Assembly (NCBI GenBank): GCA_963745725.1
Contig: CAVUYJ010000002.1
Location: forward strand, 21,964-85,963
Length of the DNA: 64,000 nucleotides
Direction of reading: 5' to 3'
From: an uncultured Acidobacteriaceae bacterium
GTDB taxonomy: Bacteria > Acidobacteriota > Terriglobia > Terriglobales > Acidobacteriaceae
Shown here: positions 1-64,000 of the stretch, one piece after another
Numbering within the stretch: the first letter of the stretch is position 1
How the letters are laid out: the number at the start of each line of letters is the position of its first letter
The notes under the pieces: generated by a model
Told to the model about the DNA's origin: nothing
Databases searched by the model: none
What the model saw: only the letters and a program-made list of their open reading frames with translations
Program-made: the position numbers and the translations under genes

Positions 1-1160
1 ATCAGATGGTCGTGCGCGGAGGGTACGGCATCAGTTACTACGCGGGGCAGTTCGATAACATCAATATCCTGCAGCTCAACCCGCCGGATGACCCGAGCTT
101 TAGTCTGTTCAACGGCAACTGCGGTTACTGCGCTACGCCCAACGCTCCCGTGTCTACCCTGGAGAATCCAGTCTCGCCGTCCCTCTCCGCGTCCGTCGCG
201 AATATCGTGTCGATACCGCCCGGCCGCCAACATCCCGACCTTTATTTGCAGACGTGGAATCTGACTTTCTCCAAGCAGTTCGCGAACAACGTGATTGATG
301 TTTCCTATGTTGGCGTGAAGGGAAGCAAAGAGGACACGTCTCTGCTGAATTTCAATGTCGGTCCGCCACAGGCCCCCGGCGGAAATGTCCAGGCAAATCG
401 CCCGTATCCTGCTTATGGCCAGATGCGCGTGCTCGATAATCATGGAGCCTCGATTTACGAGGGCCTCCTGGTTCACTTTCAACATCGGCTATCGCACGGG
501 CTCCTCCTGACCACGGCGTATTCCCTCTCCACGGACCGGGATGATCAAGGCGGCGGCACCAACCAACAGCGCAATGAGACCCAGAATCCTTTCCAGAAGG
601 TATGGGCGAACGGGCTGACCGATCAGCGTAATAACCTGACCATCGCCGCCATATACACCATTCCCCAACTGAGTGAAAACAGAAACGTGGTGGCGCGGAA
701 ACTTCTGAGTGGATGGGGCGTTGCTACGATCTTCCGGTATTATTCCGGCAGTCCGCAGTTCGTCTATCAGAGTGACGACGGCCAGAATAACGGCAATAAC
801 TTCGAATATCCGGATCTTGTTCAAGGCCAGCCGAATGGTGTTCCCAACAGGTCCATCAATGAGTGGTTCAATACCGCCAGATTCACCGAAGCGATCGGCC
901 ATTACGGCAACGCGCCGCGCAACCCCTCATGGATGGTGGCGCCGTCGAACAATCCCCTCTCGTTGGAGCTCAAACGAATCTTCGCCATGCCGTTTTCTGA
1001 AACGCAGAAGCTGAGTCTTCAAATCCAGGCCTTCAACGCCTTCAATACGCCCCAGTTTGGCGCTCCCAATGCGAACGCGTCCTCGGGCTCCTTCGGGACG
1101 ATCTCGTCGACAACCCTGGATAACCGCGAGGTGCAATTGGTGGCAAAGTATTTCTTCTAA
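1..1160 (+). CDS. TonB-dependent receptor, C-terminal beta-barrel part (5' end outside window)
   Basis: Frame is open from the window edge (track ORF 6..1160). Gly/Asn/Tyr/Ser-rich alternating pattern. C-terminus ...NREVQLVAKYFF ends in an aromatic residue, as in OM beta-barrel receptors. Confidence 0.8.
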   Translation, partial: QMVVRGGYGISYYAGQFDNINILQLNPPDDPSFSLFNGNCGYCATPNAPVSTLENPVSPSLSASVANIVSIPPGRQHPDLYLQTWNLTFSKQFANNVIDVSYVGVKGSKEDTSLLNFNVGPPQAPGGNVQANRPYPAYGQMRVLDNHGASIYEGLLVHFQHRLSHGLLLTTAYSLSTDRDDQGGGTNQQRNETQNPFQKVWANGLTDQRNNLTIAAIYTIPQLSENRNVVARKLLSGWGVATIFRYYSGSPQFVYQSDDGQNNGNNFEYPDLVQGQPNGVPNRSINEWFNTARFTEAIGHYGNAPRNPSWMVAPSNNPLSLELKRIFAMPFSETQKLSLQIQAFNAFNTPQFGAPNANASSGSFGTISSTTLDNREVQLVAKYFF

Positions 1161-1261
1161 GAAACGGTTTTCGCCGCCAGGTTCGAACTGTGGGCTCGCC
1201 TGCAATGCGGGCAACCCACCGTTCGTCATCCAGGCTGCGGATCGGTCAGACAACGGCAAAT

Positions 1262-2585
1262 ATGGTACCCGAATTTGCGCATCAAAACGGCCTGAACGAC
1301 CGGCGATCGTTCCTGAAATTGCTGGCTGCGGCTCCTCTGTTTGCCACCATTGGCACGCGCAGCGTCGCCGCCGCCGTGTCGAACGCTGTGGCATCCACTG
1401 TCAAGAGGTCCTACACCGACAACATCTATACGCGCATTGGTGTCAAGCCGCTGATCAACGCGCGCGGCACCTGGACCTACCTTTGCGGCTCGCTGGAAAT
1501 ACCGGCGACGCGGCAAGCTCTCGAAGATGCGTCTCACTACTTTGTCGACCTGTTTGAGTTACAAGCCGGCATAGGCCGCCAGCTGGCAAAGCTCTCCGGC
1601 GCAGAATCCGGAATGATTACCTCCGGATCGGCGGGTGCGATTGCCGCGGCGACCGCCGGCTGCATTGCCGGCACGGATCCAAACCATGTGTGGCAACTGC
1701 CCGACACCACCGGGCTCAAAAACGAAGTGATCATCATGCCTCGCAGGAGCGCATTCGACAGCGCCATCCGCCTGACTGGAGGCAAACTTGTGGTCGTCGA
1801 TGCAGTCGGAGAAATTGCAGGCAGCCATTACTCCGCAAACAGCCATGTTGTACACCGATTGGGCGGACGACGAACCCCTTCAGGCGATACTCAGGATCAC
1901 CAAGCCCGCGGGCGTACCCATCCTGGTGGACCTCGCGGACCGCATTCCTCCCTTTTCGAACTTCACCCACTACGCAAAGTTAGGCGTGGATATGTACTGT
2001 TTCAGCGGCGGCAAAGGTCTTTGCGGCCCGCAATGTGCCGGAGTGTTGCTGGGCCGGAAGGATCTGATCGATGCCGCTCTTTACAACAGCAGTCCATGGG
2101 AAGGAGCCGTGTGCAGGCCCATGAAGGTCGGCAAGGAAGAAATGATGGGCATGTTGAGCGCGATTCAATATTGGGCGAATGCGGATATGGACGCGGTCAA
2201 CAAGGAATGGCAGAGCCGCGTGGAACGCATCAAGACCTTAGTGGATACAGTGCCTGGAGTGACTACGAACATCACGGTTCCCACAGACGGAAATAGTTAT
2301 CCGACGCTGACCGTGAGCTGGGACGCACAGAAATTAGGTTTGACGCTGGCAGAATGCGAACAGCAGCTACGCGACAGTAACCCCCGGATTGATGTGCTGG
2401 GCGGCACCAATCCCAGTGGGGTTCTGGGGCGGCTCAGGAACGATACCGCAACGCAGCACCGAGCCGGCCGGCCCCCGCGCTTGCAAATTATATCCATGAC
2501 CTTGCAGCCCGGTGAGGACCTGATCGTCGGCAACCGCCTTCGCCAGATCCTCAACAAAGCGCGTAAGCAATCTGCGTCTGCATGA
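1262..2585 (+). pseudogene. SelA/DgaE-like PLP-dependent enzyme with Tat signal; frame broken once near 1795-1815 (possible sequencing indel)
   Basis: Track ORFs 1190..2296 and 1788..2585 (adjacent frames) together give one SelA-family protein. It has a twin-arginine signal NDRRSFLKLLAAAPLFA after the Met at 1262, then ITSGSAGAIAAATAGCIAG. After the shift comes KLQAAITPQTAMLY and the PLP-lysine region FSGGKGLCGPQCAGVLLG. Confidence 0.65.
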
Positions 2586-2591
2586 TTATGA

Positions 2592-3812
2592 CTAATTCGA
2601 CTTCCAGATCACCTTGCCGCCACGAATCGTATATCTGACCTTGGTGAACGCCTCCGGGTTCCCCGATGCCGGGTCTTCCGACAGAATCGTCAGATCGCCG
2701 CGCATTCCGGGCATTACCTTGCCTTCGCGCTGCGATAGATGAAACAGCTCCGTCGGGGCCGTCGTCAACATCGCCAGCACCTCGCGAAAGCCAAACCCAG
2801 CCTGCATCAGCTGACGAAATTCCTCGCTCTGGTCGTAATCCGGAAGAAACCCCGTGTCGGTGCCATAAACCAGCCTTCCTCCAAGCTGGTGAAACCGGTA
2901 ATCGAGCCCGCGAATGTTCGCGATATTGTCGTCCCGCGAGAACAGCTTGAGTGTCGGGATGATCGTCATGTGTTGCGCAATCATCCGCCGCAGCATCGCC
3001 TCATCGATTCCACTTGTATCCTCCGGCGTATGCGCCAGAACATCCACACCAGCGTCGATAGCCACTTTCGTCCCCTCAAGGTTTGAGGAATGCGCAAAGA
3101 CCAGCTGCCCATGTCGATGTGCCTCATCGACCGCAGCACGCGCGATCGCCACTTGCATCGGGGTGATGTGGTTGGGACTTACAATCGAACCGGTGAAGAG
3201 CTTTACGATGTCGCATCCAGCCGCTCGGTTTTTATCCACAATGGCCACTGCGTCCGCAGCCGTCTCCGGCTGTGCCATCTTTGCCTTCAATTCTGGCGGA
3301 AGCTCCGCTAAGTAGTACGGCAACGCATGCGCGGGAAAGATAGGGATGCCCGCGGTAAATATGCGCGGTCCCGGGACTTCGCCGCTGTCTACGCGCCGCC
3401 GCAGTGCAATCGTGTTCTCCCCGTCCGAGCCGGTATCGACCACTGTCGTAAAGCCCGAGTGCGTGAGCATCTCGCTCATCTGGCGTGCCAATTTATCTGC
3501 GGGCTGGTTCGCGGCTTCGTTCCACTGCGGCTCCATGAAATGCACATGCGCATTCCAGAAACCGGCAAGCACAACGCAGGCTTGGCAGGAAATCGTCTCC
3601 ATGCCCTTGGGGATGCGCAGATGCTCCCCAACCCCCGCGATCACTCCATGACGGATCACGATGGTTACGTCCCTCCGCGCCGGCGCGTCTGGGGCGGCGT
3701 AGACAGTGGCGCGCGTGATCGCTAGATCCTGTGCTCGACCAATAGCCACCGGACCGGCCAGGAATAAAACAAGGACAATAGCTCTGATACACAAGACCCT
3801 GATCATCGACAT
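2592..3812 (-). CDS. amidohydrolase-family metallohydrolase, secreted
   Basis: 406-aa ORF with signal peptide MSMIRVLCIRAIVLVLFLAGPVAIGRAQ. HxH metal motif in GFWNAHVHF, with later AHS / GTDTG motifs typical of amidohydrolases. Confidence 0.8.
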   Translation of the reverse strand: MSMIRVLCIRAIVLVLFLAGPVAIGRAQDLAITRATVYAAPDAPARRDVTIVIRHGVIAGVGEHLRIPKGMETISCQACVVLAGFWNAHVHFMEPQWNEAANQPADKLARQMSEMLTHSGFTTVVDTGSDGENTIALRRRVDSGEVPGPRIFTAGIPIFPAHALPYYLAELPPELKAKMAQPETAADAVAIVDKNRAAGCDIVKLFTGSIVSPNHITPMQVAIARAAVDEAHRHGQLVFAHSSNLEGTKVAIDAGVDVLAHTPEDTSGIDEAMLRRMIAQHMTIIPTLKLFSRDDNIANIRGLDYRFHQLGGRLVYGTDTGFLPDYDQSEEFRQLMQAGFGFREVLAMLTTAPTELFHLSQREGKVMPGMRGDLTILSEDPASGNPEAFTKVRYTIRGGKVIWKSN

Positions 3813-3824
3813 TCCCGTTTATAC

Positions 3825-3864
3825 GAAGTTTAGTGGACAGAAGTTTCGTGAAGTTCGTGGACAG
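3825..3864. promoter_or_regulatory. direct repeat GAAGTT(n)GTGGACAG x2 in divergent promoter region
   Basis: GAAGTTTAGTGGACAG (3825-3840) and GAAGTTCGTGGACAG (3850-3864) lie 13-52 nt upstream of the amidohydrolase start at 3812. Function not established. Confidence 0.3.
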
Positions 3865-3959
3865 GGCAGGATAAACAAAAGGGGAAACGGAAAAGACTCA
3901 AGGTATGGAACCCGCACTTGAGACACTCGTCATGTCCGTGCCAAGACTACCGATCCGAG

Positions 3960-4005
3960 GTTGACATGACAACTTTAGATGTTTAAAGTGGTTGACGTGT
4001 CAACC
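3960..4005. promoter_or_regulatory. two related inverted repeats GTTGAC..GTCAAC (candidate operator)
   Basis: GTTGACATGACAAC (3960-3973, imperfect) and GGTTGAC-GT-GTCAACC (3990-4005, 7-nt perfect arms) bracket the first possible start codon (3979) of the methyltransferase ORF. Confidence 0.3.
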
Positions 4006-4917
4006 ACAGCCACCATAGGCCCGCTTGAGGATGAAGTCGAAAGAGACACCGATTTGCATGCCTTACTGTCCCTTCCGGAGGCCGATTCTTCTCTCTTTCT
4101 GCCCGGCCAACTGAGGAAACGCCTGATCGCGCTGGACGACCTGGATGCCCGATTCGGAGGCTTCGATTGCGCAGATTCCACGAGATGCACCTATTCACGC
4201 TTGCATCGGCGTGCGAAGGCACTCCGGATAAGACTCGAAGCCGCAAACGCTGAACTCTACCAGTCTGTGCGTTCTGATATTGTTCGTGGCGGTCAACCGC
4301 GCGCCCTTCTTCAGTGGCTCGAGGATTCAGCGAGCGGTAACGAACCAGGAAGCCCATTGCCCGGCTTGGGCTTCGACTACCGCGATGAGTTGGTGAGCGG
4401 AGTTCTTCAACTGCCTGAACCAAGCGAACCAACTTTGCAGCCATCACCCGAGATGGTGCCCTACCAGCCGACGCCCGTACGCCACATTCTCCACCTGATC
4501 GCAGCCGCCATGGTTACTGAAGATGACGTCGTTGTCGATCTCGGATCAGGACTGGGGCATGTGCCGCTTCTGGTATCGATGATGACTGGAGCCCAAAGTC
4601 TTGGTATTGAGATGCAGCCGGCCTATGTCGTAAGCGCGCAGGAATGCGCTCAAAACCTCCAACTCAGCCGAGTCCAATTCATCGCGCGGGACGCGCGCGA
4701 TGCGGATCTGTCCCGCGGCACTGTCTTCTATCTGTATTCACCTTTCAAGGGCTCGATTTTGGCCGATGTGCTGGGCGCACTGCGAAGGGAGAGTATGCAC
4801 AAGCCCATAAAGATTTGCTCACTCGGCCCCTGCACTCCCAGAGTTTCGGACGAGACATGGCTGAAGACGAGCGAATCGTCCGATACGGGGTCTATTACCG
4901 TGTTTGACTCTCTATAA
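3979..4917 (+). CDS. class I SAM-dependent methyltransferase (DOT1-like signature)
   Basis: 312-aa ORF with SAM motif I in TEDDVVVDLGSGLGHVPLLVS, followed by GIEMQP and FYLYSPF. The N-terminal ~150 aa has no recognisable motif and the start is uncertain. Confidence 0.6.
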   Translation: MFKVVDVSTTATIGPLEDEVERDTDLHALLSLPEADSSLFLPGQLRKRLIALDDLDARFGGFDCADSTRCTYSRLHRRAKALRIRLEAANAELYQSVRSDIVRGGQPRALLQWLEDSASGNEPGSPLPGLGFDYRDELVSGVLQLPEPSEPTLQPSPEMVPYQPTPVRHILHLIAAAMVTEDDVVVDLGSGLGHVPLLVSMMTGAQSLGIEMQPAYVVSAQECAQNLQLSRVQFIARDARDADLSRGTVFYLYSPFKGSILADVLGALRRESMHKPIKICSLGPCTPRVSDETWLKTSESSDTGSITVFDSL

Positions 4918-5211
4918 GCGCTTTGTGGAACAAGGCAGGACAGGCGGATGTACCTAGGGGGCCTCACCCCGATGCAAACACCTACGTCCGAAACTTCCTA
5001 GGAGCTAACTACTTCGTTATTCCTGAGCAGTAGGGAATAACCACGAGTTTACTACCCGCTCTTCCACATGATTATTTCCCAGGATCATGGACGACGGCTC
5101 CCAACCGTATTACTGTGGCCATAAGACAAGATTGTTAGAGGCAATGCAGTAGTATCGGAATCGAATGCTGAGCACAGACAGGCTGCTCCACATCCGGAGA
5201 ATAAAAGCGCC

Positions 5212-6156
5212 ATGACTATCCTCGCTCGCTTGGAGCTCTGGAAGGAGCAAGGTGCAATATCGACTGAGCAGCAGGCTCATTTAGCGAGCCTCTCTCGCCG
5301 AGAACCCCTCTCCCTCTCGCTGGAGCTCAACCTTCTTCTCTATGCAGGGGTGGTGGCGTTCGTTGCCGGGCTTGGCTGGACTATCTCCACTTGGTCGCAG
5401 CAACTCGGTGATGTACTCGTCCTGACCATTCTCTCCATCATCCTCACCGCCTCCTTTTGGTATTGCTTTTCCCGCGCGCCGGCCTGGTCGGCTGCGGAGA
5501 CGGCTGCACCGACTACAATCTTCGACTATGTCCTCTACCTCGGCAGCCTCGTCTGGTGCGTAGAACTCGCTTACCTGGAGAACCGTTTCCACGTCCTTTC
5601 CGGACAATGGGATCTCTATCTCCTGGCCACCGCCCTCCTCTTCTTCTTCCTTGCCTATCGCTTCGACAATCGCTTCGTGCTGTCTCTCGCTTTGTCCTCG
5701 CTCGCCGGATGGTTCGGGCTCACTATCTCGCATTGGCCGTCTCATCAGGACGCGGCCTACCGGCAATATGCCTTGCTTTACTGTCTGTCGATCGGTCTAG
5801 CTGGCGCGATTCTTCAGCGCCTCAAACTGAAGTCGCATTTTTTTACCACGTATCTGAACGTCGCTGCCAATGTTCTATTCTGGGCAATCGTTTCCGGGGT
5901 CTTCGATTCGCGAGACCATGGTCTATGGCTTGCCGGTCTGCTGATCGCATGTGCCGCGTCCCTCATCTGGGGCCTGAAACGCCGGCAGTTTGCCTTCGTC
6001 GCCTACGCCGCCGTCTACGGCTACGTGGGTGTTAGCTGGATGCTCCTCCGCAACGCCTCGGACAGCACCTTTATTCTGGCCTACTTCGTGCTCACCGCAA
6101 TCGCAATGATCGCGATGCTTGTCCAGATCGCGCGTCGCTTTGGGAGGCCGAAGTGA
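5212..6156 (+). CDS. multi-pass membrane protein (DUF2157-like)
   Basis: 314-aa ORF. A short soluble N-terminus (LELWKEQGAISTEQQAHL) is followed by ~9 hydrophobic segments. Overlaps the next gene by 4 nt. Confidence 0.6.
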   Translation: MTILARLELWKEQGAISTEQQAHLASLSRREPLSLSLELNLLLYAGVVAFVAGLGWTISTWSQQLGDVLVLTILSIILTASFWYCFSRAPAWSAAETAAPTTIFDYVLYLGSLVWCVELAYLENRFHVLSGQWDLYLLATALLFFFLAYRFDNRFVLSLALSSLAGWFGLTISHWPSHQDAAYRQYALLYCLSIGLAGAILQRLKLKSHFFTTYLNVAANVLFWAIVSGVFDSRDHGLWLAGLLIACAASLIWGLKRRQFAFVAYAAVYGYVGVSWMLLRNASDSTFILAYFVLTAIAMIAMLVQIARRFGRPK

Positions 6157-7355
6157 GAATCTACACGGAATCGAGCGAAGAGACCCTGCGTGCCCGCAAT
6201 CTCCTGACGCAGTGGACCGTCGACGGTTCCCTCAGCAAGGAGCAGTACCAGCGCCTTGAACAGGACACGGTCTCCGGCCTGCGCATCACCAATATCTTTT
6301 TGAGGCTGGTACTTTTCCTCTTCACCATGATCGGCGTAGTCGCCGCAGTCGCGCTCTTCTTCACCATCTTTCTTTCGCGGCCGTCGCAACCAACCATAGG
6401 CATAGTCCTATTGATCTTCGCTGCTGTCTCCTACACGGCCTCCGAGGTCGCCGTAACCCAGGCCCGTCTGTATCGCTACGGGATCGAGGAAGCACTCGCC
6501 GTCTGTTCGGTCGCTTTACTGTGCGTAGGACTGGACCTCTTTTTTTTCAGTGGCACGCCCCACTCCTCGCGCGAAATTCAGTCTGTGGTTCCCGCCGTTG
6601 GCGCCATTGCTTCGCTCTGGATCTGGTACCGATTCAACCTGTGGTACGCATTTCCCGCCGCGATGATCTTCGCCATCTTCCTGCCCGGCTACTGGACGCC
6701 ATCCCACTCGGCGCAGCATGTTTTCATCTCAGTGTTGTATGCAGCCGGACTGATCTGTATAGCCCCCGTTCGCTCCCGCCACCGCTTCGATTACCTTGAA
6801 GATGCGTACTCGCTCTCTGAGGCGTTTCTATGGCTCGGAATATACCTGATCGTCAACCTCAAGATTTCAGCTTTGAGCTTGCCCTCACAGTGGTGGAGCA
6901 ACCCGCGGGCCGCCGCAGAATTCGCTGTCCCGTTCTACTGGACGACGTGGGTGCTCATATGGTGCCTGCCGCCCCTCATACTCGCACGCGGCGTTCGCCA
7001 GAAGGATCGCCTCATCATCGCGGTCGGCGCGATTACTACCGTCCTCACCCTTGTCACCAACAAACCGTACCTCGGCTGGCAGCGGCATACCTGGGACCCG
7101 ATACTTCTCGGTATAGCACTCACTGGCGTTGCATTGTTCCTTCGACGCTGGCTCGCTCTGGGTCCGGGCGGAGTTCGCCACGGCTTTACGGCCGCGCGTC
7201 TGTCGGGGAAGGACAAACACGCGATGAGCGTCGGCTCTGCCGTACTCGGCCTGGTAACGCCTCAATCCATAACGCCAACCCCGCAACCAACCAATCCAGA
7301 CGGTCGGTTTGGCGGAGGAGGATCGGGAGGCGGAGGCGCTAGCGGCGATTTTTAA
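6153..7355 (+). CDS. multi-pass membrane protein with Gly-rich C-terminal tail
   Basis: 400-aa ORF with a GTG start overlapping the upstream stop (GTGA). Same layout as the upstream gene (soluble N-term, then many TM segments). Ends ...RFGGGGSGGGGASGDF. Confidence 0.6.
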   Translation: MRIYTESSEETLRARNLLTQWTVDGSLSKEQYQRLEQDTVSGLRITNIFLRLVLFLFTMIGVVAAVALFFTIFLSRPSQPTIGIVLLIFAAVSYTASEVAVTQARLYRYGIEEALAVCSVALLCVGLDLFFFSGTPHSSREIQSVVPAVGAIASLWIWYRFNLWYAFPAAMIFAIFLPGYWTPSHSAQHVFISVLYAAGLICIAPVRSRHRFDYLEDAYSLSEAFLWLGIYLIVNLKISALSLPSQWWSNPRAAAEFAVPFYWTTWVLIWCLPPLILARGVRQKDRLIIAVGAITTVLTLVTNKPYLGWQRHTWDPILLGIALTGVALFLRRWLALGPGGVRHGFTAARLSGKDKHAMSVGSAVLGLVTPQSITPTPQPTNPDGRFGGGGSGGGGASGDF

Positions 7356-7459
7356 GGCTTGCCAGCCGATACTCTGAAGCGGTTCAAGTCCGTAACCTTC
7401 GATTTCAAGAACTCAGTCATGATTCTCGAAGACCGCTAAAACCGCGCCTTAGCCGGAAG

Positions 7460-7485
7460 CGCCGCTCTGCTTCGAGTGGCGTTTT
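7460..7485 (+). terminator. candidate rho-independent terminator
   Basis: 8-bp stem CGCCGCTC/GAGTGGCG (one G-U), loop TGCTTC, then TTTT. Lies between the convergent genes ending at 7355 and 7526. Confidence 0.4.
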
Positions 7486-7519
7486 CGGCGTGAGCGATGG
7501 CGCTGTGCGTTAACGTCGA

Positions 7520-8044
7520 GTTACATCAGATCGGTTGCGTGCAGAACTTGCAGCGCGTGGCTGTGATGGGAACCAACGACTTGCACTGGACACAGGTTTT
7601 TTCTGTAGGATCCGCTACCGGAGGTTTTCCCTTGAGCTGCCTCATGACGTAGTTCATGGGCACCACAATGACGAAGTACACGACGGCTGCTTGCAGCAAG
7701 AACGAGATCACGGAGTTGAGAAAGATGCCGTAGTTGATCTTGCCGCCATGGATGTAAAGCACGAGCGCAGAGAAGTCCGGCTTGCCAACCAGGGATGCAA
7801 TGAGCGGGGTGAGGACGTTCGTTACAAATGATGTGACGATTGCGGTGAATGCAGCGCCGATGATCACTGCGACAGCGAGGTCAATTACATTGCCACGCAT
7901 GATGAAATCACGGAAACCTTTGATCATTTCGTTCTCCTCGTTGGTGTGGAATCTTGAGTCGGGAAACGCAACAGCACTGTCCTTACCGCTTGAGTATGAT
8001 CCGTTGAGTCCTCAACCGGCTGGGTGCGTCTACATGCGGAAGTG
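7520..8044. repeat. segmental duplication, copy A left arm (matches 15271-15795)
   Basis: Direct comparison gives about 9 mismatches in 525 nt. Only 2 of them are inside mscL. Confidence 0.9.
7526..7927 (-). CDS. mscL: large-conductance mechanosensitive channel MscL with C-terminal CxxC-x10-CxxC ribbon (copy A)
   Basis: 133 aa. MIKGFRDFIMRGNVIDLAVAVIIGAAFTAIV is the canonical MscL N-terminus/TM1. A second TM follows, then ...EKTCVQCKSLVPITATRCKFCTQPI. Confidence 0.9.
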   Translation of the reverse strand: MIKGFRDFIMRGNVIDLAVAVIIGAAFTAIVTSFVTNVLTPLIASLVGKPDFSALVLYIHGGKINYGIFLNSVISFLLQAAVVYFVIVVPMNYVMRQLKGKPPVADPTEKTCVQCKSLVPITATRCKFCTQPI

Positions 8045-8185
8045 ACCATAATGCAACCGTACCTGAACGTGTTACTCCGTCGCGCTCTCCTTTAGTGCCA
8101 ATTCCGTCTGACCACGAGACCCCTGGTTTGTTTGCCAACGGGAGTCAGGCCGCATGGCCTCGCCACGCGAACTCTGCCCGTCCAA

Positions 8186-9172
8186 CTAACCGCTTGACGA
8201 CATTGGTTCGCGCTCAGGACGTTGACCGGAGCACCCGTGGACAAGCGCGTTGAGGAACCAGAACGACGGGTCGGTCCAAGGGGCTGTGAGCGCCGCGTAC
8301 TCCTCTTCCCGCGCCTTCGTCAGCACACAATCAGCTTGCTCCCATCCGCGGATGGCCTCCAGGGTCGCCTGCCACCACCGCGCCCACGGGCTGCCCCCGC
8401 GAACGACACAAGCAGTGGCCTCGTCGCGGATATTGACTAGACCGCAGCGCTCGAATAGCACCGGGAGCTTGCGACCAAACCTGGGGTCATACCCGCGTGA
8501 TACCCACCACTCGCCACCCTGGTAAGCGCCTTGGTAGCGGGCGTAGTACGGATGAGAAGGATCCACGGGAGCAATCGTGCCCCAGTCACCGTCCTCATCG
8601 ACGAGCCATCCTCCTGGTCGCAAACACTCCACCATGCGTCGGATAGCCGATTCCTGCTTGCCCGCGAGCCAGAACAACATCAAACGCGAACAAACCAGAT
8701 CGAACGAACCCGGGTCTAAGGCGTCTAATGGATCGTCGAGGATGTTGTGCTGACGCACCTCGAGGTTCGGAAGATTCAGTCGCTTCAGGTAGGTAACATC
8801 GATGTCGGTCGCCACCACTTGGCCGCTCTCTCCGACTCGCTCGGCTAGCCAAACGGCCATGGATCCCCGGCCCGCGCCGATCTCAAGGCATCGCCAGCCA
8901 GGCTGGACCAACTGACGTCGTCTGCGAGAGAGCGGGTCGAAGATCTCTTCCAGGAGACCCAACCGATCGTCTTCGGCCTGTTGGCGCCCCCTTGCGTCGA
9001 GCCGGTAACCGGGCTCCGGACCCAGAGCTTCAGTGCCTCTGGAGGAGCCCTCGCGTTCTACCATTGCGCAACCATACTCAGTGACTTTCCCAGCGTCAAG
9101 GTGCGGCGGGAACTTCGGCACGGGGACAGGAAGTTCATCCTGATGCTTTGGTACCGCTACCATATGCGCCAT
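8186..9172 (-). CDS. class I SAM-dependent methyltransferase
   Basis: Track ORF 8186..9232. Motif I is CLEIGAGRGSMAVWLAERVGESGQVVATDID. Start taken at Met21 (9172), but 9163 and 9232 are also possible. Confidence 0.75.
   Translation of the reverse strand: MAHMVAVPKHQDELPVPVPKFPPHLDAGKVTEYGCAMVEREGSSRGTEALGPEPGYRLDARGRQQAEDDRLGLLEEIFDPLSRRRRQLVQPGWRCLEIGAGRGSMAVWLAERVGESGQVVATDIDVTYLKRLNLPNLEVRQHNILDDPLDALDPGSFDLVCSRLMLFWLAGKQESAIRRMVECLRPGGWLVDEDGDWGTIAPVDPSHPYYARYQGAYQGGEWWVSRGYDPRFGRKLPVLFERCGLVNIRDEATACVVRGGSPWARWWQATLEAIRGWEQADCVLTKAREEEYAALTAPWTDPSFWFLNALVHGCSGQRPEREPMSSSG
8849..9108. repeat. segmental duplication, copy A right arm (matches 15796-16056)
   Basis: About 95% identical to copy B. 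Copy B lacks A coordinates 8045-8848. Confidence 0.85.
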
Positions 9173-9530
9173 GGCTTCGCTTATAAAGTCGCTGCGGACC
9201 GCGGGACTTTCGGTATGTGCAATTCTTCTCACGCTTGGACTTGCGCTTTGCGCCCAACATGCTTACTTGTACGGCCAGGACAAGTCTGGATTTCCAGATG
9301 GCCGCGACGCTGTTCAGGCCGCAGCAGGTAGTCACAAAGTCGTATTTGAGAACGCGTTCATTCGCACCGTCTATGTCACCCTGCCCCCGGCTGGCTCATC
9401 CGAACCCATGCACACCCACCGTTGGCCTAGTGTATTCCTAAGGTACGAATTCGTTCTCGACCACCCGCACGTGGCGTCGAGGTTTCTATCGCTCCCCTGC
9501 GTTTGCAGCAGAACCCTTCGCAGCGGATGA
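9171..9530 (+). pseudogene. possible truncated secreted cupin-like protein
   Basis: Signal-peptide-like N-terminus (LSVCAILLTLGLALCAQ) and the segment KVVFENAFIRTVYVTLPPAGSSEPMHTHRWPSV resemble small cupin proteins. The sequence then degenerates and overlaps the 3' end of the yihY-family gene. No other frame continues it. Confidence 0.3.
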
Positions 9531-10388
9531 ATCGGCGCGCCCGGTTTCAGCTTTTTGAATCTCGGAGTTCATTTCGCCCCCGATCAGTAGGGCTCCGTTG
9601 CTGGCATAGAGCCACAGCAGAAGCATCACGACTCCGTTCAATGGTCCATAACTGCGAGCGTAGTCGTTTATGTGATCGAAGTAGATGTGCGCGGCGAAGG
9701 TGGAGGCGAGCCACAGAATCAGCGCGCAGACTGCGCCGGGTGTGCTCCAGCGCAGTGCGTGGGGGCGGAGGCAGGGTGCAAAGCGATAAAGCACCACCAG
9801 GAAGAACGAGAGCGAGACCGACAGGGTTAGCCATTCCAGGGCTCGGAGGAAGAGCGTGCCGCCATGAAAATGAGCCTGCAGATAAGCGCTGCAGAAAATA
9901 AGCAGCAGTGCGATCGCGGCAGTCACCGCCATGCAGGCAGTCAGGACGACGATGGTAACCGTCAGGTTCCACCAGGAGCGCTGCTCCTCGACCTCGTAGG
10001 CGCGGTTGAGACCATAAATCATGGCCCAGGTGCCGTTATGCGCGGCCCACACAGCTGCGGCGCATACCGAAAGAAGTCGAAGACCGAAACGAGGACGCTC
10101 GCTGAAGTTGCTAAACATTCCCTGAAAGAGCTGCGAAACCCGAGTGGGGAATAACTGAGCGCAGAGGTCGCGGAGCGAGCCCTTGAGATGATCGCTGAGA
10201 TCAGGAAGGTGTGTGACCAGGATGAAACCAACCAGAAGAGAGGGAAAGATCGCCAGAAACTGGTAGAACGCCATGCGTCCGCCTTGCCCGAAAACCTCGT
10301 CCCGCCAGGATTCCCGGATGGTACGGCGAAGCAGCTCCGGGATGGAGAGACTGCCGAGCGTCCAAAGCTTGGGTATGCGATTCTGCAC
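9486..10388 (-). CDS. YihY/virulence factor BrkB family membrane protein
   Basis: 300 aa, 6 TM segments. Family-typical stretches are GGRMAFYQFLAIFPSLL and FFLVVLYRFAP...W.TPGAV. Confidence 0.85.
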   Translation of the reverse strand: MQNRIPKLWTLGSLSIPELLRRTIRESWRDEVFGQGGRMAFYQFLAIFPSLLVGFILVTHLPDLSDHLKGSLRDLCAQLFPTRVSQLFQGMFSNFSERPRFGLRLLSVCAAAVWAAHNGTWAMIYGLNRAYEVEEQRSWWNLTVTIVVLTACMAVTAAIALLLIFCSAYLQAHFHGGTLFLRALEWLTLSVSLSFFLVVLYRFAPCLRPHALRWSTPGAVCALILWLASTFAAHIYFDHINDYARSYGPLNGVVMLLLWLYASNGALLIGGEMNSEIQKAETGRADSSAAKGSAANAGER

Positions 10389-10600
10389 CTGGTGTCAGTT
10401 TAGGGCAAACGACGTCGACTCCATGATTGATCTTGAATTCAGGAAAGCACCCCTGACGCTCGACGCGGCGAATACCAGCATCAGCGGTAATTTTTCGTTA
10501 AAAGGACTGGGCAACTGTGCTGCTCCGCGCGAACCTGGCGGCCAGCTCGATTCCTGCGAACAGTTACGGAGAACTGGCTCTGACGGTGGTGGCACCCGGG

Positions 10601-11228
10601 CCAAACCCGAAAGTAACCTCTGGCCTTGTACCCCTGTGCCGAAAAGAATCGTCCAGCCATTTACATCTAACTCGGAAAAGCTTTATCTCTTAAGGTAGAC
10701 GATATCGGCAGGCGACGGCTCCTCACGCAACCGCGCCCTGGCCGGCAGTTGCCTGCAGTTTCGGCCTTCCGCGTGAGCCAAGGATAGTTTCACCACTATC
10801 CGGTGTCTCAACCTATCCCTGTCACAAATAACCAACAACAGCCACGGTTGCCTACCGCGGTTCTCAACCCTTTCCGTCACGAACACAGCAGCAGACAAAA
10901 TCATCCCAATCTCCAGCAAACCGAGGAACGAGACGACCTATGCCCAAAAAAAACTGCCTGCCCGCGGTGCCGCAGGTCACCGATCCCATCACCGATCAGG
11001 AAATCGCCTTTGCTCACCTGATCCTTTCCCGAACCAAACCAGCCCTCTCAATCCCTATCAAGCCCGAAGCCCTGAACCGCGTTCCCGCCGCAACCGGCAT
11101 GATTTTTGACGCCGTCCTGGATAGAGCCAACCCCATCAGGCTGTCCTTCTCCCCAAACGGACGCTTCTCTGGGCGGCGGCGCTGAAGCCATAAAAAGACC
11201 AAATTTTATCGAATTTTATGAAATATCG
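10601..11228 (-). repeat. conserved intergenic element, copy 1 (candidate structured sRNA), interrupted by a 291-nt insert at 10890-11180
   Basis: 10601-10889 and 11181-11228 align with 21101-21424 at roughly 85-90% by eye. Strand assigned from GNRA loop and G-U wobble arguments (see findings). Confidence 0.6.
10940..11185 (+). CDS. hypothetical 81-aa ORF inside the insert (doubtful)
   Basis: A GAGGAACGAG box lies upstream of the ATG. The stop codon is supplied by the flanking repeat, so this may be a gene fragment. No family recognised. Confidence 0.25.
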   Translation: MPKKNCLPAVPQVTDPITDQEIAFAHLILSRTKPALSIPIKPEALNRVPAATGMIFDAVLDRANPIRLSFSPNGRFSGRRR

Positions 11229-11278
11229 AGGTGACTGATCACATGAGCACCTGCGAATTGTCGCTATCGCCGCGAAAT

Positions 11279-13109
11279 TCACTGCACGGAAAAAGCCAGG
11301 AGCACATTTCCCGCCATGCCGCCCCATTGGCCATAACCGGAGTTGACGAATATCATGCCTTCAACGACTGCCGGGCCGGCGGCGTCCATCGAGCCGCCAT
11401 TCCCGGTTTTGCCATCTACCGTAGAAAAGTTGCGCGCGGTATCCGTATCCCATAGGACAGTCCCCGAGGATGCCGAGTAAGCGCGCAGGTGGCCGTCGAC
11501 CGAACCGGAGAAGACCACACCTGGAATCGCGGTAACAGCGGCAGATTGCGCTGGCGAACAGCCCGTTCGGGAGGGGTCGCAGGGGACCGGCGCCGCGTTC
11601 CAAACGATCTTGCCCGTATGAGCGTCAAGGGCGTAGAGTCCGCCTCCCTTGTGAGGATCCAGAACGAGCCGATAGCCCTTGGGCGATTTCGGATCTATCA
11701 CCACGCTCATTGCAAGATCGGATATAGCGACATAGACCCTTGCCCCATCCGACGCCGAACCCCACTGGCTGCCGCCTAATAATCCGCCTTTGCCTACCCG
11801 CGTCTGCCAGAGCAGTTTGCCTTGTGCGTCGGGATCGAGGCTATAAGCCATGCCGGACTTTTGCGCGATCACCAAAGCTCGTTTGCCGGCACCCAAGCTG
11901 AGGAGGATCGGCGGCTGGCCGAAGTCGGAGTCAGGACCGTGCGTCGCAGGGCAATTACCAGGCGTGGGCATAGAGCATGCGCTGTTGTAAACGTCGTTCC
12001 TGGTAAGTTGAGCTGACCACAGGAGCTTGCCGGTTTTGAGATCCATGGCAAGAACAGCGTCGCTCGTCCTGGTTGGTGGGTCTGAATAATTGTCCCCGGT
12101 GGCCACGTAAAGAGCGTCCCTTTGCTCATCGATGGTTGGGGTTGCCCAGACGCCGGCTCCAGATGGGCCGTATTGCTGCTTGCCTGCTGGACTGATAACC
12201 GTGGGCTTGGCGGCATCTGCGATGGTGTAGGTTTGCCACAACTTATCGCCGTTAGCGGCATTGAGGGCCACCACGCTGCCACGAAAATTGCAGCACTCGT
12301 AATTGGGATCGGCGCCGGCTGTTTCTTCGAAAGAAGAGAATGCCTGGTACAGCACGCCCTTGTGGTAGCGGGGAGTTGCCGTCGCCAGCGAGGCGAAATG
12401 ATCGACGGGACGAACCTTCCAGATCAACTTGCCCGTTTGCGCGTTCAGCGCATACACATTTGCGGCGGTATCCGCGAAGAAGACCGCGGGTGTGCCGGCG
12501 GCGTCACCGATGGCAGCACCGCCACGGATAGCGGAAGCGGCCCGGAATCCCCACAGCGTACACCCGGAAACGGCATCAAGTGCGTAGAGTGTTCCGGTGG
12601 TGGAGCCGATGAACACGTATCGCCCGATAACGGCAGGCTGCGACCGCGCTAGCGTTACGTCGCCTAGACTGAAAGCCCACTTAAGCTTGAGTTTGCCCAG
12701 ATCGGCTGCGGTGAGGCCGGCGGAGGCGGCGTCCTGGAAACGCGAATTGGTAACCTGGGTGCTCCAGCCGTTCCATTCAGGTGTGTTTGCGTTAGCCGAA
12801 AACGCCGGTTGAGTTGCTGCACGTGGGCGTAACTGGAGTGGTGGCCGCGTGGGTGCCGCCGGTGGGCGCGATATAGCCGAGCAGGGCGATGATTTGAGCG
12901 CTGGAGAGGCCGTCTGCCTGAGTCTTCATCACGCCGCGCGTTAGAGCCAGGTAGATCGCTTCGCCGCTCATAGCTTTTATTGTGCTCATTGACGGAACAC
13001 GGGCCGCGGGCGTGTCATGGCAGGATGCGCAACGCTGCTTATAGATCGCGGCGCCATCTTGAGCCCACAGCGTTGAGGTGAACAGTGCAAACAGACACAC
13101 GTATCGCAT
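11279..13109 (-). pseudogene. cytochrome c-fused PQQ-type beta-propeller dehydrogenase (polyvinyl-alcohol-dehydrogenase-like); one frameshift at A4 run ~12799-12802
   Basis: Track ORF 12792..13109 has a signal peptide and haem motif CASCHD. The frame of ORF 11279..12616 stays open upstream to ~12925 and reads ...ANANTPEWNGWSTQVTNSRFQDAASAGLTAADLGKLKLKWAFSLGD, followed by repeated YALDA..G...W propeller motifs. Removing one base of the run joins the two parts. Confidence 0.7.
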
Positions 13110-13142
13110 GGCACTTCTCCAAGAGGTTTCGAGCGACCTCAG

Positions 13143-13817
13143 CTAAATGAAATTGCGCTTCCTGGACTGGAAGAAGAAAGCGACAACCACGATGAACACG
13201 ATCAATCCAATTTCCCCGGACAAGACCATAAAAGCCGCCGGATTCCAAACTACCGCCGGAGCACGCCAATTGGCTGTGAGAGACGGAGTGCGAGCCAGCA
13301 GATACCAGACGAACCAATAGGAGGAGTTGCAAACAACGCTGACCGCGATGAGCCAGCCCTCAGATTCTCCAACCAGCACCGTCGCGGAGATGAGGCAAAA
13401 AACGATCAAGGGCAGCATCGCGAGAATGAACAGCATCGGGATGATGCCGTGAGGCATCACGTGACTCGTCTCAATGAGAACCACCGCGGAGATCAGCAGC
13501 GCGAGCCAGGGGACCATGAACATGGCCGCCGTCGACAAAGCTTTCGCGATCGCGTACTGAACCGGGGATACGGGAAGGCTCATCACGAACGCCAACGTCT
13601 GTTTCTTCCGCTCGTTCAGGATGGCCGAGGCGGGCAGCATACTGCCGAGAATACACAGCGACACAAAGAACCACACGGTGCCGAGGAGACGAGCGGCACC
13701 TTCCGTGTACTGCGCGACCACCAATGCGATCAGGCCGACGCCAATGCAAACTGAGATGAGCGGGCGGTTGAGACGCCAATCCTTCAATATCAGATGACCG
13801 ATGACGGAGCTTGTCAC
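13143..13817 (-). CDS. ABC-2-type transporter permease
   Basis: 224 aa, 6 hydrophobic segments. Overlaps the upstream ATPase gene by 4 nt. Confidence 0.7.
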   Translation of the reverse strand: MTSSVIGHLILKDWRLNRPLISVCIGVGLIALVVAQYTEGAARLLGTVWFFVSLCILGSMLPASAILNERKKQTLAFVMSLPVSPVQYAIAKALSTAAMFMVPWLALLISAVVLIETSHVMPHGIIPMLFILAMLPLIVFCLISATVLVGESEGWLIAVSVVCNSSYWFVWYLLARTPSLTANWRAPAVVWNPAAFMVLSGEIGLIVFIVVVAFFFQSRKRNFI

Positions 13818-14722
13818 GCTTCCACCTCCTCGCGGCTGTGTTCCACGTTGGCGACGAAAATCTCTTCGAGCGTCATACTCTCAATGCTCTGAACCCGGAC
13901 GCCGGTGCTTTCATAGGCATGGGCAAGGTCGGGCAAAAAGTCGTTGGCCGTGGCGACTGCCAATCTTCCCTGCCGCTGCACGCCGACGATTCCGGGCAGC
14001 GGCGGCAATTCGATCCCCAAAGGGATCTCCAGACGCAGCCGCCGCCAACGGTCGAGGTAGGTCTCCTTGTCCATGGAGTCGATGATGCGCCCGCGATCAA
14101 TAAACGTGATTTGGTCGGAAATCTGTTCTACGTCTTGAGTGTTGTGCGACGAAAACAGAATACTGCGACCTTCATCGGCCATGACGTTGGTCAATTCGCG
14201 GAGAACCTCGTGACGCGCGACCGGGTCCAGGCCGGTCGTCGGCTCGTCGAGTACCAGCAGTTGGGGCTTTCGGGCCAGAACCAGGAGCAGCGTCGCTTTC
14301 ACGCGCTGGCCGTGGGAGAGACCTTTGATCTTCTGCTCCGCGTGCAAGCCAAAACGCTTGAGTAGAAGCTGTGCGTAGGAGGCGTCCCAGTTGGGATAAA
14401 TCGACTGCATGAATCTCATGTGCCAGGCAAGCGTCATGGACTCGTAAAGCCGCATGTCCTCTGAGGCGAAACCGATATCCCATTTGGCGCCGACCTGTTG
14501 GGCGGGCATGATGTGGCCGAGCACCCGAACTTCCCCTGCATCCTGGTGAACTAGGCCCATCAAGATGCGAATTGTGGTGGACTTGCCCGCACCATTCGCC
14601 CCGATGAGGCCCATGATTTGCCCCCGTGGCAGTTTCAAATTAATGTCTTCGAGCGTGAAGTAGCGATACTTTTTGCTGACTCCACTCAGTTCGACAGCGA
14701 GATCTGTGGTGAGATCATTCAT
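13814..14722 (-). CDS. ABC transporter ATP-binding protein
   Basis: Walker A GANGAGKST, signature LSHGQRVK, Walker B LLVLDEPTTGLD. Confidence 0.9.
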   Translation of the reverse strand: MNDLTTDLAVELSGVSKKYRYFTLEDINLKLPRGQIMGLIGANGAGKSTTIRILMGLVHQDAGEVRVLGHIMPAQQVGAKWDIGFASEDMRLYESMTLAWHMRFMQSIYPNWDASYAQLLLKRFGLHAEQKIKGLSHGQRVKATLLLVLARKPQLLVLDEPTTGLDPVARHEVLRELTNVMADEGRSILFSSHNTQDVEQISDQITFIDRGRIIDSMDKETYLDRWRRLRLEIPLGIELPPLPGIVGVQRQGRLAVATANDFLPDLAHAYESTGVRVQSIESMTLEEIFVANVEHSREEVEA

Positions 14723-15120
14723 ATGAGTTCCTTATCCTTCTCCGCTACCCGGTCTCCGGCTTCGCGCAACCGTTCTACCAGTCGTTTGGGGGGCATTCCC
14801 AGTTGCGACGCGATGCGAGCAGCCTGCTCTAAATGCTGTTCCAACTCCTGTTCGCGCAAGCGCGCACCCAAGCCCGGAGTAGACGCTACCTGTGAACGCT
14901 TGCCATGCTGGGTGACGATGACGCCTTCGCGTTCCAGTTCGTAATAGGCACGTTTTACGGTGATGACGCTTACCTGAAGATCGACGGCAAGTTGGCGGAT
15001 AGAAGGGATCGGCTGAGCTTCCGCCCAGTCACCAACCCTAATCCGTTCCTTGATTCGCTCCATGATCTGGAAGTACATGGGGCGCTTATCAGACTGCGAG
15101 AGTGTAAAGGTTCCGTACAT
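14719..15120 (-). CDS. GntR-family (YtrA-like) transcriptional regulator
   Basis: PMYFQIMERIKERIRVGDW...PSIRQLAVDLQVSVITVKRAYYELEREGVI is a GntR wHTH. Start set at the Met at 15120 inside track ORF 14719..15228. First gene of the GntR-ABC-permease operon. Confidence 0.8.
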   Translation of the reverse strand: MYGTFTLSQSDKRPMYFQIMERIKERIRVGDWAEAQPIPSIRQLAVDLQVSVITVKRAYYELEREGVIVTQHGKRSQVASTPGLGARLREQELEQHLEQAARIASQLGMPPKRLVERLREAGDRVAEKDKELI

Positions 15121-15270
15121 CTGTGTATAAACAGTATATACACCGGTCGGTGTGATTCCGTCAACCTGTTTTGTTCGCTTCAATACAGTGCCTACTCTTT
15201 GCCCGATCAGAGCCTGCTGTAACGTCAATTGGCATTCTGGGAGGAGCCTGTATGAGGTGAGCCAAAACGG

Positions 15271-16056
15271 GTTACATCAGATCGGTTGCGTGCAGAACCT
15301 GCAGCGCGTGGCTGTGATGGGAACCAACGACTTGCACTGGACACAGGTTTTTTCTGTAGGATCCGCTACCGGAGGTTTTCCCTTGAGCTGCCTCATGACG
15401 TAGTTCATGGGCACCACAATGACGAAGTACACGACGGCTGCTTGCAGCAAGAACGAGATCACGGAGTTGAGAAAGATGCCGTAGTTGATCTTGCCGCCAT
15501 GGATGTAAAGCACGAGCGCAGAGAAGTCCGGCTTGCCAACCAGGGATGCAATGAGCGGGGTGAGGACGTTCGTTACAAATGATGTGACGATTGCGGTGAA
15601 TGCAGCGCCGATGATCACTGCGACAGCGAGGTCAATTACATTGCCACGCATGATGAAATCACGGAAGCCTTTGATCATCTCGTTCTCCTCATTGGTGTGG
15701 AATCTTGAGTCGGGAAACGCAACAGCACTGTCCTTACCGCTAGAGTATGATCCATTGAGTCCTCACCCGGCTGGGCGCGTCTACATGCAGAAGTGCCAAA
15801 CGGCCATGGATCCCCGGCCCGCGCCGATCTCAAGGCATCGCCAGCCAGGCTGGACCAGCTGACGTCGTCTGCGAGAGAGCGGGTCGAAGATCTCTTCCAG
15901 GAGACCCAACCGATCGTCTTCGGCCTGTTGGCGCCCTCTTGCGTCGAGCCGGTAACCTGGCTCGAGACCCAGAGCTTCAGCGGCTCTGGATGTGCCCTCG
16001 CGTTCTACCATGGCGCAACCATACTCACTGACTTTCTCAGCGTCAAGGTACGGAGG
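15271..16056. repeat. segmental duplication, copy B
   Basis: Collinear with 7520-8044 plus 8849-9108. The junction lies between 15795 and 15796. Confidence 0.9.
15277..15678 (-). CDS. mscL: MscL with C-terminal CxxC-x10-CxxC ribbon (copy B)
   Basis: Identical to copy A except K127R and one synonymous change. Confidence 0.9.
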   Translation of the reverse strand: MIKGFRDFIMRGNVIDLAVAVIIGAAFTAIVTSFVTNVLTPLIASLVGKPDFSALVLYIHGGKINYGIFLNSVISFLLQAAVVYFVIVVPMNYVMRQLKGKPPVADPTEKTCVQCKSLVPITATRCRFCTQPI

Positions 16057-16059
16057 CAT
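15781..16059 (-). pseudogene. 5' remnant of the SAM methyltransferase at 8186-9172
   Basis: The 92-aa ORF matches the N-terminal part of the copy-A protein up to ...CLEIGAGRGSMAVW. It then runs into the deletion junction and stops. Confidence 0.75.
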
Positions 16060-16121
16060 GGATGTTCCTTAGCTCCCGCTGAAGAAAATCCAAACCACTC
16101 ACGCGAGAAGAAAAAGCAGTC

Positions 16122-16778
16122 CTACTCGAGCCCTCGTTCGACCATAAGCACCAGGCGTTCGCCCAGCGCAAGCACCGTCGCTTGCGGCATCCGGTGCAGC
16201 GGTCCTTCCAGCACCAGAAGTGCCAGCCCGTGCACTGTCGACCACGCAAGATACTCTGCGTCTTTGCGATTCTTTTTGCTGAGCAAGCCCGATTCCTGCA
16301 TGCGGTCCAGCGCCAGCGAAAGCAGTTGAAACGGATTCAGTCCCATGGATGCCGTGTTCGCCGGGTTTTGCTCATGGACAGCCGGTGGAACCGAGAAAGC
16401 TGTGCGAAACATCCCCGGCTCTCTCATCGCGAATCCCAGATAGCCCATCCCCACCGCACGGAGACTCTTGCGCGCAAACGCTTGCGGATCGCGTCCTGGA
16501 CGGCACTTTTTCATTTCATCTTCAATCGCCGCGGCGAGCTGGGAAAAACATGCCGATCGCACCGCGTCCAGCAGTTCTGCCTGGTTGGCAAAGTGCCGGT
16601 ATGCCGCATTGGGAGAAACACCCGCCTGCCGGGTTGCCTTTCGCAAAATGACTGTATTGGGTCCCCCGATACGCGCCATCTCAATGCCGGCAGCCAGGAG
16701 CGCGTTGCGCAGATCGCCATGACGAAAGGTCTTGCGTTTCGCAAGAGCGCGTTTCTCAAGGCTGACGGTCTTTTTCAT
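16122..16778 (-). CDS. TetR/AcrR-family transcriptional regulator
   Basis: The HTH region is LRKATRQAGVSPNAAYRHFANQAEL. Start taken at the Met at 16778. Confidence 0.85.
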   Translation of the reverse strand: MKKTVSLEKRALAKRKTFRHGDLRNALLAAGIEMARIGGPNTVILRKATRQAGVSPNAAYRHFANQAELLDAVRSACFSQLAAAIEDEMKKCRPGRDPQAFARKSLRAVGMGYLGFAMREPGMFRTAFSVPPAVHEQNPANTASMGLNPFQLLSLALDRMQESGLLSKKNRKDAEYLAWSTVHGLALLVLEGPLHRMPQATVLALGERLVLMVERGLE

Positions 16779-16898
16779 CGTCTGTTCAAAGAAGAGTGTA
16801 CCGCGGAAAGGGTCGCTTGTGGACGCCATCCACTTTCTGATAGTTTCTGTGGACAGTGTTTACATGATAGCGATGCCTCGCTAAAGGGACGGGACAAA

Positions 16899-17678
16899 AT
16901 GGCAGACGGATTCATCTGGTACGAACTCATAACCAATGACATCGACAAGGCAGTCAGCTTCTACAGCAAGGTAGTCGGGTGGGACGTCAAGGATGCCGGT
17001 ATGCCCGGCTTCACCTACATGCTCTTTGGTAAAGACGGCAAGGATGTCGGTGGCATGATGACTTGGACAGGCGCAGGCGCGCCTGACCTTCCCGCTCAGT
17101 GGGTAGGCCACATCCACACCGCAAAGCTGGACGAAGAGCTGAAGGCTGTGACAGCCGATGGCGGCACAATTGCGAAGCCTGCTCAGGACATCCCTGGTGT
17201 CGGCCGTTTCGCTGTTGTCCTGGACCCGCAAAAGGTGAAATACCTGCTCTTCGAACCCGGCAAGCAACGTGCTCAGCCTCGTTTGGATCAAATGGCGGTT
17301 GGGAATGTGGGGTGGCACGAACTGCTTACCGATGATCCAGCAAAGGCTTTCGATTATTACTCCAGGCACTACGGCTGGGAGAAGGATCGTGCGCATGACA
17401 TGGGACCCATGGGCATCTACCAAACTTTCCGCACCGACCAGCCCCTCTATACCGGCGGAATGATGGCTCGTACAGGCCCCGGCATGCCCGAAGGTATTCC
17501 GCCGCACTGGCAGTTCTACTTCACCGTCGACGACATCGAAGCTGCGCAGAAACGTGTGATCGATGCGGGCGGCGAAATAGTGCTACCTCCCATGGACGTC
17601 CCTGGGGGATCGCGCATCCTGCAGGCCACAGACGATCAGGGCGGCCACTTTGCTCTGATGCAGGGACCAAAATCGTAA
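16899..17678 (+). CDS. VOC (glyoxalase/bleomycin-resistance fold) family protein, two-domain
   Basis: Real start MADGFIWYELITNDIDKAVSFYSKVVGW at 16899. A second repeat reads VGWHELLTDDPAKAFDYYSRHYGW. The upstream part of track ORF 16182..17678 is antisense to the TetR gene. Confidence 0.85.
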   Translation: MADGFIWYELITNDIDKAVSFYSKVVGWDVKDAGMPGFTYMLFGKDGKDVGGMMTWTGAGAPDLPAQWVGHIHTAKLDEELKAVTADGGTIAKPAQDIPGVGRFAVVLDPQKVKYLLFEPGKQRAQPRLDQMAVGNVGWHELLTDDPAKAFDYYSRHYGWEKDRAHDMGPMGIYQTFRTDQPLYTGGMMARTGPGMPEGIPPHWQFYFTVDDIEAAQKRVIDAGGEIVLPPMDVPGGSRILQATDDQGGHFALMQGPKS

Positions 17679-17776
17679 CCGCGATGGACCCATGTTCAGT
17701 GCCGCCCTTCTTCGTACACAGAAGAACGGCAGCCGAATATACCTTGGAGTTCGAAAAGCTAAGAGGAGAGAGTGAG

Positions 17777-18262
17777 ATGTCCGAGAAGATGATGACCTGT
17801 CTGTGGTTCGACCATGGGAAAGCCCGCGAGGCGGCCGAATTTTATGCAGCCACGTTCCCCGACAGCCACGTCGGGAAGACTAGCGCCTCACCCACCGCCA
17901 CGCCATCCGGGCCTGAAGGCCAGGAGTTGACCGTTGAGTTCACCGTCTGCGGGCGCAAGTTCCTGGGCCTCAATGGCGGTCCGAACTTCGTCCCCAACGA
18001 AGCGGTCAGCTTCATCCTTCTCACCGAGGACCAAGCCGAGACCGACCGCCTGTGGAACGCCATCGTCAGCAACGGCGGCCGTGAAAGCATGTGCGGGTGG
18101 TGCAAGGATCGCTGGGGTTTTTCGTGGCAGATCACCCCGCGCGCGCTGCTGGCGGCGATGCAGGACCGGGATCGCGCCGCAGCCAAGCGCGCAATGAACG
18201 CGATGATGACGATGCGGAAGATCGACATTGCCACGATCGAGGCTGCGCGCGCGGCACGGTAG
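17777..18262 (+). CDS. VOC-family protein (PhnB / 3-demethylubiquinone methyltransferase-like domain)
   Basis: MSEKMMTCLWFDHGKAREAAEFYAATFPDS ... CGWCKDRWGFSWQI. A GAGGAGAG Shine-Dalgarno box lies 6 nt upstream. Confidence 0.8.
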   Translation: MSEKMMTCLWFDHGKAREAAEFYAATFPDSHVGKTSASPTATPSGPEGQELTVEFTVCGRKFLGLNGGPNFVPNEAVSFILLTEDQAETDRLWNAIVSNGGRESMCGWCKDRWGFSWQITPRALLAAMQDRDRAAAKRAMNAMMTMRKIDIATIEAARAAR

Positions 18263-18580
18263 AGCAGATCGTGACCGAAATTACTCCGGATCACTCAGAG
18301 CGGTCCGGCTATAGGTCATAGGGGATCGAAGGAAGAGATAGCCTGTTCGTGACCGGGCTCAAGCGCGAGCCCCATCCGTGGACCATCGACGCCCCCAAAA
18401 GTCCATATCCAGCCAAGGGGCTCCCGGCGCAGCGCCGCAGTGGATGCGGCAGAAGACCAACCCAAAGATTTACACCAAGATGGATGACTTGCGAAACAAA
18501 GGATTACTATGATTCCGTCGACGCATGCGCAACGCGTCTTCTTCGGCTGAGCGTCGTCCGAATCAATGAGCGGAGGTGGC

Positions 18581-21007
18581 ATGGCAAATCCCCCGTCCGG
18601 AATCCTCGACACGATCCGGAACAAGGAAGCTGTTCTCTTCATCGGTTCGGGCTTTTCCAGGTCGGCGGGATTTCCCTCCTCGGCGTCTATCGCCGCGTTC
18701 CTGATTGGAACGTTGCGCGCCGATGGCAAGTCTATAGATTCCCGTCTGGAACTGGACCGCGTTGCCGAGCTATTTGAACTTACCAATGGCCGGGGTCGTC
18801 TTATTTCCGCGGTGGAATCGTTCCTAAGAACTTCACCCCGTGATGTTCTTAGCCCCAGCCATCGACTCCTGGCCAGCCTGGTGAAACACGGCTTTGTCAA
18901 AACCATCGTTACAACGAACTACGACACTCTGATCGAAGATGCGTGCACAGTGCTGGGCACGACCATCCGAGTCATTGCGCACCCATCGCAACTGTACGCC
19001 GCTGCCGGAGACCAGCCGGTCTTGTACAAGATTCACGGCGATTTCTCCCACCCTGACCTACTCGTCCTTACTCCTAAGGATTTTCAACAATGGAGCCAGG
19101 GACCGGAGACGCGATCGATCGTGACCCAGCTGCAGGCACTCTTCGATCGAAGTGCGCTGCTCTTCCTGGGCTATTCGTTGTCCGATTTCAACATTCTGAC
19201 TCTGCTGTTGGGCTCTGACTTCGCAAGTCGAGGCGCACCGAGGCACAAGCGCTTTTCAGCCATCTATTCCAATGAGGTCCCTGAGGACACCGGCGGCCGG
19301 TTGAGACTGTATGGAGTGGAGGCATTTGCCTGCCCGGACACGGAGCAATTACTGCGATCGCTGCTGCAGAGATTGCCAGTCACGCTGCGCGTGAAGCATC
19401 TTGTTTTCAGCTATCCGTCCTGGTACCCGGACCAGGAGGCCCGCTACGGTGGAATTGAGACCTTTATCCGCTACCTTTCGCAAAATGCAAAAGGCTGCTC
19501 GCACAGCACCTACTATGCAATTTTCGGCAGAATGCTGGAGTTTGAGCCTTCGAACTTGGCGAATACGACTTATCCTACCTACCCCGCCAGCTTCTTCTTC
19601 TTCAGAGCAGCGGCAAAAGCGGCCTTGGAGACGACACTGCACAGTGGCAGTTCCACAACAGATCGCGTGCCCGACGTTGTTCACGTGCATTTCCTCGAGT
19701 TTGCGCCGCTCTCTCAAGAGGCAGGTATCCCGACGCTATGCACCTCTCATAGTCTCTTATCGCTTGATCTCTTTTTTACCAAGGGACTCTTCGACGGCAG
19801 CGAAATGCCCGGAGCACGGCAGGAAGTACGCGTGGCCTATGCATCCGAAAGGAACGCCGCGTCGGAGGTGCGCTTCGTCACAGTTCTTTCGCAGGCTCAT
19901 GAGCAGGAGGTCCGGCGTCTGGGTGCGCGAAGCGTGCGGCGGCTCGATGCTCCATTCGATCCTCGAGAGTTTCCGTTGGAAAGTCCGGAATCGGCCCGGC
20001 GGCGCGCGTATCCAACCCTGAAGGAAAAATTCACCATAACCTACGTCGGTCGTCCCGATCGCCGCAAAGGAATCGAAATCCTGATCAGAGCTTGCGAACT
20101 GCTCGCAGAAGAGACTGTAGATTTTCAATTGCTCTTCGTGGGATACGGTTTCTGGCAGTCAGAACAGCACCTGAATTTTGGCACGGGATGGTTTTCGTTT
20201 GATATCTCGCGACTGCGCGAGAAGGGAATCGAACTCGAATACCGGCGCGGATACGGTCCCCGGGACACACCAGTTTTTTATGCAGCGTCCGATATCGTTG
20301 TCGTTCCCTCCCTTTATGAGCCCATGGGCTATGTTGTTCTAGAGGCGATGGCGAGCTCGCGGCCAGTGGTAGCCGCCCGGACCGGGGGCCTCACTGAGAC
20401 CATCGTCGATGGGATCAATGGAATCCTTTTTGCTTCGGGCGAAGCGGAGGATCTGGCGCAAAAACTGCTCACGCTTTATCGTGACCCCGAGATGAGGAAG
20501 CGACTTGGCGAGCAGGCCTCTAAGGATGTCAATGCCCGGCGGTCCCTCGCCGACGTAGTTCTGGACTGGGAGGAGTTATATCGACAAGCGGCGTTTGCTT
20601 TTGGGGGGTCCTTGTTTCCTCCTCCAGCTCTGGTGGAAGCGATCCGAGAAAGATGTGAGCGGGAAGTGCTCAATTTGAGAGAGGTAGGCGTCTACAGTGC
20701 GGCGCTAATCGGTTGCGAGGTGGCCCGACATCTCATCGCCGAGTCCGGAAAGGAGTTGGAGTTGCCGGAAGGGGTGCCGGTTGACCGTGCGTTGCTCAAT
20801 TCGGTTGCGACGGAACTGCAGAAGGCGCTCCGTCGCAAGGGTCTGGAGACTCCATTTTCCATTGCCGCTCTTGCCGACGTAATGAGCGACCTCGCATTGG
20901 CTCTTCTCAACCGGGAGCGCAATCAGCCCAACTTGGTTCTCCAGGCTGAGGAAACGAAGAAGCGCTTAGATGGGCTCCGGATCGAAGACGCACTCGGGAA
21001 GATATGA
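18581..21007 (+). CDS. SIR2_2-like domain / GT4 (GT-B) glycosyltransferase fusion protein with uncharacterised C-terminal tail
   Basis: Track ORF 18566..21007. Start preferred at 18581 (GGAGGT 3 nt upstream). SIR2 motifs (ORF numbering): VLFIGSGFSRSAGFPS (aa 23-38), TTNYDTLIE (116-124), LYKIHGD (153-159), LLFLGYSLSDFNI (198-210). GT4 motifs: FTITYVGRPDRRKGIE (489-504), VVPSLYEPMGYVVLEAMASSRPVVAARTGGLTETIVDGINGILF (579-622) with E585-x7-E593. Tail aa ~676-813 has no motif. Confidence 0.85.
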   Translation: MANPPSGILDTIRNKEAVLFIGSGFSRSAGFPSSASIAAFLIGTLRADGKSIDSRLELDRVAELFELTNGRGRLISAVESFLRTSPRDVLSPSHRLLASLVKHGFVKTIVTTNYDTLIEDACTVLGTTIRVIAHPSQLYAAAGDQPVLYKIHGDFSHPDLLVLTPKDFQQWSQGPETRSIVTQLQALFDRSALLFLGYSLSDFNILTLLLGSDFASRGAPRHKRFSAIYSNEVPEDTGGRLRLYGVEAFACPDTEQLLRSLLQRLPVTLRVKHLVFSYPSWYPDQEARYGGIETFIRYLSQNAKGCSHSTYYAIFGRMLEFEPSNLANTTYPTYPASFFFFRAAAKAALETTLHSGSSTTDRVPDVVHVHFLEFAPLSQEAGIPTLCTSHSLLSLDLFFTKGLFDGSEMPGARQEVRVAYASERNAASEVRFVTVLSQAHEQEVRRLGARSVRRLDAPFDPREFPLESPESARRRAYPTLKEKFTITYVGRPDRRKGIEILIRACELLAEETVDFQLLFVGYGFWQSEQHLNFGTGWFSFDISRLREKGIELEYRRGYGPRDTPVFYAASDIVVVPSLYEPMGYVVLEAMASSRPVVAARTGGLTETIVDGINGILFASGEAEDLAQKLLTLYRDPEMRKRLGEQASKDVNARRSLADVVLDWEELYRQAAFAFGGSLFPPPALVEAIRERCEREVLNLREVGVYSAALIGCEVARHLIAESGKELELPEGVPVDRALLNSVATELQKALRRKGLETPFSIAALADVMSDLALALLNRERNQPNLVLQAEETKKRLDGLRIEDALGKI

Positions 21008-21100
21008 CGGCGGACATTTCGGGCGGACAGTTGAGCCGAAGTGCCCGGGTACCCACAAAAGCCGTCCTGTCACCCATTTTGTCCCCTGCCAACGCGCATA

Positions 21101-21424
21101 CCAACCAGAAGTAACCCGGGCCTTGTAGCGAAAAAAATCATCTAGCCACTTACATCTAACTCAGAAATGCGTTATCTCTTAGAGTAGACGATATCGGAAG
21201 GCGACGGCTCCTCACGCAACCGCGCCTTGACCGGCAGTTGCCTGCAGCTTCGGCCTTCCGCGTGAGCGAAGGATAGTTTCACCCCTGTCCGGTACTGCAC
21301 CCTACCCCTGTCACAAAATAATCAACGACAGCCACGGCTGCTTGCCGCGGCTCTGCCCCTTCTGTCACTAACACAGCGCTGAAGCCATAAAAAGGCCAAA
21401 TTTTATCGAATTTTATGAAATATC
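21101..21424 (-). repeat. conserved intergenic element, copy 2 (uninterrupted; candidate structured sRNA)
   Basis: Aligns with copy 1. Contains nested hairpins (plus coords ~21212-21266 and ~21332-21350) and the AT-rich box aaattttatcgaattttatgaaatatc at 21398-21424. Confidence 0.6.
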
Positions 21425-21474
21425 TCGCTCGTTCACTCGAACCAAGGCAGGATCCAGCTCTGTCTGCCCACACC

Positions 21475-22005
21475 CTACATGTGTCCATAACTGACGACGC
21501 GCGTCAGCCTCCACCGGCCGTCCTTGAGTTGCCAGATGTGTAGAAACTTGGCTTCACCTACCGGCCATTCCGGCGTGCCCGCATCGAGAAAGCGAGTCAT
21601 GCCGAGCTGCTTTGCGCCGGGAAACTCTTTCTCGTGGCCGGGATGATGGAAGCGATGCACTCGTATCTCGATCGCCCCGTAGTCCTTGATCGGATAGACC
21701 TCCAGGGTCCCGGGCACGAGCTCGCGAATCATCACGCCGCAGGTATTGTTCTTAATGGAGTCGAGAAACACCTTCCTGCCTAGCGTCAAGCCACCTAGGT
21801 CGTGGTAGAACTCGAGGTTCTCATCAACCATCGCTGTCAGCTTCTCGTAGTCGCACCGGTTTGCCGCTTCAAACAATTGCGAATCGAGCTCCTGCACCGT
21901 CTCGAACAGCTTGGAAGGTCCATTTGGGGCGGAGATTGCAGTGGAGCCGGCCAGGACGGTCAGCAACACCTTCGTGAGTGCAAGCCACATAGAGACTCCG
22001 ATCAT
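21475..22005 (-). CDS. NTF2-like (DUF4440/SnoaL-like) protein with signal peptide
   Basis: 176 aa. N-terminal hydrophobic leader, then CDYEKLTAMVDENLEFYHDLGG ... WQLKDGRWRLTRVVSY, typical of the NTF2 fold family. Confidence 0.6.
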   Translation of the reverse strand: MIGVSMWLALTKVLLTVLAGSTAISAPNGPSKLFETVQELDSQLFEAANRCDYEKLTAMVDENLEFYHDLGGLTLGRKVFLDSIKNNTCGVMIRELVPGTLEVYPIKDYGAIEIRVHRFHHPGHEKEFPGAKQLGMTRFLDAGTPEWPVGEAKFLHIWQLKDGRWRLTRVVSYGHM

Positions 22006-22113
22006 GTAGTTTTGGAATACATACGCGAGAGCAGCCGTTAAGGTTCAATCAAGTATGCTTCCCTCTGGGGTGAACAGGGCTGTCGCATCCTTACCTAAGC
22101 AGAGGTCCTATTG

Positions 22114-22797
22114 ATGAAGCAGAGTTTCGCAGCAATCATCCTTGGAGGTACCGGACAAGTCGGCGGTGCAGCCGTCGCGGAACTACTGGCAACTTCAGAA
22201 TGCCGGGAAGTGGTGATGGTCACTAGAAAGCCCATTGCGCCGCGATCGCGGGTGCGCAACGTCGTTCTTGATACCGGCGCTGCGGACTTTGCCGAGCGCA
22301 CTGCCGCCCTTGCCCGCGAAGTTTTGAGCCAAGGCCCCGCCAGCGCCGTCAGCTGTGTGGGTGTCGGTTCCGGATCGAGGCGCTGGAGCGAAGAAGAATT
22401 GCAACGGCTTGAGCTCGGCGTCGTGGGTGCCTTTGCTCGTGGCTGCCATGACGCCGGAATCGCCCAGTTTTGCCTGCTTTCTGCGGTGGGAAGCACAGCT
22501 CGTAGCCGGTTTCGCTATGTGCGAGTCATGGGCATGAAGGAAGACACGGTGCGTCATGTCAGTTTTGCCCGCCTCGCCATATTCCGCCCCGGCATCATTG
22601 TCGGCAACGCTCATACCCCGGCCTGGGCCGGTTGGTTGGGAAGCCTCGTGCCCGGGCCCTTTGGCAATATCGATCAGCGAATTCTCGGTCGCTCCATCGC
22701 CGCAGAGATAGCTTTGCACAGTCGAGATACTGGTGAAGTTACCCGCGAAAATGCAGCCATGAAAAAACTCGCTGCGCAGTTCAATACGGCGCTCTAG
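22114..22797 (+). CDS. NAD(P)H-binding Rossmann-fold oxidoreductase (HTATIP2-like)
   Basis: AIILGGTGQVGGAAVAELL glycine-rich loop, ~227 aa. An AGAGG box lies 8 nt upstream of the ATG at 22114. Confidence 0.7.
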   Translation: MKQSFAAIILGGTGQVGGAAVAELLATSECREVVMVTRKPIAPRSRVRNVVLDTGAADFAERTAALAREVLSQGPASAVSCVGVGSGSRRWSEEELQRLELGVVGAFARGCHDAGIAQFCLLSAVGSTARSRFRYVRVMGMKEDTVRHVSFARLAIFRPGIIVGNAHTPAWAGWLGSLVPGPFGNIDQRILGRSIAAEIALHSRDTGEVTRENAAMKKLAAQFNTAL

Positions 22798-22825
22798 GAA
22801 TGTTTTCAGGGAGCGCATCGGCCTG

Positions 22826-23410
22826 TCATCGCAAAGGTCCGGCAGGCGTGTAAGTGCTGATGATGACGCCAGAGGACACAGCGTTCGTGCTGGTCAGTTC
22901 GAGTCCGCTTGGAGGGATCCCGTCCGAAAAGAAACGTTTTCCTTTACCCAAAAAAATTGGATAGACGAACAGCAAGACCTCGTCCGCGAGCCCCTGTTCC
23001 AGCAGCGTCGATGTCAACGTCGAACTGCCCCAGAGGATCAGGCCTGGCCCGTCCATCGCCTTGATTCGGCGAATGCCCGCAACGACGTCCGGTCCAAGAC
23101 CCTCGAATGGACCCCACGCAAGACTGTCCGGCCTGTGGGTCGCGACATATTTGGTGGCCGCATTCAGGCTGTCTGCGAGCGGACTGGTAGGGGCCTTCGG
23201 CCAGAAGCCCGACCAGATATCGTAGGTGCGTCGGCCAAGCACGAGATCAAAGGGCTCGCTATGCGCCGCGAGGACCGCTTTTCCCGCGTCGGGATCGCGA
23301 TACGGCCGCGTCCATCCGCCGTATGGGTAGTCGCCATCCTCACCCGGGCCGCCGGGAGCCTGAATCACGCCGTCCAGCGAAATATGTTCCATGATCTTGA
23401 GCTTTCTCAT
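22826..23410 (-). CDS. dihydrofolate-reductase-like (RibD C-terminal domain) family protein
   Basis: MRKLKIMEHISLDGVIQAPGGPGEDGDYPYGGW ... LILWGSSTL... is typical of the YwjB/YyaP family. Start at 23410. Confidence 0.85.
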   Translation of the reverse strand: MRKLKIMEHISLDGVIQAPGGPGEDGDYPYGGWTRPYRDPDAGKAVLAAHSEPFDLVLGRRTYDIWSGFWPKAPTSPLADSLNAATKYVATHRPDSLAWGPFEGLGPDVVAGIRRIKAMDGPGLILWGSSTLTSTLLEQGLADEVLLFVYPIFLGKGKRFFSDGIPPSGLELTSTNAVSSGVIISTYTPAGPLR

Positions 23411-23594
23411 TCGGAGTTTCCTTTCTGGGCGGGCCGGTTGCCCTGCCTTCAATATGTAGTCGAACGGCCGGATCGGAATTGGACAAAAACTCCAGGAATT
23501 TTTGCTTATCGTCTTCCTGAGAGCCCGTGATTTTTTCGATGTTTTCGTGTTTTCTGCATATCCAATCAGCTGTATTTCAAGCCCCTCACAAAAC

Positions 23595-23900
23595 CGTCAT
23601 CCTGAGCGAAGCGCGTCGCAGATATATCGGAAACAGAGGGCTTTAAGCGCGGAGTCGAAGGACCCCGACGATGCTTGTTCGGCAGATGCTCTTGGGAGCT
23701 TTCTGGCCGCAAACCACACCGGAAGATAAAAAAGTCACATACTCCGAGCGGAGCGCTTCACAGATCTATCGCGTGACACGGCATTTCATGACGCGCAGTC
23801 GAAGAGCCTGTCCTGAGCGTAGCCGAAGGAACCCCGAGAGTGCTCATCTTGCCCATGCCGTTCGTACCTTTTCGACTACCGAAGCCCGACAACAGGGACG
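23595..23900. repeat. cluster of REP-like acidobacterial intergenic repeats
   Basis: Three related units share cctgagcg(a/t)agc, gagcg.agcgc.tc.cagat.tatcg and gtcgaag(g/a). Units start near 23595, 23743 and 23809. Their ORF translations (PERSASQIYR...) look like artefacts. Confidence 0.55.
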
Positions 23901-24000
23901 AGGGACGGAGAAAAGATGGGGTTGACCCGGGGAGTAACCCGCTACCGATTACCTTAGGCTGGGACGCAATTTTGGATAATGATCCGGGAGAACCGATTCC

Positions 24001-25023
24001 ATGGCGCTAGTTTCTTTTGCGGAGATGCAGGACGTGATTGCCTCGGCGTTCATCAATGCCGGCATGATCGAGCAGGAAGCTCAGCAGTGCGCGCGAATCC
24101 ATACCGAATCAACACTCGATGGCGTCAACTCGCATGGTGTGAACCGGGTCGCGCGCTTCGTAGATTACGTCAGCAAGGGTTGGATCAATCTTGCTGCCAA
24201 ACCGAGACTGGTGAAGCAATTGAGCGCCATCGAGATCTACGACGGAGGGCGGGCACCGGGGGTACTCAACGCTATGTTCTCCACCGATCGTGCCATGCAC
24301 ATCGCTTCGCAACAGGGGGTTGGGATCGTCGCTCTCCGGAACACAACTCACTGGATGCGCGGCGGCGCCTATGGCTGGCGTGCGGCGGATCAAGGGTATG
24401 TGGCGATCAGTTGGACCAACACCGAATCCGTCATGCCGGCCTGGGGCGGTCGTGACTCGCGCGTCGGCAACAATCCCTTCGTAATCGCCGTTCCGAGAAA
24501 GAAGGGCCACATTGTCCTCGATATGGCAATGTCGCAGTACTCCTACGGCAAGCTGCAGACGACCAGGCTGAAAGGTCGCAAACTGCCGTTTCCCGGTGGC
24601 TTCGATAACGACGGCAACCTGACCGATGAGCCGGGGCCGATCGAAGCTTCCATGCGGATCCTGCCCATGGGCTATTGGAAAGGGTCGGGCTTTGCGATCA
24701 TGCTGGACGTGCTGGCGGCGGTGCTGTCTGAGGGTGCGCCGACCAACGCCATCGATAAGATCCAGGAGGGGAGCTGCACGGGCTGTTCCCAGATATTCAT
24801 CCTGATCGACCCGGCGAAACTCGGTGGCGAAAAATTCACCGAGGAGATCGCGAACAGCGTAGTCGATTATGTGCACCAGTCGATTCCGGCGGAGGACAGC
24901 ACTGGAACTCTTTATCCCGGCGAAAATGCGTTAAGCACCAGACAGAAGCAGATGAAAGTGGGAATCCTTGTCGACGACGGCGTGTGGAGCGAAGTGCTGA
25001 CCCTGGCCGGGAAGAAGAGGTGA
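24001..25023 (+). CDS. Ldh_2-family oxidoreductase (malate/L-lactate dehydrogenase family, 2,3-diketo-L-gulonate reductase-like)
   Basis: 340 aa. HTESTLDGVNSHGVNRVARFVDYV and NNPFVIAVP...LDMAMSQYSYGKL match the YiaK/DlgD-type family. Confidence 0.85.
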   Translation: MALVSFAEMQDVIASAFINAGMIEQEAQQCARIHTESTLDGVNSHGVNRVARFVDYVSKGWINLAAKPRLVKQLSAIEIYDGGRAPGVLNAMFSTDRAMHIASQQGVGIVALRNTTHWMRGGAYGWRAADQGYVAISWTNTESVMPAWGGRDSRVGNNPFVIAVPRKKGHIVLDMAMSQYSYGKLQTTRLKGRKLPFPGGFDNDGNLTDEPGPIEASMRILPMGYWKGSGFAIMLDVLAAVLSEGAPTNAIDKIQEGSCTGCSQIFILIDPAKLGGEKFTEEIANSVVDYVHQSIPAEDSTGTLYPGENALSTRQKQMKVGILVDDGVWSEVLTLAGKKR

Positions 25024-25224
25024 CACGGTTGGACATGAACGCGGGGAGATAGAGGAGAAAGGTTCGCGAGGAGTGGTTTTCCTTGAAGCAAGCAGGACAA
25101 ACGGAATTGACCCTAACAAAATGCGTTCGCATGGCGGGTGCATTTCCCTAAGGCCAATCCTGTTTGTCCCACTTTCCCCATCGTAGTATTCCCTTGAAAG
25201 ATGGCCCGCACGAGTGCTGACCAG

Positions 25225-25677
25225 TTAGTCGTGGGCCGCCGGGAGGGTCAACAGCTCGCTGGTGCAGCTTACCGGTTCTGCGCTCCCAGTGAAGTAACCG
25301 TAGTCTTCGCCGGTAAACGGATCGGTTGCAGAATCCCGGGACAACTGGATGTAATCCCCTACGATCGAGCCTGCACCAAAGAACAAGGGGTCGGCGCTGG
25401 AAACGCTGACCGTCAGCGCTTTGTTATCGCTGGAAAGGCAACTGGTACCGCTCGTCATCAAGATGACGGTGGAAGCGGTCTTGGTGTAGCCCGACCACGG
25501 TGAGCATTTGCTTGCCGTCGGCAGAGTAAAGTTGCGCGCGACGAAAGTGGTGCCACCTCCGCCGAAGCCGCCGTTTACCGCGATGCAGTAGGGCGCCTCT
25601 GCGGCGAAGCTGTGGATGGGGGCCAGCAGGACTGACAGAACCACGAGGGACGACTGAGCGATGGAAGTGAATTTCAT
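25225..25677 (-). CDS. hypothetical secreted protein
   Basis: Met at 25677 with signal peptide MKFTSIAQSSLVVLSVLLAPIHSFAAE. No family recognised. Confidence 0.45.
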   Translation of the reverse strand: MKFTSIAQSSLVVLSVLLAPIHSFAAEAPYCIAVNGGFGGGGTTFVARNFTLPTASKCSPWSGYTKTASTVILMTSGTSCLSSDNKALTVSVSSADPLFFGAGSIVGDYIQLSRDSATDPFTGEDYGYFTGSAEPVSCTSELLTLPAAHD

Positions 25678-25997
25678 GACATCCTCCTTGGGGCTCCTCG
25701 CAGTGGAACCCAAACTGAATTTGTCTCTCAAACTCTCCACGCTTTGGCTTTGAGTTTGCTCGGACGCACTCCCTAATGCATGCTGGGGACCAAACGCGAA
25801 TGTCCGGTAGTGCTGATGGGAGCTCTTGTATTTCCAACAACATGCGCGTGGGCAACCCCGACCGAAGAGGTGGAACGGTAGCCGAACGGCTACCCGCGCG
25901 GAGCCAATCAGCTCCGGCGGCGGCGAGGTGGATTTGTTGGGTGAAAGCGTCGGAGGGACAGCATGCCTATTGCACCAATTCTGGAGATGGTCCGATC

Positions 25998-26837
25998 ATG
26001 AAGCCCAATAAGCCCAGCCGCACAGCCCTGCTCATCGCCCTGCAACGAGCTGCTCATCAGCTGCTCGATCATGGCTCCATCCTCAATGACCCATTTGCCC
26101 TGAAGGTTCTGCACCAGGACGAAAAGGACGTACTGCAATTTGCGAATCAACACCCCTTGGCCAGCATTGGACGTCTATTCACCGCCGTACGAAGCCGGAT
26201 TGCGGAAGATGCTTTGTCGGCAGCCGTCGAAAGAGGGATTCGGCAGATCGTCATCCTTGGCGCCGGACTCGACACGTTCGCTCTCCGCAGTCCCCATGGC
26301 GAACGAGAGATCCGTATCTATGAGGTGGACCAACCCGCTACGCAGGCATGGAAACTCGAGCGCTTGGCTGAAGCGCAACTCGCACTTCCGCCATGGCTCA
26401 TTCTCGTGCCAGCCGATTTCGAACGGGGCGACTTGGGGGAGACACTTGTCGGCGCAGGCTTTCAGCAGACCTCGCCCGCGTTTTTCACCTGGCTCGGCGT
26501 TGTGCCATATCTGACCCAGGAAGCCATCGTCAGCACTCTGGACTACATGGCTTCCCTCCCGAACTCGCAGGTGGTGTTCGACTACATGGAACCCCCCCAG
26601 GCATTCTCAGAAGAGATGAGGGAATTAGTAACGAAGCGGACCGAACAGCTTGAAAAGATTGGCGAACGTTGGGTCAGCCGTTTCGAGCCGGCTGAAATGG
26701 CTGCGATTCTTCGCTCTCACGGATTTTGTGATATCGAAGACATCAATTTCCAGGAGATCAGGTCTAGGTTCGGCCACGCCGTTCAAGGGCTGGCGCCCGG
26801 ACGGGCTGGCCTGCATGTTGTCCACGCTAAGCACTAG
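25998..26837 (+). CDS. class I SAM-dependent methyltransferase (TIGR00027 / LCMT-like family)
   Basis: MKPNKPSRTALLIALQRAAH..., GIRQIVILGAGLDTFALR, IYEVDQPATQAWK. Start at 25998 within track ORF 25776..26837. Confidence 0.8.
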   Translation: MKPNKPSRTALLIALQRAAHQLLDHGSILNDPFALKVLHQDEKDVLQFANQHPLASIGRLFTAVRSRIAEDALSAAVERGIRQIVILGAGLDTFALRSPHGEREIRIYEVDQPATQAWKLERLAEAQLALPPWLILVPADFERGDLGETLVGAGFQQTSPAFFTWLGVVPYLTQEAIVSTLDYMASLPNSQVVFDYMEPPQAFSEEMRELVTKRTEQLEKIGERWVSRFEPAEMAAILRSHGFCDIEDINFQEIRSRFGHAVQGLAPGRAGLHVVHAKH

Positions 26838-26916
26838 CCAGCTCTCCCCTTGACATCTAGGGTATAGCGGGCTACGCTCGTTTTTACCCTCGCTATCTAG
26901 GGGGAAGAGTTTATAC

Positions 26917-27243
26917 ATGGCAAAGAATGACCTGCAGGGTGCGCTCGATCTCCTGATCCTCAAGACTCTTTCGCATTTGGATTCCATGCACGGCTACGGC
27001 ATCATGATGCACATCCGGCGCGTCACCGACGAGCTCCTCATTGTGGAAGAGGGCTCGCTCTACCCTGCATTGCACCGAATGGAACAGAACGGCTGGGTAC
27101 GCGCCAGTTGGGCCATTACCGACTATGGGCGCAAGGCCAAGTGGTACACGCTCACCCGTGCGGGACGGGAGCAGCTTGCCGGCCGCGAAAAGAACTGGGC
27201 GCAGGTAGTCAAAGGCGTGGACGCGATTCTGCGTTTCGCGTGA
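26917..27243 (+). CDS. PadR-family transcriptional regulator
   Basis: LDLLILKTLSHLDSMHGYGIMMHIRRV...EGSLYPALHRMEQNGWV is the canonical PadR wHTH. Confidence 0.9.
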   Translation: MAKNDLQGALDLLILKTLSHLDSMHGYGIMMHIRRVTDELLIVEEGSLYPALHRMEQNGWVRASWAITDYGRKAKWYTLTRAGREQLAGREKNWAQVVKGVDAILRFA

Positions 27244-27252
27244 GGTATAACG

Positions 27253-29940
27253 ATGGCACTCTTCCGAAGAATTCTGTCGCTGGGAAAACGTGCGGGTACG
27301 GATCGCGAGATCGATGCGGAGCTGCGCGAACACATGGCCATGTGCATCGACGACAATATGGCGCAGGGTATGAGCCGCGAAGCAGCGGAGCGCGATGCGC
27401 GCAGGCGCTTCGGCAATCCCACAGTCATGCGCGAGCGCGTCGCGGCGCAAGATACTGCGCTCGCGATCGAGAGCCTCTGGCACGATGTGCGGAGTGCCCT
27501 GCGCGTCTTCCTCAAGAACCCAGGCTTTTCATTCGTCGTGGTCGCCACGCTTGCCCTGGGCATTGGCGCCAACACCGCACTCTTCGAGCTTCTCGATGCG
27601 GTGTTGCTACAGTCGTTGCCGGTAAAGAATCCGCAGGAATTGGCGCAGGTGCGCGTCGTCGATAGGACCAAGGCTCGCGGGAGTTTTTCCAGCGGCTATC
27701 CAATCGTAACCAATCTCATCTGGGAGAAGCTTCGCGACGATCACCAGGGCTTCTCCGGAATAGCTGCGTGGCGGGGCGTCGACTTCTCGCGGGACTCGGG
27801 CGGCGATGCCCGTTTTGTGAATGGCCTCTACGTGAGCGGCGAGTTCTTCCGCGTCCTGGGCGTCAGGCCCGTTGCCGGGCGAGTCTTTACGGCGGAGGAC
27901 GACCGGCCCGGCTGCGGGTTGCCAGGCGCAGTCATCAGCTATGGCTTCTGGCAACAGGAGTTCGGCGGCCGGCCGGCGCTGGGTCAAAAGCTGAAGCTCA
28001 ACGACAAGCCCGTTGAGGTCATCGGCATCACGCCGGCGAACTTCTTCGGGGTGGCGGTTGGCAGCAACTTTGATGTGGCCGTGCCCATCTGCGCGCAACC
28101 TTACCTTGACTCGACGAACCGTCTGAACTCGAGCACCCAGTGGTGGCTTTCGATCATCGGCAGGCTCGATCCCAGATGGTCTGTCCGGCAAGTCGCGGCC
28201 CATCTTGAAGCCACCTCGCCCGGCATCTTCGCGACGACTCTGCGGCCGGATTATCCGCCGGAGAGCGTGAAGGATTATCTCGTGATGAAGCTCACGGCAG
28301 AACCTTCGGCGGCAGGCGTGTCCCTGCTGCGCGAGACGTATTCCGATCCTCTGCGGTTTCTGCTCGGGATCGCAGGCCTGGTGCTGCTGATTACATGCGC
28401 TAACCTCGCTAGCCTGATGCTGGCCCGGACGACCGCGCGCGAGCGAGACATGGCCGTGCGGCTGGCCATCGGTGCCGGGCGTTGGCGGCTGATCCGGCTG
28501 GTGCTGGGCGAGAGCCTGCTGCTCTCGATTGCAGGGGCTCTGGCCGGATTAGCGCTGGCTCAGGCCTTGAGTCGCGAACTGGTGGCCTATCTCGATATCT
28601 CTCTCGACTTCAAGCTGGACTGGCGTCTCTTCGGCTTTCTGCTCGGGATCTCCTTGCTCACAAGTCTCCTTTTCGGGTTGGCTCCGGCGCTACGGGCTTC
28701 CCGTACGGCTCCGGGTGCGGCCATGAAGGCGGGGAGCCACGGCATGACGGCAGGCCGCGGACGGCTGGGGTTTCGCGGCGCACTGGTAGTGTCGCAGGTC
28801 GCTCTCTCTCTGGTGCTGCTGTTCAGCGCGCTGCTGTTCACTCAGAGTCTGCGCAACCTGATGATCGATGACCCGGGCTTCCAGGCCAAAGGAGTACTGA
28901 TCGCGAGATTAGATTTCACGCGTCTGCAAATCCCAGTGGAACGGCGCGCTGTATTCCAGCGCCAGCTACTCGATCGCATGCGCTCCACGCCCGGTGTGAT
29001 TGAGGCAGCCAACACCAACATCGTGCCACTGGCTGGCGAGGGCTGGGGCAACGGGGTGTGGATCGCCGGCCATGACTCAACCCGGCGGGAGGACTCGAAC
29101 TTCAGCAGCGTCAGCCCCGATTACTTCAAGACGCTGCGCATTCCGATGATCGCCGGGCGCGATTTCAGTGACGGCGACACCAGCCAGTCGCCACGTGTAG
29201 CCGTCGTGAACACGGAATTCGCCAAAAAGCTCGGGCTGGGCGCAAATCCGATCGGAGCGCGCTTCTGGCGTGAGGCGACTCCGTCGCGCCCCGCGGAGCT
29301 GAACGAAATCGTCGGCCTGGTAAAAGGTACGAAATACCACAGCATCCGCCGCTCTGCCGAACCAATTGCCTATCTCGCGCTCGCGCAGGATAACGACACG
29401 GAGAACACCATGAAGGTGCTCATCCGATCCAGGCTGCCGATGGATGCAGAGGAGCAGGCGATCCGCCGCACGTTACACGACGTGAGCTCAGGAATCAGCT
29501 TCGACTTCAAAGGGCTCGAAGACGAGATTCAGCAATCACTGCTGCCGGAGCGGCTGCTGGCTACGCTCTCAGGATTCTTTGGCGTGCTCGCTGTGGTTCT
29601 TGCGATGACCGGCCTCTATGGCGTGATGTCCTACACGGTGACCGAACGGACGACCGAGATCGGCATTCGCATGGCACTTGGCGCGCAACGAACCGACATT
29701 ACGGGCATGATTCTCGGCAACGCCGCGACCCTGCTGGTCGCTGGCTTGGTGCTCGGCGCAGCCTTGTCCATCGCAGCGGCCAGCGCCGCCGGGGCGCTCC
29801 TCTTTGGATTGAAGCCGCGCGATCCGGCCACCCTCGCCGGTGCCGCGGTGCTGCTTGCTGTGGTGACCATCGTTGCCAGCATTATCCCGTCGCTGCGTGC
29901 GGCCAAAGTGAATCCGATCGACTCCCTGCGTACTGAGTAG
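27253..29940 (+). CDS. ADOP-family duplicated FtsX/MacB-like ABC permease
   Basis: 895 aa. N-terminal prefix RRILSLGKRAGTDREIDAELREHMAMCIDD, and two MacB periplasmic plus FtsX 4-TM modules (...ERTTEIGIRMALGAQR...). Immediately downstream of PadR, as is usual in Acidobacteria. Confidence 0.9.
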   Translation: MALFRRILSLGKRAGTDREIDAELREHMAMCIDDNMAQGMSREAAERDARRRFGNPTVMRERVAAQDTALAIESLWHDVRSALRVFLKNPGFSFVVVATLALGIGANTALFELLDAVLLQSLPVKNPQELAQVRVVDRTKARGSFSSGYPIVTNLIWEKLRDDHQGFSGIAAWRGVDFSRDSGGDARFVNGLYVSGEFFRVLGVRPVAGRVFTAEDDRPGCGLPGAVISYGFWQQEFGGRPALGQKLKLNDKPVEVIGITPANFFGVAVGSNFDVAVPICAQPYLDSTNRLNSSTQWWLSIIGRLDPRWSVRQVAAHLEATSPGIFATTLRPDYPPESVKDYLVMKLTAEPSAAGVSLLRETYSDPLRFLLGIAGLVLLITCANLASLMLARTTARERDMAVRLAIGAGRWRLIRLVLGESLLLSIAGALAGLALAQALSRELVAYLDISLDFKLDWRLFGFLLGISLLTSLLFGLAPALRASRTAPGAAMKAGSHGMTAGRGRLGFRGALVVSQVALSLVLLFSALLFTQSLRNLMIDDPGFQAKGVLIARLDFTRLQIPVERRAVFQRQLLDRMRSTPGVIEAANTNIVPLAGEGWGNGVWIAGHDSTRREDSNFSSVSPDYFKTLRIPMIAGRDFSDGDTSQSPRVAVVNTEFAKKLGLGANPIGARFWREATPSRPAELNEIVGLVKGTKYHSIRRSAEPIAYLALAQDNDTENTMKVLIRSRLPMDAEEQAIRRTLHDVSSGISFDFKGLEDEIQQSLLPERLLATLSGFFGVLAVVLAMTGLYGVMSYTVTERTTEIGIRMALGAQRTDITGMILGNAATLLVAGLVLGAALSIAAASAAGALLFGLKPRDPATLAGAAVLLAVVTIVASIIPSLRAAKVNPIDSLRTE

Positions 29941-30035
29941 GCAAGCAAATGAATGCGTGTCCCCTAAACTCTCCCTGTCTTCCCGTCTGAGTCGTAACTC
30001 GAGCGGAGTTTTCCTGCCTGACTCTTCAATGTCTC

Positions 30036-30404
30036 TTATGGTGATGGAGGGCCTGGCTTCTTCGCTCGACGCGAGACGAAAGTGCCGCAGTCTATATTCG
30101 TAACCGATCCAGGCTCGCACGCATCCAGCGCCTCTGCTATTTTGCCGACGTTCGGCCTGATGGATGGCCAGTGATTTGTACTTAGGAGGAGTGTCGCAAA
30201 TGAGCGCCCACGAAGCGACTGCTGGGTTTCCAGATTCTTGTCTGCGCTGATGAAGGCGCTGAAGCCTGCCTCTCCAATGAGAGCCAGAAGCTTCCCGTTC
30301 TTTACAGAAGCCCAGCCTTTGATCGGCACGGTTGTTACCGAATGATGGGGAAGGTGATCACCCACCTGTCTGGGTACACCCTCGTCGAGAATTACGCGGC
30401 TCAA
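30036..30404 (-). CDS. DUF5615-family PIN-like putative toxin
   Basis: 122 aa. MSRVILDEGVPRQVGDHLPHHSVTTV...FISADKNLETQQ. Overlaps the upstream DUF433 gene by 4 nt. Confidence 0.7.
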   Translation of the reverse strand: MSRVILDEGVPRQVGDHLPHHSVTTVPIKGWASVKNGKLLALIGEAGFSAFISADKNLETQQSLRGRSFATLLLSTNHWPSIRPNVGKIAEALDACEPGSVTNIDCGTFVSRRAKKPGPPSP

Positions 30405-30664
30405 GGTTGAAGCTGATGTTCGTGGGCTTCGCGGTAGGCGAGGACGGCTCTAATCCCTTCAACGCCACCAGGAACGGATGGAAAGCACTCCAAAGTGGCT
30501 GCAACAGCACCATCCTCGGACAGACCATCCAATTCCATAAAGGCATCCACATTCTCGACGATAGCCTCTACGGGCAGGCGCGTGCCTTTGAAGACGACGG
30601 CGCCAGACACTTTTCCTTCGATGGCTTCTAAAAGATCGCAACCCAGCCATGCATTTGTGGTCAT
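30401..30664 (-). CDS. DUF433-domain putative antitoxin
   Basis: 87 aa. GKVSGAVVFKGTRLPVEAIVENV is the DUF433 core. Confidence 0.75.
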   Translation of the reverse strand: MTTNAWLGCDLLEAIEGKVSGAVVFKGTRLPVEAIVENVDAFMELDGLSEDGAVAATLECFPSVPGGVEGIRAVLAYREAHEHQLQP

Positions 30665-30759
30665 ATGCTTAGTTTACGCTGATCTTTTGTCGCTTCAAGG
30701 CTAACTTACCGGCGAAACAACTCGTCGTCACCCCTGGCTTCGGCCGCCTCATCCCGAAT

Positions 30760-30885
30760 AAACCAAAAGTAACCCCCGAAGGGGTAAGCCCCAGAGTTAG
30801 AAAGACGTCCCGGCACTTACATCCGATCGCTACTGTCGTCGCCCCAAAGAACCCCAAAAGATCGAATTTTATGGAATTTTACAAA
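30760..30885 (-). repeat. conserved intergenic element, copy 3 (short form: both ends, minimal core)
   Basis: Shares ccaaa.gtaaccc..., ..gcacttacatc and the AT box atcgaattttatggaattttac with copies 1 and 2. It lacks the ~250-nt hairpin core. Confidence 0.45.
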
Positions 30886-30984
30886 AACCGACGGAAATAT
30901 GGGGGAGATCAAGGGCCGCATACCTGCAGCAACTCTGGGCGAAAAAGCCCCTGCTATTGCTCCTTTTCCGTTCTCACACGAACC

Positions 30985-31248
30985 TCAGCCCTCATCAGGT
31001 TTCAAACCCCGAATCTCCTCCTCCAACCGGGCATGCAATCGCTCACTAAACCCAAGCGGCAATTCAAACACTCGTTCATCCGCGGTCAAAATCAAAATAT
31101 TCCGCGTTGAATCCAGAATCGCCGAGCAAATCTCGCAATGCTCCAGATGCTTCTGCACCTGTTCCAGCACCTCCGGAGGAAGCGTCTGATCCAGATACCC
31201 GGAGATGTGCGCCCAAACATGTTTGCACTCTATGACCATGCCCACCAC
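30985..31248 (-). CDS. anti-sigma factor (zf-HC2 type)
   Basis: 87 aa. HISGYLDQTLPPEVLEQVQKHLEHCEICS. Overlaps the ECF sigma gene by 19 nt. Confidence 0.7.
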   Translation of the reverse strand: MVGMVIECKHVWAHISGYLDQTLPPEVLEQVQKHLEHCEICSAILDSTRNILILTADERVFELPLGFSERLHARLEEEIRGLKPDEG

Positions 31249-31844
31249 CTCCGTTTGGGAGCCATCTCCTTCAACTGTGGCGCCAGATTCTTCTGCAACA
31301 TCATACGAGCCCGATGCAACCGCACCTTTACTGAAGTGGCAGTGATACCCAGAACCTCGGCAGCCTCACTCACACTCAACTGCTCAATATCCCTCAACTG
31401 AAACACTTCGCGGTAGATCACCGGCAGGGCAGTAATCGCTTTATGCAACAGAGACCTGACTTCTTTCCGCTCCAGGGCCTCCGACGGTATCTCCTTCCAG
31501 TCCCGCAACAAAGCCGGCGAAGTCTGTCCCTCTTCATCCGGCTGGTCCAGCGACTCCATCTTGACCGCATCCCGCCGTCGGATGCGGCTCCGTGCCTCGT
31601 TCAACGTGATACTAACCAGCCAAGTCCCGAATTTGGCATCCCCGCGAAAGCCGGCCAGGTTGCGGAAGGCCTTCAGAAACGCCTCCTGGGCCACTTCTTC
31701 CGCATCCGCCTCGTTGCGCAAAAACGACAGTGCCATCGCATAGACCCTGCGCTCGTACGGCCGAATCAATTCATGGAACATCTGCGTATCGCCGGCCAGG
31801 ATCGAAGCGATCATGCGCGATTCATCGCGTAACTCAGTAGGCAT
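31230..31844 (-). CDS. ECF-type RNA polymerase sigma-70 factor
   Basis: Region 2: YERRVYAMALSFLRNEADAEEVAQEAFLKAFRNL. Region 4: REVFQLRDIEQLSVSEAAEVLGITATSVKVRLHRAR. Confidence 0.9.
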   Translation of the reverse strand: MPTELRDESRMIASILAGDTQMFHELIRPYERRVYAMALSFLRNEADAEEVAQEAFLKAFRNLAGFRGDAKFGTWLVSITLNEARSRIRRRDAVKMESLDQPDEEGQTSPALLRDWKEIPSEALERKEVRSLLHKAITALPVIYREVFQLRDIEQLSVSEAAEVLGITATSVKVRLHRARMMLQKNLAPQLKEMAPKRRWWAWS

Positions 31845-31856
31845 TCGGTCGTTCTC

Positions 31857-32602
31857 TTAAAGCGGCCTGGTGTCTGTGCTCAACACGCGTCCATTTCCGG
31901 GTGTTTGCGCGAACAGGATGAGATGATGCCCTTGCGTGTTCTGAAACGAAGCCGGAATCGGGATCTGCACCGTCCGCTCTCCCGCGGTCTGTACTTTGGC
32001 GACCCGCGTAATGGATCGGGCTACGGCAGACATGGGCCAGCAGTGCGCCCGGAGTTCTCCCCATGCAGCACGTTCGACCGGTCGGAGTCGTCCGCCAGCA
32101 CTGCGATCAGATCAGCTCCATGAGCCGGCAGATCGCCGCTGGTGGAAAAATTCACCGTCAATGTATTTTGGGCGACGCTCAACGACACGATATGCAGAGA
32201 CATGCGCGAACTCTCCGCGTCTTCTTTCTCGACCGCGTGCAACAACGCGGCGCGGTCGCTGCCCACAATCTGCTCCGCGCCATTGATCACCATCTGCGGC
32301 GTATACACGCCCTCCAGGTGGAATCGGTCGCCGTAGGCATTCTGCCGTTCGGTATACACCGGTGACGAGAAAGGATCAGACCACCCCAGCGAGTTCCAGT
32401 AGGTTACATGCTCGCTGATGCCCACGACCAACTGCCCAGCTCTGGTCTGGCTTCCATTTATCTGACTGAGCAAAGCATCTGCAGGCGGGCAGCTGGAGCA
32501 TCCTTCTGAAGTGAATAGCTCCACCAGCACCGCCTTTTGCGCCATTGCGCTGGTGGCCATCAGCGCCAGGATCACCACCGTGACCACTTTTCGGATGTCC
32601 AT
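31857..32602 (-). pseudogene. DUF1223 thioredoxin-like protein; one frameshift near 32030-32040
   Basis: Met at 32602, signal peptide, then ELFTSEGCSSCPPAD. The track ORF stops at 32021. A shifted frame continues as ...SAVARSITRVAKVQTAGERTVQIPIPASFQNTQGHHLILFAQTPGNGRVLSTDTRPL, as expected for the family C-terminus. The stop lies 13 nt before the sigma gene. Confidence 0.65.
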
Positions 32603-32653
32603 GAGTCTCTCCGTGCGCATGAGACGCAATCGAGGGTGGAGAGTTACAAACAC

Positions 32654-33597
32654 CTACATATTCGTGTGCCCGTGGCGCATTTCCTCGTTGAAAGTCGGTT
32701 TCGTCAGGGCGAACGCCTGCTGCAGGCGTTCGCGGAACTCGGCCTCGCGGGCGAGTAGCGCCGGGGTCGCGGCCGCAAACTCCGGGTCGTCCTCGCTCCG
32801 GGTCACCAGGCCGGCGGCGGCGAGCACCGACGCCGCGCGCACCAACTCCTCGGGAGTAGTGTTCAGATATTGCGCATCGCGCGGGTCAGCGATCCAGACC
32901 GGCTCCGACTTGCCCAGCACCCCCGAGAGCCAGAAAGCCTTGGCCAGCAAAAACCCCTGCCGGCTTTCGTCGTCGGTATCGGTGAAGAAGAACTTCTTTT
33001 GCCAGCGGCTGTAATAACGCGTAGTCACCGGTACCGGCTGGCGGTTGCCGCTCTTCAACAGTTCCAGTTGACCCTGGTCCAGGGTCTTGCGAATCGCACT
33101 GTAGATAAAGGATTCCGCGTACGGCTGCTCAGGAGCAGGCACAATCTCCGCAAAGGTCACGGTCATGCTGGCGGAGACCTTCGCGTGCAGCAGGGACTCG
33201 GTGCCGTCGGCGACGTACACCACCCCGTGCACGATATAGGTATCCGCGCCGGAAACAGAGCGGTGAAAGGGCCAACGAAAATCGGCAAACGTGATCGGCA
33301 TGCCGGCCATCGTCACGTAGGCTTCCGGCCGCGGATTGCGCAGGCGTTTGGCCGCATCGCGTAGGTGGGCCGTCATCTCCGGCAACAACTCGGGCCGATG
33401 GAAGTCGAAGTCTTCGCTCAATTCCAGCCGCAGCGTTCGCTCGGTGGGAGCATCTTTGGAAAGACCGATACGGAAGATCGCGGTAGGGCGCCCGTTGAAA
33501 TCAACCCCTTCTTCGGAGGAGAGAACGGTTAAGCCGGCTTGCTTCAGCGGCGTTGCCGACAGCGGTATGCAAAGTGGTAACGGGATTGCTAGGCATG
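32654..33597 (-). CDS. hypothetical protein (N-terminus probably frameshifted near 33530)
   Basis: The track ORF 32654..33421 frame is open upstream without a start codon. An ATG at 33597 (MPSNPVTTLHTAVGNAAEAS) in the adjacent frame would join it. No family recognised. Confidence 0.4.
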
Positions 33598-33637
33598 AAT
33601 GTACGTTCCTGCGGAAGTCTCTGTTGATTGTACCCAG

Positions 33638-34240
33638 TTACGTGGCGTTCAGGGCGAAGGCAACCAGGGTCTGGCCATGCCTGCCCGACGATTGCTCAAA
33701 CTCCTTCAGCAACTGTGCTTCCAGCCCCTCGGGGTCGACGGACATTTCGCAAGCGGCAATCTGCTCCTCGGTGGCGCCGTGATAGCAAAGCTCGCAGACG
33801 CCCAACCCCTGCTCCGAACGCACTGGGGGCCCGAAGACGCGGCAAGTCATGGGCCGGGAGAGATATAGGTCACAAAGGCCGGTTTCGGGGTCCAGCGCGG
33901 CACAGGGTTCGTCATTGGCAAAGTCCTCAAAGCGCGCTTCGGCCTCTTCGGAGGGATCCAACAATCCCGTCGCGGGGTCACCGGGGAAGTCCTTGGCCAG
34001 GCGCTCCACAGCTTGTCGAGCGCGCTGGCGAACCGAACGCGCTCGCTCCGGGTCGCTGGCACTCAACTGGTTCAGCCCCTCTCGGAGCCGGGCTGCATCG
34101 AGCTGATGGATGGCAAATACCCCCACGCAGCACTGGGTACACCCGGGCTTGCACACCAGCCATTCCCCGCTGCGCCGGGCACTGTCGGCCAGCGCAGCGT
34201 CGATAATCTGGACCAATTTGGGCTCGCCTGAGGGAAGCAT
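33638..34240 (-). CDS. YkgJ-family cysteine-cluster (Fe-S/zinc-binding) protein
   Basis: CKPGCTQCC motif plus later CxxC. Confidence 0.75.
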   Translation of the reverse strand: MLPSGEPKLVQIIDAALADSARRSGEWLVCKPGCTQCCVGVFAIHQLDAARLREGLNQLSASDPERARSVRQRARQAVERLAKDFPGDPATGLLDPSEEAEARFEDFANDEPCAALDPETGLCDLYLSRPMTCRVFGPPVRSEQGLGVCELCYHGATEEQIAACEMSVDPEGLEAQLLKEFEQSSGRHGQTLVAFALNAT

Positions 34241-34394
34241 GGATCTATTTCACTAACAAACCGCGTAATCCCGGAACCAATTCTTACGTCTATGCGATTA
34301 TGAACGGACGGTGACAAAAAAGTTACTGGCCCCGCAACTTTTGTCTGTGGTTCAACGTTAGAAGAATAGGTACATTCGCGCTTCGAGGAGCTTC

Positions 34395-34661
34395 GTGAAC
34401 AGACCGTTTCACTCCCCCCGTGTACTTCGTTCAGGGCTTTTGTTGCTAACCGTTTTGCAGATTGCTGCGCTGATGGTCGCCTTTGAACGTCCAGCCCACG
34501 CTTACGTCGATCCGGGTTCTGGCTTTGTTTTTCTACAGGTTGCGGGTTCCATGTTCGCGGGTGCGATTTACTATTTGCGCCATCGTCTCAAACGCCTCCT
34601 TTACTCGCTCCGCAGATCGCCTGGTCCTACGCAGACAGAGGTTGCAGAGAACCAGCCATGA
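34395..34661 (+). CDS. small membrane protein
   Basis: 88 aa, GTG start with GAGGAG 4 nt upstream. Two hydrophobic segments and an AYVDPGSGFVFLQ motif. Its stop overlaps the next start (ATGA). Confidence 0.55.
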   Translation: MNRPFHSPRVLRSGLLLLTVLQIAALMVAFERPAHAYVDPGSGFVFLQVAGSMFAGAIYYLRHRLKRLLYSLRRSPGPTQTEVAENQP

Positions 34662-36040
34662 GCCAGGGCACGTCGCAGCATTTCGCGACGTTTCGCGATC
34701 CTGCAGGGTCGCTGAGCATTCATGGCGAAGAGGTGTTGCGCACCGTCCACCCTCGCTACGCCGCGGAGGCTTTACGCTTCCTGCGGTCTGATTTGGCCCA
34801 CCGCTGGACCGGGGAAGGCCACCTGGTCGCAAGCTCGGTGCTGTCTGCGGAAGAGGATCAGCCCCTGCTGCTCCAGCATCCGCGCGTCTTTTTTCCTTCC
34901 TACCCCTGGGAATGGACTCCCTCGCAATGGGTTGCGGCGGGAGAACTCACGCTCGAACTATGCCACCAGCTGCTCCGAGAGGGCTGGATCCTCAAAGATG
35001 CCACGCCATTGAATATTCTTTTCGAGGGCTCGCGCCCGGTCTTTGTCGACCTGTTATCGATTGAGCGGCGCGATCCGCGGAGCCCGCTGTGGCTTGCCTA
35101 CGGACAATTTGCGCGCACTTTTCTATTGCCTCTGGCGGCCTACAAATATCTCGGCTGGCCATTGGCCGCCACACTCCATCGCCGTGACGGATACGAGCCC
35201 GCAGACCTTTATCCTTATCTTTCCAGTGTCGAACGATGGAGTGCTCCGCTTCGTTCGCTCGTTACGCTTCCTTACCTCCTGGAAACGCGCAAGCGTGGCG
35301 CGGGAGCACCTTCCAGACTGCAGCAGGAGCCGGAAATCGCAGTTGCGGTTCTGGAGCGAAACCTCAGAAGCTTTGGGAATACCCTGCGCGCGCTGCAGCC
35401 GAAAGGACGCGATTCGCGTTGGAGCGAATACCACGCCGCTGCCGATCATTACAGCGAAGACGAAAGGCGGCGCAAGCAGGAATTCGTAGACCGGACCCTG
35501 CGATTGCTACGCCCCGAATCGGTGCTCGACATCGGCGCCAACACCGGCCAGTACTCACGCATTGCTGCCGCCGCGGGTGCGCGCGTAGTTGCCTGGGACA
35601 CCGATGCTGCTTCTTCTGATCGCAACTGGAGAGAGGCCCGGGACGGCGGCCTGCCCATTCTTCCCCTGATCGCGGATGTGGCCCGGCCGACTCCCGCGGT
35701 CGGTTGGTGCAACACTGAGTCTCTCAATTTGCTGGAGCGCGCCCGCCAACGTTTCGATTGCGTCATGATGCTGGGGGTTCTCCATCATTTGCTGCTCGCC
35801 GATCAGATTCCCATGGCCGATGTGGCCGCGCTGCTGTCATCCCTCACTCGTCGCTGGAGCATCGTCGAGTGGGTCCCCAGGACCGACGTGCGCTACATCG
35901 ATCTTTGCCGCGGGCGAGACGAACTCTATGCGCATCTCGACGAAGATCTGTTTGTCGAGCAGTTTACCCGCCACTTCAACATCGTGACGCGAGAGGAATT
36001 GAGCAACGGACGAGTGCTGTTTTTGTTCGAGAAGAGATGA
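34658..36040 (+). CDS. two-domain class I SAM-dependent methyltransferase
   Basis: 460 aa. N-domain has ILKDATPLNILFEGSRPVFVDLLSIE. C-domain motif I is VLDIGANTGQYSRIAAAAGARVVAWDTD. Confidence 0.8.
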   Translation: MSQGTSQHFATFRDPAGSLSIHGEEVLRTVHPRYAAEALRFLRSDLAHRWTGEGHLVASSVLSAEEDQPLLLQHPRVFFPSYPWEWTPSQWVAAGELTLELCHQLLREGWILKDATPLNILFEGSRPVFVDLLSIERRDPRSPLWLAYGQFARTFLLPLAAYKYLGWPLAATLHRRDGYEPADLYPYLSSVERWSAPLRSLVTLPYLLETRKRGAGAPSRLQQEPEIAVAVLERNLRSFGNTLRALQPKGRDSRWSEYHAAADHYSEDERRRKQEFVDRTLRLLRPESVLDIGANTGQYSRIAAAAGARVVAWDTDAASSDRNWREARDGGLPILPLIADVARPTPAVGWCNTESLNLLERARQRFDCVMMLGVLHHLLLADQIPMADVAALLSSLTRRWSIVEWVPRTDVRYIDLCRGRDELYAHLDEDLFVEQFTRHFNIVTREELSNGRVLFLFEKR

Positions 36041-37563
36041 ATTTCAAGACCTTCTTGCAGGGCTTTGGAGCAGCCATCACGGTCTTGATCCTTCGGGTCT
36101 GGCCCCATCTGTCCAGCTACCATCCAGTGATTTATCACAGCTTCCTGCCGATGCAGAGCGTCATCTGGGGCATCCTGCTTGACCTTGGAGTCTTCACTCT
36201 GCTGGCTGCGTTGCTCTTCCGCTATCTGGAAAAAAATGAGACAGGCCTGCGCACTGCGCTGTGGGCTTTTGTGGCCGCCGAGCTGGCCTCGGCCTCGGTA
36301 TCTGCCCTGTCGGCCATGCGGCGTGCCCCCATTACGTACCTCAACCCGGATACGGTGTACCTCGTCGTATTGCTGGCAGCGCTGGTTCTCCGCTGGCTGC
36401 GACCTGTTGACTATCGTCGTGCCGTGCGCATATTGGGCGTACTCATCATGCTCGTCGGTTGCAGCATGGTCTGGATGATCCCGGAACTTTTCTACCAGGG
36501 CCTGCGGCAGCGGGTCGACGCCGCTGTTCCGGTGACGCATCCGGCGCTGGTCTCCGATCGAAAAATTCCCGGAGCCGAGGGGGGCCGGATCGTTTGGCTG
36601 CTTTTCGATGAGCTCTCTTATGATCAGACCTTCGATCATCGATTTCCCGGCCTCGCCTTGCCGGCCTTTGACAAGTTCAGGAGCGAGAGTGTGGTGTTCA
36701 GCGACCTTAAGCCCGCTGGGTATTACACCGATCGCGTGATCCCCTCATTTTTTCTTGGCACGCCGGTCGACAACGTCCGCAGCACTCTGGATGGAGAACC
36801 TCAGATCAAACTGGCCGGGAGCCAGAATTGGCAACCCTTCGATGCCCACAAAACGCTTTTCTCCGACGCCCAGCGGCTTGGCTGGACCACGGGTGTGGTG
36901 GGTTGGTACAACCCCTACTGCCGCATGCTCGCCGGAACGCTCAACTACTGTTTCTGGCGCATGGGCGATGGCCAATCCAACGGAGCCCTGCCGGATCATT
37001 CTGTCTGGCAAAATGCAATGGCCCCGTTGGTGGAGCTAAGCCGGGGATGGAACCACCAGCCAGACTTCGCCCAGCAAAGGCATCTGCAGGATGTTGCCGC
37101 GATCATGCCCCAGGCCGAGGAGTTGATTCGCGATCAGAGTATCAATTTTGTCTTCATTCATTTGCCGGTGCCGCATCCTCCTGGTGCGTATGATCGAAAT
37201 CATCGGGGTACCACCGGCTCTTACATTGATAACCTGGCGCTGGCCGACAAGTCGCTTGGGGAGTTGTTGGCGACTCTGGCTGGAACCGCGACGGCCGCAA
37301 AAGCAACTGTAATTGTTTGCTCCGACCACTCCTGGCGAGTTCCCATGTGGCGCTCCACTGCGGTATGGACGAAGGAAGACCAGGCGGCGAGCCAAGGTCG
37401 TTTCGATCCGCGTCCGGTCCTGATGATCCACTTTCCCGGTCAGCAAACAGAGCAGGATGTGGTCAGGCCGTACGACGAAATCCGCCTCCACGAAATGATC
37501 GAAACCCTGCTACGCGGTCAACAGCCCCAGTTCGAATCTCTACTGGCAGGGTCGCACCCCTAA
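36037..37563 (+). CDS. membrane-anchored sulfatase/alkaline-phosphatase-superfamily protein
   Basis: ATG at 36037 overlaps the upstream stop (ATGA). About 5 N-terminal TM segments, then RIVWLLFDELSYDQ, FVFIHLPVPHPP and VIVCSDHSW motifs. Confidence 0.75.
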   Translation: MNFKTFLQGFGAAITVLILRVWPHLSSYHPVIYHSFLPMQSVIWGILLDLGVFTLLAALLFRYLEKNETGLRTALWAFVAAELASASVSALSAMRRAPITYLNPDTVYLVVLLAALVLRWLRPVDYRRAVRILGVLIMLVGCSMVWMIPELFYQGLRQRVDAAVPVTHPALVSDRKIPGAEGGRIVWLLFDELSYDQTFDHRFPGLALPAFDKFRSESVVFSDLKPAGYYTDRVIPSFFLGTPVDNVRSTLDGEPQIKLAGSQNWQPFDAHKTLFSDAQRLGWTTGVVGWYNPYCRMLAGTLNYCFWRMGDGQSNGALPDHSVWQNAMAPLVELSRGWNHQPDFAQQRHLQDVAAIMPQAEELIRDQSINFVFIHLPVPHPPGAYDRNHRGTTGSYIDNLALADKSLGELLATLAGTATAAKATVIVCSDHSWRVPMWRSTAVWTKEDQAASQGRFDPRPVLMIHFPGQQTEQDVVRPYDEIRLHEMIETLLRGQQPQFESLLAGSHP

Positions 37564-37634
37564 CTTCCAAACTCTCCCCTGACCGCCAATGAAATGTGCC
37601 CCCCAATGATCGCTTCTGTGGAATCGATGCTCAC

Positions 37635-38925
37635 TCAGTCACCAACAACCGTACCGCGGCACTCTCCCAACCCGATCCCCACAAACCCATCCCGCTCGCA
37701 ATATCCACGAAACACAACCTCATCGCCATCCTCAAGAAACCCCCGCCGTTCACCCGCAACCAGCGAAATAGATTCACGCCCATTGCGAGTGATCTCCAGC
37801 AAACATCCAAGAGATTTCTCCCCAGGCCCAGAAACCGTGCCACTGCCCAGCAAATCACCAGGCTGGAGATTGCAACCATTGCTCGTGTGATGGGCGACCA
37901 ACTGCGCCGGCGTCCAATAAAGCTGAGACAAATTACTCCGGCTAATCCGAACCGCCTCATTCATTCGCGCTGACCGTAAGTAAACCTCCAGATGCAAATC
38001 GATCCCCCCTTCTCGCAAATCCTTTTCCGACGCAAGGTACGCAAGCGGAGCCGGGTCCTCCGCAGGCCGTGCATACGCTCCAGTGCGGAACGGCGCGAGC
38101 GCCTCCATGGTGACGATCCACGGCGAGATACTAGTAGCAAAGCTCTTGGCCAGGAACGGCCCCAGTGGCTGGTATTCCCAAGACTGAATGTCGCGTGCCG
38201 TCCAATCACTCAGCAGGCACACGCCAAACAAATGAGAGGCAGCATCTTCGATGTCGATCCTTTGTCCCAAATGATTGCCGGCCCCGACAAAAAATCCAAC
38301 CTCAATCTCATAATCAAGCGCCCGCGTCGGCGCGAACTGGGGCGGCGCCCCCGGGGACGAGACAATCTGTCCTTTCGGCCGCCTCACCGTCGACCCACTG
38401 AGGACGATCGACGATGCCCGGCCGTGGTATCCGATAGGCACCCACTTGTAGTTCGGCAGAAGAGGGTTATCCGGACGAAACAACCTCCCCACATTCCGCG
38501 CGTGGTGAATCGAGGCATAGAAATCCGTGTAGTTGCCGATTGCCGCCGGCTTCAACATCTCCACGTCTGCCATCGTCATCAAATGCGGCGTTATGGCCCG
38601 TTGATGATCGGCAGCTTGTGGGTGATCGCTTCGCAGCAAATCGCTAAGCCGTGCACGCAAGGCGGACCAACCTACCGGGCCGAGCGCCATCAGCCCATTG
38701 AGCGTGGTACCGGCGCAGGCCTCAACCGTACCCGCTGCAAGCGCCCCCAGCAACCCCGAGCAACCGCGAAGATCGAGAACCTGATCGCCAATAGCAACCC
38801 CAATCGTGGGCCCCGAAGCCCCTGCAAACAACGCCAAAGGGCAGGTTCTGGATGGGGAATGCGTCGCCGGGTCGATTGGCGGAGAGAACCCAGCTTTGCC
38901 GCCGTGGATCATGCGTAGCATTCAT
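37635..38925 (-). pseudogene. fahA: fumarylacetoacetase; one frameshift in the GGGCCCC run ~38808-38816
   Basis: Track ORF 38722..39006 gives MNATHDPRRQSWV...DAFPIQNLPFGVV (FAH N-terminus, Met at 38925). Track ORF 37635..38921 continues as ...PTIGVAIGDQVLDL...SWEYQPLGPFLAKSF.... Confidence 0.85.
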
Positions 38926-38933
38926 GGTTACAT

Positions 38934-40235
38934 TTACTGAATGGGCTTTCCCGTGAAGTGCTTCTTCAGCCCCTGCCATACCTGAAAGTATTCGCGCTGC
39001 AGGCAATCCGTCTCCAAGGCGAAGCGCGTGGGATGAAGCACCAGTTGGGTCTCAAACATGAACGCCAGGGTGCCGCCGAGATAGTGAGGCTTGAGGTCGG
39101 CACTCATCGCACGATCGAAGGTCTCCGCATCCGGCCCGTGTGCCTGCATACAGCTGTGCAGGCTGGCGGAACCGGGAACGAACCCCTCGGCCTTGGCATC
39201 GTACTGACCGAAAATCAGACCCATGAACTCGTTCATCGCGTTGCGATGAAACCAGGGAGGGCGAAACGTACGTTCGGCCACCATCCAGCGCGGCGGAAAG
39301 ATGACGAAGTCCACGTTGGCCGTGCCTGGCACGGCTGTTGGCGCGGTAAGCACGGTATAGATCGACGGATCCGGATGGTCGAAGCTGACAGTATTGATGC
39401 AGTTAAAATTCGCCATGTCGTACTTGTAAGGCGCGTAGTTACCGTGCCATCCCACCACATCGAGCGGCGAGTGATCGAGACCTGCCGACCACAACTTCCC
39501 CTGGAACTTGCACAAAGTCTGACAGTTGTCATCCACGTCCTCAAATGCGGCCACGGGATACAGAAAATCGCGTGGATTGGCCAGCCCGTTGGCGCCGATC
39601 GGACCCAGGTCAGGCAAGCGGAAGGGAAGGCTGTAGTTTTCGCAGATATACCCACGGGCCGAATCGTCGAGGAGTTCCGCCCGCATCTTGAGGCCGCGGG
39701 GAATGACGCAAAGTTCCCCCGGCGCCACCTCCAGAATGCCCAGTTCGGTAAAGAAGCGCATCCTCCCCAACTGGGGCAGAATCAACATCTCTCCATCGGC
39801 GTTGGAAAAAAAACGGCCCGCCATGCTTTGGTTCGCGGCATAGATGTGCACCGCACAGCCGGTCTGTGTTGCCGGGCTGCCGTTGCCGCCCATGGTGACA
39901 ATGCCGTCGAGGAAGTCACACGGCGCGGAAGGGATGGGCAATGGATCCCACCGAAGCTGATTGGGAGTCGCAGAAACCTCGCCGAAGGGCGCGCTGCGCA
40001 TCCTGCTGTCAGGCAGTTCAACGAACGGTCTATGGGTCACCGAGGGGCGGATGCGATAGAGCCAGGAACGCTGGTTCGTAGCCCGTGGAGCGGTAAAAGG
40101 GGTCCCGCTGAACTGTTCTGTATAGAGCCCGAGGGTAGACTTCTGGGGTGCATTTTGACCCTTGGGCAAAGCCCCAGCAACCGCTTCGGTCGCAAACTCG
40201 TTGCCAAACCCCGATTGATATTCCGATTTCGACAT
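38934..40235 (-). CDS. hmgA: homogentisate 1,2-dioxygenase
   Basis: [32 protein letters not shown]... and the rest of the sequence are the canonical HGD sequence. The stop lies 8 nt before the fahA start. Confidence 0.95.
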
Positions 40236-40386
40236 GGCATCCCCCTGTAGCTGTATACCGGAGGACACTAACGATTGCCAACTGGCCGAACACTAAAAGC
40301 GCGCGTGAGAACCAGGATTTACGACTTAGTTCCGTAGGAGCGGCTCAGGGTTGTCCAGGATTGATTGCATCGCGGGCTGCAGAAAC

Positions 40387-42063
40387 TCAATCCAGCCCCA
40401 ACGCTGTAATCTCAGGAGGGTATGCCTCTTCAAACAAAAGCTCCTCGTTCCCGGCTGCCCGAGATGCACTGAGATATCGCATCCCAATGGCGGCGAAAGC
40501 AACCACCACAATCATCAGGACGCTACTCAGGCGGCCACGTAGTAGCCGCCCCTCCAGCCCAGTTGCTTCATGCAGTAAACGTAGGAAGAACAACACGCCG
40601 ACCCAAAAGGCAACATGAATTCCGGCTTTGCCCGGCAGATAAGAGCAGGTGAACGGGATCTTACTGAACGTGTACAGACAAACTTCCACCAGAAGGATTC
40701 CCAGACAGAACATCACACAGAGATGCCCCAGTGCCGGCCGCCAGGGAGACGCGGCCAGCAGGAAGGCGGCAATGCTCACCAAGACAGGCGCTACCCCCAA
40801 AATCAACCACGACCAACGGACTGCCCTACGGTAATCCGTGGCCAATCGTACTTGTGTGACCCGGATCATCCAGTTTGCAGAAAGCGAAGTAGGAATGGAA
40901 GCAACCACGCGCAAGGCCACGATAGCCAGGATCATCATCATCATGCTGGCAAACAGGAACGAATTGCTGATCGTTCCCCCCATAGATCCAAAACCTCGAT
41001 TCGTGGCTTTCACATAACCAACGACGATCGTGATGCCAATACCTAGATAGAAACTGAGAATCATGCGATGCTGCCGGCTGCGCAGCAGTGTGCGCGTGCT
41101 GAAGCGCGTGAGCGCGCCCGTGAGAGAATTGCCGAACCGTGGTGACCACGAGAAGAATCGAGTCTGCGGCAGGATGTCGGGTTGCTCGACCATCTTTCGC
41201 ATCAGACGGAAGTAGCACAAGAGCAATACCGTACAAGCTCCCAGCGCGGATACACCCAAGCCGATCCATGCTCGTTTGGCTAAAGGGACCAGCACCGGAT
41301 CCATCGACCCATTGAGCTGATTAAAGAGCGCCAGGAACCAGTAGGAGGGAAGCCACTCCAGCATGCGCTGATTTTGCGCGGCGGCCAGTGCCGCCGGTGA
41401 CTCCAACGATGGCTCAATAAAGTAGACGATCATTAGGGTGCACATCACGGCTGCTTGCAGTACCGCGGAAAAACGAAGAAAAAGCTGACGCGGTAGCAGA
41501 TTGGCCGCCAGGCCCTGTAACGTGAGAATGGAGAGTACGAGAAAACCGCCCGCCGCAAAGACAGTGATCCAATAGGCAGGCCATGCACGCAATACGCTAA
41601 AGAATCCGCCGGCTCGAAAGAGAAATGGCCACACGACGCCGGAAAAGATGTTCAATGCAACCATCGCGAGAGCAGGCGCCGCAAACAGAGCGGCAACCTT
41701 GGCCAGAAACAATGCACTTTTACTCACCGGCAGTGGTGCCAGCACCAGGAGGTCTCGTTTATCCGGGAAGGCTGCCTCCCAGTTCAGTACCGCGATGAGC
41801 CCGGCACACGTCATCGTTGTTTCAATAAAAAAGTGCTCAGGCGTCCATCCTTCTGCCCCTGGAAACGAAGCCGTGCCCAATAGCGGCAGAAGCGCCGGAA
41901 GCGTAAAGAATGAGCTGACGGTGACGAAGATGGTCGCAAACTGTCCGATCAATTTTGTCGGGTCGCCATCAGCCGAGAGCAGTTCGAGATCCACGACCCG
42001 GAGCAGGAAAACGCGATACAGCGTGCGGAACTGGAGCCGTCTCCTGGCCCAGTCACTATGCAT
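40387..42063 (-). CDS. large multi-pass membrane protein, putative ABC-2-type permease
   Basis: 558 aa, at least 10 hydrophobic segments. Overlaps the upstream ATPase gene by 8 nt. Confidence 0.6.
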   Translation of the reverse strand: MHSDWARRRLQFRTLYRVFLLRVVDLELLSADGDPTKLIGQFATIFVTVSSFFTLPALLPLLGTASFPGAEGWTPEHFFIETTMTCAGLIAVLNWEAAFPDKRDLLVLAPLPVSKSALFLAKVAALFAAPALAMVALNIFSGVVWPFLFRAGGFFSVLRAWPAYWITVFAAGGFLVLSILTLQGLAANLLPRQLFLRFSAVLQAAVMCTLMIVYFIEPSLESPAALAAAQNQRMLEWLPSYWFLALFNQLNGSMDPVLVPLAKRAWIGLGVSALGACTVLLLCYFRLMRKMVEQPDILPQTRFFSWSPRFGNSLTGALTRFSTRTLLRSRQHRMILSFYLGIGITIVVGYVKATNRGFGSMGGTISNSFLFASMMMMILAIVALRVVASIPTSLSANWMIRVTQVRLATDYRRAVRWSWLILGVAPVLVSIAAFLLAASPWRPALGHLCVMFCLGILLVEVCLYTFSKIPFTCSYLPGKAGIHVAFWVGVLFFLRLLHEATGLEGRLLRGRLSSVLMIVVVAFAAIGMRYLSASRAAGNEELLFEEAYPPEITALGLD

Positions 42064-42820
42064 GGATCAAGTCCGCAATCTCTCGTGAGACGGCCTCTGA
42101 GTCCTGCTCGACCGCGAGTTGCGAAAAAATTCCTTCCAGCGTAGGCGCAGCCATGAGGACTCGCAACCGCTCAATCGAGTCGTCCGCGACCACTTTACCG
42201 TGATGCAAAATGACCACATGGGAGCATAGGCGTTCGACTGTTTCCAACTCGTGCGAACTGAAGAGCACGATCTTACCCCGCGTTGCCAACTCCTTGATCA
42301 GGCTGCGTAAGATGAGCGAGGAGCCGACATCGAGACCGGAGAACGGTTCATCCAGCAGGATCAAGTCTGGATTGTGCATCAGCGCCGCACTCAAAAGAAT
42401 CTTCTGCCGCATGCCCTTGGAATAAGACGACATCGCAACATCGCGGTCGCCGTGAATGCCGAACAGGCGGAGAAGTCCATGAATGCGCTCATCGGCAGAA
42501 GTTCGCTCCATGTCTCGCAACTCGGCGACCATCACCAGGTACTCCATGCCGCTCAAGTGGGTGTAAAGGTGAGGTTCCTCCGGAACATAACCCAATCGTT
42601 GCCGATAGGCCATCGGGTCTGTCTTGATGGATTGTCCTGCAAAGAAGATCTCGCCGGAAGTCGGTTCAATCAATCCCGTGGCCATCTTCATCGTGGTGGA
42701 TTTCCCGGAACCATTTGCGCCCAGGTAGCCGGTGACTTCACCCGCGCGTGCGACGAAGCTCACACCATCGACAGCGGGAATACCCGAGTAGCGCTTGCGC
42801 AGGTTGCGAACCTCGAGCAT
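42056..42820 (-). CDS. ABC transporter ATP-binding protein
   Basis: Walker A GANGSGKST, signature YSKGMRQK, Walker B LILLDEPFSGLD. Confidence 0.9.
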   Translation of the reverse strand: MLEVRNLRKRYSGIPAVDGVSFVARAGEVTGYLGANGSGKSTTMKMATGLIEPTSGEIFFAGQSIKTDPMAYRQRLGYVPEEPHLYTHLSGMEYLVMVAELRDMERTSADERIHGLLRLFGIHGDRDVAMSSYSKGMRQKILLSAALMHNPDLILLDEPFSGLDVGSSLILRSLIKELATRGKIVLFSSHELETVERLCSHVVILHHGKVVADDSIERLRVLMAAPTLEGIFSQLAVEQDSEAVSREIADLIHA

Positions 42821-42832
42821 GGCTTGAGCTTG

Positions 42833-43255
42833 CTACGGCGTGCTCTCAAGCACAACTTCGGCGTGCGACGGCGCTCGCAGGGTGATCGTGTAGCAGGGCA
42901 CCCGGTCCGACCAGCGAACGGAGAGGGTCCACGGGCTTGGGTGACTTCCGAGCCAATTGAGACTGAAAAGAATAAGTGAACACGTGATGCCGGCCTGAAG
43001 AAAGCGAACCGGGCTGACGCCGGGGCCGGTAATGATCTCTCCCGAAGCAATGGAAAGCTGGCCAGGATCCTTCTCCATCCTGGAACACTGCCGGAGCAAG
43101 GAAATTACCCCGTCCATGAACATGTAGGCAACTCCACCTTGTGAGTATTCTTCATCGAAGATCCAAAGCATCTCCGTCCCAAACTCGTCCTGGAAGGAAG
43201 CGGGATGCAAGCGGAGAAGAAGACGATAGGCAAATCGGGCGAAGGCTCTGTTCAT
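42833..43255 (-). CDS. hypothetical protein downstream of PadR
   Basis: 140 aa. MNRAFARFAYRLLLRLHPASFQDEFGTEMLWIF resembles the prefix regions found after PadR genes. Overlaps PadR by 4 nt. Confidence 0.5.
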   Translation of the reverse strand: MNRAFARFAYRLLLRLHPASFQDEFGTEMLWIFDEEYSQGGVAYMFMDGVISLLRQCSRMEKDPGQLSIASGEIITGPGVSPVRFLQAGITCSLILFSLNWLGSHPSPWTLSVRWSDRVPCYTITLRAPSHAEVVLESTP

Positions 43256-43626
43256 GCTTTTCCTGTCCTCGCTTCCTGCAGTCGTAATCTGGCTTCTCTT
43301 ACCACGCTTTGTAGCCGGTCCACCTCGGCAGCCAACGCATTTTTTCCATCCTTGGTAAGCGTATAAAACCGCCGATCATCCTCTTTTGAGGAGACTGGCT
43401 TGCGCTTGGACGAGGAAGATGTGGCCGCATCCGCAACCAGGCCGGCGTCCATTAACTTCTTCAGGTTGTCGTACAACGTACCGGGGCCCAATCGATAGTG
43501 ACCATCTGAATTGCGGGTGACTTCCTTAATGATTCCGTAACCGTGCAAGTTGCCCCCGGCCAGCGCCAGAAGAATATGCAAGGTTGCGGACGATAGCGGA
43601 GGGCTCTTGGCAGACTCGGGTTTCAT
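43252..43626 (-). CDS. PadR-family transcriptional regulator
   Basis: LHILLALAGGNLHGYGIIKEV...GPGTLYDNLKKLMDAGLV. Confidence 0.9.
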   Translation of the reverse strand: MKPESAKSPPLSSATLHILLALAGGNLHGYGIIKEVTRNSDGHYRLGPGTLYDNLKKLMDAGLVADAATSSSSKRKPVSSKEDDRRFYTLTKDGKNALAAEVDRLQSVVREARLRLQEARTGKA

Positions 43627-43686
43627 ATCGGACTCCGACTATATCGGAGGCCGACTATCGGCGTCAAGACCATGGTTCACCCTCAA

Positions 43687-44322
43687 TCAAAGGACACCGG
43701 AACAAGCCTTCAGGTATGAGCAGGCAAGTAGGATCAGTTCCTGCCGGAAGCTCTCCCAAAGCTCCTCAGGGGCGTCGGACTCAAGCAATCTCCGGCTGAT
43801 CCCGGCCATGGCGCCCTGCAGCATCGAAGCCACCACTTGCGGGTCCTTCGTCAGGGGCTCTCGAGCAGTCGCTAACATGGCAATGATCGCTCGATTGGAA
43901 CGCAGTCCTATCTCGCGCACGATCCTCGCTCCATCCACATCGGAGCTAACCGCGTACAGAGCGACGCTCGTCTTTCCATCGCTCATTTTCGCCCGGAGGA
44001 ATGCATCCACGAGAGCCGTCGCCATGCCCTCCAGCGAGTTTCCCCTTTGCTCTCTGCACACTCGCTCCACCGTCTCGGTAACCCCATCCATGTGGCGCTT
44101 GAGAGCAGCCTGCAAAAGGGCGCTCTTGTTAGGGAAATATTGATATAAGGTCCCGACCGACACGCCTGCACGCGACGCCACCCGGGTCGTGGTCAGCCGC
44201 TCTTTGCCGAGATCCAGCAAAACCTGAACCGTCGCCTCGAGAATCGCGTCCACGCTGGCGGTCGAACGGGCTTGCACGGGCGATTTACGTGGCTCTAAGA
44301 GCGCTGGGGAACGCTGGGACAA
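43687..44322 (-). CDS. TetR/AcrR-family transcriptional regulator
   Basis: LTTTRVASRAGVSVGTLYQYFPNKSALL HTH. Confidence 0.85.
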   Translation of the reverse strand: MSQRSPALLEPRKSPVQARSTASVDAILEATVQVLLDLGKERLTTTRVASRAGVSVGTLYQYFPNKSALLQAALKRHMDGVTETVERVCREQRGNSLEGMATALVDAFLRAKMSDGKTSVALYAVSSDVDGARIVREIGLRSNRAIIAMLATAREPLTKDPQVVASMLQGAMAGISRRLLESDAPEELWESFRQELILLACSYLKACSGVL

Positions 44323-44407
44323 ATGCGAACTCCTAAACTGAAGCTTTCTTCATCTAATCAAAATGGGTACAACCACTGCAAGTAAAGTACAGATACAGGA
44401 GAACAGC

Positions 44408-45289
44408 ATGACGACACAAATAGATTTGGGCGGCACCTTCACGCTCCCCGGCACCTCAATGACGGTGAACCGAATGGGCTACGGAGCGATGCAACTTGCC
44501 GGGCCGCAGGTATGGGGGCCGCCTCGCGATCGGGACGCTGCCATCGCCGTCCTGCGAGAGGCGGTCGCGGCGGGCGTGAATCACATTGATACCAGCGATT
44601 TTTACGGCCCGCATGTGACCAATCAGATCATCAAGGAGGCACTGCACCCGTATACGGACGACCTGGTTATCGTGACCAAGCTGGGTGCGCGCCGGGGCAG
44701 CGACAAGTCGTGGCTCCATGCTCTTTCGCGGCAGGAACTGACCGATGGCGTTCATGACAACCTGCGCAATCTTGGCGTAGACACCCTCGACGTTGTCAAT
44801 CTTCGCGTCGGAGGGGTCACTGGCCCCAGCGAAGGATCGATTGCAGAGCCCTTGACCGTGCTCGCCGAGCTCAAAAGCCAGGGACTGATTCGCCATCTCG
44901 GCGTAAGCAACGTCAGCCCCAAACAGTTTGCCGAGGCTCGGGCCATCACTGAGATCGTCGGCGTACAGAACCTGTACAACCTGGCCCAGAGAGGCGACGA
45001 CGGCTTTATCAGCGATCTCGCGGGTCACGGCGTAGCGTATGTGCCGTTTTTCCCCTTGGGAGGGTTCACGCCATTGCAGTCGTCGGAGCTCGATGCCGCA
45101 GCAGCGTCACTTGAGGCCACGCCGATGCAGGTTGCCCTGGCGTGGCTTCTTCACCGTTCGCCCAACATCCTTTTAATCCCCGGGACCTGTTCGCCCGCAC
45201 ATCTGCGCGAGAATCTCAAGGCGGCGACGCTGGAAATTCCACCCCAAATCATCGCCGATCTTGATGCCATCGCGGGTAGCGGTAAGTAG
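44408..45289 (+). CDS. aldo/keto reductase
   Basis: AGGAG lies 8 nt upstream of the ATG at 44408. MGYGAMQLAG...AGVNHIDTSDFYG...LIRHLGVSN. Confidence 0.9.
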   Translation: MTTQIDLGGTFTLPGTSMTVNRMGYGAMQLAGPQVWGPPRDRDAAIAVLREAVAAGVNHIDTSDFYGPHVTNQIIKEALHPYTDDLVIVTKLGARRGSDKSWLHALSRQELTDGVHDNLRNLGVDTLDVVNLRVGGVTGPSEGSIAEPLTVLAELKSQGLIRHLGVSNVSPKQFAEARAITEIVGVQNLYNLAQRGDDGFISDLAGHGVAYVPFFPLGGFTPLQSSELDAAAASLEATPMQVALAWLLHRSPNILLIPGTCSPAHLRENLKAATLEIPPQIIADLDAIAGSGK

Positions 45290-45306
45290 CTGATAGGGCT
45301 GAGAGC

Positions 45307-45582
45307 TTAGGTCGTTTGGACCGCTCTCAGCCTGGTCAGCGTTGCAATCATGGGCTCTTCAGCTTCGGTAAGTAGAACGACCAAGCCATCCTGGCACCGG
45401 AAGCGGCCGAAGTAGCATTCGCCCACGTTCCAGATTTCTTCGATTACGGCCGCACCGGAGCCTTCCAGCCGGACAACCTGGCCACGCCGCAACTCGGATA
45501 GTTTACGAATCCCATTCACATAGGCAGATTTCAAAGGTAACCCCCAAGGCGACCCCCGAACGCAATCTGGAGGCACCGCCAA
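45307..45582 (-). CDS. hypothetical protein
   Basis: 91-aa ORF, no motif recognised. Coding status uncertain. Confidence 0.3.
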   Translation of the reverse strand: MAVPPDCVRGSPWGLPLKSAYVNGIRKLSELRRGQVVRLEGSGAAVIEEIWNVGECYFGRFRCQDGLVVLLTEAEEPMIATLTRLRAVQTT

Positions 45583-45792
45583 ATATGATCATTATCGATC
45601 CACTGAAAGAACACAGTCAATGTGACATTTCGGGCATGGAAGTTACCTCCCGGCGAGAATCGCAGCGCTCCGGTACCCAAAATGCTGCCCTTCGCGACGG
45701 CTTGATCCCACCATCGATCCAAAGTCTTACACGGAAGCGGGATAGCAGCCGCAAATGGGAAACCGGATTGGGACAGTCAAGTGACTTTCGTG

Positions 45793-46560
45793 TCAGAGGC
45801 CGGGAAAACGGGTCCGTAGCGCACGCCCCTGGCGCTCACTCACCTCAACCTCCGTACCCTTTTCGTCGCTCATGACCAGAACAAAGCTGCTGCGCAAATC
45901 CGACCGGATCTCTTTGACCCGCTTCAGATTGACTAACGCAGAGCGTCGGGCGCGAAAGAACCCTTTTGACCCAAGCGCCTGCTCTAACTCTCCCAGTTGA
46001 TAGTTGACCCAATACGTATCGTTGTCCACGCGTACCCGGACAATCCCACCGTCCATGTAGAAAACCAACGCCTCTGCAGGGTCCAGCAGAAAAACGCGGT
46101 TAGCCTTCCTGGCCACGATCTGCTCCATGGCAGGAATCTCATCCCCGAGCAAACGGTTGACGCTCTCCTCCTCTTTCTCCCGCGAGGGGAGCGAGCCGAG
46201 CAAACGGCCGGCGCGATCGACCATTTCTCCCAAATGGTCTTCCTCGATCGGCTTGAGCAGGTAGGCGATCGCCCGCGCCCGAAAAGCCTCCAGCGCATGT
46301 TCGTGGAAGCCGGTCACAAAAATCGTCAGCGGCCGGGGAGTATCCTTGGACAACCCTTTCAATACCTCGAAGCCGCTCAGCCCGGGCATCTGTATATCGA
46401 GGAACAGCAATTCCGGGCGCAGGCGCTCGATCGCTTCCACTGCTTCGATACCGTTCGTAGCCTCGCCAATAATCTGTACCTGCGGATGGTGATCCAACAG
46501 CCTGCGCAGCCGTACCCGAGCCGCGGGTTCGTCATCGGCCAGGAAGGTTCGAATCTGCAT
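45793..46560 (-). CDS. LytTR-family response regulator
   Basis: Start MQIRTFLADDEPAARVRLRRLL at 46560. The REC domain has LFLDIQMPGLSGFEVL. C-terminal LytTR DNA-binding domain. Confidence 0.9.
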   Translation of the reverse strand: MQIRTFLADDEPAARVRLRRLLDHHPQVQIIGEATNGIEAVEAIERLRPELLFLDIQMPGLSGFEVLKGLSKDTPRPLTIFVTGFHEHALEAFRARAIAYLLKPIEEDHLGEMVDRAGRLLGSLPSREKEEESVNRLLGDEIPAMEQIVARKANRVFLLDPAEALVFYMDGGIVRVRVDNDTYWVNYQLGELEQALGSKGFFRARRSALVNLKRVKEIRSDLRSSFVLVMSDEKGTEVEVSERQGRALRTRFPGL

Positions 46561-46564
46561 TGCG

Positions 46565-48457
46565 TTATTCCCCAACAGGAAGTTCAAGCGTGGCCCGGCT
46601 ACCGCCGCTCTGGATACTTGCCAGCGAGAGCCTGGCGGTAGAACCATACATGGTTTGCAGACGCTCCCGGATGTTTTGCAATCCCACGCCTGCGCCATCC
46701 CCGCCGTCCGGAAGCTTTTGCAGCAGGCCGATCCCGTCATCCTCTACGCTAAGCAAAATCTGTTCGCCCCGGCGCTTTGCCTGCACCAGGATTCGGCTCT
46801 TACCCACCTTCGGCGCCACTCCGTGCCTGATGGCATTCTCCACCAGGGGCTGCAGAATCAGAGATGGGATGGCCGCGTGCCCAATCGAAGTCTCCACCTC
46901 AAACTCAACCTGCAACCTCTCTCCAAACCGAACCTGTTCAATGTCCAGATATGTGCGCAGAAAATACATTTCTTCATCAATCGAGCTGAAGGGACGGTCC
47001 GCATGCAGCAGTACGTGGCGGAAGATCCTGGCCAGCCGCACTGTCATCGTCTCCGCCTTTTCAGGCTCCGAAGGGATCAAGGCAGCAATGGTGTTCAGCG
47101 AGTTGAAAAGAAAATGCGGATTGATCTGTGCCCGCAGTGCGCGCAGCTCCGCCTGCACTAGTTGTTGACTGAGCCGGCTTTCCAGGCGAATGCTCTCCGT
47201 GCGCTCCGCTTCACGATCCAGTTCATTCAGCCGGGTCCCCGCATAAAGCGCGATTTCCTCGAGCAACCCGATTTCGCCACTGAGTAGTGTTCTTCTATTT
47301 CCCGCCAGCGACACCACCAGGTCTAACCCGTCTTGAAACGAAATCGGAACGGAAAAGTTCCTATGCATGATGCCGCGCCGCTGCTCATCCTGCACCGTTA
47401 CCTCATCGCATCGCATGCCCAGTACCTCGGATGCCAGAGCCTCTGTAGCCAGTAGAACCGCCGATTTGGCCTCCAGAAGTCCCAGGCGATCGCGAAACTC
47501 CCTTACGGCAAGGTGGCTGTCGCGCTTGCCGAAGATGCCTCGCTCTACCATGACGTCGCTCCATCTGCCCAAGCGCGTAAAGAGCAGCATGGCGCACCCG
47601 GTAATGGCTGCCGCACAGAGGATCTCGGCAGCCAGGGGAGATACCGTTGTTTGTGCGATCGATCGAACCGGGCCGAAGACCAGAAGAGCACCCAGCATAG
47701 CCAGCGTTGCGCCTAGCAATAACCGGACCGCTCGTTTCGCAAACAGGTCCGCCGCACGAAAGCGTGAGAAGTAAAACAGGCTGCCGATCACCACCAGAAC
47801 GATACTTTGAAATCTGGCGATTCTGATGACGCGCGCCAGGCCCGTGGGCAGAGAAACATAAGCATCCAGGATCGCGCTGGCAGAGCTTAGGGAGAGTCCG
47901 ACAATCATAAGTGACACCGCGACGCGGTCCGTCAAGTTGTCCAGCGTGCCCGGCAACAGAAGAATCGCGCCCAGCACGATCACCATCAATCCGTTATAGA
48001 TCGTGAGGTTGCCGGCGAAGTCCTGTCTCGCCAATGACCAGCTTCCGAACGCCAGGACTGCGCCGATCGCCAAGCCGCTGAGGCCCGCATAGACAACAAG
48101 AACGTCACCCATCCTGCGCCGGGCGAGGGAAACGGCATTGCTCCGCCAGATGATCACAATGCTCAGCGGCAGCATCGCTGCCGCGATAAAGCCGATAGAC
48201 TTTATCTGCCACACTGCACCAGATTGGAGCGGAACGCCCAACTCCAACGCGACATTCTTAGCCAACCCCGAACCATTCGCGATCAGTATGCAGGCTGCGA
48301 ACAAGAAGCGCGGCCGCCGGTCTGTTCCACCCGAACGCCATACCAGCACCAACAGCAGCGCAGCTAACGCTGTTCCCACGGCAAACCCGTAGGTTTGCCC
48401 GATCAATTCGGCGGCTGAGAGTTGATGCATTGCGTCCATAAGGCAATCACTTACCAA
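46565..48457 (-). CDS. LytS/YehU-type sensor histidine kinase
   Basis: Multi-TM N-terminus, then LRAQINPHFLFNSLNTIAALI (His_kinase domain) and an HATPase region. Ends 5 nt before the regulator gene. Confidence 0.85.
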   Translation of the reverse strand: MVSDCLMDAMHQLSAAELIGQTYGFAVGTALAALLLVLVWRSGGTDRRPRFLFAACILIANGSGLAKNVALELGVPLQSGAVWQIKSIGFIAAAMLPLSIVIIWRSNAVSLARRRMGDVLVVYAGLSGLAIGAVLAFGSWSLARQDFAGNLTIYNGLMVIVLGAILLLPGTLDNLTDRVAVSLMIVGLSLSSASAILDAYVSLPTGLARVIRIARFQSIVLVVIGSLFYFSRFRAADLFAKRAVRLLLGATLAMLGALLVFGPVRSIAQTTVSPLAAEILCAAAITGCAMLLFTRLGRWSDVMVERGIFGKRDSHLAVREFRDRLGLLEAKSAVLLATEALASEVLGMRCDEVTVQDEQRRGIMHRNFSVPISFQDGLDLVVSLAGNRRTLLSGEIGLLEEIALYAGTRLNELDREAERTESIRLESRLSQQLVQAELRALRAQINPHFLFNSLNTIAALIPSEPEKAETMTVRLARIFRHVLLHADRPFSSIDEEMYFLRTYLDIEQVRFGERLQVEFEVETSIGHAAIPSLILQPLVENAIRHGVAPKVGKSRILVQAKRRGEQILLSVEDDGIGLLQKLPDGGDGAGVGLQNIRERLQTMYGSTARLSLASIQSGGSRATLELPVGE

Positions 48458-48689
48458 CAGTGTCTTACGGTTCGGGCAAAGGCAACCTCGAAAACGTGCC
48501 AGCGCGGTGATTCGAGCAGTGAACGCACTTGAAAGCCCCGAATCCTGCTCCGGGCGCCCAGCAAAATTCTAATGCAACGCTCGCTCCCCGACTGCACGCG
48601 TTCACCGCGAAACTATCCGCGTCCACTAGTTGCCGCTCACCTGGAGATGTGTTTCCGGGTGAAACTGCGACTGTCGTCGCGAGGGATTT

Positions 48690-49322
48690 ATGCTCACCCT
48701 TCCAAATCGCTTCATCGTAGCCGCGGTGCTGATAGCCACGAGCGCCGGTGCCCATTCACAATCAACTTCATCACCACAACCGGGCATTGCCGCTGTGCCC
48801 GGATACGTCGCGAACCCGGTGGCATATTCCTTTCCTGATAGCCATCAGCAATTCCGCAACTACCTCTACAGCACCTTCGGTCCGCCCGCGTTCATCTCCT
48901 CCGCCGTTGGAGCGGGGCTGGACCAGCGTAAACCCGCTCCACCCGAATGGGATTCAGGCGCTCATGGTTACGCCGAGCGCTACGGATGGAGATTCGGCAT
49001 GCAGCTGGTGAGCCAGACGACGGCATATTCGTTGGGTGCGCTCATCCATGAGGATGTCGCGTATCACCGCTGCGCCTGCGCCGGTTTTCTTCCTCGAACT
49101 ACCCATGCCTTCGTCTCTACCCTCGCCGCGCGAACCGGCAGAGGTAGAACTGTCTTTTCTGTTCCGGCACTGGTATCGCCCTATGCGGGATCATTTACCG
49201 CGGTGAACGCCTGGTATCCGGCCCGCTATGAACCTGCCGACGCATTGCGCATTGGCAGCATGTCGTTCGTGTTCAAAGCCGCAGGCAATCTGGTAGGTGA
49301 ATTCATCGCTCCACCTCGCTAA
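48690..49322 (+). CDS. hypothetical secreted protein
   Basis: Signal peptide MLTLPNRFIVAAVLIATSAGAHSQ. No family recognised. Confidence 0.5.
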   Translation: MLTLPNRFIVAAVLIATSAGAHSQSTSSPQPGIAAVPGYVANPVAYSFPDSHQQFRNYLYSTFGPPAFISSAVGAGLDQRKPAPPEWDSGAHGYAERYGWRFGMQLVSQTTAYSLGALIHEDVAYHRCACAGFLPRTTHAFVSTLAARTGRGRTVFSVPALVSPYAGSFTAVNAWYPARYEPADALRIGSMSFVFKAAGNLVGEFIAPPR

Positions 49323-49343
49323 ATCCAATCTGAGGAGAGTCTC

Positions 49344-50243
49344 ATGGCTGAATTAAATCGCAGAGCAATGTTAGGGCTTACGGCAGCGGCCGTGACCGGC
49401 TCACTTGCCGCGTGCACCGAAGCATCCTCGTCCGTGACGGCATCGCCGGCCATTAAGCGGCGCTTTGCCAACAAGGTCATCGTGATTACCGGAGCGACCT
49501 CGGGCATCGGACGTGCTGCAGCTCTGGCCTTCGCTGCGGAAGGGGGCAAGGTCGGCTTCTGCGGCCGCCGCGAAGGTCTCGGGCGCGAGGTAGAACAAGA
49601 GATTCGTTCCCACGGCGGCGAAGCTTTCTACATCAAAGCTGACGTTCGTAATGAGGCGGAGGTCAAATCCTTTGTTGACCAGGTTGTCCAGCGTTGCGGC
49701 CGGCTGGATGTCGCCTTTAACAACGCCGGCATAACCCTGGAGAGGCCACTGCATGAATACACCTCGCAGCAGTGGGACGACGTGCTCAATACCAACTTGC
49801 GCGGCGTATTTCTCGCGATGAAGTACCAGATCCCATACATGCTCGCCGCTGGTGGTGGCAATATCGTGGTCACGTCTTCTTCGAATGCGATCGCGACCAC
49901 GGAACGCCGTTCCGCCTACAGTGCCAGTAAACGCGGGCTCGTGGGCCTGGTTCAGTCCGCTGCTCTCGACTACGCCGCAAAAGGGATTCGCATCAACGCG
50001 TTGATTCCGGGAACGACGGATACCGATCTCGTGCGGCGCGCCGCCGGCATGGAAGGCGCGCCAGACGCGATCTGGGAAGTCGCTGCCCGGCAATGGGCAA
50101 AGTCTCATGTCCCAGGCCTGCAAAGAATGGCGACCCCGCAGGAGGTTGCGGCATTTGCCCTGGACCTCGCATCCGACGATCACCCCTATATGACCGGTGC
50201 GCAGATGGTGCTTGACGGTGGCAAAACCGCCCACGCAGGTTGA
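49344..50243 (+). CDS. SDR-family oxidoreductase with Tat/lipoprotein-like leader
   Basis: NRRAMLGLTAAAVTGSLAAC leader, cofactor loop ITGATSGIGRA, NNAG, and catalytic YSASK. Confidence 0.9.
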   Translation: MAELNRRAMLGLTAAAVTGSLAACTEASSSVTASPAIKRRFANKVIVITGATSGIGRAAALAFAAEGGKVGFCGRREGLGREVEQEIRSHGGEAFYIKADVRNEAEVKSFVDQVVQRCGRLDVAFNNAGITLERPLHEYTSQQWDDVLNTNLRGVFLAMKYQIPYMLAAGGGNIVVTSSSNAIATTERRSAYSASKRGLVGLVQSAALDYAAKGIRINALIPGTTDTDLVRRAAGMEGAPDAIWEVAARQWAKSHVPGLQRMATPQEVAAFALDLASDDHPYMTGAQMVLDGGKTAHAG

Positions 50244-50385
50244 CGTCCTGGTTGGCGCGGAGGATGAATGAAATATTAATTCTGTTAAACCTTGTAACCA
50301 AACAAGGGCAAACCTCTCAGACGCAGTGTGGGTACATTCCGCACCGGGGGGAGTGTGTCTGCAATTTGTTTGCGAGGTCAAAAAC

Positions 50386-51627
50386 ATGCAGAAAAATGCT
50401 CTGTTGTTAGGGCTAACGGTATTTACATTCGTGGGTTCCTGCACCATCGCTCAGGCGGCCGATAGTGCGGAGTACGTCTACGTTGAAAGCAACATAAGCG
50501 CGCCAAATAGCAATTCCATCTATGCGTTTCGCCGCGAAAGTTCAGGCAGCCTTACCCCGCTTCCTGGGTCTCCGTTCTTAACTGGAGGCGCAGGGGTGCA
50601 GTACAACGGATCTAACCTCGGCCCGTTTGATTCAGATTCCGAAGTGATCGTGAATTCGGATCACTCGTTGTTATTTGCAGTGAATGCCGGTAGTGACAGT
50701 GTGGCGGTCTTTTCCATCAAGGAGGATGGCACCCTGGTGACCGTGCCCGGATCGCCCTTTCCCTCGGGCGGCAACGATCCAGTTAGCCTTGCGCTCAATA
50801 GAAATGTATTGATAGTGGTCAACCAGAGCGGCGATTTCGCCCGCCCTTCCACCATTCTTCCCAACTACACAACCCTGCGTGTCGGGTCGAACGGGACCCT
50901 CATTCCCTTTGGCACCACCACCATCGACAGCTCTCGCGGCTTGCAAAATACCATAAGCGTTGCTGCCGGAACCTCACCTTCCCAGGCCTTAGTGCCCGCC
51001 GGCACGAACTTTGTATTCGGCGCTGATTTTCTTGGCGGCCTCCTCCAGCACTTTCGCCTCGACGGAGAAGGAGAGCTGCACCCGCTCTCTCCGATTGCGC
51101 TGCCCGCCTCAGAATTCGCTGCCACCACTCCACGCTTTCCACTCGGCCTTTGGAGTAACCCGAAAGTGCCTATCCTCTATGTTGGATACGTAACTGCCAA
51201 CAAGATAGGCGTCTACCGCTATAACGAGGAGGGCGGCCTGAAGTTTCTACGCACGGTGCCCAATGCCGGTCAGGGTATTTGCTGGATTCGCTCGAACCAA
51301 AGCGGCACTCGGCTCTACACCACGGATACCACCACCAATCAGGTGAGCGTTTACGACTCGACGGACGCTGAATATCCAATCGAAATTCAAACGCTCACGC
51401 TTTCCGGGGTGGGTAATGCGTTCCAACTTTCCCTGTCAAATGATGGAAAATCGTTGTACGCACTCTCGCAGCGTGCCGCAACTTCGATCCCCGAAGGCCA
51501 GGGGAACGTCTTGCACAGCCTTTCCATCAAAGACGACGGCACCCTGCAAGAAATAGGGTCCGGCATTGTCTTCAATCTGCCTTCAGGCACTCGGCCTCAG
51601 GGTGTTGCTGTGGTTGACCAGGACTGA
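50386..51627 (+). CDS. lactonase-type 7-bladed beta-propeller protein, secreted
   Basis: Met at 50386 with signal peptide. Repeated blades such as LLFAVNAGSDSVAVFSIKEDGTL and RLYTTDTTTNQVSVY. Confidence 0.7.
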   Translation: MQKNALLLGLTVFTFVGSCTIAQAADSAEYVYVESNISAPNSNSIYAFRRESSGSLTPLPGSPFLTGGAGVQYNGSNLGPFDSDSEVIVNSDHSLLFAVNAGSDSVAVFSIKEDGTLVTVPGSPFPSGGNDPVSLALNRNVLIVVNQSGDFARPSTILPNYTTLRVGSNGTLIPFGTTTIDSSRGLQNTISVAAGTSPSQALVPAGTNFVFGADFLGGLLQHFRLDGEGELHPLSPIALPASEFAATTPRFPLGLWSNPKVPILYVGYVTANKIGVYRYNEEGGLKFLRTVPNAGQGICWIRSNQSGTRLYTTDTTTNQVSVYDSTDAEYPIEIQTLTLSGVGNAFQLSLSNDGKSLYALSQRAATSIPEGQGNVLHSLSIKDDGTLQEIGSGIVFNLPSGTRPQGVAVVDQD

Positions 51628-51792
51628 AGAACAACAGGTGAGGAGACGTGGGGTGTGGAATCCGGTTGGTTCACACACCCCACGTCGCTTGTGCGCCGAA
51701 CCCCATCCTATTGCCATGGCGAGCCCTCTTCACCACAAATTGGGCAACTTTTAACGCAGCAGAGGCCCGGATTCGGTCGATACTCCGGGCAG

Positions 51793-52374
51793 ATGCGCGA
51801 CCAGTCCCAGCAGCAATCGCCTTCAGACGTGGCAGCCGCGCTGTCCGATTTAGTCTTCCATCCGGCGCAAACCTTTTACCACAGCTGGAACTGGAAAGCC
51901 GCCCTGCTGAGCGCGATGCTGCGCGCACCGTTGTTTCTCATCGCCACCCTACGCCAGGGGCTGGAGGCGGTTTCCATCGCAGTCTTCGCGGAAGCTGTCT
52001 ACAGCGCAGCTATCTCCGGCTGTTATGGCGCCGTCGTGCAGAAACTGCGCCGGGCCCACCCGCTCTGGGCCTCCGGCCTGTTGATCCTGGTCGTACTCCC
52101 CGGACTGTTGCTCTGCTTCGACTACCTGCTGCATCGCTACACCGGCATGTCCAACTTGAAAGGCGGAATGTTGGCCGCAGCGAGCCTGTCTGTGCTTTCG
52201 TCGCTCTTCAATTGGTACCTGATGAGCCGGGATAGTCTGCTGGTCGGCAAAGAGGGTCGTTCCTTTGCTTCCGACCTCAAGCGCATGCCGCGTATGTTGA
52301 CGGATTTCCTTTGCTGGATTCCGGTGCATTGCTACCGTCTCTTGCGAAGTTCCAGCGTTCACCTTCAGGCCTGA
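51793..52374 (+). CDS. hypothetical membrane protein
   Basis: About 4 hydrophobic segments. Start uncertain (Met at 51793 in track ORF 51655..52374). Its stop abuts the glycosyltransferase gene. Confidence 0.45.
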   Translation: MRDQSQQQSPSDVAAALSDLVFHPAQTFYHSWNWKAALLSAMLRAPLFLIATLRQGLEAVSIAVFAEAVYSAAISGCYGAVVQKLRRAHPLWASGLLILVVLPGLLLCFDYLLHRYTGMSNLKGGMLAAASLSVLSSLFNWYLMSRDSLLVGKEGRSFASDLKRMPRMLTDFLCWIPVHCYRLLRSSSVHLQA

Positions 52375-52388
52375 TGCAACGGGAGCCC

Positions 52389-53867
52389 ATGGCGATCAAA
52401 ACCTTGCACTTGACCAACGCGTTCCACACCCACTCGGGCGGCATCTCGACCTTTTATATGGCAATGCTCCATGTGGCGAACCAGCAGCAGCGGGAGATGC
52501 GGCTCATTGTCCCGGGTGCTGAAGACCGCGTCGAAGAGGTGGGCCGGTATGGCCGCATCTACACCGTCAGCGCGCCCAGGGCCCCGATCTATGGCAGTTA
52601 CCGTTGTCTCTATCCAACCGAATACTTGTATGCAGAGAACACCATACGCAGAATCCTGCGTGAAGAACGGCCGGATGTCATTGAAATCTGCGACAAGTAC
52701 AACCTGCAGTATCTGGGCGGCATGATCCGCGAAAGATTGCTGGGCGATCTGGACTTTCGCCCCCTGATGCTGGGGCTCAGTTGCGAGCGCATGGATGAAA
52801 ACGTAGCTGCCTATGTGGGTGATAGCGCATTCCATCGCGCCTTCTGCCGCTGGTACATGCACTGGATCTATTTCCCTTTCTTTGACCATCACATAGCGGT
52901 CTCGGAGCATGCGGCAAGTGAGTTGGTGGCCGCTGCGCGCAGGCATAGAGTGCGACGCGGTATCTGGATTCGCCCCATGGGAGTCGACGTGACCAGGTTC
53001 TCACCGGATCGCCGCTCGGCCGCGATGCGGCAGCATTTGCTGCAGAAGTCCAATGGTGGCCCAGACACGCTCTTGCTGCTCTACGCCGGCCGCCTGGCTC
53101 CGGAAAAAAATCTGCCCTTGCTGATTGAGATGATGCATTCTCTGGCAGACGACTGTGCACGCGATTACCGGCTGAACGATTACCGGCTGATCATGGTGGG
53201 CGATGGCATACAGCGCGAACAGCTGGAGCAACTCACGGCCAGGCAGGCGCCGGGCAAGGTTCATTTTTTTGACCACATCACCGATCGCGAGCGGCTGGCT
53301 GAGGTGTACGCCAGCTGTGACCTCTTCGTCCATCCCAATCCGCGTGAGCCATTCGGCATTGCACCGCTCGAGGCCATGGCTTCCGGCTTACCCTTGGTGG
53401 CGGCAAACAGTGGCGGAATTACTTCCTTTGCCGGCGAAGCGAATGCCTGGCTGGCCGAGCCTACAGCAGCGGCCTTTGCCGCCGCCGTGCGGCTGGCGGT
53501 GCAGGATCATCCCGCAAGGCTCTCCAGGGTGAGAGAAGGCTTGGCCACTGCTCTTGCGCACCGGTGGGATTGCGCCGCTTTGGCGTACTTTTCCCTTTAT
53601 GACGCAATCCATGCCGAATTTCGGGCCATGGATACGCTTGCGTCCTTTCCCCCCTATGCCTGGTCTACGCCCGCAACCAATTATGCCGATGCAGTGATTG
53701 CTGCATCCTCGGCGATGGCTCAGACGTTCTACCGCGCCGTGGTACGCTTCGGCATCCAGAGTCCCGGCTCGAAAATCCCATCTCCCCGTTACATGCAAAT
53801 GGTGCCATCCGTAACCGGAAGGGAAGAGAAATCAGCAGTCACTTTGCATCCTAGAAGGGCAGACTAA
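52389..53867 (+). CDS. GT4-family glycosyltransferase
   Basis: MAIKTLHLTNAFHTHSGGISTF..., LLYAGRLAPEKNL, FVHPNPREPFGIAPLEAMASGLPLVAANSGG (E-x7-E). GGGAG lies upstream of the ATG. Confidence 0.85.
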   Translation: MAIKTLHLTNAFHTHSGGISTFYMAMLHVANQQQREMRLIVPGAEDRVEEVGRYGRIYTVSAPRAPIYGSYRCLYPTEYLYAENTIRRILREERPDVIEICDKYNLQYLGGMIRERLLGDLDFRPLMLGLSCERMDENVAAYVGDSAFHRAFCRWYMHWIYFPFFDHHIAVSEHAASELVAAARRHRVRRGIWIRPMGVDVTRFSPDRRSAAMRQHLLQKSNGGPDTLLLLYAGRLAPEKNLPLLIEMMHSLADDCARDYRLNDYRLIMVGDGIQREQLEQLTARQAPGKVHFFDHITDRERLAEVYASCDLFVHPNPREPFGIAPLEAMASGLPLVAANSGGITSFAGEANAWLAEPTAAAFAAAVRLAVQDHPARLSRVREGLATALAHRWDCAALAYFSLYDAIHAEFRAMDTLASFPPYAWSTPATNYADAVIAASSAMAQTFYRAVVRFGIQSPGSKIPSPRYMQMVPSVTGREEKSAVTLHPRRAD

Positions 53868-53988
53868 ATGCGGTCGAACAATACTCTGCCCCCGATAAGG
53901 CCGCTAACGGTGGTTTTCGTGCAAGAAGGCCACGGAGGGACCTGTACCTTAGGTCCTGCATCAAAGGTAAAGCGCAGGGGAGGATCCA

Positions 53989-54856
53989 ATGCACGTAACC
54001 GGCCGGCAGAGTAAGCAGATCCATAACCGTAAATTGCCCCGTGGGATACGCTCTCACTTCTGCTTGCCGGCCATCGCGCTGGTGGTATGGGTTTGCGCGC
54101 CTGCAGCCTGGCCGCAGGCTGATTCGGCTCTGCCTGCACTTGACCGCAGACCAGGTGGTGCAGCGACTCGTCGAGAAGAACCAGGAGCGCGCCGCGGCCC
54201 TGCAACACTATGTGGGCAAACGCTCCTATCGCCTCGAATATCACGGTTTTCCTGCCTCGACCGAGGCAACGATGGACGTTGAAGTGAATTTCGACGCCCC
54301 GGCGTCCAAACACTTCACCGTTGTGAACGCCACCGGGTCGAAGCTCATCCAAAATCGCGTCTTCCACCGGCTATTGGAAAGCGAAGAGCAGGCCGGAGAC
54401 GCAAGTAACCGGAAGCACACCGAGCTTGGTCCCGACAACTACAGCTTCTCCCTTGCCGGCGTCGAAGGCACAAACTACGTGCTCAATGTTGAGCCCAAAG
54501 AGGAGAGCAAGTTTCTGTATAGAGGCAAGATCTGGATCGATGCCCACGACTTCGCGGTCACCCGCATCGAGGCCCAGCCCGCCCGCAATCCTTCGTTCTG
54601 GACCACCAAATCCCTGATCCAACATACCTATCAGAAGGTCGACAACGGCTTCTATCTGCCCAAAGAAAATAAGACGGTGACCAATGTTCGGCTCGGTGGG
54701 GTGGCGACCCTGACCATCGAATACCAGTCGTATCAGGTGACTGCCGCCAAGCCGGTCGCCTGGGCAAGAAAGCCGATCCCATCCGGTGAGGGGTTCGCAT
54801 GGCCCGACGGATTCGTCAACCGGGAAGTCGCCAATTTCATCTCATCCCGAAAATGA
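53989..54856 (+). CDS. LolA-fold / lipoprotein-sorting-like protein (N-terminus possibly frameshifted near 54120-54135)
   Basis: Track ORF 54041..54856 has YRGKIWIDAHDFAVTRIEAQPARNPSFWT. A signal-peptide-like segment (LPAIALVVWVCAPAAWPQA) lies in the adjacent frame from the ATG at 53989. Confidence 0.5.
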
Positions 54857-54948
54857 TCCCTTTCTGCTGCTCGTAGGGAGATTTACCGGTCCTTTCGAGG
54901 GGGGTGCAGCGCGCGCGCAGGGAGTAGAATTTCCCGCGAGGGATCACT

Positions 54949-55578
54949 ATGAGTAACCAGCGCACGATCCGGGTGCTTACGGTAGACGATCATCCTCTCC
55001 TGAGGGGCGGAATCTCAGGTGCGATCAACGCCCAACCCGACATGACCGTAGTGGCTGAGGCAACAGATGGCGACGAGGCACTCGCCTGTTTCCGAACCCA
55101 CCAGCCCGACATTACGCTCATGGATCTGCGCATGCCCAAGGCCAACGGAATCGACGCGATCACCGCGATTCGCAAGGAGTGGCCTACGGCTCGCATCATC
55201 GTCCTGACCACTTACGGAGGCGACGTGCAGGCCTTGCGGGCTTTCAAGGCGGGAGCTTCCGGGTATCTTCTCAAGAGCATGTTGCGCACCGAGCTGGTGG
55301 ACACCATACGGCTCGTCCACGCGGGCCATCGTCGCATCCCTCAGGAAATCGCAGTAGAAATGGCCCAGCACGTTGCTGACGACGCGCTCACCAGCCGGGA
55401 GTTGGAAACCCTTCGCGCTGTTGCCAGCGGCAGTTCCAATAAGATCATTGCTGAACATCTTGGCATCTCCGAGCACACCGTCAAAGGCCATCTCAAGAGC
55501 ATTCTCTCCAAGCTCGACGCCAGCGATCGCACCCACGCCGTCATGATCGCGTTGAAGCGTGGTTTCCTGGACATGTAA
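54949..55578 (+). CDS. NarL/LuxR-family response regulator
   Basis: REC domain (VDDHPLL..., DITLMDLRMPKANG) plus LuxR HTH (LTSRELETLRAVASGSSNKIIAEHLGISEHTVKGHL). Confidence 0.9.
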   Translation: MSNQRTIRVLTVDDHPLLRGGISGAINAQPDMTVVAEATDGDEALACFRTHQPDITLMDLRMPKANGIDAITAIRKEWPTARIIVLTTYGGDVQALRAFKAGASGYLLKSMLRTELVDTIRLVHAGHRRIPQEIAVEMAQHVADDALTSRELETLRAVASGSSNKIIAEHLGISEHTVKGHLKSILSKLDASDRTHAVMIALKRGFLDM

Positions 55579-55585
55579 ACGGGCT

Positions 55586-56854
55586 CTAATCCGTCTCCGC
55601 GGCAAGCGGTTGATTACTCACCGGGATGGTCTGCAGAACCTGAAGGTCGGCCTGGACCCGAGCCCAAGCCTTGGGATTCTTCTTGGTGTAAATCGGCGCA
55701 TTCGGATCTGCGTAATAGTTCTGGATATCCGTCTTGAGGCCGGGCGGAATCGTATGGTGAGGGTCGGCGACCAGTAGATGGAGCAGCTTGGCGTAGGTCT
55801 CATCGGTAAGGCGATAGCCTCCCGGGCGAACCGGCGCCCCGGTATCCAGATCGCGATTCGGAAGCGTTTGGTGCGGCGTACGAAAACGCACCAATGTGGA
55901 GCGGAGAAGATCTGTAGACTGGTTGACGCTGCGAGCGTATTCCTCTTCGGTATCCTGGTTCGGAACCTTGATCGCCACAAACTTCAGTGGACCTATTTTG
56001 GGCAGAACAAAGATAAATCCGGCGAGCGTGTAAGTCCCGATGCCAGCCTTCTTGCGGTACTTGTCCCAATTGTTCTCGACGGCGACCTGTGCGACTTCGG
56101 TTGAAAGCTTCTGCAGGTCGGGAGTGATCGGGTCGGGCGGCATATGGTTGCGATGTAGAAGAGTCACCGCGTACGCGATGCGTGGAATGAAGTTCCGCAC
56201 CGCGAAACGATACCCTCCCACGTTCACTCGCCGGGCCCGTGCTCTCAGGCCATACGTATCGTAAAACGCGGCGGCCAGTTGTTGCGTGGGCACATTCAGT
56301 CCTACATGGCGAAGGTAGTGAACCGGCGCTAATCGATGGTGCGCAATCTCGTTGATGTCGAAGCCAAACTCCGTCCTCACATGCGCAGTTGCATCTTCAC
56401 TAAAAGTAACCACCGGTCCATATTTCGCCGCAAGCTTGGGAAAATCCTCGGCCACCGCGCGGTTGGTAGCCCGCGAATGGCCGATGTTATCGCCTACGTA
56501 GTGGGAGAGGGCCCCCACTGCAAAAGCAAGCTGGTTTGCATCCTTGGCATCGCGGAAAAGGTGAACGATGAAGTCGCCAGTTCGAACGTAATGCGTCAGA
56601 TCGGATAAGAGAGGGTCGCCGAAAGGATAGTACCCCACGTCCTGAATCACGCAACCCGCATACGCATACGAGCGGGCCTCCTCCAGTTGTTCATCGGTGA
56701 TCCTGGGGTAGCGGCCGCGCAGCAACGGCACAATCGAACTCTGCCACGTCAGGTCGATCAACTGCTCGTGGGTCAGCAGCGAGTACGCCCCGGCAGGCTG
56801 GCACGCCAAAAGCACACACAATGCAAGGGCGCAGACCCTGAAGAAACTACCCAT
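55586..56854 (-). CDS. zinc-dependent phospholipase C-like family protein, secreted
   Basis: Signal peptide, then AYSLLTHEQLIDLTW and ALSHYVGDNIGHS His-rich motifs. Confidence 0.7.
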   Translation of the reverse strand: MGSFFRVCALALCVLLACQPAGAYSLLTHEQLIDLTWQSSIVPLLRGRYPRITDEQLEEARSYAYAGCVIQDVGYYPFGDPLLSDLTHYVRTGDFIVHLFRDAKDANQLAFAVGALSHYVGDNIGHSRATNRAVAEDFPKLAAKYGPVVTFSEDATAHVRTEFGFDINEIAHHRLAPVHYLRHVGLNVPTQQLAAAFYDTYGLRARARRVNVGGYRFAVRNFIPRIAYAVTLLHRNHMPPDPITPDLQKLSTEVAQVAVENNWDKYRKKAGIGTYTLAGFIFVLPKIGPLKFVAIKVPNQDTEEEYARSVNQSTDLLRSTLVRFRTPHQTLPNRDLDTGAPVRPGGYRLTDETYAKLLHLLVADPHHTIPPGLKTDIQNYYADPNAPIYTKKNPKAWARVQADLQVLQTIPVSNQPLAAETD

Positions 56855-56875
56855 CCCTCCAGTATCGCAGAGCCG

Positions 56876-59800
56876 TTAAAAATTGAACTTGAACGCCCCC
56901 TGCAGGATGCGTGGCGGCGCGGCGCTGATGGCGTTGCCGAAGGTCGAGCTTCCGATATTGCCGTCGATCGCGGTGGCGCCGTTGAATTGGGTGTGGTTGA
57001 AAACGTTGAACGCCTCCACCCGGAAGAGCAGCGACTTCGATTCGGTGAGTGCCAACTTCTTCGCGACCGCCATATCAAAGTTGTCCGCACCTGGACCATA
57101 GAAGAACCGCCTCTTGGCGTTGCCTGGGGTGCCGATCGCATTCATGGGGAAGACGGCGGAATCGAAATAATTGTTCCCATTCTTTCTTGGATTCCCGCTC
57201 AGGTGAAGCGGACCGCCGGTGTAGTCGGGCTCATCGATGCTGCTGTTGTTGATGCCGTTTGGATTGGTCCCGATCAGCGAATTGTCTCCGTTGTTCACCA
57301 TGGTTACGGGGAAGCCGCTGGAGAAGCGCGTGATCCCGGCCAGGGACCAGCCACTGGTCAGCCGGTTGGGACGAAAGAACTGATCGAACGGCAGCTGATA
57401 CTCGTAGCTGACGACAAAGTTATTTTTCACATCGAAGGATGAGATGGCATAGCTGAGCGCGGGATTGAAGGGGTTCACTTCCTCCGCCGGGTTCGATGAC
57501 TGATCCAGGGACTTGCTGTAGGTATAAGCGGCAGAAAACTCAAGCCGGCCGCTGGTGTGACGAGCACTCAGTTCCATTGCGTTGTAATTGGCGTGGCCAA
57601 TCGTGGATTGCAGTGCATTGCTGCCGAAGTTGGAGCCGAGCGGTCCGCGCGTGCCATTCACCTGTCCACCGGCTATCGGGTAATAGACCGTGTCCTCGCC
57701 GTTAGGGCCGCAGGTAAGTGTTCCCGGTTGTACTTCGCTGGTTTGGCTGAGGCTCAGGCAGAGCGACGGATTTCCTGGGTTCGGCTCAATGAGAACCCGC
57801 TGCCGATGGCTCGACGTCCCGATATAACTCGCGCTAAAGACTGTGTTGGGGCCAGCCTGCCGTTCAATCGAAATCATCCATTCCGCGGTGTAGGGTGTGC
57901 GGCCGTGAATGTCATATCCCGGGATGCCTTCGATGGGCTCATAGGTGCCCCAGTCGATATTGGGATCGGGATTGCGCCGCGAAGAATTGAGCGGTGCAAA
58001 CGTGTAAGGAAAAGGCTGCCCATTGTTCTGCCCGTTGGCGGCGGTAATGAAGGGGGTTGCGAACAGCGGAGGCGCCGGGCTGGTGTAGGTAGTGCCATAA
58101 GGCGCGTTCGCAGCCAGCACTCCAATCGATAGGGCATCGATCGCGGTGTAGAAATTGCCAAAGCTCGTCCGTACGCTGGTGCTGCCGGGCGCCCCCAGGA
58201 TCTTACCCAGGAAGGTGCCGCTTTCTGCCTGCGGCGACCAGGCCAAGCCAACCCGCGGTGCAAAGCTACGGTTACTGATCTGGGCGAGCGTATTCGGTAT
58301 GCCTTGACCGTTGACCCGATCGCCTGGATACAGGATGCCCGGAGGTGCGCCAGGAAATACCACTGACTGCGCCCCTGCGACGAAGGTCGATATCTGGTTG
58401 TACTTTTCCGACCAAGGCGCGATACGGTCCCAGCGCAGGCCGTAGTTCAACGTGAGGTTGGGAGAATATGCCAGCTATCCTGAGCGAACAGGCCGACGTA
58501 TTTGTTCCGGGCATAAGAAAGGGTTGAGTTGGCTTTGATTGTATTGGCTGGGCACGCCGATCAGAAAGTCGGCAAAGTCCACCCCGGTTTCTGTTCCTGA
58601 GAAAACGAAGCTGCCATTGAACTGCGCGATGGGGTGAGCATTGACCTGGTCGGCATGGAACTCTGCGCCGTACTTCATGGTGTGGCTGCCCAGCACCTTC
58701 GACACCGCGTCGGTTACCTGATAGGTGTTGTTGACCTGGGTGAGCTGATTGGCCGCCGCGCCGGTCGAGTATCCGTTGAAGTTCAGGTTCTCGACGCTCT
58801 GCCCCTTGGGGTCGAGGGCAACAATGCTGGGGCTTCCGTCAGCATTTTCGAAGCCTTGCGAATAAGACTTACGCCGGTGCCGCCCACCGGCTGACCCAGG
58901 TCGGTGTTGTTGCGCATATAGCTGACGTGTAGTTCGTTGACCATCGTGGTGCTGAAGGTCTTGGTGCTCCCCAGGGCAAAGAGCTGTGCTCGCCCGGTGG
59001 TGATGGCGCTGAAGCCAGGAACGCTGGCGCCGCTCTGCACCACTGGATATGGATTGCTGAGATCGAAGTCGTCGATGAAGTAGTAGCCGGAGAACAGCCC
59101 CAATCGCGAATTCGCGTCCAGGCGAACCGCCCCCTTATCGTCGCGCACCGTCTGGTTAAAGGCGGAGGTGGCGTAGCCGTTGGGAGTATTCGGAGTCGGA
59201 ATGTATTGCAGCATGCGTTGCGCCGGAACCGACCAGGCCTTCTGGGGAATGGTGGCGTTGGGAAAGACGCATTGGGTGGAGTTCACGCATCCCGCCACAT
59301 AGTACGACTCGCCCGAGGTCACGCCGTAGCCAAGTTTCTGGGTGAGCAGGTTGGCGAAATAAGGTCCGCCGACCACCCCGCCGAGGCCGCTCGAGAGGTC
59401 GGCGAGATTGCCCGCTCGATCCGCGCTCGATGGCACGCTGATGGTGCCGGTGTCGATACCCTGTGTTTGCCGGGTTCCCTGGTAGTCGGCGAAGAAGAAG
59501 ATCCGGTCGTGACGAATGGGCCCGCCGATGGTTCCACCGAACTGGTTTTGGCGGAAGGCGCCGCGCGTAGGAGAGAAGTAGTTGCGCGCGTCCAGGTCGG
59601 TGTTGCGCAGAAACTCAAATGCATCGCCATGAAATCCATTGCTACCGGATTTGGTGATGACGTTGATCTGCCCGCCGCTGAACTCCCCATACTCCGCGTC
59701 GAAGTTGCTGGTGATGATGCGGAACTCGTCGATGGCGTCGAGGTTGGGAATGATGGAGGTGCCGGCATTGACGTCCTCTTCGACGTCAGCACCGTTCACG

Positions 59801-60433
59801 CTGAAGTAGTTGGCAAACTCGCGCTGCCCATTGACCGAGATGGTGCCGGGATTGAGCGTCCCCGAAGGGTTGAGCACGGTGGCGCCCACATCCTGCACCG
59901 TGGTAGAAGTAATCGTTGTCTGCGGGGCGACGCCCGGGCTGCAGAGAGAGCAGATCGGTATAGCTGCGGCCGTCGAGAGGCACTGCGGTCATCTGCCGGC
60001 CGGTGATCACCTGGCCCAGCTGCGTGCTGGTGGTCTCCACGTGCAACGAGTTGTCAATCACGCTCACAGTTTGCGCGACGCCACCGACTTCGAGCGCAGC
60101 ATCGAGGGTAAGCGCCGCGTTGGTGTCGAGTACGATATCGGTACGTTGATAGCCGGAAAAGCCGGGCGCCTGCACCTGCAATTCGTAATGGCCAACCGGT
60201 AGGACCGGGAAAATATAGAACCCCTTGTTGTCGCTGTGGGTCTGGTACGCAAGCGCGGTGCTGATTTCACGAACAGTGACGCTCGCGTTGGGAACCACAC
60301 GCCCGGCAGGGTCCTTGATCGTGCCCGAGATACTCCCGCCCACACTGGCCCAGGCTGCGCAGGCAGAGAGCAGGGAAACGATCAATAGAGCGCGTAAGGT
60401 TGGCAGCAGCGGAGGCTTCGTTCTGATGAACAT
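56876..60433 (-). pseudogene. TonB-dependent receptor with CarboxypepD_reg-like N-domain, split by at least 4 single-base frameshifts
   Basis: Four pieces: 59786..60706 (Met at 60433, signal peptide, GSISGTIKDPAGRVVPNASVTV), 58783..59898 (ISVNGQRE, NVITKSGSN), 58475..58705, and 56876..58450 (ends ...LQGAFKFNF). Reading across frames restores continuous receptor sequence, e.g. LQPG|VAPQTTITSTTVQDVGATV and GVSLI|SQGFENADGSPSIVALDPKGQSVENLNFNGY. Shifts fall at ~59933-59938, ~58862, 58521-58523 and 58460-58462. Confidence 0.85.
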
Positions 60434-60459
60434 TTGTTTCCAATCTTCCTGGCAGACAG

Positions 60460-62986
60460 TCACTGGATGGTGATCGGGACGTTGACGCTGGTTTGGTCTT
60501 GCGATGAGCCGCTGCCTGCCGTCGCTGTCACTACAACGGTGTAAGTGCCCTTGGCGGTTCCCGGGTTGGTCTGCGCTGTGCCGCCGCAACCGATGACGGC
60601 AAAGACAATGGCCATCAACGCCAACAGGAACACGGCAGCGCCGCGCCGGCGGGGAAGCCCGATCAGAAGCAGGCAAGCGAGACTGGCGCCCCCGCCCGCG
60701 AGCCATCCCGGCATCCCCCTGCGAGCGCTGACCTGGGGATGGGGTGGGGTGGTATTGACGCTGAGCGAAGCCTGCCCGGTGCCGGTCATCGACTTAGGAT
60801 TCACAAAGCAGGCCGATTGCGTCAGCGTGGACGGCATGGTGCAGGTGAGGGTGATCGGCGCGGTGTAGTTGTTGGCTACGTTCACCATGACCGGTGCGAT
60901 GACGGCCGACCCCACAGGGGCGGCCGCTCCAGCGGAAGCCAATGCAAAATTTGAAATCGTGATAGGCACGTTCCCCGATAGCGACTCCATATACGTCGTA
61001 TCGCCTTGATAGAACGCAGTCAGATTGCTGCTGCCGGAGTCTCCATTGATGGTCGTGGTCACCGCCGCCTGTCCGTTAACCAGAGCGACCGGGTCGCCAA
61101 CGTTGATGCCATTCAGTTGGAACTGAACAGTACCCGTTGGCGTGGCAACTCCCGTCGTGGCATCGAGGACGTTCGCCGCCAACGAGATCTTTCCGTTCGG
61201 TGTAACGCTGCTGGTCGAGGCCGTGGCGGTGGTCGTTGAGGCCAATCCGGCAGAAGGCAGCACCCGGATCGCCCCCATCATGCCGGCGTCTTCGTGTTGC
61301 AGAATGTGGCAGTGATACACGAACGTGCCGACAATATTAGGATCGCGGAAATCCATCCGCACTTTCACTCTGGGATACGGGCCGCTGCCACTCCAGAAAG
61401 GCAGATCGACCGTGTCTCGGATGGCCGGATCGTTGACCGGCTGGCCATTCACTGCAAGCACCTGAAAGTGAATCTGATGGATGTGAAAGATGTGATCTTC
61501 GAGCGCAGTATTCTGCACCACCCAGTCTTCGACCGTGCCCGAGTGGACAACGATGTTGGGCGGGCTCTTCATGTCGAATAAAGCGGGTTGCTGGCCTTCT
61601 TCGGTGATAAAGAAATTCGTCGGACTATTGGGGTCGGTTGGGTCTTGCAATACTTCGGAGAAATACAGATTGCGCTGCGCGATGGGGGTCGCCGCTGCCA
61701 ATGCGGCGAAGCGAGTCACTCTGGTTCGCACCGCATGCGATGGCAAGCTGCTTGACCGCGGCGCTTTCGATTCCGCTCTGGCTCTCGATGTTGGCAATCG
61801 GCCGCGTCGGGTCGAAGTCCCCATCGGGACCGGTATCCCAATTCTGGGTGATCAATTGCGCCTGATCGGTGGTCTTCGGCGTGGTTACCACAAACTCGGC
61901 GCGCGCGCCGGGCCCCATGAGGATGCTGGTCTCGCTCTCGGATGTTTGCCCGCTGCTACCGGAGGCAATAGGGTAACCATCGATCGCCACCACTTGCAAT
62001 GGCTGCGGCGTTCCGTTGACCACGTACTGCAGGTTCAGGATGGTGTCTGCGGAGGAGTTCACCACACGCCACAACTCCTGTTGCGTTGGATTGGTCTGGA
62101 TGACCGCCGGCGTGTATTTCGGATAGGTCACTGGAACGTAATTGATCGAAAGATCCCAGGCAGGAATGTTGGCATCGTTGCTTTCCGAAGCCGGCAGCAG
62201 TTGGTCGCGAATGACAAAGGTACGCTCGGTCAGGCCGGCTAGTGAGGGGTCGACATTTTGCAGACCCTCAACGATCAACGCGCCGGTAGCTCCGCCCTGC
62301 ACCTGGCCCTCAGAAAAGCCATGGGGGTGGGGATGGTACCAGTAGAGCCCCGGGGGCTCGTTCTGCGGAATTTGCACGTTGTAATCGAAGCGTTGACCAG
62401 GCTGGATCAAAGTGTGCACCACCTCATCCTGCCCGCAGACCGGCGCGGTATTGGTCCCGTGGAAGTGGATGTTGGTCGCGGTCGCCGTCATGGTTCCATT
62501 GCAGGCGCTGCTGCTGCTGGTGGCGGTCTGCGGAGAGAGGCTCATCTTCATGCCCGCCATATTGTCACTGGCACTGGTCGCCGCAGCGGCAGGCAGGCCG
62601 TTTTGAAAGTGAATGGTCAGCAGGTCGCCGGGGTTCACTCGAAGTGTGGGTGATTCGAGCCCGGTATCGGTCACGTAGCAGTAGCGGGGAAGTCCCTGGG
62701 AGTCGGTCGTGGTCAGGAATTTTAAAGTAACTTCGAGCACGCCATTCTGGCTCTTCAATTCCGGCGGCGCGGTCGTCGGGGAACCAGCGGCGAAACGCGC
62801 GCACACCTGGTCTGCCGGATCAGCGGCAGACGCTGCGGCTGAGCTCACCCTGCCGGCGGCGGCCGACATCTTTGCCATATCCTGGGCTGACATCGCGCCC
62901 CGGCCGTTTGCATGCTGCGCGCCGGCAGGAAACACAAACAACAGCAGCAACAAAGCCAAAAAGCAAAGCAGGCCCGTGCGTTTCAT
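60460..62986 (-). pseudogene. multicopper oxidase (laccase-like) with C-terminal Ig-like/TM extension; one frameshift at G5 run 61684-61688
   Basis: Track ORFs 61625..63004 (Met at 62986, signal peptide, Cu motifs HFHGT, WYHPHPH) and 60460..61824 (HIFHIHQ, HCHILQHEDAGMM). Deleting one base of the run joins ...RRIGSGDP to IAQRNLYFSEV.... Confidence 0.8.
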
Positions 62987-63177
62987 CCTTCTGTCTCCAG
63001 ACACACGTCAAGCAGCGAGGCTGGTGCAAGAAAGGCACCGGCCATCGTGACAGTTGAAATCTAGCGGGTGGGGGTCCTATAGTGAAGGAAGCCCGCAGTC
63101 TATTCGGCTGTGGCCCACAGGTCCTCGCGGTCTCCGCCAAGAGCTATCCGCGAGGATCTGTTTTTCTTTTGAAATCT

Positions 63178-63627
63178 TCAGGAGGCTTTTTGCCGCGCAG
63201 TACAACGGCTGCACATTCCTCCTACTTCGAGACGCATAACCTGGATGGAAAAGTTCTTTTGCGCGGCAATCTCGCGCTTCAATCTTTGGAAGGTGGGGCT
63301 GTCAAATTCCTCAATCTCTCCGCAATGGAAGCACGCCAGATGCAGATGATCTTTTTGGGTCTTGACCTCGTAGTAATGCTTTTCGCCGTTGAGGTGCATC
63401 AGATCCAGCTCGTCAATCAGTCCCAGCCGTTTGAGCAGCTCCAGGGTGCGGTAGACGGTAGCGCGATCGATATTGGGGTCCCGCTCACGAGCACGAGAAA
63501 GCAGCGTGGCCGCATCCAGATGTCCATCCGCCCGCTGGATGGTTTCGATCAGTGCCCGCCTCTGCGCCGTCAAACGCACGCCCCGTCCTTCTACCTGATT
63601 CAACAGATCGCAGCGTTTCGGCATCAT
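63178..63627 (-). CDS. Fur-family metalloregulator
   Basis: Start MMPKRCDLL at 63627. wHTH RATVYRTLELLKRLGLI. HLHLACFHCGEIEEF and GGMCSRC give two CxxC pairs. Confidence 0.85.
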   Translation of the reverse strand: MMPKRCDLLNQVEGRGVRLTAQRRALIETIQRADGHLDAATLLSRARERDPNIDRATVYRTLELLKRLGLIDELDLMHLNGEKHYYEVKTQKDHLHLACFHCGEIEEFDSPTFQRLKREIAAQKNFSIQVMRLEVGGMCSRCTARQKAS

Positions 63628-63803
63628 GTCTAGTTGCGACTCATTCGCACATATACAATATACGACAAAATTGGTCCGATTACAACAAGCCAACCGAAAT
63701 TTCACCCACGGCCGCCAAGCCAAGCCAAATGAAACGCGCCCTTACAGGAACTCGAGGGGTGCGCAAATTGCGGCAGGAAGCACGAATCCCAGATAATACG
63801 GCG

Positions 63804-64000
63804 ATGCGAATCCTGGTAGTCGGCGCGGGCGCCGTCGGTGGCTATTTCGGCGGCCGTCTGGCCGATGCTGGAAGAGACGTGACCTTCCTTGTCCGTAGCC
63901 GCCAGGCAGAGCTGATACGCAAACACAGTTTGCGCATTGTAAGCCGCCACGGAAACGCGACTCTACAACCTACGCTCATCCTGGCCGAGGAGATCGCCGG
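63804..64000 (+). CDS. ketopantoate reductase (ApbA/PanE) family protein, 5' part (runs off window)
   Basis: ATG at 63804 gives MRILVVGAGAVGGYFGGRLADAGRDVTFLVRS, the Rossmann GxGxxG of the PanE family. Absent from the ORF track because there is no stop inside the window. Confidence 0.7.
   Translation, partial: MRILVVGAGAVGGYFGGRLADAGRDVTFLVRSRQAELIRKHSLRIVSRHGNATLQPTLILAEEIA

What the first reader, a model, noticed from the sequence alone, without database searches (positions are those of the whole stretch)
18581..21007. Stand-alone SIR2-like / GT4 glycosyltransferase fusion with an unassignable C-terminal tail: candidate new NAD-linked (possibly defence) effector
Seen in sequence: one uninterrupted 808-813 aa ORF. 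Residues ~20-270 carry the four blocks of the SIR2_2 / DHS-like NAD-binding fold. These are VLFIGSGFSRSAGFPS, TTNYDTLIE (Asn118), LYKIHGD (His157) and LLFLGYSLSDFNI. Residues ~275-675 are a complete GT-B GT4 domain, with FTITYVGRPDRRKGIE and VVPSLYEPMGYVVLEAMASSRPVVAARTGGLTETIVDGINGILF (E585-x7-E593). Residues 676-813 are helical-looking and have no motif I recognise. The gene has its own 318-nt upstream region and a strong GGAGGT ribosome-binding site. It is not translationally coupled to any neighbour. Its 3' flank is copy 2 of the repeated element. By eye it is somewhat less GC-rich than its neighbours. Established knowledge: SIR2_2-type domains outside classical sirtuins are the NAD+-depleting effectors of Thoeris ThsA, DSR1/DSR2, SIR2-HerA and SIR2-APAZ/pAgo systems. 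GT4 enzymes use nucleotide-sugar donors. Inference: I know of no described system that couples the two. The GT domain could sense or modify a nucleotide-sugar or a glycosylated target, or SIR2 could act as an ADP-ribosyl-transfer module feeding the GT. This gene survived intact in an assembly with many frameshifts.
Basis: partly seen in the sequence, partly recalled or inferred. Interest (0 to 1): 0.8.

Follow-up and report, generated by a model that had tools for sequence, protein, structure and literature searches.

The report
Rare SIR2 NADase–glycosyltransferase fusion protein
This soil acidobacterial gene encodes a very rare three-part protein: an NAD-destroying domain of the type used in anti-phage immunity, an intact sugar-transferring enzyme, and a fast-evolving helical tail with no known relative. 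It is most likely a new single-gene defence protein, but this has not been tested experimentally.

Summary
There is one intact 808-aa ORF (18581-21007, +). It has a ThsA-type SIR2_2 domain, a complete retaining GT4 (GT-B) domain and a 136-aa helical tail. About 29 same-architecture homologues exist, down to 36% identity. Across the 25 aligned, the SIR2 catalytic Asn113/His152 and the GT4 donor-binding and catalytic motifs (GGIET, HVHF, GRPDRRKG, E580-x7-E588) are invariant. The tail evolves fastest. It matches nothing in Pfam, PDB or BFVD, and occurs only in this family (15 hits among 1.84 billion representative proteins).

The family is extremely rare: one locus in 185,579 species genomes and none in IMG/VR. 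It is also rare in its own Acidobacteriaceae-like lineage. It has no conserved neighbour and is never in a polysaccharide locus. In 10 of 13 annotated contexts, defence, toxin-antitoxin or mobile-element genes lie within 10 kb. In this window the neighbours are ordinary.

Best reading (about 0.5): a single-gene, abortive-infection-type defence protein whose SIR2 depletes NAD+. GT4 is a second enzymatic effector and the tail is a sensor or oligomerisation module. It is a new variant of the SIR2-effector defence proteins. The only precedent I found is one SIR2+TPR+SAVED+GT4 listing. No function has been tested.

The parts
18581..21007 (+). Complete gene for the 808-aa SIR2_2-GT4-tail protein, stop codon included. 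An alternative in-frame ATG at 18566 would give 813 aa.
   Evidence: ORF list and translation. The N-terminus at 18581 matches the starts of 24 homologues.
18572..18577 (+). Shine-Dalgarno-like GGAGGT, 3 nt upstream of ATG18581.
   Evidence: Read directly from the sequence.
18484..18513 (+). Weak sigma-70-like promoter match (ATGACT-18-TATGAT) in the 318-nt upstream gap. It is not above chance.
   Evidence: Consensus scan: 1 site found, 1.2 expected from shuffles.
18581..19375 (+). SIR2_2 (ThsA-type) NAD+-binding and NADase domain, aa 1-265. It contains the GxGxS loop (aa 22-26, nt 18644-18658), catalytic Asn113 (nt 18917-18919) and His152 (nt 19034-19036).
   Evidence: Pfam PF13289, 86.8 bits. 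PADLOC ThsA1 2.6e-22 over aa 9-208. PDB hits to KomC, ThsA, DSR2 and SIR2-APAZ, with the TTNYD and HG motifs aligned. G22, G24, S26, N113, D115 and H152 are invariant in 25 sequences.
19376..19990 (+). GT4 N-terminal Rossmann-like half, aa 266-470. It holds the invariant GGIET (aa 290-294), HVHF (aa 368-371) and CTSHSL (aa 387-392) motifs. A poorly conserved, low-confidence insert spans about aa 300-360.
   Evidence: Pfam PF13439 and PF13579. Alignment invariants. AF2 pLDDT profile. Conservation profile.
19991..20596 (+). GT4 C-terminal (donor-binding) half, aa 471-672. It holds GRPDRRKG (aa 490-497, nt 20048-20071) and E580-x7-E588 (nt 20318-20344).
   Evidence: Pfam PF00534, 107 bits. PDB sequence hits to SPS Tll1590, MshA, TreT and GlgA. 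Foldseek TM 0.66-0.79 (normalised to target) to 6kih, 3c4q, 6tvp and BshA. R491, K496, E580 and E588 are invariant.
20597..21004 (+). Family-specific C-terminal helical tail, aa 673-808. The core is a four-helix bundle, followed by a less ordered end.
   Evidence: Tail-only AF2 model: pLDDT 81.8, core helices above 90. No Pfam hit. No PDB or BFVD fold match. The tail profile finds only 15 representatives among 1.84e9, all the same architecture or fragments. It has the lowest conservation of the four modules: 0.405 against about 0.55.
21109..21424 (+). Copy 2 of an intergenic repeat, starting about 100 nt after the stop codon. Copy 1 lies at 10611-10889 plus 11179-11227. It is not part of the gene and is not found next to homologues.
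   Evidence: repeats. (absent from the 10 loci fetched by then, L001-L010). (no Rfam family). (weak fold, z = -1.4 and -1.9).

Best explanation
The gene encodes a cytosolic, single-polypeptide conflict (anti-phage, abortive-infection-type) protein.

Shown:
- The N-terminal domain is a ThsA-class SIR2 with an intact NAD+ pocket and the catalytic Asn/His pair.
- The middle is a fully intact retaining GT4 glycosyltransferase.
- The C-terminus is a helical bundle unique to this family and the fastest-evolving part.
- The gene is a rare accessory gene without a conserved partner. It frequently sits among defence, TA and mobile-element genes.

Inferred:
- In the resting state the enzyme is held inactive.
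- An infection cue is perceived by the C-terminal part (the tail, possibly with the GT4 nucleotide pocket). This drives oligomerisation, as in ThsA, DSR2 and FAM118B.
- Oligomerisation switches on SIR2 NAD+ hydrolysis, which depletes NAD+ and stops phage replication.
- The GT4 domain keeps every catalytic residue. It therefore most likely acts as a second enzymatic effector that uses an NDP-sugar to glycosylate a phage or host molecule, in the 'effector' role predicted for GT4 domains by Kaur et al. 2021.
For: Architecture and catalytic residues.

SIR2 class: the best PADLOC model is ThsA1 (2.6e-22), then PDC-S25, PDC-S65, Aga-SIR2 and Dsr1. The best PDB sequences are all defence NADases, plus human FAM118B. 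The nearest SIR2 relatives are proteins of about 640 aa with ThsA-type heads and other C-termini, which indicates module swapping.

Both enzyme domains are under equal constraint: 29, 32 and 36 invariant columns, against 2 in the tail.

The tail is exclusive to this family.

Rarity and patchiness:
- One locus in 185,579 GTDB species genomes.
- 9 true family loci in JGI metagenome contigs.
- A housekeeping gene of the same window (HgmA) has clusters at 85% identity or more holding 864 member sequences. The target has only 5 member sequences at 75% or more.

No synteny, no polysaccharide locus, and defence, TA or MGE genes within 10 kb in 10 of 13 annotated contexts:
- A second SIR2_2, a PDC-S31 DUF2971 protein and an RT fragment.
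- A CBASS/Pycsar-type TIR effector immediately upstream.
- A SIR2-nSTAND1-patatin operon immediately downstream.
- An NB-ARC STAND protein.
- MazEF plus a transposase.
- A prophage-like region with DNA polA and a resolvase.
- TacAT, Uma2 and an RT.
- A type II MTase, an integrase and IS1595.
- VapC, Transposase_31 and a DUF433/DUF5615 pair.
- A 1228-aa kinase about 5 kb upstream matching PD-T4-6 models. These are generic kinase models, so this is the weakest of the ten.

Precedent for SIR2 and GT4 in one predicted conflict protein.
Against: - There is no experimental evidence for any family member, and none known to me for any GT4 defence effector.
- In this window the neighbours are ordinary metabolic or transport genes with no PADLOC hit. 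The same holds for P0018 and L005.
- Composition shows no sign of recent transfer.
- The 'defence neighbourhood' count has no formal background control. Some hits (kinases, RTs, MTases) come from generic models.
- The GT4 domain is not demonstrably of the 'conflict' GT4 clade. PF20706 scores only 29.5 bits over part of the model, and an ordinary GT4 elsewhere in the window scores 46 bits.
- The family is absent from IMG/VR.
- The signal sensed, the GT4 donor and acceptor, and the oligomeric state are all unknown.
Confidence: 0.5

Rival explanations
1. ThsA-like logic with the GT-B domain as the sensor rather than an effector. In this reading the GT4 nucleotide-sugar pocket replaces the SLOG domain of ThsA. 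It binds an infection-derived nucleotide, NDP-sugar or ADPR-type ligand, and thereby switches on the SIR2 NADase. Glycosyl transfer itself would be irrelevant or only a by-reaction. The protein is still a defence protein, but the mechanism differs.
For: - The layout is the same as ThsA: an N-terminal SIR2 followed by a Rossmann-like ligand-binding module.
- Foldseek aligns full-length ThsA structures (8btp, 8bto, 7uxt, 8wc0) over 448-518 columns. That extends beyond the SIR2 domain into the GT-N Rossmann half.
- The nearest solved GT4s act on small molecules, and at least one (GlgM) uses an ADP-sugar donor, according to my own knowledge of that enzyme.
- One lineage has a TIR-domain gene 200 nt upstream on the same strand.
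Against: - All GT4 catalytic residues, not only the ligand-contacting ones, are invariant down to 36% identity.
- The TIR neighbour is confined to one near-identical lineage, L012-L014. It is an effector-type (PycTIR/CAP12) TIR, not a ThsB type.
- The ThsA superposition has a low TM-score (0.42-0.48, normalised to target) and rmsd of 7-12 A. That is generic Rossmann similarity.
- No partner signal-generating gene is conserved.
Confidence: 0.2
2. A non-defence, bifunctional metabolic or envelope enzyme. The GT4 domain would make a glycoconjugate, glycolipid or compatible solute. The SIR2-like domain would serve as an NAD+-sensing or deacylase-type regulatory module.
For: - JGI annotates members as 'glycosyltransferase involved in cell wall biosynthesis'.
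- The nearest solved GT4s are metabolic enzymes: SPS, MshA, GlgM, BshA, TreT.
- The neighbours in this window are metabolic, and the composition is native.
- One lineage has a glycogen-branching-type amylase two genes upstream.
Against: - Homologues are not syntenic and never lie in polysaccharide, glycolipid or thiol-biosynthesis loci.
- The family is extremely rare even within its own well-sampled lineage.
- All NCBIfam GT4 equivalogs are far below their cut-offs.
- The SIR2 domain is of the SIR2_2/ThsA class. The window protein has no classical sirtuin PF02146 hit, and no Zn-Cys4 module is evident.
Confidence: 0.12
3. Coupled chemistry. SIR2 would act as an ADP-ribosyl-transferase or NAD+ glycohydrolase, and GT4 would glycosylate the ADPR-containing product (or the reverse order). 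Together they would make a glycosylated NAD-derived small molecule or a doubly modified macromolecule, serving as a signal, a toxin or a modification of a target.
For: - The two catalytic domains are always fused. The three split copies seen are adjacent and overlapping, which fits frameshifts.
- The two domains are equally conserved. That fits obligate cooperation.
Against: - No precedent is known to me, and none was found in the literature searches.
- SIR2_2 domains characterised so far in defence are NAD+ hydrolases (established knowledge on ThsA, DSR1/2, SIR2-HerA, SPARSA and KomC).
- Nothing in the sequence points to an ADPR acceptor site in the GT4 domain.
Confidence: 0.08

Closest known systems
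Thoeris ThsA (SIR2-SLOG NADase, e.g. Bacillus cereus ThsA, PDB 6lhx/8bto)
   Same: - An N-terminal SIR2_2 domain of the same subclass. The best PADLOC model is ThsA1 (2.6e-22), and PDB E-values are 5e-12 to 1e-8.
- The catalytic Asn and His sit at almost the same positions.
- The SIR2 domain is followed by a Rossmann-like module.
   Different: - There is no SLOG/STALD domain. The ThsA model matches only positions 14-204 of 478.
- No ThsB/TIR gene lies next to it in the window.
- The C-terminal part is instead a catalytically intact GT4 plus a novel helical tail.
DSR2 / DSR1 (single-gene SIR2 defence proteins with large C-terminal sensor regions)
   Same: - Single-gene organisation.
- An N-terminal SIR2 NADase head followed by a C-terminal non-SIR2 region. 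By analogy, that region would sense the phage and control oligomerisation.
- The SIR2 domains are homologous.
   Different: - DSR1 and DSR2 are 1000-1250 aa with helical-repeat sensor domains and no second enzyme.
- The similarity here is limited to the SIR2 head.
GT4 'conflict-system' effector domains (Kaur, Iyer, Burroughs & Aravind 2021, eLife, PMC8195603; Pfam PF20706), including one SIR2+TPR+SAVED+GT4 protein (NUQ74496.1)
   Same: - A GT4 domain fused to conflict-system modules.
- The listed protein has a SIR2 and a GT4 domain in one polypeptide.
   Different: - The listed protein is 1362 aa with TPR and SAVED between the two enzymes. Here the enzymes are directly fused, followed by a novel tail.
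- Membership of the target's GT4 in that clade is not shown. PF20706 gives 29.5 bits over positions 170-323 of 385, outscored by generic PF00534 (107 bits). An ordinary GT4 in the same window reaches 46 bits.
- None of these GT4 effectors has been tested experimentally, to my knowledge.
Retaining GT4 enzymes acting on small acceptors (sucrose-phosphate synthase Tll1590 6kih, MshA 3c4q, GlgM 6tvp, BshA 3mbo)
   Same: - The same GT-B fold: TM 0.66-0.79 normalised to the target.
- The same GG loop, HxH, GRxxxxKG and EX7E motifs.
   Different: - Only about 20% identity.
- No NCBIfam equivalog reaches its cut-off.
- None of these enzymes carries a SIR2 domain or the helical tail.

Membership tests
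SIR2_2 / DHS-like NAD-binding superfamily, defence-type NADase class | Significant match to PF13289 and to defence SIR2 models. | tested here: met
   PF13289 scores 86.8 bits against a cut-off of 24.5. PADLOC ThsA1 gives 2.6e-22, with further hits to PDC-S25, PDC-S65, Aga-SIR2, Dsr1 and Dsr2. PDB hits include KomC, ThsA, DSR2 and SIR2-APAZ.
SIR2_2 / DHS-like NAD-binding superfamily, defence-type NADase class | Catalytic Asn and His, and a Gly-rich NAD+ loop, present and conserved. | tested here: met
   N113, D115, H152, G22, G24 and S26 are invariant in 25 homologues. They align to the TTNYD and HG motifs of solved NADases.
SIR2_2 / DHS-like NAD-binding superfamily, defence-type NADase class | NAD+ hydrolase activity. 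| not testable with these tools
   This needs a biochemical assay.
Thoeris ThsA | C-terminal SLOG/STALD ligand-binding domain. | tested here: not met
   The ThsA1 model is matched only at positions 14-204 of 478. Pfam finds GT4 domains instead.
Thoeris ThsA | Adjacent ThsB (TIR) gene. | tested here: not met
   The window neighbours are a glyoxalase-family gene, a 3-dmu-9_3-mt-like gene, DUF4440 and RibD_C, with no PADLOC hits. A TIR gene is adjacent only in lineage L012-L014.
DSR1/DSR2, SIR2-HerA, SIR2-APAZ/pAgo (SPARSA) | A long helical C-terminal sensor (DSR), an adjacent HerA gene, or an APAZ domain with an adjacent short pAgo gene. | tested here: not met
   PADLOC matches to Dsr1, Dsr2, Aga and pAgo models cover only the SIR2 region. 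No HerA or pAgo gene lies next to the gene here, or in 13 other contexts.
Classical sirtuin deacylases (PF02146) | Match to PF02146. | tested here: not met
   The window protein has no PF02146 hit at E <= 1. Only two distant homologues show a weak precomputed hit.
Classical sirtuin deacylases (PF02146) | Zn-binding Cys4 module. | not tested
   No explicit search for a Cys4 motif was run. I only noted that none is evident in the translated SIR2 region.
CAZy GT4 (retaining GT-B glycosyltransferases) | Two Rossmann-like halves matching Glyco_transf_4 and Glycos_transf_1. | tested here: met
   PF13439 scores 28.5 and PF13579 scores 34.2. PF00534 scores 107 bits. Foldseek gives E 3e-17 to 1e-12 and TM up to 0.79 to GT4 structures.
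CAZy GT4 (retaining GT-B glycosyltransferases) | Donor-binding and catalytic motifs: GG loop, HxH, R/K pair, EX7E. | tested here: met
   G290/G291, H368/H370, R491/K496 and E580/E588 are invariant. They align with SPS Tll1590.
CAZy GT4 (retaining GT-B glycosyltransferases) | Glycosyl-transfer activity, with donor and acceptor identified. | not testable with these tools
   All NCBIfam equivalogs are far below their cut-offs, so no specificity can be inferred.
GT4-conflict (PF20706) | A specific, full-length match that outscores generic GT4 models. | tested here: inconclusive
   The score is 29.5 bits (cut-off 26), but it covers only profile positions 170-323 of 385 and is far below PF00534. An ordinary GT4 at 52311-53867 scores 46 bits.
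Anti-phage defence system (generic, 'guilt by association') | Patchy distribution and enrichment next to known defence genes or mobile elements. | tested here: inconclusive
   Patchiness is clearly met. Of 13 annotated contexts, 10 have defence, TA or MGE genes within 10 kb. No background control was computed, and the window itself has none.
Anti-phage defence system (generic, 'guilt by association') | Protection against phage on expression. | not testable with these tools
   This needs an experiment.

The most novel reading that the evidence does not exclude
The GT-B glycosyltransferase fold has been recruited as the regulatory or ligand-sensing module of a ThsA-like NADase, or the two enzymes are chemically coupled. 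In the first case, immunity would be triggered by a nucleotide-sugar or ADPR-type metabolite made or consumed during infection, for example by phage DNA-glycosylation pathways. In the second case, the protein would make a glycosylated NAD/ADPR species. Either way this would be the first defence protein in which a glycosyltransferase domain takes part in NAD+-based immunity, with a previously unseen helical tail as a third, fast-evolving specificity module.
Probability: 0.2. Interest if true: 0.85.

Novelty: new variant of a known kind. Interest (0 to 1): 0.62.

Why it matters
SIR2 NADase effectors are a major arm of bacterial immunity, and they have human relatives (FAM118A/B). Each newly found partner module has revealed a new way in which infection is sensed.

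GT4 domains have been predicted to be conflict-system effectors in bacteria and in invertebrate immune proteins. To my knowledge none has been tested. This family is compact: a single 808-aa gene with both enzymes intact and a unique tail. That makes it a tractable entry point for three questions:
- What does a glycosyltransferase do in an immune protein?
- Can NAD+ depletion be coupled to sugar-nucleotide chemistry?
- What does the novel tail recognise?

The family also shows that very rare, soil-restricted architectures are missing from current defence catalogues. PADLOC recognises only the SIR2 head.

Tried and rejected
- Polysaccharide or cell-wall locus hypothesis. Neighbours in 13 annotated contexts never form such a locus. 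Rejected as the main reading.
- PF20706 'GT4-conflict' as evidence for defence. Rejected as non-specific: the match is partial, generic GT4s carry it in the precomputed tables, and an ordinary GT4 in the window scores higher.
- Compositional evidence for horizontal transfer. GC, GC3 and codon usage are within the window's range, so there is no support.
- Tail identification. Four approaches found nothing outside the family: Pfam on 21 tails, PDB sequence search, Foldseek against PDB and BFVD on a tail-only AF2 model, and an exhaustive profile search of 1.84e9 representatives.
- GT4+tail with other N-terminal heads (module swapping). Every strong hit also carries SIR2, or is a fragment or a frameshift-split copy.
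- Phage-borne copies. None in IMG/VR.
- A conserved TIR partner (a Thoeris-like pair). A TIR gene is present only in one near-identical lineage.
- The 3' repeat as part of the system. It is absent from the 10 loci fetched when the search was run (L001-L010), has no Rfam family, and its fold is not significant.
- Exact-sequence look-up of the window protein. It is not on record. Taxonomy was therefore inferred from HgmA.
- Literature. Six full-text searches found no description of a SIR2-GT4 fusion. The one related item is the supplementary-table entry.


Full report
**1. The observation**

The window carries one uninterrupted ORF at 18566..21007 on the + strand. A GGAGGT lies at 18572-18577, 3 nt before ATG18581. 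Twenty-four homologues begin at the equivalent of that ATG (MxxxPP...), so the product is most likely 808 aa. I use 808-aa numbering below.

Pfam finds:
- SIR2_2 (PF13289, 86.8 bits)
- the two halves of a GT4 enzyme (PF13439/PF13579, and PF00534 at 107 bits)

All reach or exceed their curated cut-offs. NCBIfam gives only generic GT4 similarity, far below every equivalog cut-off. The upstream gap is 318 nt, as stated.

The 3' flank holds copy 2 of a repeat of about 280 nt. The 'lower GC' remark is marginal. The gene is 0.564 GC against 0.580 for the window. GC3 and codon usage lie within the spread of 22 other ORFs.

**2. The three modules**

*SIR2 (aa 1-265).*
- The best PADLOC model is ThsA1 (2.6e-22, aa 9-208). 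It is followed by PDC-S25, PDC-S65, Aga-SIR2, Dsr1 and Dsr2, and all of these match only over the SIR2 head.
- The closest solved sequences are a depositor-named 'NAD-dependent protein deacetylase' (9v0g, the best hit), the defence NADases KomC, ThsA, DSR2 and SIR2-APAZ, and human FAM118B. TTNYD and HG are aligned.
- G22, G24, S26, N113, D115 and H152 are invariant in 25 sequences.
- The nearest non-family relatives are proteins of about 640 aa. They share a ThsA-type SIR2 head (36% identity) but have unrelated C-termini. SIR2 heads are known for this kind of module swapping.

*GT4 (aa 266-672).*
- Sequence and fold matches are to retaining GT4 enzymes: SPS Tll1590, MshA, GlgM, BshA, TreT and GlgA. 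TM reaches 0.79 normalised to the target.
- All canonical motifs are invariant: GGIET 290-294, HVHF 368-371, CTSHSL 387-392, GRPDRRKG 490-497 and E580-x7-E588.
- The PF20706 'GT4-conflict' hit (29.5 bits) is partial. It is also non-specific, because an ordinary GT4 at 52311-53867 scores 46 bits.

*Tail (aa 673-808).*
- A tail-only AF2 model is confident (pLDDT 81.8) and shows a four-helix core.
- Nothing matches it in Pfam, in PDB by sequence, or in PDB or BFVD by fold (best E 0.86 and 0.37).
- A profile of 21 tails, searched against 1.84 billion representative proteins, finds only 15 proteins. All are the same architecture of about 810-830 aa, or fragments of it.
- The tail is the least conserved module. 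Mean pairwise identity is 0.405, against 0.54-0.56 for the other three. It has 2 invariant columns, against 29-36.

The full-length AF2 model has pLDDT 77 and pTM 0.71. There is no signal peptide and no convincing transmembrane segment.

**3. The family and its distribution**

About 29 same-architecture proteins were found, from 98% down to 36% identity. With the GT4+tail part alone as query, every strong hit also has SIR2, or is a fragment.

Three split copies (L005, L006, L007) are adjacent, overlapping ORFs in what look like long-read assemblies. They are most simply explained as frameshifts.

The family is very rare:
- one locus among 185,579 GTDB species representatives, a Planctomycetota MAG
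- none in IMG/VR
- 9 true family loci in the JGI metagenome contigs

The window itself is from an Acidobacteriaceae/Terriglobia-like genome, judged by its homogentisate dioxygenase. That housekeeping protein has clusters at 85% identity or more that hold 864 member sequences. The target has only a 98% fragment (2 members) and a 75% cluster (3 members). The gene is therefore an accessory gene that is rare even within its own well-sampled lineage.

**4. Genomic context**

No neighbour is conserved across the family, and no context is a polysaccharide, glycolipid or thiol-biosynthesis locus. I annotated 13 distinct contexts, counting the window.

| Context | Neighbours within 10 kb |
|---|---|
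| L001 | A second SIR2_2 protein (694 aa), a DUF2971 protein matching PDC-S31 (1.8e-30), an RT fragment |
| L012/L014 | A CBASS/Pycsar-type TIR effector 200 nt upstream, same strand (3e-45) |
| L015/L016 | A convergent SIR2_2-nSTAND1-patatin operon immediately downstream |
| L004 | An NB-ARC STAND protein and a kinase-PP2C |
| P0011 contig | MazEF and a DDE transposase |
| L006 | A prophage- or MGE-like stretch: DNA polA, HTH_17, many small ORFs, a resolvase |
| L007 | TacAT, Uma2 and an RT |
| L008 | A type II MTase, an rve integrase, IS1595 4 nt downstream, and a subtilase |
| L010 | VapC, Transposase_31 and a DUF433/DUF5615 pair |
| L003 | A 1228-aa kinase with PD-T4-6-like hits (generic kinase models) |
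| P0018 contig | Ordinary genes |
| L005 | Ordinary genes |
| This window | Ordinary genes, no PADLOC hits |

So 10 of 13 contexts have defence, TA or MGE neighbours. This count has no formal background control. The TIR neighbour is confined to one lineage and is not a conserved partner.

**5. How it most likely works**

Shown:
- a defence-class SIR2 with an intact active site
- an intact GT4
- a unique, faster-evolving tail
- single-gene organisation
- accessory, patchy distribution, often in variable or defence regions

Inferred, by analogy with ThsA, DSR2 and other SIR2 effectors (established knowledge):
- The protein is kept inactive until an infection cue is sensed by its C-terminal part.
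- It then oligomerises, and the SIR2 domain hydrolyses NAD+, aborting the infection.

The GT4 domain keeps all catalytic residues at the same level of constraint as SIR2. I therefore favour an enzymatic, second-effector role. This is the role Kaur et al. 2021 predicted for GT4 domains, and their supplementary table contains one SIR2+TPR+SAVED+GT4 protein.

My confidences:

| Reading | Confidence |
|---|---|
| Defence protein, GT4 as second effector (best explanation) | about 0.5 |
| Defence protein, GT-B domain as ligand sensor replacing SLOG | 0.2 |
| Ordinary bifunctional metabolic enzyme | 0.12 |
| Chemically coupled SIR2/GT reaction | 0.08 |

For the sensor variant, Foldseek aligns ThsA beyond the SIR2 head, but with poor TM.

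**6. Comparison with what is known, and novelty**

The protein works most like the single-gene SIR2 defence proteins, but it is not a member of ThsA, DSR1/2, SIR2-HerA or SPARSA. Their defining partner domains or genes were tested and are absent. It is a bona fide GT4 by sequence, motifs and fold. Membership of the 'conflict GT4' clade is not shown.

PADLOC recognises only the SIR2 head. Six full-text searches found no description of this fusion.

I rate it a new variant of a known kind. It is a real, well-supported and very rare architecture whose function remains to be tested.

**7. Side observations**

The gene lies inside a segmentally duplicated stretch. Blocks at 7517-8044, 8848-9109 and 10611-11227 are colinear with blocks at 15268-16056 and 21109-21424. 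There are two intact mscL copies. The 5-kb interval that differs between the two paralogous stretches holds a glyoxalase-family gene, a 3-dmu-9_3-mt-like gene and the SIR2-GT4 gene. This could be a real rearrangement hot spot or an assembly artefact.

Noticed in passing
window 7517-11227 and 15268-21424: There are colinear paralogous blocks: 7517-8044 ~ 15268-15795 (98%), 8848-9109 ~ 15795-16056 (95%), 10611-10889 ~ 21109-21377 (84%) and 11179-11227 ~ 21376-21424 (98%). Two intact mscL copies exist (7526-7927 and 15277-15678, both on the - strand). The SIR2-GT4 gene sits in the 5-kb interval that differs between the two copies. This is either a segmental duplication with rearrangement or an assembly chimera.
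   Followed up: partly
window 10611-10889 and 21109-21377: An intergenic repeat of about 280 nt occurs in two copies in the same orientation. It has no Rfam family. The predicted fold is not significant on either strand (z = -1.4 and -1.9). It was not found in the 10 homologue loci fetched at the time (L001-L010). Its function is unknown.
   Followed up: partly
L012 3292-4350 (+), also L014 3206-4264 and the edge of L013: In one lineage, a 352-aa protein with a CAP12/Pycsar-type TIR domain lies 200 nt upstream of the SIR2-GT4 gene on the same strand (PF10137 2.7e-27; PADLOC TIR effector 3e-45). It has an uncharacterised C-terminal half of about 135 aa. It could be an independent neighbour or a lineage-specific partner.
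   Followed up: partly
L015 6745-10288 (-), identical in L016: A three-gene operon, SIR2_2 (337 aa) - nSTAND1 NTPase (509 aa) - patatin phospholipase (333 aa), lies convergent to and immediately downstream of a SIR2-GT4 homologue. It looks like a predicted STAND-type conflict system with two effectors.
   Followed up: no
L001 1-9594: Upstream of homologue P0006 lie two very large ORFs (2115 and 1740 aa) with no Pfam hit on record. The 1740-aa ORF also has no PADLOC hit; the 2115-aa ORF was not scanned. They are followed by a 694-aa SIR2_2 protein (PDC-S65-like head) and a DUF2971 protein matching candidate system PDC-S31. This is a probable defence island with uncharacterised giant proteins.
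   Followed up: no
P0030-P0063: A family of proteins of about 640 aa has a ThsA-type SIR2 head (PADLOC ThsA1 1e-30 to 1e-36). About 400 further residues match no PADLOC model, and SIR2_2 is the only precomputed Pfam domain. These are the nearest SIR2 relatives of the target, and possibly another uncatalogued SIR2 effector family.
   Followed up: partly
window 52311-53867 (+): An ordinary 518-aa GT4 glycosyltransferase scores 46 bits on PF20706 'GT4-conflict'. That is higher than the SIR2-fused GT4, so this Pfam model is not specific for conflict systems.
   Followed up: yes
L005 9911-12488, L006 9022-11530, L007 8763-11254: Three homologues are split into two overlapping ORFs (a SIR2 part and a GT part). 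All come from contigs with long-read-style names. They are probably frameshift errors rather than real two-gene versions, but this was not proven.
   Followed up: partly
window 40387-42063 (-), 6153-7355 (+), 32654-33421 (-), 22195-22818 (-): Four sizeable ORFs (558, 400, 255 and 207 aa) have no Pfam match. The last three also have no PADLOC match; the 558-aa ORF was not scanned against PADLOC.
   Followed up: no

Follow-up and report, generated by a model that had tools for sequence, protein, structure and literature searches.

The window, that is, the whole 64,000-nucleotide stretch of DNA that was analysed (C2:21964-85963 of the 9.0-Mb assembly G000 of an uncultured Acidobacteriaceae bacterium), carries three copies of an intergenic repeat on its plus strand. 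Two of these had been recognised in the original prediction, and the intergenic repeat is real, with 87-98% identity between 21101-21424 and 10601-10889 plus 11179-11227. In a repeat search of the window, 10632-10828 paired with 21121-21317 (87% over 197 nt, ungapped) and 11179-11227 with 21376-21424 (98%), and a whole-genome BLAST search recovered the pair formed by copies 1 and 2 with an E-value of 7e-79. The extent of 21101-21424 first given for copy 2 was too narrow, as its homology to other copies runs from ~21050 to ~21440. Likewise, both copies originally listed are present, but there is also a third, shorter copy at 30760-30890, in which the repeat search detected a weaker third AT box (30842-30890). 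The features of the three copies are listed below.

10601..10703, plus strand: left part of copy 1 (homology to other copies).
10704..10826, plus strand: candidate structured leader core of copy 1 (model R1, 133.3 bits, E = 8.4e-33).
10827..10939, plus strand: C/A-rich linker of copy 1 with the Shine-Dalgarno sequence GAGGAA (sequence, alignment).
10940..11185, plus strand: 81-aa in-frame stub of a small-terminase-like (TerS-like) ORF in copy 1 (tblastn to family residues 6-23 and 192-257).
11179..11233, plus strand: stop codon, AT box and right end of copy 1 (repeat match, alignment).
21050..21192, plus strand: left part of copy 2, with mosaic left-end block CCCCTGCCAACGCGCATACCAACCAGAAGTAAC, A-tract and a conserved CACTTAC...TATC stretch that could hold a promoter (homology from -51 relative to 21101; consensus of 78 loci).
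21193..21315, plus strand: candidate structured leader core of copy 2, with P0, P1, H3, P4, P5 and the possible pseudoknot Pa, three consensus pairs being broken (model R1, 121.9 bits, E = 7.6e-30, plus strand).
21316..21375, plus strand: C/A-rich linker remnant of copy 2, with the deletion junction AACACAGC to GCTGAAGCC (alignment with intact copies).
21376..21440, plus strand: old stop codon (TGA 21380-21382), AT box GCCAAATTTTATCGAATTTTATGAAATATC and right-end tail of copy 2 (98% identity to 11179-11227; right limit +338).
30760..30890, plus strand: copy 3, of another subfamily, of which only a left block (AAACCAAAAGTAAC, hairpin CCCCGAAGGGG, GGCACTTACATC) and the AT box GATCGAATTTTATGGAATTTTACAAA are left (subfamily of the copy at C3:940176).

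Inspection of the sequence confirmed the small indels between copies 1 and 2, the CTCACGC...GCGTGAG stem, the GCAG-TTGC-CTGC hairpin and the AT box (TTCATAAAATTCGATAAAATTTGG in the minus sense) that had been pointed out. The view that the conservation is non-coding was also supported, the minus-strand ORF over the AT box being an artefact. The deletion in copy 2 took the Shine-Dalgarno sequence and the whole ORF and ends 6 nt before the old stop codon; to its right, homology to the flanks in the relatives G019 and G001 begins at ~21470. The stub in copy 1 retains ~30 N-terminal and ~45 C-terminal residues, the DNA-binding domain having been deleted. The segment 10890-11180 of copy 1 was also considered as a foreign insertion, which was rejected: it is a remnant of the unit's own ORF, while copy 2 has a deletion. 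Copies 1 and 2 score 133 and 122 bits with the core model, as compared to 134-150 bits for intact copies, and both carry broken pairs. Judged by their sequences, the window copies thus appear to be relics, which no longer encode a full protein and accumulate pair-breaking mutations, as would be expected of such relics. The three relics (10601-11233, 21050-21440 and 30760-30890) lie ~10 kb apart within 20 kb, compared to ~22 copies in the 9-Mb genome, and this stretch may be a hotspot or island. The window also contains a near-identical segmental duplication that is unrelated to the repeat unit (7517-7816/15268-15567, 99%; 8848-9109/15795-16056, 95%).

That the repeat belongs to a multi-copy family, as had been proposed, was borne out by BLAST, which found ~21 core copies in the assembly, each with an AT box on the same strand 0 to ~1000 nt downstream. 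The interval between core and AT box holds a plus-strand ORF in most of these ~21 copies, and the AT box is 0.8-1 kb away from the core in ~15 of the 21 and in nearly all of the more than 100 loci found in relatives. As read from these copies, the intact unit starts, on the plus strand, with a left block that has an A-tract and probably holds the promoter, and continues with a 5' leader of ~250 nt. The first ~125 nt of this leader would form a conserved multi-helix structure, followed by a C/A-rich linker with GAGGAA. The 3' part comprises an ORF of ~250 aa, whose stop codon is immediately followed by a box of phased A/T tracts that hardly varies (AAAAAGCCAAATTTTATCGAATTTTA). An all-against-all BLAST comparison of 13-kb neighbourhoods showed that the homology among the 21 copies is limited to ~1.3 kb and that their flanks are unique. 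The bounds are equally sharp in 78 loci of other genomes, where they lie ~330-400 nt before the ATG and ~60 nt after the stop codon, and the leftmost 60-120 nt of the unit are mosaic among subfamilies. At some loci of relatives (L061, L087, L094, L102, L116 and L120), insertions of ~200-700 nt between the core and the ATG break up the leader. The supposed sRNA gene is, therefore, the upstream leader together with the downstream AT-rich box of a repeat unit that normally bears a small-terminase-like gene.

The unit was found only in the genus of the present genome, an uncultured group of soil Acidobacteriaceae. Of 24 genomes sampled from this genus, 17 contained the core, each in 3 to 14 or more copies, and the 16 sampled from the sister family had none. 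A profile of the ORF found no match among 200 genomes that represent 100 other genera of the class, and among 300 genomes of 132 genera the covariance model of the core gave none but a single borderline match (E = 0.0099). At least 408 loci were found in GTDB representative genomes, and all 79 of the 79 loci kept carry Acidobacteriaceae MAG titles. In a collection of 5.8 billion proteins, the family accounts for 3717 clusters; those with a name are labelled 'hypothetical protein', and no cluster contains a Pfam domain. No neighbouring gene is common to all copies, and the recurrent families, namely PadR-like, large permease-like and very large secreted or receptor-like ORFs, are inconsistent. 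A literature search on the repeat unit found nothing relevant.

Comparison with relatives showed how individual copies have come or gone. The copy at C8:286423 is absent from G245 and G014, where its flanks, at 85-92% identity, are separated by 400 and 90 nt as compared to 1746 nt, and G245 also lacks the copy at C7:315331 (188 nt versus 1312 nt). The copy at C5:447198, on the other hand, is shared with G245 at the orthologous site (87.6% identity over 2041 nt). With empty orthologous sites for two copies and a filled one for the third, gain or loss affects the unit as a whole and takes place over times in which species diverge. It has the many copies, the unique flanks and the presence or absence at orthologous sites that generally mark dispersed or mobile elements, and it is probably a mobile, genus-specific unit. 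The left junctions are ragged (-23 to -56 relative to 21101) and the one readable right junction is sharp (+1187 to +1189). No terminal inverted repeats were found, the ends being asymmetric, and no target-site duplication was present at the two empty-site junctions that were read, both of which are blurred by other small repeats. A transposase or recombinase is also lacking, as the sole ORF of the unit has no catalytic domain and there is no longer master copy among the 21 and 79 loci. Further flank searches in relatives recovered one flank per site at most.

By its own account, the original prediction would have been refuted if the copies turned out to be ends of a known IS or MITE with target-site duplications. 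They are indeed the ends of a repeat element, but one that corresponds to no IS or MITE described so far, and no duplication of a target site was seen. In that they keep their ends and lose their interior, the window copies resemble MITE-like internal-deletion derivatives, of which there are several independent ones. In contrast to MITEs, neither terminal inverted repeats nor target-site duplications nor a transposase partner were found for the unit, and the junctions differ, with no single amplified subfamily.

Other repeats occur in the vicinity of the units. A REP-like palindromic repeat (GTCCCGCAGGGACGGCTGAACTTAGCCCAGGACGCAGTCCTGGG) flanks several of them (G000 C8:~285000-285400 and C7:~315240; L157, L174), and the insertion junctions are blurred because it also fills the 'empty' sites in relatives. 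A high-copy repeat of ~145 nt (GTCATCCTGAGCGCAGCGCATCGCAGATC…GGAGTCGAAGGACCTC) is found in the right flank of the C7:315331 copy (G000 C7:~316960-317110); there are dozens per genome in the genus, with many loci in G003, G014 and G020, and it often adjoins TerS-like units. The right flank of the C4:1611614 copy contains, on the minus strand, a tRNA-Leu-like 3' fragment with a long variable arm (...GGGGGTTCAAGTCCCCCTCCGGGCACCA; G000 C4:~1612900-1612990, L003 ~2790-2880). ARAGORN called no gene there, and the fragment may be what is left of the att site of an integrative element.

The ORF of the unit encodes 180-310 aa (typically ~250), starting with MPKNTV(T/N)DPITDQEMAFA... and usually ending with ...PFSIKRGPFGRRR (RGPFGRRR). 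It is preceded by GAGGAA-N7-ATG, and a few bases separate its stop codon from the AT box downstream. Sequence-profile searches in Pfam, NCBIfam, PADLOC and PDB assigned it to no family, and an exhaustive HMMER search with the N-terminal domain yielded 524 representative clusters, of which the best 150 all belonged to the same family without a bridge to any named family. In PHROGs there were weak matches (E = 0.013-0.42) to four TerS families, and all named matches were terminase small subunits. The AlphaFold (AF2) model is confident over residues 11-120, with pLDDT values of 85-96 over residues 11-90, and consists of three short helices, a helix of 44 residues and one further helix, the C-terminal half being disordered. 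The best Foldseek matches in the PDB were 2ao9 and the DNA-binding domain of SF6 G1P (4zc3/2cmp), with TM scores of 0.70-0.74 normalised to the target and modest E-values, and the best among the viral models of BFVD were terminase small subunits (E = 1e-4). As modelled, the protein is predicted to have a helix-turn-helix (HTH) and a long helix, followed by a Pro-rich, disordered tail with a basic C-terminus; by its predicted fold it is TerS-like, outside any TerS sequence family.

Directly after the stop codon, the box AAATTTTATCGAATTTTA, which follows a run of A, is almost invariant in ~75 of 79 loci of relatives. With their spacing of ~10 bp, its A/T tracts show the pattern of intrinsically bent protein-binding DNA, and scans matched the box to no promoter or terminator consensus. 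We infer that the AT box may serve either as a bent-DNA site for the HTH protein of the unit (pac-like) or as the 3' end signal of the unit. Tandem pairs of AT boxes 140-215 nt apart (G000 C1:11052/11256, C4:1589711/1589871, C6:537681/537825 and C7:164075/164289) and solo AT boxes without a core (G000 C1:339930, C6:386087 and C6:710479) also occur. Past the AT box, the right-end tail (ATATCCCGCTCACTTCACTCGGATAAAACC) of many units, for example at L065 ~3290-3330, has a minus-strand hairpin UAUCCG...CGGGAUA followed by UUUUGUAAAAUU. This hairpin resembles a terminator and might stop transcription that enters from the flank; a simple terminator scan made no call.

The arrangement is reminiscent of TerS genes with their pac sites, as in SPP1/SF6 G1P or the TerS of SaPI/PICI elements. 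The likeness lies in the N-terminal HTH with a long helix behind it, which matches 2ao9 and SF6 G1P in fold, in the conserved A/T-tract site beside the gene, and in a dedicated conserved region upstream. Unlike these systems, however, the present protein belongs to none of the TerS sequence families, with PHROG E-values of 0.01-0.4, and has a long, disordered C-terminal half. Moreover, the unit stands alone in 14-21 copies per genome, none of them within a prophage; no gene for a large terminase (TerL) adjoins the copies, and the present genome has no TerL of the families PF03237 or PF03354. Viral relatives of the ORF were found neither on IMG/VR contigs nor in GenBank phages.

The core itself is well conserved. 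Over 63 loci, column identity was 0.83-0.91 in the core, 0.92 at codon positions 1 and 2 and 0.82 at position 3 of the ORF, and 0.65-0.74 in the linker between core and ATG. The 123-nt core is thus more conserved than both the linker and third codon positions, which indicates constraint beyond shared ancestry. Its structure was read on a family alignment of 74 sequences, in which six helices were distinguished.

P0: GGCAGG/CCUGUC, the closing stem.
P1: CUCACGC/GCGUGAG.
H3: GCCG/CGGC.
P4: GGAUAG/CUAUCC.
P5: GGUG/CACC.
Pa: GGCG(A)CGG/CCGCGCC, crossing P1 as a possible pseudoknot.

In this alignment, 92.2% of the cells pair, as compared to 32-45% when partners are slid. Cells with double changes numbered 61 versus 19.3 +/- 3.6 in shuffles (0 of 500 shuffles reached this), that is, three times the shuffle mean, although it should be noted that relatedness among the sequences inflates this test. 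Nine pairs show double changes, a count that was reached by 18 of 500 shuffles. The compensation involves AU/GC in P1, UA/CG in P4, and the replacement of GCCG/CGGC in H3 by UCCG/CGGA, CUCG/CGAG or GCCCC/GGGGC. A conserved secondary structure with some compensatory changes, as had originally been suggested, is therefore supported by the family alignment, and the covariation of this multi-helix core exceeds the controls to a modest extent. Two other pairings, H1 (CCGG-N6-CCGG) and a GGCCG/CGGCC stem, were rejected in favour of H3, since the TCCG/CGGA, CTCG/CGAG and GCCCC/GGGGC variants compensate for H3 alone. In three relatives (L107, L110 and L132), an insertion of 17 nt duplicates hairpin H3 (GCCCCCAGTTTGGGGC GCCGCCAGTTCGGGGC), so that the core evidently tolerates a second H3 hairpin.

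Two details on which a minus-strand RNA had been proposed are not shared by the family. The GCAG/CUGC hairpin with its 'GNRA' loop is confined to the two window copies, and 69 of 72 other aligned sequences have GCCGGTAG or variants that are unable to form the hairpin. Similarly, the GGCC/GGUC difference, which had been taken as a minus-strand wobble, sits in a stem that the family does not keep.

No known RNA family was recognised in the core. The Rfam search that had been recommended was carried out with Rfam 15 (4227 models, including Acido-1, Acido-Lenti-1, riboswitches, 6S and the bridge and omega RNAs) and gave no match in the whole window at gathering thresholds and noise alone at E <= 10 around copies 1 and 2; a scan for tRNA and tmRNA found none. 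Acido-1 and Acido-Lenti-1 are comparable as phylum-restricted candidate structured RNAs from comparative genomics, but the core matches no Rfam 15 model even at E <= 10. A further parallel is offered by the IS110 bridge RNA, the IS605/IS200 omega RNA and HEARO: here, too, a conserved structured non-coding segment of 120-250 nt lies beside the only ORF of an element that is short, present in many copies and confined to a lineage, with no obvious role in ordinary regulation. In contrast to these, the ORF of the present unit has no recombinase or nuclease domain, and the core has no Rfam match to these families.

Alignment-fold energies were uninformative on which strand the core would act (-68.6 on the plus and -65.3 on the minus strand, and -81.6 and -81.7, respectively). 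When the six helices are read in the plus sense, they contain 150 G.U versus 77 A.C. One G.U in P0 is kept in 67 of 74 sequences, and a pair in P4 runs through the series UA (31), UG (24) and CG (18). P1 shows the opposite pattern (AU 34, GC 22, A.C 17 and no G.U), which would fit the minus strand or DNA. When the plus strand was folded by minimum free energy, five of six intact copies yielded the architecture read from the alignment, whereas the minus-strand folds vary from copy to copy. Decisive, in our view, is the context: the plus strand is favoured because it is on this strand that the ORF lies downstream of the core, with an unstructured C/A-rich linker and a Shine-Dalgarno sequence in between. 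The core is thus likely to be a sense-strand structured 5' leader of the TerS-like gene, presumably acting in cis as RNA within the mRNA of the ORF. A plus-strand transcript would begin near AGACGATATCGG and continue into the ORF. Scans of the window copies and an intact unit for sigma-70 promoters and intrinsic terminators gave nothing above shuffles, so that the transcription start, and with it any transcription of the core itself, is putative.

The role of such a leader would most likely be regulatory or stabilising, and it would perhaps be bound by the encoded protein. By analogy with autoregulatory leaders, such as those of ribosomal-protein genes, which likewise place a conserved structured 5' UTR before the gene for a nucleic-acid-binding protein, we hold an autoregulatory leader bound by its own product to be the most likely mechanism. 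The difference is that the protein of the present unit is, by its predicted fold, an HTH DNA-binder.

The main alternative, which we consider rather unlikely, is that the core hairpins and the AT box act as DNA, serving as binding, bending or recombination sites for the TerS-like protein or for a recombinase encoded elsewhere. The unit would then depend on them in cis for being copied, moved or packaged, hence their retention by deletion derivatives. Indeed, all six ORF-less or ORF-poor derivatives in this genome retain both end regions with different deletion junctions. However, copies were found by a search with core and AT box, so that copies without both were invisible to it. The near invariance of the AT box with its ~10-bp spacing of A/T tracts and the presence or absence of whole blocks at orthologous sites also agree with DNA sites, as does the finding that the helices show departures of the G.U and the A.C type alike. 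In addition, small terminases, such as those of SPP1/SF6 and P22, bind sites within or beside their own genes. Against this reading stand the ragged left ends, the lack of detected terminal inverted repeats or target-site duplications, and the exact 5' UTR position of the core ahead of an unstructured C/A-rich linker and Shine-Dalgarno sequence. Furthermore, the conserved G.U in P0 and the UA/UG/CG series in P4 would be expected of RNA and not of duplex DNA.

A more far-reaching and decidedly unlikely proposal is that the unit is a minimal selfish module, composed of leader RNA, TerS-like protein and a pac-like phased A/T site, which spreads via phage DNA packaging in the genus or interferes with it. 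Packaging could then, for example, be seeded from ~20 chromosomal sites, or the protein could serve as a decoy TerS, and the leader would silence the gene until a phage late signal.

It is very unlikely that the core has no function, its conservation being due to recent duplication and its structure to chance in GC-rich DNA. Such a view could draw on the youth of the family (70-90% identity), on the fact that the majority of pairs are invariant or change on one side alone, and on the weak folding of single sequences on either strand (z-scores of just -0.7 to -2.0). However, it accounts neither for a core that is more conserved than the linker and third codon positions, nor for the excess of pairing over slid partners and the threefold excess of double changes over the shuffle mean.

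Finally, the reading of the original prediction itself, a stand-alone structured minus-strand sRNA that starts just downstream of the AT box as promoter or UP element, is the least probable, being unsupported by the ~15 of 21 copies in which a plus-strand ORF with its own Shine-Dalgarno sequence separates the core from the AT box. In its favour, the AT box abuts the core in copy 2 and has two TAAAAT hexamers on its minus strand, the A.C in P1 (a G.U on the minus strand) recurs in 17 sequences, and the alignment folds equally well on that strand. However, the AT box touches the core in deletion derivatives alone, so that its adjacency in copy 2 is a deletion artefact; in intact units, where the box is ~1 kb off, the transcript would be antisense to the whole ORF. 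Besides the hairpin and wobble that the family does not keep, the overall wobble bias is towards the plus strand, there is no conserved -35 element because the flank past the AT box is unique, and a promoter and terminator of its own bracketing the structure were not found on either strand.

We return, therefore, to the leader as the preferred reading: 21101-21424 is probably an ORF-less, decayed copy of a dispersed, genus-specific unit of ~1.3 kb, the core of which would act in cis as a sense-strand leader RNA. For annotation, the three intergenic repeats of the window are thereby explained. The family to which they belong is new to Pfam, NCBIfam, PADLOC and Rfam and has thousands of members in soil metagenomes, and it combines a structured, RNA-like leader outside Rfam with a solitary gene for a terminase-like DNA-binding protein and an AT box that scarcely varies. 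Should the leader prove to be a functional RNA, it would represent a new cis-regulatory or mobile-element-associated motif. If the protein truly acts on DNA packaging, the family would bear on DNA exchange or phage resistance in uncultured Acidobacteria.
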